A stretch of 32,000 bases of DNA. Origin: Desulfotalea psychrophila LSv54. GTDB lineage: Bacteria > Desulfobacterota > Desulfobulbia > Desulfobulbales > Desulfocapsaceae. A model generated the notes under the pieces. The model saw only the letters and a program-made list of their open reading frames with translations. It did not search any database and was not told where the DNA came from. A program made the translations under genes and the position numbers. The stretch covers positions 2,400,001-2,432,000 of the forward strand of contig NC_006138.1 in the NCBI RefSeq assembly GCF_000025945.1, given 5' to 3'. This document shows positions 1-32,000 of this stretch, piece after piece (positions within the stretch are counted from its first letter, which is position 1; each line of letters begins with the position of its first letter).

Positions 1-2928
1 TCTGTGAATTTCACTGTTACTAACGCTGATCTCGGTAGCGACGGTGCCAAGGCATTGACTACACAGTTAACCGATATGGCTGGCAATGTGGGCATTATCA
101 GCAATGCGATGGACTTCACCCTTGATACCACCCTACCAGCTGCACCGACCTTAGCCGAACTCACTAGCACCGATCTGGGCGACACTCTCATGAATGCTGC
201 TGAGTCGCTATCAACAGACTTCCAAGCAACACTACCAACAACAGGTTCACTTGCAGTGGCAGGTGACAGCATCGAGTTGCTTCTTGATGGCAGCTCATTT
301 GCAACAGCAAAGACGGTGATACTTTCTGCAGACGACATCACTAACGGCTCTGTGAATTTCACTGTTACTAACGCTGATCTCGGTAGCGACGGTGCCAAGG
401 CATTGACTACACAGTTAACCGATATGGCTGGCAATGTGGGCATTATCAGCAATGCGATGGACTTCACCCTTGATACCACCCTACCAGCTGCACCGACCTT
501 AGCCGAACTCACTAGCACCGATCTGGGCGACACTCTCATGAATGCTGCTGAGTCGCTATCAACAGACTTCCAAGCAACACTACCAACAACAGGTTCACTT
601 GCAGTGGCAGGTGACAGCATCGAGTTGCTTCTTGATGGCAGCTCATTTGCAACAGCAAAGACGGTGATACTTTCTGCTGATGACATCACTAACGGCTCTG
701 TGAATTTCACTGTTACTAACGCTGATCTCGGTAGCGACGGTGCCAAGGCATTGACTACACAGTTAACCGATATGGCTGGCAATGTGGGCATTATCAGCAA
801 TGCGATGGACTTCACCCTTGATACCACCCTACCAGCTGCACCGACCTTAGCCGAACTCACTAGCACCGATTTGGGCGACACTCTCATGAATGCTGCTGAG
901 TCGCTATCAACAGACTTCCAAGCAACACTACCAACAACAGGTTCACTTGCAGTGGCAGGTGACAGCATCGAGTTGCTTCTTGATGGCAGCTCATTTGCAA
1001 CAGCAAAAACGGTGATACTTTCTGCTGATGACATCACTAACGGCTCTGTGAATTTCACTGTTACTGACGCTGATCTCGGTAGCGACGGTGCCAAGGCATT
1101 GACTACACAGTTAACCGATATTGCTGGCAATGTGGGCATTATCAGCAATGCGATGGACTTCACCCTTGATACCACCCTGGCAGCTGCACCGACCTTAGCC
1201 GAACTCACTAGCACCGATCTGGACGACGCTCTCATGAATGCTGCTGAGTCTCTATCAACAGACTTTCGAGCAACACTGCCAACAACAGGTTCACTTGCGG
1301 TAGAAGGTGACAGCATCGAGTTGCTTCTTGATGGTAGCTCATTTGCAACAGCAAAGACGGTGATACTTTCTGCTGATGACATTACTAACGGCTTTGTGAA
1401 TTTCACTGTTACTAACGCTGATCTCGGTAGCGACGGTGCCAAGGCATTGACTACACAGTTAACCGATATGGCTGGCAATCTGGGCATTATCAGCAATGCG
1501 ATGGACTTCACCCTTGATACCACCCTACCAGCTGCACCGACCTTAGCCGAGCTCACTAGCACCGATCTGGACGACACTCTCATTAATGCTGCTGAGTCTC
1601 TATCAACAGACTTTCGAGCAACACTGCCAACAACAGGTTCACTTGCAGTGGCAGGTGACAGCATCGAGTTGCTTCTTGATGGCAGTTCATTTGCAACAGC
1701 AAAGACGGTGATACTTTCTGCTGATGACATTACTAACGGCTTTGTGAATTTCACTGTTACTGACGCTGATCTCGGTAGCGACGGTGCCAAGGCATTGACT
1801 ACACAGTTAACCGATATGGCTGGCAATCTGGGCATTATCAGCAATGCGATGGACTTCACCCTTGATACCACCCTACCAGCTGCACCGACCTTAGCCGAAC
1901 TCACTAGCACCGATTTGGGCGACACTCTCATGAATGCTGCTGAGTCTCTATCAACAGACTTTCGAGCAACACTACCAACAACAGGTTCACTTGCGGTAGA
2001 AGGTGACAGCATCGAGTTGCTTCTTGATGGTAGCTCATTTGCAACAGCAAAGACGGTGATACTTTCTGCTGATGACATTACTAACGGCTTTGTGAATTTC
2101 ACTGTTACTGACGCTGATCTCGGTAGCGACGGTGCCAAGGCATTGACTACACAGTTAACCGATATTGCTGGCAATGTGGGCATTATCAGCAATGCGATGG
2201 ACTTCACCCTTGATACCACCCTGGCAGCTGCACCGACCTTAGCCGAACTCACTAGCACCGATCTGGACGACGCTCTCATGAATGCTGCTGAGTCTCTATC
2301 AACAGACTTTCGAGCAACACTGCCAACAACAGGTTCACTTGCGGTAGAAGGTGACAGCATCGAGTTGCTTCTTGATGGTAGCTCATTTGCAACAGCAAAG
2401 ACGGTGATACTTTCTGCTGATGACATTACTAACGGCTTTGTGAATTTCACTGTTACTAACGCTGATCTCGGTAGCGACGGTGCCAAGGCATTGACTACAC
2501 AGTTAACCGATATGGCTGGCAATCTGGGCATTATCAGCAATGCGATGGACTTCACCCTTGATACCACCCTACCAGCTGCACCGACCTTAGCCGAGCTCAC
2601 TAGCACCGATCTGGACGACACTCTCATTAATGCTGCTGAGTCTCTATCAACAGACTTTCGAGCAACACTACCAACAACAGGTTCACTTGCAGTGGCAGGT
2701 GACAGCATCGAGTTGCTTCTTGATGGCAGTTCATTTGCAACAGCAAAGACGGTGATACTTTCTGCAGACGACATTACTAACGGCTCTGTGAATTTCACTG
2801 TTACTGACGCTGATCTCGGTAGCGACGGTGCCAAGGCATTGACTACACAGTTGGCTGATGTGGCTGGTAATGTGGGCATTACCAGCAATGCGGTCGATTT
2901 TACTCTTGATATGACAGTCGCGCCCCCA
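1..2928 (+). repeat. In-frame 348-bp (116-aa) tandem array. Eight full near-identical units start at 1, 349, 697, 1045, 1393, 1741, 2089 and 2437, followed by a divergent partial ninth from 2785. The array continues upstream of the window.
   Basis: The string tctgtgaatttcactgttact recurs at exactly 348-bp spacing. Units differ by only a few substitutions (N/D, M/I, V/L, P/A, G/D, Q/R, A/E, S/F). Confidence 0.95.
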
Positions 2929-5709
2929 AACTTTGCCTTGGCAACGGACAGCGGTAGCAGTAACAGCGATGGGATCACAAAGAATGGCATGGTTAATGTC
3001 ACTCTGGCAGGCGACGTTGCCAGCTGGGAGTACAGCCTTGACGCTGGCAGCAGTTGGAATAATGGTTCGGGTAGCAGTTTCGCCCTGACCGATAATACAG
3101 ACTACCCTGCTGGTGCGATTCAGGTGCGCCAGGCCGACAGGGCTGGAAACCTCAGTAGCACCGCCAGCAATCCCGGCACCATTAAGGTCGACACTATTAG
3201 CCTTACAACGGGAAGTATTTTCGGTCTGGATACAAGCTTTGGCGGCGGCGATGGTCGTACCTTTATCGATGGAGGGAGCAGGGCTGACGAAGGAAATCAT
3301 GCGACAATCAACGAGGTCGCTGATGAAAAATACGTCATCAGCGGGCAAAACCAGACAAAGGCCAATTTTTTTGTCGCCCGGGTCAATGTCGATGGTAGCA
3401 CAGATAGCAGCTTTGGGGGTGGGGACGGGGTGGCGACCGCCAAAGTGACTACAGATGTAAAACAATACCAATACATCTATGGCGAATCGGTCGTTGACGC
3501 CAAGGGCAATATTTATATCCCTGGCGTGATTTCTGGTGGGACATATTATAATGATGCCGTTGTTGCTAAAATTAGCGCAGATGGAAGCCTCGATAGCAGC
3601 TTTGGTGGAGACGGCTTTGTCTTAAATAATTTTGGCAGGACCGACAAGGCGGAGACTGCCTGTGCTGTAGCGGTTCAGACAGACGGCAAAGTGATCATGG
3701 GCGGTCGTGTACAGAATGAACGTACACTGGATAGCGCAATCGCCCGTTACAATCCCGACGGCAGCCTCGATACCGACTTCGGTAGCGGCGGGAACGCTAT
3801 CTTTGACCTTGCACCTGGGAAGCATGACTCTGTTCAGGATATCGAGATCCAGGCCGATGGAAAACTCATGTTCACCGGCAGTCTTGATGACAACACATAT
3901 CTCCTGCGTCTCAACTCCGATGGTAGTCGCGACGCCAGCTTCGGAGGTGGTGATGGTTTTATCTCTGCGGATATACATTCAGGCTTATACGACTCTATCC
4001 TTGATACCGCCATCGATGGGGTAGGAAACATCTATGTCTTAACAAACGGTTCACGTGCCCTCAACGTGGCTCGATTCAACGCTAAGGGAGAACTGGACAT
4101 AGGCTGGGCCGGGGATGGTATCGCTACCCTTAGCACCGATGGTTACGCGAGCAACCGCGGTGGCGGGATTGCCTTTGATTCCAGCGGGAAAATCATAATT
4201 TCTTCTGGCTTTAACTCTTCAACCACAGGCGGATTAGACAGCGTCATTATGCGCCTAGACAGAGATGGCAATCTCGATGCCAGCTTTGCTGACAATGGCG
4301 TCTTCGCAGCTGATCTTTCAGGAAATGGCGGCGCGGATGAAGCGTACGATGTCATCGTCGATGCCAATGACAATATTGTAATCGGTGGTTACGTTAATAC
4401 TGGCGGGGAAACAGGTAAAGATTTCATGATCGCTCGTCTGACTGACTCTATGGACACCAGTATTGCTGATGGGGCAAAGGGTGTGGCCGCCAATCTTGGC
4501 CTCACCATGACCTTTACGGAAAGTATTGGCCTGGGAAGCGGTAATATCAAGCTGGTGGACGATACGGACGCCAGCAACACGATCACTATCGATGTCGGCA
4601 ATCATGCCGGTCAGTTGGCTATTAGCGACGGTAAATTGATGATTACCCCCTCATCCCCAATGGATAGCCTCAGCAAGTACCATCTGGAGATCGAGGATGG
4701 GGCAGTGACTGACCTGGCAGGAAATGGCTACGCAGGTATTTCTGATCCTGCCACATTAAATTTTACGACGGCGACAGGATCACTGGCTCCTGTTGCAATT
4801 GATCTCACCAATGACGGTCTTAGCTTCATTGGTTTAGGTCAGAGCACGATTTTTTATGATTACACGGCAGATGATATCGGTGATCGAACAGCATGGGTTG
4901 GTGCCGATGATGGTCTGCTGATCATTGATCTATTGGGTGATAGCAGCGTGACGGATCGTTCTGAATTTGTCTTTACTGATCACGCACCCGATGCAGGGAC
5001 CGATATGGAGGCTCTTCAACAGGTTTTTGATACCAATCAAGACAACTATCTTAATCATGCTGACGAGCAGTGGAGTAAATTTGCGATCTGGCAGGACCTC
5101 AACAGCAATGGGGTGAGCGAAACAGGTGAAGTGCGCACTTTAGATGAGTGGGGCATTGAACGTATCAGTCTTATAAATGATGGTGAAAGTTATCTGGCCG
5201 CTGATGGTGTTTATGTACATGGCCATAGCGAAGTTGTAATGAGTGATGGAACCACCACCACTGCTGCCGACAGTGAATTTAGCTTTGATATATCAACGCA
5301 GACAGATAGCAGTGATATCCCGTTGCTAGAAGTGAACAGCGCCCTGCCAGTGGATACAACGTTCGTAGCATTCGACCTGATCGAGGATGTATCCTCTGAC
5401 TCAAGCGGGCGATCTTTTAAGAGCGAAGCCGGGTATGATATTGATATTAAAGGCGCGAGCGGTGCGGAGCAGTTGAACACGGATGGCGAAGAGCTGGGAG
5501 CAACAGTCTTGTGGGACGAAGCCAACTTATTGTCTGGTAACGATAGCGTCATCTTGGTAGGTACGGGAGCGGTTGTTCACAAGAGTGATGGTGGACTAGC
5601 CTCTATATGCAGCTTAGCCGGTACCGTACTATCTGCTATCGGGTCAGATAGCCAAATATATCCTATAGCTATGCCAATGAATATTTTTACCAGCCAGGGG
5701 CTCGCGTAA
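1..5709 (+). CDS. Giant repetitive secreted adhesin-like protein, 5'-truncated by the window edge (1902 codons visible). Modules in order: 116-aa Ig-like tandem repeats, one Ig-like domain, seven delta-60-type repeats, an SbsA/Big_5-like Ig domain, an EF-hand/dockerin-like Ca-binding module, and a 114-aa C-terminal domain ending TSQGLA.
   Basis: The frame is open from base 1 to TAA at 5707-5709. The repeat unit SVNFTVT(N/D)ADLGSDGAKALTTQLTD.AGN... is in frame. Seven units follow the pattern D(S/T)SFGG(G)DG...DG(K/N)I...(R/K)(L/Y/F)N.DGSLD. The segment LTMTFTESIGLGSGNIKLVD...YHLEIEDGAVTDLAGN matches the equivalent segment of the second giant gene. The C-terminus VAFDLIEDVSS...NIFTSQGLA is paralogous to the C-terminus of 6773-14665. 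Confidence 0.85.
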   Translation, partial: SVNFTVTNADLGSDGAKALTTQLTDMAGNVGIISNAMDFTLDTTLPAAPTLAELTSTDLGDTLMNAAESLSTDFQATLPTTGSLAVAGDSIELLLDGSSFATAKTVILSADDITNGSVNFTVTNADLGSDGAKALTTQLTDMAGNVGIISNAMDFTLDTTLPAAPTLAELTSTDLGDTLMNAAESLSTDFQATLPTTGSLAVAGDSIELLLDGSSFATAKTVILSADDITNGSVNFTVTNADLGSDGAKALTTQLTDMAGNVGIISNAMDFTLDTTLPAAPTLAELTSTDLGDTLMNAAESLSTDFQATLPTTGSLAVAGDSIELLLDGSSFATAKTVILSADDITNGSVNFTVTDADLGSDGAKALTTQLTDIAGNVGIISNAMDFTLDTTLAAAPTLAELTSTDLDDALMNAAESLSTDFRATLPTTGSLAVEGDSIELLLDGSSFATAKTVILSADDITNGFVNFTVTNADLGSDGAKALTTQLTDMAGNLGIISNAMDFTLDTTLPAAPTLAELTSTDLDDTLINAAESLSTDFRATLPTTGSLAVAGDSIELLLDGSSFATAKTVILSADDITNGFVNFTVTDADLGSDGAKALTTQLTDMAGNLGIISNAMDFTLDTTLPAAPTLAELTSTDLGDTLMNAAESLSTDFRATLPTTGSLAVEGDSIELLLDGSSFATAKTVILSADDITNGFVNFTVTDADLGSDGAKALTTQLTDIAGNVGIISNAMDFTLDTTLAAAPTLAELTSTDLDDALMNAAESLSTDFRATLPTTGSLAVEGDSIELLLDGSSFATAKTVILSADDITNGFVNFTVTNADLGSDGAKALTTQLTDMAGNLGIISNAMDFTLDTTLPAAPTLAELTSTDLDDTLINAAESLSTDFRATLPTTGSLAVAGDSIELLLDGSSFATAKTVILSADDITNGSVNFTVTDADLGSDGAKALTTQLADVAGNVGITSNAVDFTLDMTVAPPNFALATDSGSSNSDGITKNGMVNVTLAGDVASWEYSLDAGSSWNNGSGSSFALTDNTDYPAGAIQVRQADRAGNLSSTASNPGTIKVDTISLTTGSIFGLDTSFGGGDGRTFIDGGSRADEGNHATINEVADEKYVISGQNQTKANFFVARVNVDGSTDSSFGGGDGVATAKVTTDVKQYQYIYGESVVDAKGNIYIPGVISGGTYYNDAVVAKISADGSLDSSFGGDGFVLNNFGRTDKAETACAVAVQTDGKVIMGGRVQNERTLDSAIARYNPDGSLDTDFGSGGNAIFDLAPGKHDSVQDIEIQADGKLMFTGSLDDNTYLLRLNSDGSRDASFGGGDGFISADIHSGLYDSILDTAIDGVGNIYVLTNGSRALNVARFNAKGELDIGWAGDGIATLSTDGYASNRGGGIAFDSSGKIIISSGFNSSTTGGLDSVIMRLDRDGNLDASFADNGVFAADLSGNGGADEAYDVIVDANDNIVIGGYVNTGGETGKDFMIARLTDSMDTSIADGAKGVAANLGLTMTFTESIGLGSGNIKLVDDTDASNTITIDVGNHAGQLAISDGKLMITPSSPMDSLSKYHLEIEDGAVTDLAGNGYAGISDPATLNFTTATGSLAPVAIDLTNDGLSFIGLGQSTIFYDYTADDIGDRTAWVGADDGLLIIDLLGDSSVTDRSEFVFTDHAPDAGTDMEALQQVFDTNQDNYLNHADEQWSKFAIWQDLNSNGVSETGEVRTLDEWGIERISLINDGESYLAADGVYVHGHSEVVMSDGTTTTAADSEFSFDISTQTDSSDIPLLEVNSALPVDTTFVAFDLIEDVSSDSSGRSFKSEAGYDIDIKGASGAEQLNTDGEELGATVLWDEANLLSGNDSVILVGTGAVVHKSDGGLASICSLAGTVLSAIGSDSQIYPIAMPMNIFTSQGLA
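3226..4450 (+). repeat. Seven degenerate ~55-62-aa delta-60-type repeats, predicted to form a 7-bladed beta-propeller, inside the first giant gene.
   Basis: Blade starts seen in translation are LDTSFGGGDG, TDSSFGGGDG, LDSSFGGDG, LDTDFGSGG, RDASFGGGDG, LDIGWAGDG and LDASFADNG. Each is followed by a D(G/A)(K/N)(I/V) strand and an (A/L)R(V/Y/L/F)N.DGS closure. Confidence 0.7.
5029..5130 (+). other. Pair of EF-hand/dockerin-like Ca-binding loops within the first giant protein.
   Basis: DTNQDNYLNHAD and DLNSNGVSETGE both fit the D-x-[DN]-x-[DN]-G/x...[DE] 12-residue loop pattern. They lie in a larger DLTNDG...WVGADDGLLIIDL module typical of Ca-binding extracellular proteins. Confidence 0.5.
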
Positions 5710-5975
5710 ACCACATTCTTGGGTGCTGTAAAACAGAAATTGCCTAGCAGATTCATCAGGACCGGGCATGTGACATGTCGGGACATCAGCTCTAGCAGTT
5801 AGTGTCCCGATATATTGGCGTAGTAGCCGCGGATGTCGGTTTTGCAGGCATAGATAGCACACCGCCCGTGATCCACTGGTGGGCTTGGCGTACCGCCGCT
5901 TTATGGCCACTGTGATCCTTACTGTAGGTGAATGACAGGGTAAAGTCCTCTGCGGCATCTGGATGAGCAATTTGA

Positions 5976-6104
5976 GAACCAGAGCATCGTGCGCAGTACA
6001 ATTGTTTCGCCATCGGTGCGGGTGACCGTCTGCATGGGGGCAAGAACTACGTGATCGACCCCGGTTTGATCGGGGCGATACTCACGTCGCAAGGGCTGGC
6101 ATGA
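5976..6104 (+). pseudogene. Orphan remnant of a third adhesin C-terminus (...GGKNYVIDPGLIGAILTSQGLA*). It has no ATG and no upstream coding continuity.
   Basis: The frame is open only from 5976 (stop at 5973-5975) to TGA at 6102-6104. The last seven codons, ctc acg tcg caa ggg ctg gca, encode LTSQGLA. This equals the last seven residues of 6773-14665 but uses different synonymous codons. Confidence 0.6.
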
Positions 6105-6304
6105 TTCATTGCTGTAGGCCAGTGATCGATCCCGCCACCGTCCGGCGCAGATGCCAGATATCGGCGTTAGGCAGGAAGGGTAAGCAGATGATTGATGGGA
6201 TTACCTGATTTCAGTCAATGAGCAATTGACTAGTAGTATCTGAGGCTAATCTAAATAACTATAGCTGACGTCATAATTTATTGCCTTTTATGGTTTGCAA
6301 TTCA

Positions 6305-6325
6305 AGCCTGACAGGCTTTTTTTTT
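6305..6325 (+). terminator. Weak candidate intrinsic terminator in the spacer between the giant genes.
   Basis: agcct-gac-aggct forms a 5-bp stem with a 3-nt loop and is followed by a run of 9 T. The stem is short, so this is tentative. Confidence 0.3.
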
Positions 6326-6474
6326 GCCCGAAATTCTATCATTTTGCTGGGCTTTGAGCCAACAAGAGGTTGCTGAGGCGGCGGGGATTGGATCGTTGAT
6401 TGGTGGGGACAGAGGCAAGGCCTGCAAGCCTTTCCTCTGCTAAATTTCATGCAATAAATAGTTAGAGTTATTTC

Positions 6475-6503
6475 TTGATTATTTTGAGTACACCTGCTAT
6501 TAA
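6475..6503 (+). promoter_or_regulatory. Candidate sigma70-type promoter for the second giant gene. It would give a ~270-nt AT-rich leader.
   Basis: TTGATT, a 17-nt spacer and TATTAA lie inside a strongly AT-rich stretch (about 6420-6770) upstream of ATG 6773. Other weak candidates exist in the same stretch. Confidence 0.3.
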
Positions 6504-6772
6504 CTTAAAATCATTCAGATTTTTTTAAAAATAGTTACTTTTGATATGTAGCTTTTTTACGCCAATCTAAAAGTGGGAACGAACATACTTTTAAAATAAG
6601 TTTTTTTGTGAAAAAAAGCCATATGACTCTTGCCAGAAAAGGCCATTGTCGGGTTTTTTCCCTGCTGCAACACAGGCCAACCAATCGCAGGGGACCCAAT
6701 AATTAAATAGAGAGAGACGGGCCACCATATAAAATTTTTGCTAAGAAAATATCTTAGATACTGGGATGAATA

Positions 6773-9700
6773 ATGAAGAGATTAATACTAATCGAAGTAT
6801 TGGCTGGCGGAGAAGTAGTCGAACATTCATTACAATCGGCATCCTTTAAGGCTCAGGCGGGTGCGACCTATACCCTCCTCGACCAGGACCACAGCATCCC
6901 GGACAATCTCATCATAAAACGAAGCGGCGATAATCTTGACATTGAAATCGATGAAGAGCCTATTGCCCAAATTGAAGATTTCTATGGCCAGGACCTTGGG
7001 GCGATATACAGTGTCGATGGCTCCCTGACCCCCGCTGAGGGGATGGCCATCACCGGCACTGAGACCACAACGGCTGGCCCAACGGATGAAATCGTCTGGC
7101 AGGCCTCCGAAGGGGCAGAGTCAATCAGCCCGTGGGTTTGGGCCGGTGGCCTGTTGGGTGCCGGCGGTATCGCCATGGCAGCAGGCGGAGGCAGTTCAGA
7201 TGGTAGTAGCTTAGCAGATAAGGGTAGCGCCAGCCACGACGTTACCGTCAGGGCTGTTGCCGGTCCCTTTCTGGCCACTTCCCATGCGCTGGTTGAGTTT
7301 TACGATGACGGAGGCAATCAACTCGGCACTGGTAAATTTGAGACCAACGGCCAGGTTAAACTCAGCATTGGAGACTATAAGGGGGCAATTCTTGTCAAGG
7401 TAATTGACAACAATGAGGGTGCAGGGGATTACCTCGATGAGGCCAGCGGCCTTTCTCTCAGCCTCGGCGCGCCCCTGCGCGCCATGGGCTATGCCGATGG
7501 AAACGGTGATGTCTATATCAGCGTTACCCCTCTGACCGAGCTTGCGGCACGGCAGGCCGGCATCACTGGCAATGAGGTCAACGAAGCCGATCTTGCTGTC
7601 AACGATCAGATCGCAGAACTCTTTGCCGTTGAAGATATCCTGGCCCCCGTTGTCACCGTTGTCGATGATGCCTACGACAGCAGCGACGAGATCAATGAGA
7701 CGGCAGAACACTATGGTGAGATCCTCGCCCAGCTGTCCGGTGCCGATAAGACCAGCGGAGGACTAACCGATACCCTCGACAAATTAAAAGACGCCATTAC
7801 CGTGCAGGATGGAAGCTTAGCCTTGAGCCAGGAGGGGGTTGAATTACTGGCCGACGGTGTCGATGCTTTTGAAGACGGAATTAACGCCGGTAAAGCCGAC
7901 CTCGGTAGCAGCCTCATCCAGCCACCCCTGATCGAAGCGGCCAGGGATGGCATTAATGCTGCCGAGAAAGATGCCGGCGTCGTTGTGAAAATAAGCGGAG
8001 TTGAAGTAGGCGACAGAATCACCCTCCATTGGGGAGAGGAAATCCTTAATATTCTTCCCACAGATATTGATGACAAGGGGATGGGCACCGTTATGGTTCC
8101 CGCCAGCAAGATTGGGGATGCAGGTGATGGTTCAATTGCCGTCCAGTATCAGATCAACGACGGTAATAAGAGTCCGGCCGTTATAATTGAGGTCGATACC
8201 AGCGCTCCGACCATCACCAGTGGCGACAGCGCCACCGCCATAGATGAAAATTCTGTTGCCGATCAAGTGATCTACACGGCAACGTCGACAGATACCACTG
8301 ACACCGCAACAGGAGCAACGGTTTACAGTCTCAAAGCGGGTAGTGATGCAGGCTTAACCATTGATGGTAGCACGGGCGAAGTCAAGCTGGTAATCAGCCC
8401 GAACTTTGAAGCGAAGCCTAGCTACAGCTTCACTGTGGTCGCGACTGATGCCGCCGGTAACAGCAGTGAGCAGACTGTCAGCTTGGCGATAACCGATCTT
8501 GACGAAATCGCCCCAACGGCTCCGACTCTCGGGACCTCCAACGGCACGGAACTCAGCGGTGTTGCCGAAGCCGGCAGTAGCGTGACCGTTTATGCCGCTG
8601 ATGGCACCACAGTTTTGGGGACCACCATGGCTGATGCCAGCAGCGGCGCCTACACCTTTAGCCCGAATCCTTTGACTGATGGTAAAACCGGTAGTGTGGT
8701 CACGACCGATACTGCAGGCAACGTCAGTGCCGTCATGGAGATTACAGCAGTCGACGGCACCGCACCTGGCGCTCCAACTCTCGGGACCTCTAACGGCACG
8801 GAACTTAGCGGTGTTGCCGAAGCCGGCAGTAGCGTGACCGTTTATGCCGCCGATGGCACCACAGTTTTGGCGACCACTACGGCCGATGCCAGCAGCGGTG
8901 CCTACAGTTTTAGCCCGAATCCTTTGACTGACGGTAAAACCGGTAGTGTGGTCACGACCGATACTGCAGGCAACGTCAGTGCCGTCACGGAGATTACAGC
9001 AGTCGACGCCACCGCACCTGGCGCCCCGACTCTCGGGATCTCCAATGGCACGGAACTCAGCGGTGTTGCCGAAGCCGGCAGTAGCGTGACCGTTTATGCG
9101 GCCGATGGCACCACAGTTTTGAAGACCACCACGGCTGATGCCAGCAGCGGAGCCTACACCTTTAGCCCGAATCCTTTGACTGATGGCAAAACCGGTAGCG
9201 TGGTCACGACCGATTCAGCAGGCAACGTCAGTGCCGTCACGGAGATTACAGCAGTCGACGCCACCGCATCTGGCGCTCCGACTCTCGGGACCTCCAATGG
9301 CACGGAACTCAGCGGTGTTGCCGAAGCCGGCAGTAGCGTGACCGTTTATGCCGCCGATGGCACCACAGTTTTGGGGACCACAACGGCCGATGCCACCAGC
9401 GGTGCCTACAGTTTTAGCCCGAATCCTTTGACTGATGGCAAAACTGGTAGCGTGGTCACGACCGATTCAGCAGGCAACGTCAGTGCCGTCACGGAGATTA
9501 CAGCAGTCGACGCCACCGCACCGACGGCCAAATTCGGCACAGCTACCGACAATATCGGCAGTGTAACCGGTAACTTAAGCAGTGGCGACACTACCGACGA
9601 CACCGTCCTGGCCCTCAGTGGTAGCTGCGAGGCCGGTTCTACGATCAAGGTCTACAGCGGCACCACCGAACTTGGCGATGCCACCGTCAGCGGTAGCAGT

Positions 9701-12700
9701 TGGAGTTACAGTGCCACCATCGCCGATGGCACCACCTACCAGCTTAAGGTCAAAGAGACCGATGCCGCCGGCAATGAAAGTGCGGCCACCACCGACTTTG
9801 TCGTTGCAGGAGATACCTTCGCCCCGACAGCCAGTATTGATTTGGCCCTCCATACCGTTCAACTGGAAGCAATTGACAATCTCAGGGGCGATGACCACGC
9901 CCCTCAGGTCAGCGCTGTCGGTAACGCCGGTGAGTTTGTCGTCACCTGGCAGGGGCAGGATAGCGGGGGTGACACCAGCATTTTTGTGCAGAAATTCAAT
10001 GTCGATGGCAAGACCACGGGAGCCCCGGCACAACTGGAGGCGATTGGCAAGGTCGGGGGCGATGACGAATGCCCTCAAGTCAGCGCCGTCGGTAGCGCCG
10101 GTGAGTTTGTGGTGACCTGGTATGGGCAGGATAGCGCGGATGACTCCAGCATTTTTGTGCAGAAATTCAATGCCGATGGTACGACCCTGGGTAATGCCTC
10201 GGTACAACTGGAAGCGATTGGCAATGCCCGTGGCGCTGACTACTTCCCTCAAGTCAGCGCCGTCGGAAGCGCCGGTGAGTTTGTGGTGACCTGGTATGGG
10301 CAGGATAGTGATAGCGCGAATGACTTCAGTATTTTTGTGCAGAAATTCAATGCCGATGGCACGACCCTAGGTAATGCCCCGGTACAACTGGAAGCGATTG
10401 GCAAGGCCAGAGGCGCTGACGGCTACCCTCAAATCAGCGCCGTCGGTAGCGCCGGTGACTTTGTGGTGACCTGGCAGGGGCAGGATAGCGCGAATGACCC
10501 CAGCATTTTTGTCCAGAAGTTCAATGCCGATGGCAGGACCACGGGAGACCCGGTACAGTTGGAGGCGATTGGCAATGCCCGTGGCGCTGACTACTTCCCT
10601 CAAGTCAGCGCCGTCGGTAACGCCGGTGAGTTTGTAGTCACCTGGATGGGGAAGGATAGCGCGAATGACTTCAGTATTTTTGTGCAGAAATTCAATGCCG
10701 ATGGCACGACCCTGGGTAATGCCCCGGTACAACTGGAAGCGATTGGCAAGGCCAGAGGCGCTGACCACTACCCTCAAATCAGCGCCGTCGGTAGCGCCGG
10801 TGACTTTGTGGTGACCTGGCAGGGGAGTGATAGCGAGGGTGACTTCAGCATTTTTGTGCAGAAATTCAATGCTGGTGGCACGACCCTGAATAATGACCCG
10901 GTACAACTGGAAGCGATTGGCAAGGTCGGGGGCACGGACAGCAACCCTCAAATCAGCGCCGTCGGTAGCGACGGAGAGTTTGTGGTGACCTGGTATGGGC
11001 AGGATAGCGCGAATGACTTCAGTATTTTTGTGCAGAAATTCAATGCCGATGGCAGGACCACGGGAGACCCGGTACAACTGGAGGCGATTGGTAATCCCAG
11101 CGGCGCTGACTACATTCCTCAAATCAGCACCGTCGGTAGCGCCGGTGACTTTGTGGTGACCTGGCAGGGGAGTGATAGCGAGGGTGACGACAGCGTTTTT
11201 GTGCAGAAATTCAATGCCGATGGCACCCTGAATATGCCGCCCATCTTTACTGCGAGTGATAGCGTCCCAGTACAAAGCAGCGAAGTCGGCACGGCTTATC
11301 TGGTAAGTACCGATGTCACGGTCACCGACGTGGCCAGCATTACGGCTGCGGCAGATGGTCAGTGGAATCAGGTGGCAATTACAACGGCAGGCACCAACAC
11401 CGGTATGGCCACCACTGGGCTGGCTGATGGGATCTATTTTGTTTACAGTGCCGATGCCGCAGGCAACCTGTCGGCTGCGGCAGGCACCACAGTGACCATC
11501 GACAACACCGCCCCGACCGTATTGATCACCGACAATACCGACGGTACCGCCAACGGTCCTGTTACCTACACCTTTACCTTCAGCGAGGCGGTGACAGGTT
11601 TTACCGTTGAAGATGTGGTCGTGACCGGCGGAATTAAGGGCGCACTCACCGGCAGCGGCACGACCTATAATCTGGTCGTGACCCCTGACAGCTCGAGCAC
11701 CGCCGATATCGTCGTGAATGTGGCGGCCGATGTCGCGCAGGATGTGGCCGGTAATAACAATACCATTGCCGCCGAAAGTACCCAGTCCGTCGATACCGTC
11801 ATCCCAACCGTAGCTATCACCGACAATACCGACGGTACCACCACTGGGGATGTAACCTACACCTTTACCTTCAGCGAGGCGGTGACCGGTTTTGCCGCCA
11901 CTGATGTGGTCGTGACCGGCGGAACCAAGGGTGCACTCACCGGCAGCGGCACGACCTATAATCTGGTCGTGACCCCTGACAGCTCGAGTACCACCGATAT
12001 CGTCGTGAATGTGGCGGCGGATGTCGCGCAGGATGTGGCCGGCAATAACAATACCATTGCCGCCAAAAGTACCCAGTCCGTTGATACCGTCATCCCGACA
12101 GCCAGTATTGATTTGGTGACCCTCCCTGCCGTACAACTGGAAGCGATTGGCAAGGACGACGGCGGTGACTACTCCCCTCAAATAAGCGCCGTCGGTAGCG
12201 ACGGTGACTTTGTGGTCACTTGGGAAGGGCAGGAGAGTGCGGGGGAAGACAGCATTTTTGTCCAGAAATTCAATGCCGATGGCGTGACCACGGGAGTCCC
12301 GGTACAACTGGAGGCGATTGGCAATGCCACGGGCGATGACAGATGCCCTCAGGTCAGCGCCGTCGGCAGCGCCGGTGAGTTTGTGGTGACCTGGTATGGG
12401 CGGGATAGTGATAGCCCGGGTGACAATAGCATTTTTGTGCAGAAGTTCACTGCCAATGGCGTGATCACGGGAGACCCAGTACAACTGGAGGCGATTGGCA
12501 AAAAAGAGGGCAGTGACAACGCCCCTCAAGTCAGCGCCGTCGGTAGCGACGGTGACTTTGTGGTGACTTGGTTTGGGCAGGATAGCGCGAATAACATGAG
12601 CATTTTTGTGCAGAAATTCAATGCTGATGGCACGACCCCATCTCCGGTACAGCTGGAAGCGATTGGCAATACTACGGGCACGGACAACAACCCTCAAGTT

Positions 12701-14665
12701 AGCGCCATCGGTAGCGAAGGTGAGTTTGTGGTCACCTGGCAGGGGGATGATAGTGATAGCCCGAGTGACAAGAGCATTTTTGTCCAGAAATTCAATAATA
12801 AAGGCGCGATCCTGGGAGACCCGGTACAACTGGAAGCCATTGGCAATACTAAGGGCACGGACAGCCGCCCTCAAGTCAGCGCCGTCGGTAGCGACGGTGA
12901 CTTTGTGGTGACTTGGGATGGGCAGGATAGTGATAGCGCGAATGACAACAGCATTTTTGTGCAGAAATTCAATGCCGATGGTACGACCTCAACTCCGGTA
13001 CAACTGGAAGCCATTGGCAATAGTAAGGGCACGGACAGCCGCCCTCAAGTCAGCGCCGTCGGTAGCGACGGTGACTTTGTGGTGACTTGGGATGGGCAGG
13101 ATAGTAATAGCCCGACTGGCTACAGCATTTTTGTCCAGAAATTCAATGTCGATGGCGTGACCACGGGAATCCCGGTACAACTGGAAGCAATTGACATGGA
13201 CGGGGGCATTGATCTCTCTCCTCAAATTAGCGCCGTCGGTAGCGCCGGAGAGTTTGTCGTGACCTGGTCTGGGCAGGATAGCGCGACTGACTTCAGCATT
13301 TTTGTGCAGAAATTCAATGCCGATGGCGTGATCCTGGGAGACCCAGTACAACTGGAAGCGATTGGCAAGGACGGGGGCAAGGACAACAATCCTCAAATCA
13401 GCGCCGTCGGTAGCGCCGGAGAGTTTGTGGTGACCTGGCAGGGGCAGGATAGTGAGGGTGACAACAGCATTTTTGTGCAGAAGTTCAATGCCGATGGCAC
13501 CCTGAATATGCCGGCCATCTTTACTGCGAGTGATAGCGTCCTAGTACAGAGCAGCGAGGTCGGCACGGCTTATCTGGTAAGTACCGATGTCACGGTCACC
13601 GACGTGGCCAGCATTACGACTGCGACAGATGGTCAGTGGAATCAGGTGGCAATTACAACGGCAGACACCAACACCAATATGGCCACCACCGGGCTGGCTG
13701 ATGGGAGCTATTCTGTTTACAGTGTCGATGCCGCAGGCAACCTGTCGGCTGCGGCAGGCACCACAGTGACCATCGACAACACGGCCCCGACGCTACAGTC
13801 CAGCACCCCGACCGATGAGGCTACCGCTATCGCCCTGGACAGCAATATCGGCCTGACCTTCACTGAAAACGTTTCGCTGGGTAGCGGCGGCACCATCACC
13901 ATCACCGACGGCAACGACAGTCACGTGATCGACGTAAGCAACCCCTTAGGGCAACTCTCGATCACCGACAAGGTCCTCACCATCAACCCAACCGGAGACC
14001 TGGCCAATAATAGCGCCACCTACCATGTCGAAATCGGCGCAGGCGCTATCACCGACACGGCCGGTAACAACTATGCCGGAATAGCGGATTTAACTATCCT
14101 TAATTTTGACACCGAGGCAGCCGCGACTCCTGTCAACACTAATATTGTTGTATTCGATCTGGTTCATGGGGTGAGTTCTAGCCACGAGGGCGGGTACGGT
14201 GCGGCTGCGCGCGAGTTCAGCGACGACCCATCCGCCGCGTACACGATATACATTATGGTCGATTCCGATTCATCGGTATTAAACACCACCCCAACAGACG
14301 CCGCCGCAGGCGCTACCTGGGGCCAGTGGAACAATGCCGGGGCGTTAGGTGAAAATGACAGGATCGTGTTCGTCGGAGATGGAGCCCCTATCCAGCGGGC
14401 TGTCGGTAAGGTGGCAGATTCTGTGGCGGAGTATTCATATGCGATTCAGTTACAGGTGGATTGTGGGATTATGATGAGAGTAGCAAATGACGGGGAGGTG
14501 AAACGGTATACTGAAACGCATTTCACGATGTCGCATGGTATGTTGCCGGACTTTGATTTGTGGGGCGGTAAAGTTGGGAATATGGAGTTGGACGGTGGAT
14601 GCAAGGCAGATCTATACGCCGACGCTATTCCCGTGGGTATATTGACCAGCCAGGGGCTCGCATAA
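6773..14665 (+). CDS. Giant (2630-aa) T1SS-type adhesin-like protein. Modules in order: BapA/LapA-like N-terminal prefix domain, a Gly/Ala-rich hydrophobic segment, a cadherin-like domain, 4x84-aa Ig-like repeats, then two blocks of 8 'FVVTW...FVQKFNADG' repeats that each carry a duplicated tail domain and are separated by a pair of 97-aa Ig-like domains, then an SbsA/Big_5-like domain and a 172-aa C-terminal domain ending TSQGLA.
   Basis: The ORF is uninterrupted. The N-terminus reads ...GATYTLLD...PDNLIIKRSGDNLDIEI...IAQIEDFYG. The cadherin-like segment reads APTITSGDSATAIDENS...SYSFTVVATDAAGNSSEQTVSLAITDLDE. The C-terminus VVFDLVHGVSS...GILTSQGLA is paralogous to that of 1-5709. Confidence 0.9.
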   Translation: MKRLILIEVLAGGEVVEHSLQSASFKAQAGATYTLLDQDHSIPDNLIIKRSGDNLDIEIDEEPIAQIEDFYGQDLGAIYSVDGSLTPAEGMAITGTETTTAGPTDEIVWQASEGAESISPWVWAGGLLGAGGIAMAAGGGSSDGSSLADKGSASHDVTVRAVAGPFLATSHALVEFYDDGGNQLGTGKFETNGQVKLSIGDYKGAILVKVIDNNEGAGDYLDEASGLSLSLGAPLRAMGYADGNGDVYISVTPLTELAARQAGITGNEVNEADLAVNDQIAELFAVEDILAPVVTVVDDAYDSSDEINETAEHYGEILAQLSGADKTSGGLTDTLDKLKDAITVQDGSLALSQEGVELLADGVDAFEDGINAGKADLGSSLIQPPLIEAARDGINAAEKDAGVVVKISGVEVGDRITLHWGEEILNILPTDIDDKGMGTVMVPASKIGDAGDGSIAVQYQINDGNKSPAVIIEVDTSAPTITSGDSATAIDENSVADQVIYTATSTDTTDTATGATVYSLKAGSDAGLTIDGSTGEVKLVISPNFEAKPSYSFTVVATDAAGNSSEQTVSLAITDLDEIAPTAPTLGTSNGTELSGVAEAGSSVTVYAADGTTVLGTTMADASSGAYTFSPNPLTDGKTGSVVTTDTAGNVSAVMEITAVDGTAPGAPTLGTSNGTELSGVAEAGSSVTVYAADGTTVLATTTADASSGAYSFSPNPLTDGKTGSVVTTDTAGNVSAVTEITAVDATAPGAPTLGISNGTELSGVAEAGSSVTVYAADGTTVLKTTTADASSGAYTFSPNPLTDGKTGSVVTTDSAGNVSAVTEITAVDATASGAPTLGTSNGTELSGVAEAGSSVTVYAADGTTVLGTTTADATSGAYSFSPNPLTDGKTGSVVTTDSAGNVSAVTEITAVDATAPTAKFGTATDNIGSVTGNLSSGDTTDDTVLALSGSCEAGSTIKVYSGTTELGDATVSGSSWSYSATIADGTTYQLKVKETDAAGNESAATTDFVVAGDTFAPTASIDLALHTVQLEAIDNLRGDDHAPQVSAVGNAGEFVVTWQGQDSGGDTSIFVQKFNVDGKTTGAPAQLEAIGKVGGDDECPQVSAVGSAGEFVVTWYGQDSADDSSIFVQKFNADGTTLGNASVQLEAIGNARGADYFPQVSAVGSAGEFVVTWYGQDSDSANDFSIFVQKFNADGTTLGNAPVQLEAIGKARGADGYPQISAVGSAGDFVVTWQGQDSANDPSIFVQKFNADGRTTGDPVQLEAIGNARGADYFPQVSAVGNAGEFVVTWMGKDSANDFSIFVQKFNADGTTLGNAPVQLEAIGKARGADHYPQISAVGSAGDFVVTWQGSDSEGDFSIFVQKFNAGGTTLNNDPVQLEAIGKVGGTDSNPQISAVGSDGEFVVTWYGQDSANDFSIFVQKFNADGRTTGDPVQLEAIGNPSGADYIPQISTVGSAGDFVVTWQGSDSEGDDSVFVQKFNADGTLNMPPIFTASDSVPVQSSEVGTAYLVSTDVTVTDVASITAAADGQWNQVAITTAGTNTGMATTGLADGIYFVYSADAAGNLSAAAGTTVTIDNTAPTVLITDNTDGTANGPVTYTFTFSEAVTGFTVEDVVVTGGIKGALTGSGTTYNLVVTPDSSSTADIVVNVAADVAQDVAGNNNTIAAESTQSVDTVIPTVAITDNTDGTTTGDVTYTFTFSEAVTGFAATDVVVTGGTKGALTGSGTTYNLVVTPDSSSTTDIVVNVAADVAQDVAGNNNTIAAKSTQSVDTVIPTASIDLVTLPAVQLEAIGKDDGGDYSPQISAVGSDGDFVVTWEGQESAGEDSIFVQKFNADGVTTGVPVQLEAIGNATGDDRCPQVSAVGSAGEFVVTWYGRDSDSPGDNSIFVQKFTANGVITGDPVQLEAIGKKEGSDNAPQVSAVGSDGDFVVTWFGQDSANNMSIFVQKFNADGTTPSPVQLEAIGNTTGTDNNPQVSAIGSEGEFVVTWQGDDSDSPSDKSIFVQKFNNKGAILGDPVQLEAIGNTKGTDSRPQVSAVGSDGDFVVTWDGQDSDSANDNSIFVQKFNADGTTSTPVQLEAIGNSKGTDSRPQVSAVGSDGDFVVTWDGQDSNSPTGYSIFVQKFNVDGVTTGIPVQLEAIDMDGGIDLSPQISAVGSAGEFVVTWSGQDSATDFSIFVQKFNADGVILGDPVQLEAIGKDGGKDNNPQISAVGSAGEFVVTWQGQDSEGDNSIFVQKFNADGTLNMPAIFTASDSVLVQSSEVGTAYLVSTDVTVTDVASITTATDGQWNQVAITTADTNTNMATTGLADGSYSVYSVDAAGNLSAAAGTTVTIDNTAPTLQSSTPTDEATAIALDSNIGLTFTENVSLGSGGTITITDGNDSHVIDVSNPLGQLSITDKVLTINPTGDLANNSATYHVEIGAGAITDTAGNNYAGIADLTILNFDTEAAATPVNTNIVVFDLVHGVSSSHEGGYGAAAREFSDDPSAAYTIYIMVDSDSSVLNTTPTDAAAGATWGQWNNAGALGENDRIVFVGDGAPIQRAVGKVADSVAEYSYAIQLQVDCGIMMRVANDGEVKRYTETHFTMSHGMLPDFDLWGGKVGNMELDGGCKADLYADAIPVGILTSQGLA
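8510..9517 (+). repeat. Four in-frame 252-bp (84-aa) Ig-like tandem repeats.
   Basis: Units start at 8510, 8762, 9014 and 9266. Each reads AP.APTLGTSNGTELSGVAEAGSSVTVYAADGTTVL.TT.ADA.SGAY.FSPNPLTDGKTGSVVTTD.AGNVSAV.EITAVD.T. Confidence 0.9.
9857..11242 (+). repeat. Block 1: eight 57-60-aa repeats with consensus VQLEAIG...G.D..PQ(V/I)SAVG.(A/D)G(E/D)FVVTW.G.DS...D.SIFVQKFNADG.
   Basis: I counted eight consecutive units in the translation. The family is recognisable by the FVVTW and FVQKFNADG strands. I cannot name a domain for it. Confidence 0.85.
11519..12100 (+). repeat. Two 291-bp (97-aa) Ig-like domains: ITDNTDGT..G.VTYTFTFSEAVTGF...DVVVTGG.KGALTGSGTTYNLVVTPDSSST.DIVVNVAADVAQDVAGNNNT.
   Basis: The units start at 11519 and 11810 and are near-identical at the nucleotide level. 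Confidence 0.85.
12131..13516 (+). repeat. Block 2: a second set of eight FVVTW/FVQKFNADG repeats, offset 2274 bp from block 1.
   Basis: I counted eight units. The last unit ends FVQKFNADGTLNMP(A/P), exactly as in block 1. Confidence 0.85.
13517..13792 (+). repeat. Second copy of a 92-aa tail domain (IFTASDSV.VQSSEVGTAYLVSTDVTVTDVASIT...VTIDNTAPT). The first copy is at 11243-11518.
   Basis: The nucleotide sequence is near-identical at an offset of 2274 bp. The same out-of-frame 60-aa ORF appears at 11313-11495 and again at 13587-13769 in the ORF track. Confidence 0.9.
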
Positions 14666-14940
14666 CATTACCGTTGTGGTACTAAGCCAGGCCACGCCCA
14701 GCTTCGCCAGCGCTCGGTATCTTCCATCATCCGTTGCTGTGTCTGCTCAGTTAAGAGACGCAGCTTTCGGGCTTGCTCGATTGAAAACTGTCCTGCGTTT
14801 TCGAAGTACTCGCCATCCCGGGAGGGCAAAAGCCGGTGGATACTGTGGTGGAAACGCAGGAGCAGAATCGGCCTTAGCCGGATTAAGATTGGCCGCCTTG
14901 AGCAGGGCAGCAATCAGGAATTTACATTTATGGTATTGAT

Positions 14941-17610
14941 TTGAATTATATAGATATACTTCGTCAGCTCGCAGATCAACAGCAGTTCACCCTGCTCCAT
15001 CTCAACGCCCAGCGCTATCTGCAGGAATCGGCTGATGTGCAGGCCCTGCCCCTGCTGGCCCTGGCCCTGGCCCATCTGGGCGAGCGCAGTGAAGCCGAAG
15101 CCGTACTGGCCCAGATCGAGGCCTGTCTGGCCGACCTCGATCTGGATGCGCGGGTGGATCTGGCCGCCGTCTACTGCCTGTTGTGGCGCTCTGCTGAAGC
15201 CGTAGCCCTGCTCGAAGCGGCCCTGGCCATGAGCGACGATCATTCCCTGGCCCTGGCGCGTCTTGCCTGGTGCCGCATGCAGGAGGGTAACAGGGCTGAG
15301 GCCTGCATTCTCTACCGACGATCTGCTGAGCTAATGCCGGATCGCCTGCCGGTCTGGAGCGCCCTGGCCCGACTTTATCTGGAGGCAGGCGATTATCCGC
15401 CGGCCCAACAGGCCCTGGAGATGGCCATCGGCCGCTTCGAGCTGCTGGCTGCCAACCTGCCTGAGGTCGTCGCCGCGACCTTTATGGCCCAGTTTCGTGG
15501 GCTGCAGTTGGAGATTTGGCTGAGCACGGATGCCCTGGCCCAGGCCGATGCCTGGCTGGCCGAGCGTCGCCAGACCCTCCCGGAGGAGGAGTGGACGCAG
15601 CTGATTCTTGGCTATTCTACCCTGCTGGCAGGGCAAGAACGCCATGCCGAGGCGGAAGAGAGCCTGGGCAATGCCCTTAAACACTATCCGCAAAACCTTG
15701 CCCTGATCTCGCAGCTGGCAGAACTGACCCAGCTTCAGGGGCGCACCATACAGACGGTGCAGTTACTGCGCCGGGCAATTCGACTGGCCAAAGATCAGGA
15801 TAAACCGGAGGTGGGTCTGTGGGTGCGGCTCTCCGCTGCCTGCCTGCAGCAGATGGAGGATCAGGCAGGCAAGGCCGCAGAGAGGGCGGTGGAACTGGCC
15901 GAGGCGATGGTGGAGACGGAGGCAGTGCCGTTGCAAATGATCCGCCAGTTGCGCCTGCAGGCAAAAAATGCCCGGGCCCAGGTGGAAAGTCAGGCCCAGC
16001 ATTTCGATGAGGCCGAAACCCTGTTCCGGGAAATCCTCGAAGAGAACCCCTGGTTTGTGCCGGCCCTGCAGGGTTTGGGCCAGCAGCAGATGCAGCGCGG
16101 CAACCTCGACGAGGCGGTGGCGCTGTTCGAACGGATCAAAGAGATCGACCCGGCCAGGGGTTACTCAGCGCTGATTAATGCCCGTCGGTTCCCTGACGAT
16201 GACGACAGCCTAAGGCGAATGGAAAAGGTCGCCCGCCAGCCGAGCCTTGAGGGACCGGTCCGTTCCGGCCTGCTTCTGCAATTGGCCTCTGCCTGGGAAA
16301 AACGTAAAGAGTTCGACAGGGCCTTCGCTCTGGCGGTGGAGGCCAACGATTCGAGCAAAAAGCGGCTGCGCTACGACCCTAGAGCCCATCGCAATCAGTG
16401 TGCCCGCATTCGGGCAGGATTCAGCAGGTCACTCTATGAGCATCGGCCGGCCTCTGGCCTTGATTCCACCCTGCCGGTTTACGTTCTGGGGATGCCTCGT
16501 TCCGGCACCACCCTGGTTGAGCAGATTCTCGCCGGTCATAGCCAGATCTTTGGCGCAGGTGAACTCGGGGTGATCCCTCAGGTGGTGCAGGGCCTCAACC
16601 GCTGGGAACGACATGTCGGTTCCGGCCGCCACTATCCCGACGCGGTCGACGATCTCACCCCTCATGCCAGGGCTGGCATTGCCAACAATGTCCTCAAAGA
16701 GCTCCGGGAATATGCCCCCGAGGCAAGGCATGTGGTGGATAAACTGCCCCATAACTTTGAAAATATCGGCCTGATCAAGTTTCTCTTTCCGCAGGCCAAA
16801 ATCATCTCGGTGCGTCGCGACCCACGCGATATTGCCATCTCCAATTATTTTACCGACTATCAGGCCAAACACGGCGGCATGGGTTTTGCCTATGATCTGA
16901 CCAGCATCGGTGAGCAACTGGCCGATCATAACCTGCTCATGCATCATTGGCACCAGATCTTCCCCGGTGAAATTCTGGAGATCAATTACGAGGATGTGGT
17001 CGATGATCTCGAAGGCAGCGCTCGGAGGATGCTTGACTATATTGGGGTCGAGTGGGAGCCTTCGGTACTCAAATTCAACGAGCTGGAGCGTACCGTCAAA
17101 ACCGCCAGCGTCTGGCAGGTGCGGCAACCGATCTACAAAACCTCCAAGGCCAGGTGGATGCGTTATCAGGACCATCTGGCGCCGCTGATTCAGGGAACCA
17201 ATGCCAAAATCTGTCCCGATCCGATAGGGGATATGATTACCCTGCCGTTGCCGGGATTCTTAACCGATGGTGTTGAACTGTACCGCCAGGACGATCTCGA
17301 TGGCGCTGAGTTGAGTTTTAAGAAGATGTTACACCACAACCCCGAACACGCTGCCTGCAACTATATGGTGGGGCTGGTCTACTGTCGCAAGGGACATGTC
17401 GGAGAGGCGAGTCCCCTCCTGGAAAAGGCCCTGGAAAAGGCCCCCTGGCATAGAGAGTGGCGGGAAAACCTCGAAAGGGCTTACAGGCTTGTTGGCGATC
17501 AGGATAAACTTTTAGAATTACAAAATCGTTACCTTAAAAAAGATAAGACAGGGGATTGGTCTGACGACGAGACCCTGGCAGATTTCGAAATGTTGTTTAA
17601 GCAAAATTAA
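14941..17610 (+). CDS. TPR-repeat-flanked sulfotransferase. It has about 500 aa of N-terminal TPR-like helices, a PAPS-dependent sulfotransferase core and about 110 aa of C-terminal TPR. It appears cytoplasmic.
   Basis: The core carries VYVLGMPRSGTTLVEQILAGH (5'-PSB-type P-loop, PRSGTT at 16495-16512) and ISVRRDPRDIAIS (3'-PB-type motif, 16813-16830). Helical Ala/Leu-rich TPR-like repeats flank it on both sides. I see no hydrophobic N-terminus. The start is TTG at 14941, the first start codon after the in-frame stop at 14899-14901. An in-frame GTG at 15037 preceded by AGGAA is an alternative. Confidence 0.85.
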   Translation: MNYIDILRQLADQQQFTLLHLNAQRYLQESADVQALPLLALALAHLGERSEAEAVLAQIEACLADLDLDARVDLAAVYCLLWRSAEAVALLEAALAMSDDHSLALARLAWCRMQEGNRAEACILYRRSAELMPDRLPVWSALARLYLEAGDYPPAQQALEMAIGRFELLAANLPEVVAATFMAQFRGLQLEIWLSTDALAQADAWLAERRQTLPEEEWTQLILGYSTLLAGQERHAEAEESLGNALKHYPQNLALISQLAELTQLQGRTIQTVQLLRRAIRLAKDQDKPEVGLWVRLSAACLQQMEDQAGKAAERAVELAEAMVETEAVPLQMIRQLRLQAKNARAQVESQAQHFDEAETLFREILEENPWFVPALQGLGQQQMQRGNLDEAVALFERIKEIDPARGYSALINARRFPDDDDSLRRMEKVARQPSLEGPVRSGLLLQLASAWEKRKEFDRAFALAVEANDSSKKRLRYDPRAHRNQCARIRAGFSRSLYEHRPASGLDSTLPVYVLGMPRSGTTLVEQILAGHSQIFGAGELGVIPQVVQGLNRWERHVGSGRHYPDAVDDLTPHARAGIANNVLKELREYAPEARHVVDKLPHNFENIGLIKFLFPQAKIISVRRDPRDIAISNYFTDYQAKHGGMGFAYDLTSIGEQLADHNLLMHHWHQIFPGEILEINYEDVVDDLEGSARRMLDYIGVEWEPSVLKFNELERTVKTASVWQVRQPIYKTSKARWMRYQDHLAPLIQGTNAKICPDPIGDMITLPLPGFLTDGVELYRQDDLDGAELSFKKMLHHNPEHAACNYMVGLVYCRKGHVGEASPLLEKALEKAPWHREWRENLERAYRLVGDQDKLLELQNRYLKKDKTGDWSDDETLADFEMLFKQN

Positions 17611-17630
17611 TTTTAACGTAGTGAATAGAT

Positions 17631-18971
17631 ATGAATCTTCAGCGCCGGCCTCATTTTTGTAGGGCCATTTTGTTATTTTCTCTCTGCACCTCCATCCTGC
17701 TCTCGCCACTGTTTTTTAGGCAGCGCTGTTATGCAGACACACAGACCCTGGCGGAAAGCGATGCCCTGACAGTTGGAGCGAAGGAGCAAGCGGTGGTGGG
17801 TTTAGCTGCTGCCCTACAGGCCACCATGAGTTACAATCCGGCAATAAAGGGGAAACGCGCCGAGCTCAACTCGTATGAGGCTAGAATCGACGGTGCCAAG
17901 GCGGGGCGATATCCATCTCTTTCTGCTCAGGCCAATAATGTTAATAATTACCTGGGCCAGTATGAACAGGGCATAGTGAGTATCCAGCAACCTCTGTGGG
18001 CTTTTGGGAAAATAGATAACGAGATTGACCGGGCAGAGGCCAACTATCACTCTGAGCAACTTGGACTATTACAGGTACAGCGGCAACTCATTGAAAATAC
18101 AGCTGCGGCCTACGCCCGTATAGAGGGAATCGAGAAGCGCGCCACAGTGGCTCGGCTGAATATCAGAGAGCACGAAAAACTTTATAATCGAATTAAACGA
18201 CGCGAAGAAGGCCACATGGCTTCCGAGGCTGATATGCGCCTGGCATACTCTCGTCTTATTCAGGCCAAGACCCAATTGATGCGTATTGGCGGTGAAAGAG
18301 ATATCGCCATTTCTAATCTACGCTTATTGACTCAAGCCGATGTTGCCGTTGATGCCGTTGTTGATAAAGATCTGACAGAATTACCGATGATAGCCGAGGT
18401 TGAAGATCGGGCCATAAAAAACAGTGCTGATGTCAGATACAAGAAGATGCGTTTAGACGTGGTTGCCTATGATGTCAAAAGAGAGAAAATCGCCTCGCTA
18501 CCAACCCTGTCTTGCCGGGTTGACTACGAATTTCTCGATAAACCGGAAAGCGGCGATAGAACCAGTTATGGCCTGGTACTCGAAGGCAATTTAGAAGGTA
18601 TGGGCTTTACCACTATTAGCCGGGTAAAAGGTGCCACATCCCGCGAAATAGCTGCACGGGAAGATGTGGACCTTACCACCAATGATGTGCTTAATCGGGT
18701 CCGTTCTCTGATGCTCGATCGCGCCATGCAGAGCTCTCTGAAAAATGCTCAAAGGGAATCGGTGCAGATTGTTGAATCAACCATGGCCTCCTTTATGCGG
18801 CAGTATGAATCGGGGCGAAAATCGTGGATTGATGTACTCAATACCCAACGTGAACTCACTGAATTGCGCTATCAGTTGGCCCAAATAGAAAATGATTGGC
18901 TCACCTCATCCCTACGCGTTTTGGCCGTGACGGGTGAGCTTGATCAACTGGCAGGAATTGAATCTCTATGA
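17631..18971 (+). CDS. TolC-family outer-membrane factor of the type I secretion system.
   Basis: The product is 446 aa with a signal-like N-terminus (ILLFSLCTSILLSPLFF). Its size and two-repeat coiled-coil-rich composition are typical of the family. The stop overlaps the ABC gene start (ATGA at 18968-18971). The OMP-ABC-MFP gene order matches lapEBC-type loci. Confidence 0.8.
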   Translation: MNLQRRPHFCRAILLFSLCTSILLSPLFFRQRCYADTQTLAESDALTVGAKEQAVVGLAAALQATMSYNPAIKGKRAELNSYEARIDGAKAGRYPSLSAQANNVNNYLGQYEQGIVSIQQPLWAFGKIDNEIDRAEANYHSEQLGLLQVQRQLIENTAAAYARIEGIEKRATVARLNIREHEKLYNRIKRREEGHMASEADMRLAYSRLIQAKTQLMRIGGERDIAISNLRLLTQADVAVDAVVDKDLTELPMIAEVEDRAIKNSADVRYKKMRLDVVAYDVKREKIASLPTLSCRVDYEFLDKPESGDRTSYGLVLEGNLEGMGFTTISRVKGATSREIAAREDVDLTTNDVLNRVRSLMLDRAMQSSLKNAQRESVQIVESTMASFMRQYESGRKSWIDVLNTQRELTELRYQLAQIENDWLTSSLRVLAVTGELDQLAGIESL

Positions 18972-21241
18972 TTAAAAATATACTAAAAACAGATAGTCCA
19001 GCTCGGCAGAAAGCATCTGAGAGGGGATGCGCTGAGATTGATCCCAGTTTTTTACAGCAAGATCTACCTGCAGGGGTCTTAAAACAACTTCTTGATCGCC
19101 TGGATATACCGGTGCAGACAGGTGCCCTTACTCATGCCTGTGAACAGGCACAAAAAGAGATGACCGAGGCATCGCCCAGCCAGCGGATTAACTTCATTTT
19201 TCATGCCTTACAGATCAGAGGCGTGCAGGTGGCTCAGCTACGCTGGACCCGTTTTGATCAGCGACGTCTCCCTGCGATGCTCTGCCATGGTGGCAGTTGG
19301 AAGTTAATCGAGCGCGGCCAGAGCGGCCAGTTAATTCTGACGGATGAAATGGGCGAGACATGCCAGTGCTGCGAAGCGGATTTGAGTGATGTCTTTGTCC
19401 TGTGGTTACATGTTCAGCAGAAGAGAGAGACTGGCCCCTCCTTAAAGGGCAACCTTGCTGCCCGTCTGCTCCTACGGGAGATGTTTAAAGATCGTCGCTG
19501 GCTTGTCAACGTCACTATTTCCACCATAATCATTAATGTTTTGGCGATTACCACCTCACTCTTTGCCCTGCAGGTCTATGATCGGGTAGTACCGACCCTG
19601 GCCTACGCGACCCTCTATACCCTGGTGGCTGGCATGGCGATTATGGTCAGTCTGGACTGGCTCCTCAAAACCCTGCGCGCCCGCATCCTCGACAGTGTCT
19701 CCTGTGCCGTCGACAGGAGTGTATCACAACAGGTATTTGACCACGTAATGCGTCTACAGCTCGATATTCGACCACGCAGCCTCGGAACTCTGGCGGCACA
19801 GGTCGGTGGACTTGACTCGGTTAAACAGTTTTTTACCTCCGGGGTGATTTTTGCCCTGATCGACATGCCCTTTGCCCTGATGTTTATTGCCTTTATCGCC
19901 ATTATTGGTGGTCCCATTGGCTGGGTATACCTGCTCTTGCTTCCAGTGGCGGCAACATTGGGTTGGATAACCCAAAAGCGCCTGCGCCGTTTAATGCGCG
20001 AGCAGATGATACGCTCCAACGAACGTCAGGGACTACTGGTGGATGCCATCCAAGGCAGTGAATCAATTCGTGCCAACAACGCCACCTGGCGTTTTTCTGA
20101 ACAGTGGCGTGAAATAACCACCTCTATCTCTCGTTACAATATACAGCAAAAGGCGATCAGCAATCTGGCGACGGTCTCAACGGGTAGCCTGTCAACCATA
20201 GCCTATGTTACGGCAATTGTTGTTGGGGTCGGCCAGATCGAGGCTGGTAACCTGACCATGGGCGCACTCATTGCCTGTAGTATTCTCGGTGGCCGGGTAA
20301 TTGCCCCCGTTGCCCAAAGTGTGCAGTATCTTGCCCAGTGGCAGAATATTGCCCAGGCACTGCAGATGGTCAATCAGGTACTGATCCTTAAGACAGATCG
20401 TCGTCCGGACCAGGAGCTGTTGATGCCCGACGAACGGCCTGCAACAGTTGAGCTGGAAGGGGTCCGTTTCTGCTATCCCGAGTCCCCCATACAGCAACTG
20501 AATATCGCTAAACTCAGCTTTAAGGCCGGTGACCGGGTGGCCCTGATCGGTAACGTTGGTTCCGGTAAATCGACACTGCTTAAGGTATTGGCCGGTCTCT
20601 ATGCACCAGCCGAAGGACGTGTCCGCTTAGGCAATGCCGATCTTTGGGAGATGGATCCTCATCTGGTAGCAGAACATATCGGCTACCTGCCACAGAGTGT
20701 CCATCTATTCAAGGGCACCCTACGCAGCAACCTGACACTCTCCGGTGCCGTCAGTGATTCCCACCTATTGCATATCGCCCATGAACTGGGGATTGATAGC
20801 ATTGCAGCCGAAAATCCCCGCAGCATGGAGCTACCCATCAGCGAAGGGGGCGAGGGGCTGTCCGGTGGTCAACGGCAGTTGGTTGGTCTGGCCCGGGTCT
20901 TCCTGGCCCAACCCACAATATGGTTACTGGATGAACCAACGGCTTCATTGGACAGCAACAGTGAACAGCAGGTGCTGGCAGCTATTGCCTCTCATATTAA
21001 GGCCGATGATATTCTCATACTATCAACCCATCGACCGGCACTTATCACCCAGCTGACGAACCGGGTTGTGGTGATGCAGCGCGGTGAGATAAGCGCCGAT
21101 GGCCCACCAGAAGTGGTACTACCACGACTGATGGGAAAAAGGACGAACCAGGCCCATGGTGCCAGAGAAGTACAGGTGCGTATGCCGATGCCTGCTGCCG
21201 TATATTCCGGAAACAACAGGGGGGCATATAATGTTATCTAA
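18968..21241 (+). CDS. Type I secretion ABC permease/ATPase (HlyB/LssB-like) with an N-terminal C39-like domain that shows no recognisable catalytic Cys motif.
   Basis: Motifs seen are Walker A GNVGSGKST (20549-20575), the ABC signature LSGGQRQ and Walker B IWLLDEPTASLD, with a six-helix TMD region. The first ~150 aa resemble a peptidase-like fold, but I saw no C39 catalytic Cys motif of the kind found in bacteriocin/RaxB exporters. Confidence 0.93.
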   Translation: MIKNILKTDSPARQKASERGCAEIDPSFLQQDLPAGVLKQLLDRLDIPVQTGALTHACEQAQKEMTEASPSQRINFIFHALQIRGVQVAQLRWTRFDQRRLPAMLCHGGSWKLIERGQSGQLILTDEMGETCQCCEADLSDVFVLWLHVQQKRETGPSLKGNLAARLLLREMFKDRRWLVNVTISTIIINVLAITTSLFALQVYDRVVPTLAYATLYTLVAGMAIMVSLDWLLKTLRARILDSVSCAVDRSVSQQVFDHVMRLQLDIRPRSLGTLAAQVGGLDSVKQFFTSGVIFALIDMPFALMFIAFIAIIGGPIGWVYLLLLPVAATLGWITQKRLRRLMREQMIRSNERQGLLVDAIQGSESIRANNATWRFSEQWREITTSISRYNIQQKAISNLATVSTGSLSTIAYVTAIVVGVGQIEAGNLTMGALIACSILGGRVIAPVAQSVQYLAQWQNIAQALQMVNQVLILKTDRRPDQELLMPDERPATVELEGVRFCYPESPIQQLNIAKLSFKAGDRVALIGNVGSGKSTLLKVLAGLYAPAEGRVRLGNADLWEMDPHLVAEHIGYLPQSVHLFKGTLRSNLTLSGAVSDSHLLHIAHELGIDSIAAENPRSMELPISEGGEGLSGGQRQLVGLARVFLAQPTIWLLDEPTASLDSNSEQQVLAAIASHIKADDILILSTHRPALITQLTNRVVVMQRGEISADGPPEVVLPRLMGKRTNQAHGAREVQVRMPMPAAVYSGNNRGAYNVI

Positions 21242-22445
21242 CAATCCTTTAGCGACAAATGAAATAGACAACGACAGGGCAATAGCTCGCCTTGAGAGTT
21301 ACCATCGCGGTCGTTACTCACTGGTCTTATGGCTATTGCTCATCGCCTTTGTTATCGTCATCCTCTGGGCATCTGTCTTTCAGTTGAACCAGGTTGCACG
21401 TGCCAGGGGCGAGGTGATTGCCAGTAGTCGGGTGCAGATTATTCAGTCGGTGGATGGTGGCGTGCTGGCGGAGTTGAACGTCAGGGAGGGCGACCAGGTA
21501 AAACCGGGGCAGGTACTGGCACGTCTCGACCAGACTCGATCTGGAGCTTCGGTGAAGGAGATCGAAGCGCGCCTGTCTGCCCTGAAGGCCAAGGCAACTC
21601 GTTTGCGGGCGGAGGTGACCGAGGTGGATAAACTTATCTTTCCTGAAGAGTTACTTAAACATCCTGAAACCGTGGCAGTGGAACGCGCTCTGTTCCAACA
21701 ACGACGCACCGGACTAAAAGAGGAGCTCAAAACCCTGAAGGTGGCGGTCAAGCTGGCCCAGGAAGAGGTGACCCTGCTGACCAATCTGGAGCGATCCGGC
21801 GATGTGAATCGTTCCGAGGTAATTCGTACCAAACGGGCACTCAATGATGCTAAATCCAAGTTAATCGTGCGCAAAAACCGTCATTTTGAAGAGGCGAGTA
21901 CCGAGCTGATTAAAGCTGAAGATGGTATTGCCCAGAATGAACAGATCTTCGCCCAACGAAAACAACAGCTGGAGGACAGTGTTTTTACCGCCCTGGTTCC
22001 CGGTATCGTTAAAAATGTCCGGGTGACGACCGTGGGCGGGGTACTGCGTGCCGGTGAGGAGTTGATGCAGATCATCCCCGTCGGTGATGATCTTATTATT
22101 GAAGCCAAGGTAAGTCCCACCGATATTGCCCTGGTACGTCCCGGTCTGGTAGCGACCATTCGTTTTGACCCCTTTGACTATACCATCTTTGGCGGAGTGA
22201 CCGGTAAGGTTGTCTACGTCAGTGCCGATACCCTTAAAGAGAAAACTGCCCGGGGCGAAGATATTTACTACCGTGTCCATGTCATTACAGAGATGACGCC
22301 CGTTACCACCACAACTGGCAAGGTACTCGATATCCTACCGGGGATGACCGCTCAGCTCGATATTCGTACCGGTGAGCGTAGTGTCCTTGAATATATGTTG
22401 AAACCATTGCGTAAGACTGTCAGTAACGCCTTCGGTGAACGTTAA
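21231..22445 (+). CDS. HlyD-family periplasmic adaptor (membrane fusion protein) of the T1SS.
   Basis: The product has one N-terminal TM segment (LVLWLLLIAFVIVILWASVF), a lipoyl-like motif GGVLAELNVREGDQVKPGQVLARLD, a long coiled coil and a C-terminal beta-barrel. I chose ATG 21231 (preceded by aacagggggg) over the track's 21156, which lies deep inside the ABC gene. Confidence 0.9.
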   Translation: MLSNNPLATNEIDNDRAIARLESYHRGRYSLVLWLLLIAFVIVILWASVFQLNQVARARGEVIASSRVQIIQSVDGGVLAELNVREGDQVKPGQVLARLDQTRSGASVKEIEARLSALKAKATRLRAEVTEVDKLIFPEELLKHPETVAVERALFQQRRTGLKEELKTLKVAVKLAQEEVTLLTNLERSGDVNRSEVIRTKRALNDAKSKLIVRKNRHFEEASTELIKAEDGIAQNEQIFAQRKQQLEDSVFTALVPGIVKNVRVTTVGGVLRAGEELMQIIPVGDDLIIEAKVSPTDIALVRPGLVATIRFDPFDYTIFGGVTGKVVYVSADTLKEKTARGEDIYYRVHVITEMTPVTTTTGKVLDILPGMTAQLDIRTGERSVLEYMLKPLRKTVSNAFGER

Positions 22446-22448
22446 GAG

Positions 22449-24158
22449 ATGCCTTTTCAAAAAAACATAAATTGCAAATATCCAGAGACTTTGCTGGTCG
22501 ATCCTGAGCAGATAGAGGGGTTAAAGGCAGAGGCCCTGGATCTTATCAGCCTGACTCTTTCTGTCGAGCAAATTTGCGATCTTGAGCTATTGTTAAATCG
22601 GGGTTTCTATCCTCTTGTTGCTTATATGGACCAGGCCTCTTATCTCTCTGTGCTAAAAAACATGAGACTAACGGATGGAACTCTTTGGCCCACCCCCATT
22701 TCTCTGGCTGTCTCGAAAAACAGGGTCGCTGGCTTAACAATAGGGCAGCGCCTAGCACTTAATGATCAGGAAGGTTTTCTTATCGCAATCCTGACCATTA
22801 GTGACATTTGGCAAGCAGATACAAGGCTGGAGGCCAAGGCCGTTTATGGTACCACTGATTCGGCCCGGCATCCTGGAGTACGAAAATTGTACGATTGCTC
22901 CGGCGATTACTATCTTGCCGGTTCTCTTGAGGGTATTTCTTTACCTGTTCATTATGATTTCCAATCTCTACGTCTAAGTCCTGCCGAGACTGTTCAACGT
23001 TTCATGACGAAGGGCTGGCAAAGGGTCGTTGGTTTTCAGACCGATGAGTATTTGCACTATGGTCACCATAAAATGATTATGGCCGCAGCGCAGGAGATAG
23101 GCGCAGCCGTTTTTATCCAAGCCCAAATTAACTGTCCCGGGGAAATCACCCATTACACCCATGTACGCTGTCATCAGGCCTTCACCAAGCTCTTTCCCAT
23201 AAATATGGCGGGACTTGGCTTGTTTGCTCTTCCGGCAAAAAAGACAGGACCGAGGGAGGCTCTTTTACAGGCGATAATCAAGAAAAATTTTGGTTGCACT
23301 CATTTCATGGTTGCCCCTGACCATGCAGACCCCTTTGCCGTCATGACTGATGAAAAGGCACTGTTTTATCCTCGGGGTGAGGCGCAAAAGCTCGTCGCTT
23401 ATTATGAAAAAGAGACCGAGATAACAATGATTCCTCAACGAGGGGTAGGATACTGCAAAAAGGATAAAAAATATATTTTTCAGGGGGCCAAAGGGGCTGA
23501 GAACAGTTCATTAATCGATTCGAAGGGATTAATGGGTCGATTAAAAAGAGAAGAAGAAATCCCTCCCTGGTTCACCTGTCCGAAGATTGTCCAAGAAATT
23601 CGCCATGATTTCCTCCCAAGGTCTGGGCAGGGCTTTACCATTTTCATGACAGGGCTTTCCGGAGCAGGGAAATCAACAATTGCCAAGGTATTACAGGTAA
23701 AGTTTGCGGAGATGCGTGAGCGGCCTGTAACACTGCTGGATGGTGATATTGTGCGACTCAATCTCTCCTCTGAACTTTCATTTTCCCAAAAAGACAGAAA
23801 TCTCAATGTCACCCGTATTGGTTTTGTCGCAGGTGAGATAACTAAAAATGGTGGTATAGCCCTATGTGCGCCCATCGCCCCCTATGAAGAGTCCCGCCAA
23901 GTAAACAGACGCTTAATTTCAAATTATGGAGGCTATATCGAAGTATATGTAGCAACACCCCTTCAGGTTTGTGAGCAGCGTGACAGCAAGGGACTCTATG
24001 CCAAGGCCCGATCCGGCCGGATCAAGAATGTAACAGGGATAACAGATCCGTATATTCCCCCGACGAATCCTGAAATTACCATCGATACCACAAACATTAA
24101 CCCCATGGATGCAGCAGAGAAGATACTGCTATATCTGAAGGGGGAAGGATACCTGTAA
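22449..24158 (+). CDS. Fusion of an ATP-sulfurylase-like N-terminal domain with an APS kinase (CysC-type) C-terminal domain. It is PAPS-synthase-like.
   Basis: The kinase half carries FMTGLSGAGKST (P-loop 23652-23678), LLDGDIVR, FSQKDRNLNVTRIGFVA and CEQRDSKGLYAKARSG.IKNVTGI. The sulfurylase half carries GPREALLQAIIKKNFGCTHFMV, but its active-site motifs are non-canonical (see findings). Confidence 0.9.
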   Translation: MPFQKNINCKYPETLLVDPEQIEGLKAEALDLISLTLSVEQICDLELLLNRGFYPLVAYMDQASYLSVLKNMRLTDGTLWPTPISLAVSKNRVAGLTIGQRLALNDQEGFLIAILTISDIWQADTRLEAKAVYGTTDSARHPGVRKLYDCSGDYYLAGSLEGISLPVHYDFQSLRLSPAETVQRFMTKGWQRVVGFQTDEYLHYGHHKMIMAAAQEIGAAVFIQAQINCPGEITHYTHVRCHQAFTKLFPINMAGLGLFALPAKKTGPREALLQAIIKKNFGCTHFMVAPDHADPFAVMTDEKALFYPRGEAQKLVAYYEKETEITMIPQRGVGYCKKDKKYIFQGAKGAENSSLIDSKGLMGRLKREEEIPPWFTCPKIVQEIRHDFLPRSGQGFTIFMTGLSGAGKSTIAKVLQVKFAEMRERPVTLLDGDIVRLNLSSELSFSQKDRNLNVTRIGFVAGEITKNGGIALCAPIAPYEESRQVNRRLISNYGGYIEVYVATPLQVCEQRDSKGLYAKARSGRIKNVTGITDPYIPPTNPEITIDTTNINPMDAAEKILLYLKGEGYL

Positions 24159-24652
24159 ATGTCACCTGCCAAAGAGAAGTGCCGTCTCATGTTTAATCCT
24201 GCCAACGTGGTCTGCCCCCATCGAACAGTCTCTTCATCGGGTTTATTTTATGTGCTGTTTTTTCTCGAATGCATCAGAAAAAATGGCATGGGTTATTCCC
24301 TGGTAGTACTTTTTTGCCTTTTGGCAATTACCGCTCCCTGTCGGACTGCCTAGCAGGTTCGATCTCTGTCTGGATTGGTGTAGCGATAATTTTTTTCCTA
24401 TCAGAACTTTATCAGCAACTACATCCTCTCTATTTGTGTAATCCCCTTGGCGCATCTATTTTCTCCAGTGTTTGGCTGGTTTTTTAATCTTTCCCGCTGT
24501 CTTGGATAGTTAAGTAATATCAATTAAATAAAAACATGTGCCTCTTGGTAAATGCTTTTTCCTCGCAAGCGAATTACCCCTTTGCCTTGACCTTCTCTCT
24601 TTTTTCCTATGTTATTATGCATGAGGCAATAAAATCTTATGGAGGTAGAGGA

Positions 24653-25027
24653 ATGAAAAAAATATACAGACTTGTTAGCAAAAGTCATTGTGATGCCGTT
24701 CTTAGAACAAGAAAGATTCCGCAATCGGACTGCTGGCAGGTGAGCATGGAGACTAAACGGACACAAATAGATGATGAGCAGGGTCAAACTGCAGAAGGAG
24801 ATTCTATCTATAACCCAGAAGAAGTTATGGCTCTGCTAGGTAACAATGAGCTACAGCATGGGCAGGAGGCCCAGGCCATAATTTCTTTTTTATTGGCAAG
24901 AAACTGTATTGAGTATACGGGATTCGGTGACGATCCTAAGCCCTGCTCGAAGGGTAGTAAAGAGGAAAATAGTTCAGCGCTAAAGGATGAGATAGAGGGG
25001 CAGGACGATGTCAAATATGCCCATTAA
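24653..25027 (+). CDS. Hypothetical acidic 124-aa protein.
   Basis: ATG 24653 sits 7 nt after a GGAGG (24641-24645). The track's upstream start at 24536 lacks an RBS. I recognise no motifs. Confidence 0.45.
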   Translation: MKKIYRLVSKSHCDAVLRTRKIPQSDCWQVSMETKRTQIDDEQGQTAEGDSIYNPEEVMALLGNNELQHGQEAQAIISFLLARNCIEYTGFGDDPKPCSKGSKEENSSALKDEIEGQDDVKYAH

Positions 25028-25216
25028 ATTTGCAATGAGCAGTTATAATGATCTTCTTCTTAGCAGATTTCAGCAAATTGAGGCAAGAGAATAAGCCTAA
25101 AAGCTAGGCTTACAGCTATTACCCAAACCAGGCAGATAAAGACGGATCAGAGGCAGGTCCGAGAGAGAAGGTGTGGGCCTCTGCTTCAAATGAATCTTAA
25201 CCACCAACATGGGTAA

Positions 25217-26047
25217 ATGAAACTTAAAGCACACTACCGAATCGTCTTAATATATCTGCTATTGGGCTTTTTTTGGATATTAATCTCTGATGCAGTCGTA
25301 AATAGCCTCTTTGAGGATAGGGCAGATATCATCTTTGCCGAGAATATTAAGGGTTGGTTCTTTATTGCCTTCAACGGCTTGCTCCTCTTCTTTCTTATAA
25401 AAAGAGAGATTAATGCCATAAAGGCGATAAATATTAAACTGATGGAGAGTTATGAGCAGACTATCATTGGCTGGATGCATGTTACTGACCTTCGCCATAG
25501 GGAAACAAAGGATCATACTGAGCGGGTAACGAAGATGACAGTTGCGCTGGCAAAGTTCTCTGGTATCAGCAAAAAAGAGGAACTGAAGAACATTGAACGG
25601 GGAGCAATGCTGCACGATGTGGGTAAAATTGGTATTCCCGATGCCATTTTAATTAAGCCAGGAAAGCTGAATGAAGAGGAGTGGAAACAGATAAAGAAGC
25701 ACCCGCAGATAGCGCATGATATTATATCTAATATTGCCTTTCTCAGACCCTGCATAGACATTCCATATTCTCATCATGAGAAGTGGGATGGTAGTGGTTA
25801 CCCGCTGGGTATAGGCGGAGATGAAATACCGATGGCGGCCAGATATTTCGCCATTGTTGATGTATGGGATGCCCTTATCCACCCCCGCATATACAAAGCG
25901 GCATGGACGGAAGAAGAGGTGTTAGCATATATTCAGGAGCAGTCAGGGAAACACTTTGATCCTGATATTGTAGAGTTATTCTTAGAAAACTATGAACAGA
26001 TAAGGGGTGATTTAATCTATCCAGAATGGGGGCCCCCATCGCCATAG
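25217..26047 (+). CDS. Membrane-anchored HD-GYP domain protein, a putative c-di-GMP phosphodiesterase.
   Basis: Two N-terminal hydrophobic helices are followed by HDVGKIGIPDAIL and HHEKWDGSGYP, the HD and GYP signatures. Confidence 0.88.
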   Translation: MKLKAHYRIVLIYLLLGFFWILISDAVVNSLFEDRADIIFAENIKGWFFIAFNGLLLFFLIKREINAIKAINIKLMESYEQTIIGWMHVTDLRHRETKDHTERVTKMTVALAKFSGISKKEELKNIERGAMLHDVGKIGIPDAILIKPGKLNEEEWKQIKKHPQIAHDIISNIAFLRPCIDIPYSHHEKWDGSGYPLGIGGDEIPMAARYFAIVDVWDALIHPRIYKAAWTEEEVLAYIQEQSGKHFDPDIVELFLENYEQIRGDLIYPEWGPPSP

Positions 26048-26073
26048 ATGATTGGGTCTGATGCCTCTACCTT

Positions 26074-26317
26074 GCCCTCTTTAAACAGATACCAGTTCTC
26101 CTCATCCTCGTCCGCAATCCAGCCAAGTCCGAAAAAGCCAATTCCTGAGATATTCTTTAATTTCAGGCTATCGTGGACATCTTTTTCCAGCTTTTGTCTG
26201 CTGGGTTTTTTAAAGTACGGCATTCCCGTAAATGCGGCCACCGCAACCCAAATTGCAACATTCGGATCAATTTTCCTTAAACGTGAAATCTACCTCTCTG
26301 CCTTTTGACTGATCAGT
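26074..26317 (-). pseudogene. Detached duplicate of the 3' end of the GH-A-like gene at 26850-27842.
   Basis: The translation FTGMPYFKKPSRQKLEKDVHDSLKLKNISGIGFFGLGWIADEDEENWYLFKEG matches the C-terminus of the 330-aa protein. Nothing corresponding to the first ~250 codons lies upstream of it. Confidence 0.75.
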
Positions 26318-26631
26318 CCTGTACCTTCTCCTTAGCTCTCTTCACCGTTATTGGGCGGCCAACTGGTGGCTTCGGCCTTCACCTATCGGCATGGACATTG
26401 TTTTCTGACGTCTCTTTTGCCCAAAAATCCAATTTAATTATTAGTAGAATAGTTCAGCTAAACTTAAAAAAGGAGTCTTCTCAGTGTTCTGAAATAATAA
26501 AAGCACAGGCCAAAAAATGTATGCTCTGTGGGTAATATTTGTTTCATGGGCGGTTCTGCACGCAAGAACGGGTAAATAGTTTTTGTTAAAACAACTATTT
26601 ACCCTCTTGAAAAAAAATAGCTACTTACCCC

Positions 26632-26660
26632 TTGCAAAAGAATTCTCAACCGGGTATAAG
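26632..26660 (+). promoter_or_regulatory. Sigma70-type promoter for tRNA-His.
   Basis: TTGCAA (26632-26637), a 17-nt spacer and TATAAG (26655-26660) lie about 37 nt upstream of the tRNA 5' end. Confidence 0.55.
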
Positions 26661-26696
26661 AGACTCGCACTTTGCAACAACAAAAAATAAACATGT

Positions 26697-26774
26697 GGTG
26701 GGCGTGGCTCAGTTGGTTAGAGCACCTGGTTGTGACCCAGGAAGTCGGGGGTTCGAGTCCCCTCGCTCACCCCA
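26697..26774 (+). tRNA. tRNA-His (anticodon GUG) with an encoded G-1 and an encoded CCA.
   Basis: I folded the cloverleaf by hand. The acceptor stem is GTGGGCG/CGCTCAC, with G-1 (26697) opposite discriminator C. The D arm is GCTC-AGTTGGTTA-GAGC. The anticodon arm is CCTGG-TTGTGAC-CCAGG, with GTG at 26732-26734. The T arm is GGGGG-TTCGAGT-CCCCT, followed by the 3' CCA. Confidence 0.95.
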
Positions 26775-26785
26775 TTTTTTATAAG

Positions 26786-26822
26786 GGGTTTCAGCTTTGA
26801 AAAAAGTTGAAACCCTTTTTTT
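26786..26822 (+). terminator. Intrinsic terminator after tRNA-His.
   Basis: GGGTTTCAGCTTT-GAAA-AAAGTTGAAACCC forms a 13-bp stem with one G-T pair and a GNRA-type loop. It is followed by TTTTTTTGTTT. Confidence 0.85.
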
Positions 26823-26849
26823 GTTTCATCCCCAAGAATCTCGGTCCAG

Positions 26850-27842
26850 TCACCTGTTTGACCTTATCTCTGTTTTAATTACCTGCCAGAGATCTCTGCC
26901 CTCTTTAAACAGATACCAGTTCTCCTCATGATCATCCTCGTCTGCAATCCAGCCAAGTCCGAAAAAGCCAATTCCTGAGATATTCTTTAATTTCAGGCTA
27001 TCGAGGATATCTTTTTCCAGCTTTTGTCTGCTGGGTTTTTTAAAGTACGGCATTCCTGCAAATGCTGCCACTGCAACCCAAATTTCGACATCTGGATCAA
27101 TTTTCCTTAAACGGGAGATATACCTCTCTGCCTTTTGACTGATCAGTATCTCATTATCTGGATCGTAGCCATCATATACCCAGTTTGTATAGAGGTTGAG
27201 CATTATTATTTCTGTCAGATCGCTTTCAATAAATCTATTAAGATCAAAGTCATCATCGTCCAAATCCCAGTTTCTCATTCTCAACATCAGCGGCCTGACA
27301 GGGTCTATTGCCCTGATATCCTTCCTTACCTTCTGTAGTTGATTCTTCTGTATTGAATAATCCTCAATCCACTCTACCCCCCCTTCGGGATGTTCCTGGG
27401 GGACGGGCATGTTTTCGCCAAATTCATTACAAATATCATAGGCATAGACTGCAGGGTGCACCCTTATCTTTTTTATCCAGCTCTGTGCCTTCTCTTTTTG
27501 CCAGATGGGTTTCTGATTTTTTTTGTGGACTCCCGAATCATAGCCCCATGCTGTCTCGGAAAAACCTCCATCCATGATGACCCTGAGGCCGGCCTTCAAT
27601 GCCCTGTCCAGGAACCTGAAGACTTCATCAGCTGGCTCCTCCATTCCCCATTCAGTTGTTATAAGGGTTATGCCACCCTCTCTCAGTTGTAAAAGATCTT
27701 CATAGGGCGTGTATAGGCCAACATCTTTCATTATGAAATGAATCCGTTTTTGGGAGTAGTTGGCCTTATAGGCTTCAATTACAAAGGCCGCAAGAACTGC
27801 CAGAGATAAGACAAAGAGTACGATATATATCTGTTTTTTCAT
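26850..27842 (-). CDS. Membrane-anchored or secreted TIM-barrel glycoside-hydrolase-like protein (clan GH-A / cellulase-like).
   Basis: The N-terminal hydrophobic segment is IYIVLFVLSLAVLAAFVI. The motif YDICNEFGEN resembles the conserved Asn-Glu acid/base motif of clan GH-A. The family assignment is tentative. Confidence 0.7.
   Translation of the reverse strand: MKKQIYIVLFVLSLAVLAAFVIEAYKANYSQKRIHFIMKDVGLYTPYEDLLQLREGGITLITTEWGMEEPADEVFRFLDRALKAGLRVIMDGGFSETAWGYDSGVHKKNQKPIWQKEKAQSWIKKIRVHPAVYAYDICNEFGENMPVPQEHPEGGVEWIEDYSIQKNQLQKVRKDIRAIDPVRPLMLRMRNWDLDDDDFDLNRFIESDLTEIIMLNLYTNWVYDGYDPDNEILISQKAERYISRLRKIDPDVEIWVAVAAFAGMPYFKKPSRQKLEKDILDSLKLKNISGIGFFGLGWIADEDDHEENWYLFKEGRDLWQVIKTEIRSNR
26898..27147 (+). 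repeat. Right copy of a ~245-bp direct repeat (left copy at 26074-26317) bracketing tRNA-His.
   Basis: My manual alignment gives about 14 substitutions plus one 6-nt indel (atgatc) across ~244 aligned positions, in the same orientation. Confidence 0.9.
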
Positions 27843-28133
27843 AACTCAGTCTCTCTCTTCTCTCTGGAATTCCGTGAGCCACCATGGCACCGGCCCGGGG
27901 CAGATTTATCTCAACACCCAGTATAGCAGGCGTGGAGATCAACTACCAGAGAACAAGGGCCACATTTCGGGTAGATTATGCCTGCAAACAGGATCTTACC
28001 ATTGTAAACGGGCAGAGATTAGGGCAGGATAGAAGTTAGAGACCTTTTTATTGTTTCTCCTCAGAGGATGATGAAGGGCATTGAGATTACTCATTAAAAA
28101 GAGGAGGTAAGCACAGGGGTGCCATAAAACATT

Positions 28134-29900
28134 ATGATTACCAAACGCAAATCCACCAAACTGGGGGAACTACCCGCCACCGCCATCTGCGGCAACGATA
28201 TCTCCTCCTCGATTCTCTATGTCTCCCCCCTGACGATCGTTGCCGCCGGCCAGTATGCCTGGCTGGCCCTACTGGTCGTGGCCATGGTCCTTTATCTCTT
28301 TAGAAAGATATACGGAGAGGTGGTGGGTGCCCTGCCCATGAATGGCGGGGCCTATAATGCCCTGTTGAACACGACTAGTAAATCCACCGCCTCCCTGGCC
28401 GCTACCCTGACCCTTCTCTCCTATATGGCCACCGCCGTGATCTCTGCCTCCACGGCCATGCACTACCTCCATGGCATCCTCCCCGCCCTGCCGATAACCC
28501 TGTCCACCATGCTTCTGCTCGCCCTCTTTCTGGGGGTCACCCTTATGGGTATAGGCGAATCTTCCATCGTCGCTCTTATTATATTTCTCTTCCATCTCTT
28601 CTCCTTAGTTCTCCTCACCGGAGCCGTTGGTCTCTATCTCTTCAACAACGGTCTTGCCATCTTGGCAAGCAACAACCAGCTGCCTCCCCCCCATGGCAGT
28701 ATTATGATGGCAATATTTTGGGGATTTGCGGCAGCCATGCTGGGTATCTCGGGTTTTGAGAGTTCGGCCAACTATGTCGAAAAGCAGGAGGAGGGGGTTT
28801 TTGCCAAGACCCTGCGCAATATGTGGGTTGTGGTCAGTGTCTTTAATCCCCTGATGGCCTTTTTGGCTCTGGCGCTGGTGCCCATTGCTGAGGTGGGCAA
28901 ACATGCAGACAACCTGCTCTCACATATGGGGCAGATTAGCGGTGGCGCCTGGCTGGCTTCTCTGATCTCCATCGATGCGGTGCTGGTCCTCAGTGGAGCG
29001 GTGCTCACCTCCTATGTGGGAGTTACCGGCCTGCTTGAGCGCATAACCCTGGATCGAATTCTGCCGGGATATCTGCTCAGAAAGAACCGACGGGGCAGCT
29101 CCTACCGGATCTTGCTGACCTTCTTCCTCCTCTGCATCTCCATCCTTCTCATCACCGAGGGCAAAGCCGAAACACTGGCCGGGGTCTATACCATCTCTTT
29201 TCTTCTGGTCATGGGCCTCTTTGGCCTGGGCAACATCCTCCTCAAGGTTAAACGAAAAAACCTGCCCAGACCGGAGCGAGCCTCGTGGCCGACGGTAATC
29301 ATCGCCATTCTTGCCGTAGGCTGCGCCCTTTGGGGTAACATCATCAAGCTGCCCCCGGCCGGTGAACGCTCCAATCTGGCCGTCTTTATCGAATATTTCA
29401 TTCCGGCCATACTCTTCGTGGCCATCATGCTTAACCGTATCGCTCTTTTGGAGCTATTAACCAAATCCATTCTCTATATCTTTGTTCCCCTTCTGAAAAT
29501 TATCCACCGGCTTAACCAGGAGATAAAGGTGGTTATCGATAGAATCAAGTCCCAGGAGTTTGTTTTTTTCACCAGGGGCGACAATCTGGTCAATCTGGAA
29601 AAGGTCCTGCAATATATCCAAAAAAATGAGCATACCAAGAGGATAAAGATCGTCCATATCTACGGTAATGGAGATGACAGAGAGGTAGGGCACCTTAATC
29701 AGGATATCGTCTATCTTACCCATAAGTACCCGCGGATAGTCATTGAGCTGATAGATATGCAGGGCAGGTTCGGACCGGAGCTGATTCAGCAGCTCTCCAA
29801 GGAGTGGAACATTCCCGTTAACTTCATGTTCATCGGTTCACCCGGCGAAAAGTTTCCCTACCGGATTCAGGAACTGGGCGGGGTCAGGCTGATCATCTAG
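28134..29900 (+). CDS. APC-superfamily permease (amino acid/polyamine type) with a ~140-aa cytoplasmic C-terminal domain.
   Basis: About 12 hydrophobic helices span roughly 440 aa. The N-terminal motif is GNDISSSILYVSP, and a soluble C-terminal domain follows. The substrate is unknown. The RBS at the chosen ATG is poor. Confidence 0.75.
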   Translation: MITKRKSTKLGELPATAICGNDISSSILYVSPLTIVAAGQYAWLALLVVAMVLYLFRKIYGEVVGALPMNGGAYNALLNTTSKSTASLAATLTLLSYMATAVISASTAMHYLHGILPALPITLSTMLLLALFLGVTLMGIGESSIVALIIFLFHLFSLVLLTGAVGLYLFNNGLAILASNNQLPPPHGSIMMAIFWGFAAAMLGISGFESSANYVEKQEEGVFAKTLRNMWVVVSVFNPLMAFLALALVPIAEVGKHADNLLSHMGQISGGAWLASLISIDAVLVLSGAVLTSYVGVTGLLERITLDRILPGYLLRKNRRGSSYRILLTFFLLCISILLITEGKAETLAGVYTISFLLVMGLFGLGNILLKVKRKNLPRPERASWPTVIIAILAVGCALWGNIIKLPPAGERSNLAVFIEYFIPAILFVAIMLNRIALLELLTKSILYIFVPLLKIIHRLNQEIKVVIDRIKSQEFVFFTRGDNLVNLEKVLQYIQKNEHTKRIKIVHIYGNGDDREVGHLNQDIVYLTHKYPRIVIELIDMQGRFGPELIQQLSKEWNIPVNFMFIGSPGEKFPYRIQELGGVRLII

Positions 29901-30081
29901 GTCCCTGTTAGGTCATTTTTGCCAGGAAGAACATCCATAGGTAAAGACTATAAGAGGAAGCCTCCCTATATCTTTAACCAGTTTGACGCCCCTGTCCCGC
30001 CTGGCTATATTGTCAAACCTGTGCCCACCTGATAAGGCAAGGTGCTGACTTTATAAAAAACAGAGAGGAAGGGGTTCTCCA

Positions 30082-31425
30082 ATGAAAAAAATAGCGACCA
30101 TGGTTTTGCTTTTGAGCATCTTCACCTTTGCCGGGCAGAGCCGGGCTGAACTTAAGATGCTTGATAGCCAAGAGATTATAGCCATTCAGAACAATCCGGA
30201 CTGGCTTATTGTCGATACTCGACTCAGTGATGCCTTTAACGGTTGGAAGCTTGATGGGGTGGAGCGTGGTGGACATATAGAGGGGGCGGTCAACTTTTCC
30301 GCAAACTGGCTGCATCTTAAGAAAAAGAACCTTAAAGAGGAGTTGCTAGAGATCCTCAAGGCCAAGGGGATAAGCCCTGACAGGCATATTGTCCTCTACG
30401 ACGCCAATGGCCTCGATGCCAAGGCCGTTGCTGGATTTTTGAGAGAAGAGAACTACTCTAGGCTCTATGGTTATGATATTAGGGGATGGGCGGCAGATAC
30501 CAATCTGGCCATGCAGCGTTATAAAAACTATCAACGCATTGTCCCCGCTGTTATTGTCAGGGCTGCCCTGGCAGGTAAGAGCCCCGAGACCTTTACGGGG
30601 AGCAAAAAGATTAAAGTTGTTGAGGCCAGCTGGGGAGAAGAAAAAACCTCATATAGCAAGGGCCATATTCCCGGTGCCTTCCATGTCAATACCGATCGGA
30701 TAGAGCCTCCCACCACCAGTGAACCTGTGATGTGGCTCCTGGCCGATAGCCCGACCCTTAAGCGTTTTGCCCTTGAATTTGGCTTTCAGAAAGATGACAC
30801 CATTATTGTTGCCAGTCAGGAACCCATGGCGGCCTACCGCCTGGCAACGGTCCTGCGTTATATCGGGGTAGACGATGTCCGGGTCTTAAACGGCGGCACC
30901 GACTCCTGGCTTTTGGCTGGCTACCCTCTTGAGACAGAGAGTCATAGCCCTCGCCCTGTGACTGATTTTGCCGGTATTGTTCCGGGCAATTCCGATATAA
31001 TGGATAGCATGTCCGAAACCAAAGCGGGTCTTGATAGAGCCCAGGGTTTTACCCTGGTGGACAACCGCACCTGGCAGGAGCATATTGGCGAGACAAGCGG
31101 TTACTCCTATCATAAGAAGAGGGGACGTATTCCCGGGGCAATCTTCGGTTATGCCGGTACCAGTGGCGCCTATGGCTTAGAGTATTACCGAAACCCTGAT
31201 AAGACCATGCGCAGTGCAGACGAGTTTTTGGCCCTCTGGCAGGAACAGGGCATTAATACCAATAATCACCTCTCCTTTATGTGCGGAAGTGGCTGGCGGG
31301 CAGCTGAAATATACTATTATGCAGATGTCTATGGCCTAAGGGATATTGCTATCTTTAGCGATGGCTGGATCGGTTGGAGTAATGATGAAAAGAACCTCAC
31401 CGAGACAGGGATACCCACAAGATAA
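30082..31425 (+). CDS. Secreted or periplasmic sulfurtransferase with three rhodanese-like domains, of which only the last is catalytic.
   Basis: The signal peptide is MKKIATMVLLLSIFTFAGQSRA. Three rhodanese-length modules follow. The active-site loop FMCGSGWRAAE lies in the third. The first two lack the Cys (LYDANG and VASQEP). The RBS is GAGGAAGGGG. Confidence 0.85.
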   Translation: MKKIATMVLLLSIFTFAGQSRAELKMLDSQEIIAIQNNPDWLIVDTRLSDAFNGWKLDGVERGGHIEGAVNFSANWLHLKKKNLKEELLEILKAKGISPDRHIVLYDANGLDAKAVAGFLREENYSRLYGYDIRGWAADTNLAMQRYKNYQRIVPAVIVRAALAGKSPETFTGSKKIKVVEASWGEEKTSYSKGHIPGAFHVNTDRIEPPTTSEPVMWLLADSPTLKRFALEFGFQKDDTIIVASQEPMAAYRLATVLRYIGVDDVRVLNGGTDSWLLAGYPLETESHSPRPVTDFAGIVPGNSDIMDSMSETKAGLDRAQGFTLVDNRTWQEHIGETSGYSYHKKRGRIPGAIFGYAGTSGAYGLEYYRNPDKTMRSADEFLALWQEQGINTNNHLSFMCGSGWRAAEIYYYADVYGLRDIAIFSDGWIGWSNDEKNLTETGIPTR

Positions 31426-31429
31426 GAAG

Positions 31430-31816
31430 ATGACGAAAAAGATTAGCATTGCCCTGATCGGTATTGAACTGCTTATGCTACTGGCCCTTGTCGTTCTGGA
31501 GTATTTCTCCAGCTATAGGGCCGGAATTATGCATCATCTCTACTATAAAAAACGCTACTATCTGACCAGCCTCTATCAACAGGGTTGGTTGAGCTCTCAT
31601 CTGCTGGCTATTCTCGCCTTCACCCTGGTAGTCACCCTCTGCACTCATGGTCGACGGTTAGAGCTGTTGAGATATGGCACCGTTCTCCTCCTGCTTCTCT
31701 TCTCCTATTTTCTGATGAGGGAGCTTAATGTCTATGCCCACCTGCTCATGGTGCTTGAAGGCTGTCTGCTTTTGGAAACCCTAAGGGTCTTATTCTTTCT
31801 GCCAAGAGAGAAATAG
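31430..31816 (+). CDS. Small (128-aa) multi-pass membrane protein of unknown function.
   Basis: ATG 31430 lies 4 nt after the rhodanese stop. The product has about four hydrophobic segments. The track's earlier start at 31346 overlaps the rhodanese gene. Confidence 0.55.
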   Translation: MTKKISIALIGIELLMLLALVVLEYFSSYRAGIMHHLYYKKRYYLTSLYQQGWLSSHLLAILAFTLVVTLCTHGRRLELLRYGTVLLLLLFSYFLMRELNVYAHLLMVLEGCLLLETLRVLFFLPREK

Positions 31817-32000
31817 GCCTCTCTTCTCAGCAGTGGAGGGGATTTGCTGTCAGAGAGGAGGCACCGAGTCCCAGCCCCGCGAGGTTGCAGGGAATCGGAG
31901 ATGTTAGGCTGAGCATCTAGGGCTGAGCTCAATTGAGCGGAAGCAGCTATAGACTCTGGACAAAGCTTTTGCCGTACTCTCTGCAGGTCTTTTTACCCTC

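Follow-up and report, generated by a model that had tools for sequence, protein, structure and literature searches.

Possible sulfation of giant type I secretion adhesins by a TPR-armed sulfotransferase encoded in a module found in Proteobacteria and Desulfobacterota

Introduction

To our knowledge, and within the literature that could be searched, protein sulfation in bacteria rests on a single well-studied case, that of the peptide RaxX and the sulfotransferase RaxST in Xanthomonas. In this system (PMC4646787, PMC4216712), RaxST is accompanied by the RaxA, RaxB and RaxC type I secretion system (T1SS), the RaxX peptide, and RaxP and RaxQ, which synthesise PAPS. Further examples were predicted by Iyer et al. 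(2010; PMC2938197), in whose hydroxylase-sulfotransferase-PAPS synthetase operons the sulfated products would be collagen-like or tail-collar proteins.

This work analyses a window of 32,000 nucleotides from Desulfotalea psychrophila LSv54, in which five co-directional, tightly packed open reading frames (ORFs; 14941 to 24158, + strand) form a putative operon. The first encodes a sulfotransferase with TPR arms on both sides (TPR-sulfotransferase-TPR), and the others, in order, a TolC-like channel, an ABC exporter of the LssB type, an HlyD adaptor and a fusion of an ATP-sulfurylase-like domain with an APS kinase. Further 5' lie the genes of two giant proteins with Ig repeats, both of which end in TSQGLA. 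As in Rax, a cytoplasmic PAPS-dependent sulfotransferase, here a predicted one, is encoded together with a T1SS and cargo, with PAPS genes functionally linked, and TPST-like chemistry is probably common to both. However, the window enzyme comprises 889 aa and has two TPR arms, whereas RaxST consists of the catalytic domain alone; the window exporter lacks a C39 peptidase domain, whereas RaxB is a peptidase-containing transporter; and the cargos, of 2630 aa and at least 1901 aa, have a C-terminal domain and tail, whereas RaxX is a small leader-peptide RiPP. The departures in exporter and cargo had been noted in the initial annotation, and both stand. Across loci, the cargos of the module range from hundreds to thousands of residues, and the module is found in many classes, whereas Rax is confined to one genus.

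Other described systems each share part of this design. In the predicted hydroxylase-associated operons, too, the acceptor would be a secreted protein encoded alongside the enzyme, and some of these operons include a PAPS synthetase, but they are centred on a 2OG-Fe dioxygenase, act on other substrates, and have no TPR-sulfotransferase, T1SS or Ig-repeat adhesin. The adhesins LapA and BapA, which have LssB/LapB-like exporters, are, like the window cargos, giant Ig-repeat surface proteins with an N-terminal prefix, a C-terminal signal and ABC/MFP/OMP neighbours. No description of a sulfotransferase-coupled adhesin secretion module was found in the searchable literature, and the module analysed here appears to be a novel variation on Rax.

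Results

The initial annotation read the five ORFs as one operon on the + strand, and inspection of the sequence bore out their positions and junctions. The sulfotransferase gene (14941 to 17610) is separated by 20 nt (17610/17631) from the gene for the TolC-family outer-membrane channel (17631 to 18971; 446 aa), which shares an ATGA overlap (18968-18971) with that for the LssB-type ABC permease/ATPase (18968 to 21241; 757 aa). The ATG of the HlyD-family periplasmic adaptor gene (21231 to 22445) overlaps the ABC stop codon (21239-21241), and 3 nt follow its own stop at 22445 before the ATG of the sulfurylase-like/APS kinase gene (22449 to 24158). No convincing terminator was found within the operon, where terminator-like sites were fewer than the shuffled expectation; a single weak site lies 3' of the last gene (24465-24479). 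Homologues of the sulfotransferase can be aligned with it from its first residue onwards (consensus MxYxxILRxL), which supports the TTG at 14941 as the start. A longer HlyD ORF is possible from 21156, but the start at 21231 is favoured because homologues are 402-409 aa long.

Profile HMM searches upheld all five proposed protein families. The best model for the ABC protein was TIGR03375 (LssB-type T1SS), with 614 bits against a 693-bit cut-off over profile positions 8-694, while the HlyD adaptor exceeded the cut-off of TIGR01843 (316 against 209 bits). The TolC-family protein, whose N-terminus has a hydrophobic stretch resembling a signal peptide when read from the translation, passed the threshold of Pfam OEP (E 1.6e-37), but with 133 bits fell below the 225-bit cut-off of TIGR01844. 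The ABC exporter bears an N-terminal appendix of about 170 aa, and its first 178 aa show no similarity to any solved structure. Neither this segment nor the whole protein matched Peptidase_C39 at E <= 10, in agreement with the earlier reading of an exporter that lacks a recognisable C39 motif.

The sulfotransferase consists of an N-terminal TPR superhelix (residues ~3-471), a catalytic core (~480-760) and a C-terminal TPR arm (~773-870). Between the TPRs, residues 512-707 (16474 to 17061, + strand) match PF13469 (Sulfotransfer_3) with E 8.6e-47 and 160.6 bits, against a cut-off of 27. The core contains the 5'-PSB loop GMPRSGTTL, the candidate catalytic base E541, K601, and the 3'-PB motif RRDPRD...S634, all of them invariant among 39 orthologues. 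It is also the most conserved part of the protein, with a mean identity of 79%, against 48-57% for the TPR arms, and remains 74-84% identical across phyla. The enzyme is predicted to be cytoplasmic and soluble: there is no TM segment (maximum 19-residue hydropathy 1.33), and no signal-peptide-like hydrophobic stretch was seen by eye in the first 40 residues, both as previously claimed.

By sequence and profile, the closest solved structures to this core are the protein-tyrosine sulfotransferases TPST1 and TPST2 (E 1e-13), followed by the polyketide enzyme CurM-ST (2e-10), whereas cytosolic SULTs appeared only at E >1e-3 and no carbohydrate sulfotransferase was among the PDB matches at E <= 1. 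By fold, Foldseek matched TPST2 (TM 0.62-0.65), at an identity of only ~20%. The two nucleotide-binding motifs that the initial annotation had picked out, GMPRSGTTL and RRDPRD, align with the PRSGTTL and RDGR motifs of TPST2, so that the 5'-PSB loop, the 3'-PB pattern RD.R...S and the Glu, Lys and Ser positions are shared with the TPSTs. All of these positions align with TPST2, TPST1 and 8w5z, and the last three are catalytic residues in TPST2. The enzyme thus resembles the animal protein-tyrosine sulfotransferases, and from these motifs and matches looks active and protein-directed. Nevertheless, CurM-ST is nearly as close as the TPSTs, and therefore sequence affinity alone is no proof of a protein acceptor. 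TPSTs, at ~370 aa, are type II membrane proteins that reside in the Golgi, are active in the secretory lumen and have no TPRs; by contrast, the window enzyme is predicted to be soluble and cytoplasmic, with TPR superhelices on both sides of its core. Among the top Foldseek matches to its TPR region were OGT and SPINDLY, which likewise fuse a long TPR superhelix to a catalytic domain that modifies protein hydroxyl side chains. The OGT catalytic domain is unrelated (a GT41 glycosyltransferase rather than a P-loop sulfotransferase), and the analogy is one of design, not catalytic homology.

The last gene of the operon encodes an intact APS kinase, preceded in the same polypeptide by a PUA-like domain and a degenerate ATP-sulfurylase-like one. 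The protein exceeds the cut-off of NF004040 (bifunctional Sat/CysC; 821 against 669 bits), but its sulfurylase motifs are degenerate (QTDEY/HYGH/APDHAD, against QTRNP/HRAH/GRDHAG in 1I2D, with only HxxH kept), whereas those of the APS kinase are intact (GLSGAGKS at residue 402, LDGD at 430 and IAPY at 476). A similar combination of an ATP-sulfurylase-like N-terminal domain and an intact APS kinase occurs in the two-domain APS kinase of Thiobacillus denitrificans (PDB 3CR8), which the window fusion matches with E 2.5e-118 and identical APS-kinase motifs. The sulfurylase motifs are degenerate in both, although the substitutions differ (QARQP/HRAQ in 3CR8). As its sulfurylase motifs are lost, the window protein has presumably lost sulfurylase activity, and is probably an APS kinase only, supplying PAPS from APS. 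The PAPS-synthase-like gene of the initial annotation is part of the operon, but as an optional accessory: a dedicated APS kinase occurs at 8 loci, in three arrangements (as a fusion, stand-alone after HlyD, or stand-alone directly after the sulfotransferase), and most loci have no dedicated PAPS gene. Such repeated recruitment points to real PAPS turnover.

Both giant proteins end in TSQGLA, as had been claimed. Cargo A (4 to 5709, + strand; at least 1901 aa, with its N-terminus outside the window) contains delta-60/DUF5122, Big_13 and Big_5 domains and near-identical tandem repeats of ~119 aa, and ends in ...IFTSQGLA. Cargo B (6773 to 14665, + strand; 2630 aa) begins with a short prefix domain, common to cargos of other loci and to minimal proteins of 328 aa, and continues with Big_6, Big_12, Big_13, cadherin and Big_5 Ig-like repeats. 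Its C-terminal module (14132 to 14662, + strand; HMM positions 2-160, E 1.6e-46) consists of a domain body with the pattern VVFDL.G.SS.H...R.F...Y.IY.VD...W...LG.ND...VG and a tail of ~25 residues, predicted to be disordered, that ends in ...P.GILTSQGLA. In cargo A, a shortened copy of this domain and tail (5350 to 5706, + strand; E 4.5e-14) covers HMM positions 2-83 and 142-160, the middle being missing.

Across the cargo family, whose smallest members of ~330 aa carry the same module, the domain of ~135 aa has the consensus VVFDL.G.SS.HS.R.F...Y.IY...NLG.DD and precedes a flexible tail. Neither Pfam nor NCBIfam offered a model for this domain, and no PDB fold matched it; the AF2 model of its body is beta-rich (pLDDT ~70-85), with the tail below 55. 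Unlike LapA and BapA, cargos A and B contain no GG.G.D (RTX) motifs and gave no NCBIfam match to retention-module, BapA-prefix or T1SS C-terminal target-domain models. The tail is specific, and no LapG/LapD-like family is conserved among the 47 clustered loci.

With the sulfotransferase as query, 42 loci were retrieved. The order cargo, sulfotransferase, TolC, ABC, HlyD recurs at about 25 of the 30 related loci with enough flank, which span Gamma-, Beta- and Zetaproteobacteria, Magnetococcales and Desulfobacterota. Where 6 kb or more of downstream sequence was available (about 30 loci), ABC and HlyD genes lie directly 3' of the enzyme at 24 loci, in most cases together with TolC, and at one further locus they follow after an 8-kb insertion. 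A cargo-domain gene is found on the same strand at 32 of 44 sulfotransferase loci, most exceptions being contig ends; in the reverse search, with the cargo-domain profile, the domain gene lay directly upstream of a TPR-sulfotransferase and T1SS in three of four long-contig contexts. All-vs-all clustering of 47 loci recovered the sulfotransferase (45), cargo (36), ABC (31), TolC (30), HlyD (29) and CysC (7) families, and no other conserved family, with no recurring glycosyltransferase, polysaccharide or lipid genes. The in-silico checks proposed with the initial annotation all favoured its interpretation: this gene association is strongly conserved across classes, and the core is closest to TPST1/2 and does not nest with carbohydrate or lipid sulfotransferases.

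The associations within the module differ between the parts of the cargo. The enzyme adjoins its cargo even where the T1SS lies elsewhere (L018, L029 and L036), and in Marinomonas (L019, L024 and L026) the pair is kept with a different T1SS, the ABC protein of which is ~27% identical and lacks the N-terminal appendix. The domain body is present throughout, whatever the exporter type. A TSQGL[AV] tail was invariably accompanied by an ABC protein with 57% or more identity to that of the window, whereas cargos of other exporter types had other tails or none. The tail is therefore probably the secretion signal, since it co-varies with the exporter. This revises the initial pairing of the TSQGLA tail with the sulfotransferase: the constant partner of the enzyme is the cargo, through the domain body of ~135 aa. 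A single locus with full flanks (L031) has the enzyme and T1SS with no detectable cargo within 19 kb.

Discussion

The presence of a TPST-like enzyme in a conserved module for giant-protein export means that the adhesins are probably sulfated before secretion. The best reading, to which we assign a probability of roughly 0.6, is PAPS-dependent sulfation of the unfolded cargo in the cytoplasm, prior to type I export. A self-contained, horizontally mobile module would then both make and export sulfated giant surface proteins. Its cargo genes would produce adhesin-like Ig-repeat proteins with at least one copy of the ~135-aa domain near the C-terminus, followed by the ~25-residue tail, which the cognate LssB-type ABC/HlyD/TolC system would read as a secretion signal. 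The 889-aa enzyme may engage the cargo while it is unfolded, with its TPR superhelices serving as substrate-holding arms, as in O-GlcNAc transferase. Sulfate would pass from PAPS to a hydroxyl side chain, most likely by protein-tyrosine-sulfotransferase-like chemistry, the PAPS coming from the last gene of the operon and the APS, in this sulfate-reducing bacterium, from dissimilatory sulfate activation, after which the sulfated cargo would exit in one step through the T1SS. The fuller proposition, that such enzymes recognise giant T1SS adhesins via the ~135-aa domain in a widespread and previously unrecognised sulfation pathway, is more tentative, and we put it at slightly less than even odds.

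Candidate acceptors are the Tyr of the Y-x-I-Y motif and the Ser pair of G-x-S-S-x-H-S, all invariant, as well as Tyr residues of the repeats. The Y-x-I-Y Tyr lies in a predicted beta-strand, and could have a purely structural role; it also has no acidic residue at -1, which is typical of TPST and RaxST sites. The semi-conserved Tyr of the tail is a poor candidate, as Phe, His, Ile or Ala replaces it in ~40% of cargos.

The enzyme might instead sulfate a non-protein acceptor, such as a surface glycan, LPS/EPS, lipid or small molecule, its linkage to the T1SS being regulatory or functional, for example through a sulfated ligand or anchor of the adhesin. The proximity of CurM-ST, which acts on an acyl intermediate, to the TPSTs in profile score is compatible with this, as are the sulfated capsular polysaccharides known from marine Vibrio and Cobetia. 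However, the 47 loci share no glycosyltransferase, polysaccharide-export or lipid gene, carbohydrate sulfotransferases are absent from the PDB matches at E <= 1, and the enzyme remains next to the cargo gene at loci that have a different kind of T1SS or none nearby. Furthermore, arms of ~470 and ~100 TPR residues are typical of protein-binding enzymes, and we consider a non-protein acceptor unlikely. Less probable still is a role mainly as a secretion chaperone or gatekeeper, with sulfation limited to a single regulatory site, the enzyme itself or the transporter, rather than occurring in bulk and altering the properties of the adhesin. T1SS cargos must stay unfolded, a domain beside the secretion signal would be the first part to reach the channel, and segments of the TPR arms weakly resemble the T3SS class II chaperones LcrH/SycD and SctY in NCBIfam, all far below cut-offs. 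Yet it is the catalytic core that is best conserved, with every catalytic motif invariant, whereas the arms do not co-vary with cargo tail or exporter type; the recruitment of APS kinases also favours genuine consumption of PAPS.

The association could also be a by-product of common descent or co-transfer on genomic islands, without functional coupling. The module does look horizontally transferred: the window sulfotransferase, ABC and HlyD proteins are nearest to gammaproteobacterial versions (68-73% identity) rather than to those of a Desulfotalea MAG (L016; 48-57%), and GC3 is mosaic, being foreign-like in cargo B and the sulfotransferase (0.62-0.68) and native-like in the APS kinase gene (0.45). 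Nevertheless, at least five classes preserve the gene order amid wholly different flanking genes, junctions are overlapping or very short, the enzyme-cargo pair survives replacement of the exporter, and accessory APS kinases have been gained in several different arrangements, making an uncoupled by-product very improbable.

If the fuller proposition holds, no sulfated megaprotein of a bacterial surface would have been known before these, and the enzyme would be a likely prokaryotic relative of the eukaryotic protein-tyrosine sulfotransferases. Sulfation could then provide these marine and sediment bacteria with a polyanionic, glycosaminoglycan-like surface coat. If the module functions as its gene content suggests, sulfation would be a common modification of surface adhesins in Proteobacteria and Desulfobacterota of marine, sediment and freshwater habitats. 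A pre-export modification step would be added to the one-step type I pathway, the cargo signal would represent a T1SS class of its own, and the ~135-aa domain would be a novel recognition domain. The bacterial TPST-like enzymes, being soluble and carrying their own substrate-binding arms, could be useful for enzymology and sulfated-protein production. The system is testable in cultured strains, including Pseudomonas benzenivorans, Agarivorans, Marinomonas, Colwellia and D. psychrophila LSv54 itself.

The window also holds the relic of a third cargo gene, between cargos A and B: a 42-codon ORF (5976 to 6104, + strand) ending ...GLIGAILTSQGLA, with in-frame stops upstream. Its terminus, ...ILTSQGLA, carries the same tail motif as both cargos, and its codon usage is unlike that of the 3' ends of cargos A and B.

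Operon organisation

The five open reading frames that the initial annotation assembled into one operon (14941-24158) all lie on the forward strand at exactly the coordinates it gave, with the junctions it described (gaps of 20 and 3 nt at the first and last, overlaps of 4 nt, ATGA, and 11 nt at the second and third), and profile searches confirmed all five of its family assignments. The first gene (14941-17610) encodes an 889-aa sulfotransferase, identical (100%) to 177439.DP2106, in which TPR regions flank a Sulfotransfer_3 domain (PF13469, E 8.6e-47, residues 512-707); its unusual TTG start is supported, in that orthologues align with it from the first residue onwards. It is followed by a TolC-family OEP, an LssB-type T1SS ABC protein (TIGR03375, 614 bits over the full length, slightly under the 693-bit cut-off), an HlyD T1SS adaptor (TIGR01843, over its cut-off), and a fusion of PUA-like, ATP-sulfurylase and APS-kinase domains (22449-24158; NF004040, over its cut-off). 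The suggestion that the sulfotransferase has neither a transmembrane segment nor a signal peptide held for the former, as none was found, and for the latter by eye only, with no obvious signal peptide at the N-terminus. The exporter was correctly described as lacking a C39 signature, none being matched by the ABC protein; assignment of its N-terminal appendix as a C39 or C39-like domain found no support in profile or PDB sequence matches.

A TPST-like core between TPR arms

The sulfotransferases form a tight orthologous family of ~890 aa, with a common three-part architecture and 47-73% overall identity. Conservation is greatest in the catalytic core (about residues 480-760), where identity is 74-84% at every locus, far above the means of the N-terminal (48%) and C-terminal (57%) TPR arms. 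The best PDB sequence matches to this core are protein-tyrosine sulfotransferases (E 1e-10 from the single sequence, 1e-13 from a profile), followed by the polyketide enzymes CurM-ST (2e-10) and OLS-ST (5e-8); cytosolic SULTs appeared only at E >1e-3, and no carbohydrate sulfotransferase was among the PDB matches at E <= 1. When aligned to TPST2, PRSGTTL falls on PRSGTTL, G-E-L on the E-E-T segment, DKLP on NKDP, RRDPRD...S on RDGR...S, and TAS.WQV.QP on RSTDQVIKP, and all of these positions are invariant in 39 orthologues. The E-E-T segment of TPST2 holds its catalytic Glu.

In the AlphaFold2 model of the enzyme (pLDDT 85), the core is preceded by ~13 helical hairpins and followed by ~5. Foldseek matched the core to TPST2 (TM 0.62-0.65), and the arms to TPR superhelices, among them the ones in O-GlcNAc transferase and SPINDLY, whose TPR lumen holds protein substrates.

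The cargo proteins and their C-terminal module

Upstream of the operon, the giant cargos A (4-5709, cut by the window edge) and B (6773-14665, 2630 aa) both close with TSQGLA*, as originally reported. Profile searches found them to be built from Ig-like, cadherin and delta-60 repeats, and a motif scan detected no RTX motifs in either. Cargo A contains near-identical ~119-aa tandem repeats (window 4-3000, forward strand; residues ~17-500 and ~890-940; ...TLDTTLPAAPTLAELTSTDLGDTLMNAAESLSTDFQATLPTTGSLAVAGDSIELLLDGSSFATAKTVILSADDITNGSVNFTVT.ADLGSDGAKALTTQLTD.AGNVGIISNAMDF...), which suggests that the repeats expanded recently and could be collapsed in the assembly. The spacer between the two genes holds a 42-codon ORF (5976-6104, forward strand) ending ...GLIGAILTSQGLA, that is ...ILTSQGLA, with in-frame stops upstream; as its TSQGLA end uses codons unlike the terminal ones of A and B, it looks like what is left of a third cargo gene that has decayed.

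Alignment of about 30 cargo C-termini defined a module comprising a domain body of ~135 residues (VVFDL-x2-G-x-SS-x-HS-x-R-x-F ... Y-x-I-Y-x-VD ... W-x-GA-x-NLG-x-DD-x-I-x-LVG ... LW-x-G), and a tail of ~25 residues ending ...P-x-G-I-L-T-S-Q-G-L-A/V. V, F, G, F, Y and L are among the invariant positions of the body, and the Ser pair, I, the second Y, W and D among the near-invariant ones. Attempts to place the domain in a known family failed: the module has no Pfam or NCBIfam model even at E <= 10, and a Foldseek search of PDB with its AlphaFold2 model, a beta-rich body of moderate confidence (pLDDT 67) with a disordered tail, found no fold match (best E 1.3). The cargo ORFs of three related loci from other genomes (L007, L030 and L038) carry the body two to three times per protein, including internal copies without a tail. 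Hence the body is a folded module in itself, rather than merely part of a secretion signal. The minimal family members consist of an N-terminal prefix domain and the C-terminal module alone. The profile used to count domains included the preceding Big_5-like region, such that its 2980 matches were inflated by Ig repeats, and show only that many representatives have the module at the very C-terminus.

The tail varies with the type of ABC protein. TSQGL[AV] tails are confined to loci whose ABC protein shares 57% identity or more with the LssB-type protein of the window; where it shares ~49%, no TSQGL[AV]-like tail is present, and those Marinomonas loci with a short, appendix-less ABC protein (~27% identity) have tails ending ...SQPMS, ...TQPMF or otherwise. 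The body and the sulfotransferase, meanwhile, are retained in all ABC classes. The tail can therefore be read as an exporter-specific secretion signal, and the body as a feature that accompanies the enzyme. The idea that the TPR arms recognise the TSQGLA peptide at the very C-terminus, as PEX5 does PTS1, is unsupported, because arm-to-core identity ratios are the same in both tail classes (N-terminal arm, 0.61 with TSQGL tails vs 0.58 with others; C-terminal arm, 0.73 vs 0.72), and the tail instead follows the ABC type.

Conservation across genomes

The gene association from which sulfation-coupled type I secretion had been proposed is conserved, as judged from 44 mapped loci and from 47 loci whose ORFs were clustered. 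The sulfotransferase family is found in Gammaproteobacteria (Oceanisphaera, Neptunomonas, Motiliproteus, Vibrio, Psychromonas, Colwellia, Marinomonas, Marinobacterium, Paraglaciecola, Pseudomonas benzenivorans, Aeromonas fluvialis and Agarivorans), Betaproteobacteria (Nitrosomonas and Ideonella), Zetaproteobacteria (Ghiorsea), Magnetococcales, and Desulfobacterota (Desulfatiglans, Desulfosarcina, Desulforhopalus and one Desulfotalea MAG). Cultured carriers include P. benzenivorans (CP073346.1, locus at about 4.03-4.05 Mb), Agarivorans (CP194039.2), Marinomonas arctica 328, Colwellia demingiae ACAM 459 and D. psychrophila LSv54. The window proteins, along with an HMM built on the cargo C-terminus, were mapped onto all ORFs of 42 genome loci with 10-kb flanks and of two complete-genome loci. 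ABC and HlyD genes lie directly 3' of the sulfotransferase in 24 of the ~30 loci that extend 6 kb or more beyond it, in most cases with TolC in between, and follow an 8-kb insertion in one further locus. A same-strand cargo gene with the C-terminal domain is present in 32/44 loci; in nearly all others the contig ends too early or a cargo-like N-terminus runs off it, and a single locus (L031) has full flanks and no cargo.

Unsupervised clustering of the ORFs from the 47 loci recovered only six recurrent families: sulfotransferase (45), cargo (36), ABC (31), TolC (30), HlyD (29) and CysC (7), with no other family in more than three loci. In the reverse direction, the contexts on long contigs of matches to a cargo-domain profile had the domain gene directly 5' of a TPR-sulfotransferase and T1SS in three of four cases; the fourth consisted of two orphan 328-aa minimal cargos, and the same sample also yielded a sulfotransferase-T1SS locus (L039). 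The word-indexed search with this profile returned short proteins only, which reflects a limitation of the tool rather than biology.

Probable PAPS supply and origin of the operon

Over its whole length, the last gene can be aligned to fungal ATP sulfurylase and to the two-domain APS kinase of Thiobacillus denitrificans (3CR8), which is not known to have sulfurylase activity. The PAPS-synthase-like function originally assigned to it stands for the APS-kinase half, in which GLSGAGKST, LDGD and IAPY are intact, and probably does not for the ATP-sulfurylase half, in which QTRNPMHRAH has become QTDEYLHYGH and GRDHAG has become APDHAD. With a degenerate sulfurylase and an intact kinase, the analogy to 3CR8 indicates that the gene is probably an APS kinase only, and that the NCBIfam name 'bifunctional' probably over-annotates it; such a gene would fit the physiology of a sulfate reducer, in which APS is produced anyway. 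Dedicated APS kinases recur in eight loci in three arrangements: as a fusion in the window and the Desulfotalea MAG (L016), as a stand-alone gene 3' of HlyD in Neptunomonas, three Marinomonas loci and P. benzenivorans, and directly 3' of the sulfotransferase in Marinobacterium.

Base composition is mosaic (6773-17610 vs 22449-27842), with a GC3 of 0.62 in cargo B and 0.68 in the sulfotransferase, against a host-like 0.45 in the last gene and 0.41-0.47 in the three genes that follow (24536-27842). The window's sulfotransferase, ABC and HlyD proteins are 68-73% identical to gammaproteobacterial orthologues, compared with 48-57% to those of the Desulfotalea MAG. This mosaic, together with the gammaproteobacterial closest relatives, suggests that the cargo-enzyme-exporter block was imported laterally and then gained a local PAPS supply, which argues that the enzyme turns over PAPS.

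Candidate mechanism and alternatives

We favour, with a probability of roughly 0.6, a mechanism in which the TPR-armed, TPST-like enzyme would use PAPS to sulfate unfolded cargo in the cytoplasm, and the modified cargo would then be exported C-terminus first through its cognate T1SS. The sulfate acceptor could be the invariant Y-x-I-Y Tyr, the paired Ser of G-x-SS-x-HS, or Tyr within the repeats. A semi-conserved Tyr ~17 residues from the C-terminus is unlikely to be the site, as it is too variable, being Phe, His, Ile or Ala in ~40% of cargos.

The closeness of CurM-ST to the core would fit an enzyme acting on a non-protein acceptor, but glycosyltransferase, polysaccharide and lipid genes recur nowhere among the 47 loci, and the enzyme-cargo pair is kept in three loci without an adjacent T1SS (L018, L029 and L036), making this reading unlikely. 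Were the enzyme instead mainly a chaperone or gatekeeper, its catalytic core would not be expected to be the best-conserved part, nor APS kinase to be recruited repeatedly, and we regard such a role as quite doubtful. It is highly improbable that the sulfotransferase merely hitch-hikes with the T1SS, given that gene order holds from class to class amid differing flanking genes, and that the exporter has been swapped.

Relationship to known systems

To our knowledge, the Rax system of Xanthomonas is the only sulfation-coupled T1SS described. The present module shares its logic of sulfotransferase, T1SS, cargo and PAPS supply, but differs in enzyme architecture, and tests found neither the C39 peptidase-containing ABC transporter nor the small leader-peptide cargo characteristic of Rax. 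The cargos are similar in design to LapA/BapA-type adhesins, although profile searches, the motif scan and the 47 loci revealed no RTX repeats, recognised retention modules or LapG/LapD partners. A literature search found nothing on the module beyond Rax and the predictions of Iyer et al. (2010; PMC2938197), whose bacterial protein-sulfation operons around dioxygenases and collagen-like substrates are other systems. We describe it as a conserved, widespread, sulfotransferase-coupled T1SS for adhesins that has a new cargo domain and is undescribed in the literature searched.

Neighbouring and variant genes

Downstream of the operon, an amino-acid permease (28134-29900, forward strand) with a high GC3 of 0.67, and a triple-rhodanese sulfurtransferase-like protein (30082-31425, forward strand), showed no link to the module in other loci. 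A short way 3' of the operon, a forward-strand gene (25217-26047) encodes an HD-GYP/HD_5 protein, a possible c-di-GMP phosphodiesterase, and HD-GYP-like genes 38-42% identical to it lie <10 kb from the sulfotransferase in L002 (18839-19444, reverse strand) and L041 (8794-10368, forward strand). Regulation by c-di-GMP, known from Lap-type adhesin systems, is one possible reading of this proximity, and coincidence another. An Oceanospirillum MAG (L014, 12738-20743) has five genes inserted between the sulfotransferase and TolC, encoding a cyanophycin-synthetase-like protein (ATP-grasp and Mur ligase), two more ATP-grasp proteins, a cytochrome P450, and a 155-aa ORF without a Pfam match; these genes might form a second set for peptide modification, or have been inserted without any relation to the module. 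In Agarivorans, a reverse-transcriptase (RVT_1) gene (L048, 8884-9939, reverse strand) separates the cargo gene from the sulfotransferase, perhaps marking the entry of a group II intron or retron into the operon. Finally, the orphan 328-aa minimal cargos of Motiliproteus (L044, 10001-10987 and 12310-13296), on a 405-kb contig with no sulfotransferase or T1SS anywhere near them, contain nothing but the N-terminal prefix domain, a linker and the TSQGLA-tailed C-terminal domain, and would offer convenient small experimental substrates.

Follow-up and report, generated by a model that had tools for sequence, protein, structure and literature searches.

A protein of 569 amino acids encoded in the window, a stretch of 32,000 nucleotides from Desulfotalea psychrophila LSv54, is probably a monofunctional APS kinase with a dead sulfurylase half. 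It would belong to the already described two-domain type, in which a sulfurylase-like domain (SLD) is joined to a kinase domain (KD): the N-terminal SLD is devoid of catalytic residues, the kinase is intact, and a separate canonical ATP sulfurylase (Sat) is encoded in the genome. The existence of such dead domains is already established and is not new. An earlier note, which was based on the letters of the DNA, had proposed an APS kinase with a pseudo-sulfurylase domain. This main inference is supported and fits every computational test that was run: the anion-binding Arg and Asn are lost, and the protein falls below the cut-off of the Sat model but clears that of the kinase model. A literature search on this protein in Desulfotalea returned nothing specific.

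Gene and domain architecture

The gene starts three nucleotides past the stop codon of a HlyD-family gene. The following features were assigned.

22449..24158, + strand: whole gene, 569 aa, comprising a PUA-like domain, the SLD and an APS-kinase domain (ORF list and translation; Pfam PF14306, PF01747, PF01583)
22491..22937, + strand: PUA-like N-terminal domain, residues 15-163 (Pfam PUA_2, 5.7e-40; AF2 pLDDT mostly 80-97)
22965..23606, + strand: ATP-sulfurylase-fold domain, residues 173-386, fold kept and catalytic residues lost (Pfam PF01747, 7e-56)
23031..23069, + strand: degenerate QxRN/HxxH motif, GFQTDEYLHYGHH; (A)FQTRNPMHRAHR in canonical enzymes (window translation and phmmer alignment)
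23310..23330, + strand: degenerate GRD loop, VAPDHAD; VGRDHAG in canonical enzymes (window translation and phmmer alignment)
23514..23534, + strand: what is left of the ISGTxxR loop, IDSKGLM; none of the canonical S, G, T and R kept in place (comparison by column against 43 canonical fused enzymes)
23628..24086, + strand: APS-kinase domain, intact, residues 394-546 (Pfam PF01583, 1.2e-55)
23652..23678, + strand: kinase P-loop, GLSGAGKST; GYMNSGKDA in the fungal allosteric pseudo-kinase (motif comparison)
23736..23747, + strand: kinase LDGD motif (motif comparison)

The PUA-like domain and the Rossmann-type sulfurylase fold are both retained. They were matched by PF14306 and PF01747, respectively, the latter covering the SLD end to end (profile positions 2-211 of 212), and the predicted AF2 structure matched truncated yeast ATP sulfurylase (ATPS) 1r6x in Foldseek (TMt 0.86, rmsd 3.1 Å). 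The model was used at the fold level only, and its kinase-domain part was of low confidence. With 189 bits on PF01747, the SLD is far better preserved here than in the Thiobacillus denitrificans protein.

Loss of catalytic residues from the sulfurylase-like domain

The earlier note had reported non-canonical QTRNP/HxxH and GRD motifs, and translation of the window confirmed both. In a profile-checked register, FQTRNPMHRAH is changed to FQTDEYLHYGH and VGRDHAG to VAPDHAD. The Arg and Asn of QxRN, which in canonical enzymes contact sulfate and the alpha-phosphate, are replaced in Q-T-D-E, and VGRDHAG with its pyrophosphate-binding Arg is replaced by V-A-P-D-H-A-D. In phmmer searches against the PDB, VVGFQTDEYLHYGHH paired with VVAFQTRNPMHRAHR of the Penicillium chrysogenum ATP sulfurylase 1i2d, and FMVAPDHADP paired with FIVGRDHAGP of the same protein inside a single ungapped high-confidence block. 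The register held against 1i2d, 2gks and 3cr8. GPREA (residues 267-271) and KNFGCTHF (residues 279-286), from which the note had judged its own register to be right, are both present, and the comparison with 1i2d and the end-to-end Pfam match agree with that judgement. Alignment to characterised ATP sulfurylases, which the note had recommended, placed no canonical Arg/Asn/Arg in the SLD in the register of 1i2d and 2gks.

In P. chrysogenum numbering, the substitutions are R199D, N200E, P201Y, R204Y, G291A, R292P and G296D. When the columns were compared with those of 43 canonical fused enzymes, R363 was additionally found to be replaced by M in the ISGTxxR loop (IDSKGLM), and D234 by E, R240 by H, M265 by A and H276 by Q. 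Roughly 60 SLD columns show a conservation of 85% or more in the 43 canonical enzymes. About 20 of these are changed in the query clade, and they are concentrated in the QxRN, HxxH, mobile-loop, GRD and ISGTxxR elements. Both His residues of HxxH (H203 and H206) and D-H-A are kept, and replacement of the HxxH Arg results in H-Y-G-H. The PFR motif of the yeast enzyme was dropped as a criterion, as P. chrysogenum itself has EFQ at this site.

The contacts with sulfate, phosphate and pyrophosphate are made by Arg197, Asn198, His204, Arg290, His292-Ala293 and Arg362 in yeast numbering (PMC6607087). In the mutagenesis cited by that article, sulfurylase activity is lost or lowered when HRAH and VGRDHAG are altered, and kinase activity persists. 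With the loss of the positively charged and polar groups that bind sulfate, the alpha-phosphate and pyrophosphate, APS synthesis by the SLD should be impossible.

Intact kinase domain and curated models

The view of the earlier note that the kinase half is intact proved correct. PF01583 was matched at profile positions 1-152 of 152 with 188 bits, and TIGR00455 (apsK) yielded 179.2 bits, above its cut-off of 138.7. The Walker-A P-loop GxxGxGKS(T) is present as GLSGAGKST and the DGD motif as LDGD, and all kinase motifs of the protein are intact. When the kinase domain was searched alone, the best PDB match was the T. denitrificans APS kinase 3cr8 (223 bits), followed by the Entamoeba histolytica APSK (PDB 23vk, 189 bits).

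Scoring of the full-length protein with the curated models did not yield uniform results. On TIGR00339 (sopT), the equivalog-domain model for Sat, the protein reached 259.6 bits and failed the cut-off of 322.95, whereas canonical fused representatives scored 430-444 bits. NF004040, the NCBIfam equivalog [quoted passage not shown], was passed with 821 bits at a cut-off of 669. However, this cut-off was also passed by the degenerate proteins P0005, P0121 and P0127, the last of which is akin to the T. denitrificans type and scored 797 bits. Therefore, the name of NF004040 does not discriminate, and membership is no proof of bifunctionality. In the cases tested, the TIGR00339 cut-off cleanly separated the canonical from the degenerate class. 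Because NF004040 labels the 569-aa protein and hundreds of its relatives as bifunctional, a correction of the annotation is worthwhile. Where metabolic reconstructions of sulfate reducers or sulfur oxidisers treat such proteins as a second ATP sulfurylase or as an assimilatory PAPS pathway, they are probably wrong.

Homologues and evolution of the fusion

The 119 closest homologues retrieved carry the same kind of substitutions, and those with names belong to Desulfobulbales. Of the 150 cluster representatives listed, about 90 combine a degenerate sulfurylase-like domain with an intact kinase, and about two thirds are devoid of the catalytic residues of a sulfurylase. The clade consensus at QxRN/HxxH is GFHT[DE][ED]YLHCAHR. 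Most of the 120 clade members have acidic residues at positions 199 and 200, and the Arg position of the GRD loop (R292) is hypervariable, with E, D, S, A, P, N, G, K, V and Q. Among 60 genomes of the same family, the fusion was present in about 30, stand-alone CysC only in about 16, and canonical Sat in nearly all.

The SLD has diverged faster than the kinase domain: the ratio of SLD to kinase-domain divergence was 1.03 for canonical fused enzymes, 2.12 for degenerate proteins and 2.76 for the query clade. The SLD of the query (P0001) is 51% identical to those of the clade members, compared with a clade mean SLD identity of about 73%, and its kinase domain is 82% identical, compared with 90% in the clade. 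An acceleration restricted to the SLD of P0001 was rejected, as its kinase domain has sped up by the same factor; because both domains were accelerated alike, the whole gene appears to evolve faster in this genus. In the phylogenetic tree, the query clade and the T. denitrificans (3cr8) clade are divided by a split with 96% support. At least four label changes between canonical and degenerate are needed overall, and the starred branches force just one. Because of the well-supported split, the hexamer and the scaffold role of the T. denitrificans enzyme may not transfer to the query clade.

Genome content and operon

The gene is the last of a five-gene operon, preceded by the following genes.

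14941..17610, + strand: TPR-flanked sulfotransferase, 889 aa, first gene of the operon (Pfam Sulfotransfer_3, 8.6e-47)
17631..18971, + strand: OEP/TolC-like type I secretion gene (Pfam OEP)
18968..21241, + strand: ABC transporter gene (Pfam ABC_tran/ABC_membrane)
21156..22445, + strand: HlyD-family gene (Pfam HlyD_3)

The identical five-gene order was found in a genome of the same genus (G009), and P0002, the closest homologue, is encoded by the last gene of a polysaccharide cluster with a sulfotransferase. The TPR-sulfotransferase is the presumed PAPS consumer, and it is the sole PF13469/PF00685 match in the genome.

The note had reasoned from a host with a dissimilatory Sat/Apr pathway and had asked for a genome-wide search for a canonical sat. 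This search identified a canonical Sat of 425 aa with LQLRNPMHRSH and IGRDHAG at about 1.645 Mb (G000:C1), and AprA (934 bits) and DsrA are also present. PF01507 had no match in the genome, and thus neither CysD nor CysH is encoded. The whole genome contains one APS-kinase domain. As the sole APS kinase and the sole sulfotransferase share one operon and a PAPS reductase is absent, PAPS apparently is made only for that sulfation. These results support the idea of the note that the kinase serves the sulfotransferase. Single-purpose PAPS also lends support to a separate hypothesis, namely sulfation-coupled secretion. A CysQ-family PAP phosphatase was sought in the genome and none was found, so that the PAP-recycling half of the PAPS cycle lacks a candidate.

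Proposed function and alternative explanations

Judged from its sequence, the C-terminal kinase domain would phosphorylate APS to PAPS. The PUA-like and sulfurylase-fold part has kept its structure with R199, N200, R204, R292 and R363 gone. APS would be supplied by the separate dissimilatory ATP sulfurylase, an enzyme that operates at high flux in this sulfate reducer, and PAPS would go to the TPR-sulfotransferase, the gene of which lies four genes upstream in the type-I-secretion operon. By analogy with proposals for the enzymes of T. denitrificans and Entamoeba, the dead SLD would most likely act as a scaffold for oligomerisation or for support of the kinase.

A scaffold could be inert, or the dead pocket could be a regulatory or channelling site that binds ATP, APS, PAPS or another effector and either tunes the kinase or captures dissimilatory APS; we regard such a ligand-binding role as unlikely. 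Conservation within the clade is 90% or more for the HxxH His residues, D-H-A, GPREA and the PUA-like domain, positions 199 and 200 stay acidic while 292 drifts freely, the fold and the pocket-forming elements are confidently modelled by AF2, and the Entamoeba SLD measurably boosts kinase activity. The preservation of the SLD (clade mean identity of about 73%), the conserved remnants and the acidic pair hint at a selection on the pocket that might go beyond simple scaffolding. However, 41% of the columns across the whole SLD reach a conservation of 95% or more in the clade, and thus the conservation of the active-site remnants is unexceptional and weak evidence of function. Furthermore, the SLD outpaces the kinase domain 2.8-fold in its evolution, and the Arg residues that hold the phosphosulfate and pyrophosphate are all gone, with two acidic residues instead, which makes it less likely that anionic nucleotides bind in the canonical pose. 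That the Desulfobulbales clade has re-purposed the pocket as a ligand sensor or as a docking or channelling site, by which PAPS synthesis would be coupled to the APS pool of dissimilatory sulfate reduction, has a small chance of being true. If so, it would be a reversed counterpart of the fungal ATP sulfurylase, the dead kinase domain of which binds PAPS allosterically.

Two further explanations would retain catalysis in the N-terminal half. A true bifunctional PAPS synthase with a variant active site, as the name of NF004040 implies, is very improbable. The score of 821 bits exceeds the cut-off of 669, the active Aquifex bifunctional enzyme is among the top PDB matches, and the HxxH histidines and D-H-A are kept; but NF004040 also admits P0127 (797 bits), a relative of the experimentally inactive T. 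denitrificans type, and TIGR00339 is failed. In addition, R199, N200, R204, R292 and R363 are absent, one change in these motifs is enough to kill or reduce activity according to the mutagenesis cited in PMC6607087, and a canonical Sat is already encoded in the genome. The earlier note had considered an altered anion specificity, which is unlikely because the replacement residues are acidic. An acidic site could instead suit a neutral or cationic acceptor, the N-terminal domain then being a nucleotidylyltransferase in which this site replaces the anion site. The H-Y-G-H of P0001 has the classical HxGH form and the acidic pair is conserved across the clade, yet most clade members have HCAH rather than HxGH, the Arg residues of the GRD loop and of ISGTxxR, which hold the leaving pyrophosphate, are lost, the gene context suggests no candidate acceptor, and the evolution of the domain is relaxed. 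A changed acceptor is thus exceedingly improbable, and a monofunctional APS kinase with a dead SLD is the explanation that we prefer.

Comparison with known systems

The closest parallel is Tbd_0210 of T. denitrificans (PDB 3cr8), reportedly a two-domain hexameric APS kinase (Gay, Segel and Fisher 2009, as cited in a 2026 preprint). Both proteins combine a PUA-like, a sulfurylase-like and an APS-kinase domain, both have an SLD without catalytic residues and an intact kinase, the kinase domains are 62% identical, both organisms possess a separate functional ATP sulfurylase, and automatic annotation calls both proteins 'bifunctional'. They differ in their motifs, as WQARQPMHRAQ and GGEH are found in T. 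denitrificans in contrast to FQTDEYLHYGH and VAPDHAD in Desulfotalea. Moreover, the SLDs are just 22% identical, and that of T. denitrificans is deleted around query residues 124-153.

The E. histolytica APSK likewise consists of an inactive sulfurylase-like domain and an active kinase (PDB 23vk), and its SLD reportedly enhances the kinase activity (bioRxiv 10.64898/2026.04.02.716029). However, in Entamoeba a shorter SLD without any substrate-binding loop assembles into a flexible dimer, whereas the loop region and the linker are of full length in the Desulfotalea protein.

The bifunctional enzyme of Aquifex aeolicus (2gks) and the canonical members of NF004040 share with the 569-aa protein the domain order, the length, an alignment over the full length and a score above the NF004040 cut-off. 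Unlike the Desulfotalea protein, the Aquifex enzyme has retained FQTRNPMHRVH and VGRDHAS, and the canonical members pass TIGR00339.

The best overall PDB match was the P. chrysogenum ATP sulfurylase (1i2d/1m8p; 410 bits, 40% identity), which is also a fusion with one catalytically dead half. In the fungal enzyme, the kinase is dead (GYMNSGKDA, LLGD) and the sulfurylase is active, whereas the reverse is predicted here. The earlier note had known degenerate fusions in this opposite sense only, but the T. denitrificans protein 3cr8 and the E. histolytica APSK are established cases of the same sense as the Desulfotalea protein.

Loss of sulfurylase active-site residues

The gene studied here starts 3 nt past the stop codon of an HlyD-family gene and encodes P0001, a fusion of a sulfurylase-like domain (SLD) with an APS-kinase domain (KD). 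Its features are the following:

22449-24158, + strand: ORF of the SLD-APS kinase, 569 aa
P0001 residues 15-163: PUA_2 (Pfam)
P0001 residues 173-386: ATP-sulfurylase (Pfam, 7e-56, profile positions 2-211 of 212)
P0001 residues 394-546: APS_kinase (Pfam, 1e-55, profile positions 1-152 of 152)
23031-23069, + strand: degenerate QxRN/HxxH motif GFQTDEYLHYGHH (translation)
23310-23330, + strand: degenerate GRD loop VAPDHAD (translation)

Translation reproduced exactly the two motifs that an earlier note had read from the DNA, and the alignment register assumed there also held. Using phmmer against PDB sequences, P0001 aligned end to end with the Penicillium chrysogenum ATP sulfurylase 1i2d (410 bits). 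In high-confidence blocks, VVAFQTRNPMHRAHR of 1i2d was paired with VVGFQTDEYLHYGHH of P0001, and FIVGRDHAGP with FMVAPDHADP. In P. chrysogenum numbering, the substitutions are R199D, N200E, P201Y, R204Y, G291A, R292P, and G296D; H203, H206, and D293-H294-A295 are unchanged.

A column-by-column comparison set the 120 closest homologues against 43 fused enzymes of the canonical type. In the N-terminal half, these 43 enzymes share about 60 columns with a conservation of 85% or more. The query clade, that is, P0001 and its close homologues, departs from that pattern at about 20 of the columns, all of which lie within or adjoin active-site elements.

Positions differing in the query clade
QxRN/HxxH: Q197H (Q in P0001), R199D, N200E, P201Y
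Mobile loop: G228, T230, D234, R240
Further positions: M265, H276
GRD loop: G291A; R292 variable
ISGTxxR loop: G359S; T360 variable; in P0001 additionally R363 to M

The fold markers are retained, among them GPREA, N282, G284, H287, and prolines and glycines of the PUA domain. In yeast ATP sulfurylase, the residues around sulfate, APS, and PPi are Gln195, Thr196, Arg197, Asn198, His204, Arg290, His292-Ala293, Asp232, and Arg362 (PMC6607087). Mutagenesis cited in the same paper found that altering HRAH or VGRDHAG abolishes or lowers sulfurylase activity, whereas kinase activity is preserved. P0001 lacks every arginine of this list, and two acidic residues occupy the expected site of sulfate and alpha-phosphate binding. 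The sulfurylase motifs are, as had been claimed, non-canonical, with losses at R199, N200, R204, R292, and R363.

An intact kinase and the scores of curated models

The kinase half had been described as intact, and this was confirmed by a canonical P-loop (GLSGAGKST), a canonical LDGD motif, a full-length APS_kinase profile match, and a score above the TIGR00455 cut-off. The fungal allosteric pseudo-kinase domain, in contrast, has GYMNSGKDA and LLGD at these positions. When the KD alone was compared with the PDB, the best match was 3cr8, the APS kinase of Thiobacillus denitrificans (223 bits, 62% identity), followed by 23vk, the APSK of Entamoeba histolytica. These two are the kinases with a dead sulfurylase-like domain that have been studied experimentally.

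Scores of P0001 with curated models
TIGR00339 (Sat equivalog domain): 259.6 bits, cut-off 322.95, fails
TIGR00455 (apsK): 179.2 bits, cut-off 138.7, passes
NF004040 ("bifunctional..."): 821 bits, cut-off 669, passes

Three canonical fused representatives (P0122, P0123, and P0129) scored above the cut-offs of both NF004040 and TIGR00339 (430-444 bits with the latter). Three degenerate homologues, P0005, P0127 (a member of the T. denitrificans clade), and P0121, passed NF004040 but failed TIGR00339 (314.8, 296, and 215 bits, respectively). Among the cases scored, the TIGR00339 cut-off thus split degenerate proteins from canonical fused enzymes. Judged by sequence motifs, NF004040 ('bifunctional sulfate adenylyltransferase/adenylylsulfate kinase') does not tell active from dead forms, and its naming of proteins with degenerate sulfurylase motifs is a systematic source of over-annotation.

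Fold and evolutionary constraint

An AlphaFold2 model of P0001, built from an alignment of 44 clade sequences, had pLDDT values of about 85-95 across the N-terminal 390 residues. Foldseek superposed it on full-length 1i2d, 2gks (the Aquifex enzyme), and 3cr8, and on the truncated yeast ATP sulfurylase 1r6x (TMt 0.86, rmsd 3.1 A, 383 columns). Together with the motif losses, the model therefore indicates that the fold of the SLD is intact and that only its chemistry is gone. The degenerate SLD was modelled confidently, whereas pLDDT fell below 50 in the conserved KD (residues 432-490 and 525-534). We did not read this as disorder; the likely cause is the shallow, low-diversity alignment of 44 sequences, in which the KD is about 90% identical.

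All 119 closest homologues retrieved (59-67% identical to P0001) are degenerate in the same way. Their named sources are Desulfobulbales, namely Desulfocastanea, Desulfosediminicola, Desulforhopalus, Desulfopila, and Desulfotalea. The query-clade consensus is GFHT[DE][ED]YLHCAHR and HFMVA-x-DHADP, and the GRD loop is hypervariable at its former Arg position (E, D, S, A, P, N, G, K, V, Q). An intact kinase is joined to a degenerate SLD in about 90, and to a canonical sulfurylase in about 40, of the 150 best representatives of 50%-identity clusters. A tree built from 86 full-length sequences placed the canonical enzymes in one starred clade and separated the query clade (seven rows, 99% support) from the clade of 3cr8 by a 96% split. 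The starred branches are compatible with one origin of degeneracy and do not force more.

Mean pairwise divergence ratios (sulfurylase : kinase) were 1.03 for canonical fused enzymes, 2.12 for degenerate representatives, and 2.76 for the query clade, with groups set by few motif columns and sequences that are non-independent through kinship. These ratios are a signature of relaxed constraint on the degenerate SLD. Because mean identity inside the query clade is still 73% for the SLD (versus 90% for the KD), the SLD is under purifying selection, as would be expected if its role were structural or regulatory. The acceleration of P0001 itself, about 1.8-fold, affects both domains alike and is not specific to its SLD.

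In P0215 (908 aa), a representative of a 50%-identity cluster and of the canonical Sat/CysC type, about 340 aa are inserted between GK and ST of the kinase P-loop; the insert starts with Cys (CLAPET...) and ends with ...THN followed by S, an intein signature. In one family member (L011; G012:C31:37500-43500, 2130-3831, minus strand), the fusion is present, next to GDP-sugar biosynthesis genes, as two overlapping ORFs (SLD, 356 aa; kinase, 242 aa); the split could come from a frameshift, from an assembly error, or from the two halves having separated naturally.

Genome content and operon context

The assembly of D. psychrophila (3.66 Mb, 3 contigs) is 100% complete. The canonical sat that the earlier note had proposed to look for exists: the second PF01747 gene encodes a Sat of 425 aa with LQLRNPMHRSH and IGRDHAG. 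AprA (934 bits) and DsrA (563 bits) are also present, so that genes of the dissimilatory Sat/Apr pathway, which had been considered only conditionally, are found in this host. PF01507 had no match in the genome, which is therefore without CysD or CysH/PAPS reductase. PF00459 (inositol monophosphatase/CysQ family) likewise had no match anywhere in it and was present in 14/14 control genomes. This search thus gave no CysQ-type phosphatase for PAP, which sulfotransfer leaves as its by-product. The only real APS-kinase domain is that of P0001, and only one sulfotransferase was found:

14941-17610, + strand: TPR-sulfotransferase, 889 aa

The gene order is sulfotransferase, TolC-like, ABC transporter, HlyD, and SLD-APS kinase, and this run of five genes reads as one operon. 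Directly upstream of this sulfotransferase/T1SS operon, on the same strand, lie two giant ORFs (4-5709 and 6773-14665); the frame of the former is open to the 5' edge of the window, and the gene may begin upstream. Their products are plausible substrates of secretion and sulfation. Around the kinase gene (22001-28000) the GC content drops: it is 0.50-0.58 upstream, 0.47 over the gene itself, and 0.43-0.44 in the next 4 kb.

In a genome of the same genus (G009; locus G009:C9:26000-45500, 7712-16977), the five operon genes occur in the same order. Identities for the three pairs compared are 56% (sulfotransferase; 83% in its catalytic part), 48% (ABC transporter), and 60% (SLD-APS kinase). Two ORFs of about 430 aa stand there upstream of the sulfotransferase in place of the giant ORFs. 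The operon's TPR-sulfotransferase was found only in these two genomes and, more distantly, in the genome G008. The gene of the closest homologue, P0002 (67% identical), is the last of a polysaccharide cluster with a PF00685 sulfotransferase, and that of another homologue stands alone. A canonical Sat (about 430 aa) is encoded in nearly all of 60 same-family genomes.

APS kinases in 60 same-family genomes
Fusion present: about 30
Only stand-alone CysC (about 200 aa): about 16
No APS kinase found: about 14

A probable monofunctional APS kinase and its precedents

The simplest reading of these sequences is that P0001 would be a monofunctional APS kinase. Motif losses, model scores, and genome content all support the earlier proposal of an APS kinase with a pseudo-sulfurylase domain. 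The dissimilatory Sat would supply APS to P0001, which would deliver PAPS to the sulfotransferase of the operon, and the N-terminal domain may serve as a non-catalytic scaffold or kinase-supporting module. For a dead domain, the SLD has been preserved unusually well, and a conserved acidic pair stands in place of its Arg-Asn pair. Both features would fit a ligand-binding or regulatory role of the SLD, which we nevertheless regard as improbable.

A monofunctional kinase of this kind has precedents, and the belief that degenerate fusions are known only in the opposite, fungal sense was wrong. Tbd_0210 of T. denitrificans, for which the 3cr8 entry carries the title "Hexameric APS kinase", resembles P0001 in this reading as a kinase with a non-catalytic N-terminal domain. 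The APSK of E. histolytica likewise combines a dead sulfurylase-like domain with a kinase, and its SLD has been reported to raise kinase activity (bioRxiv 10.64898/2026.04.02.716029).
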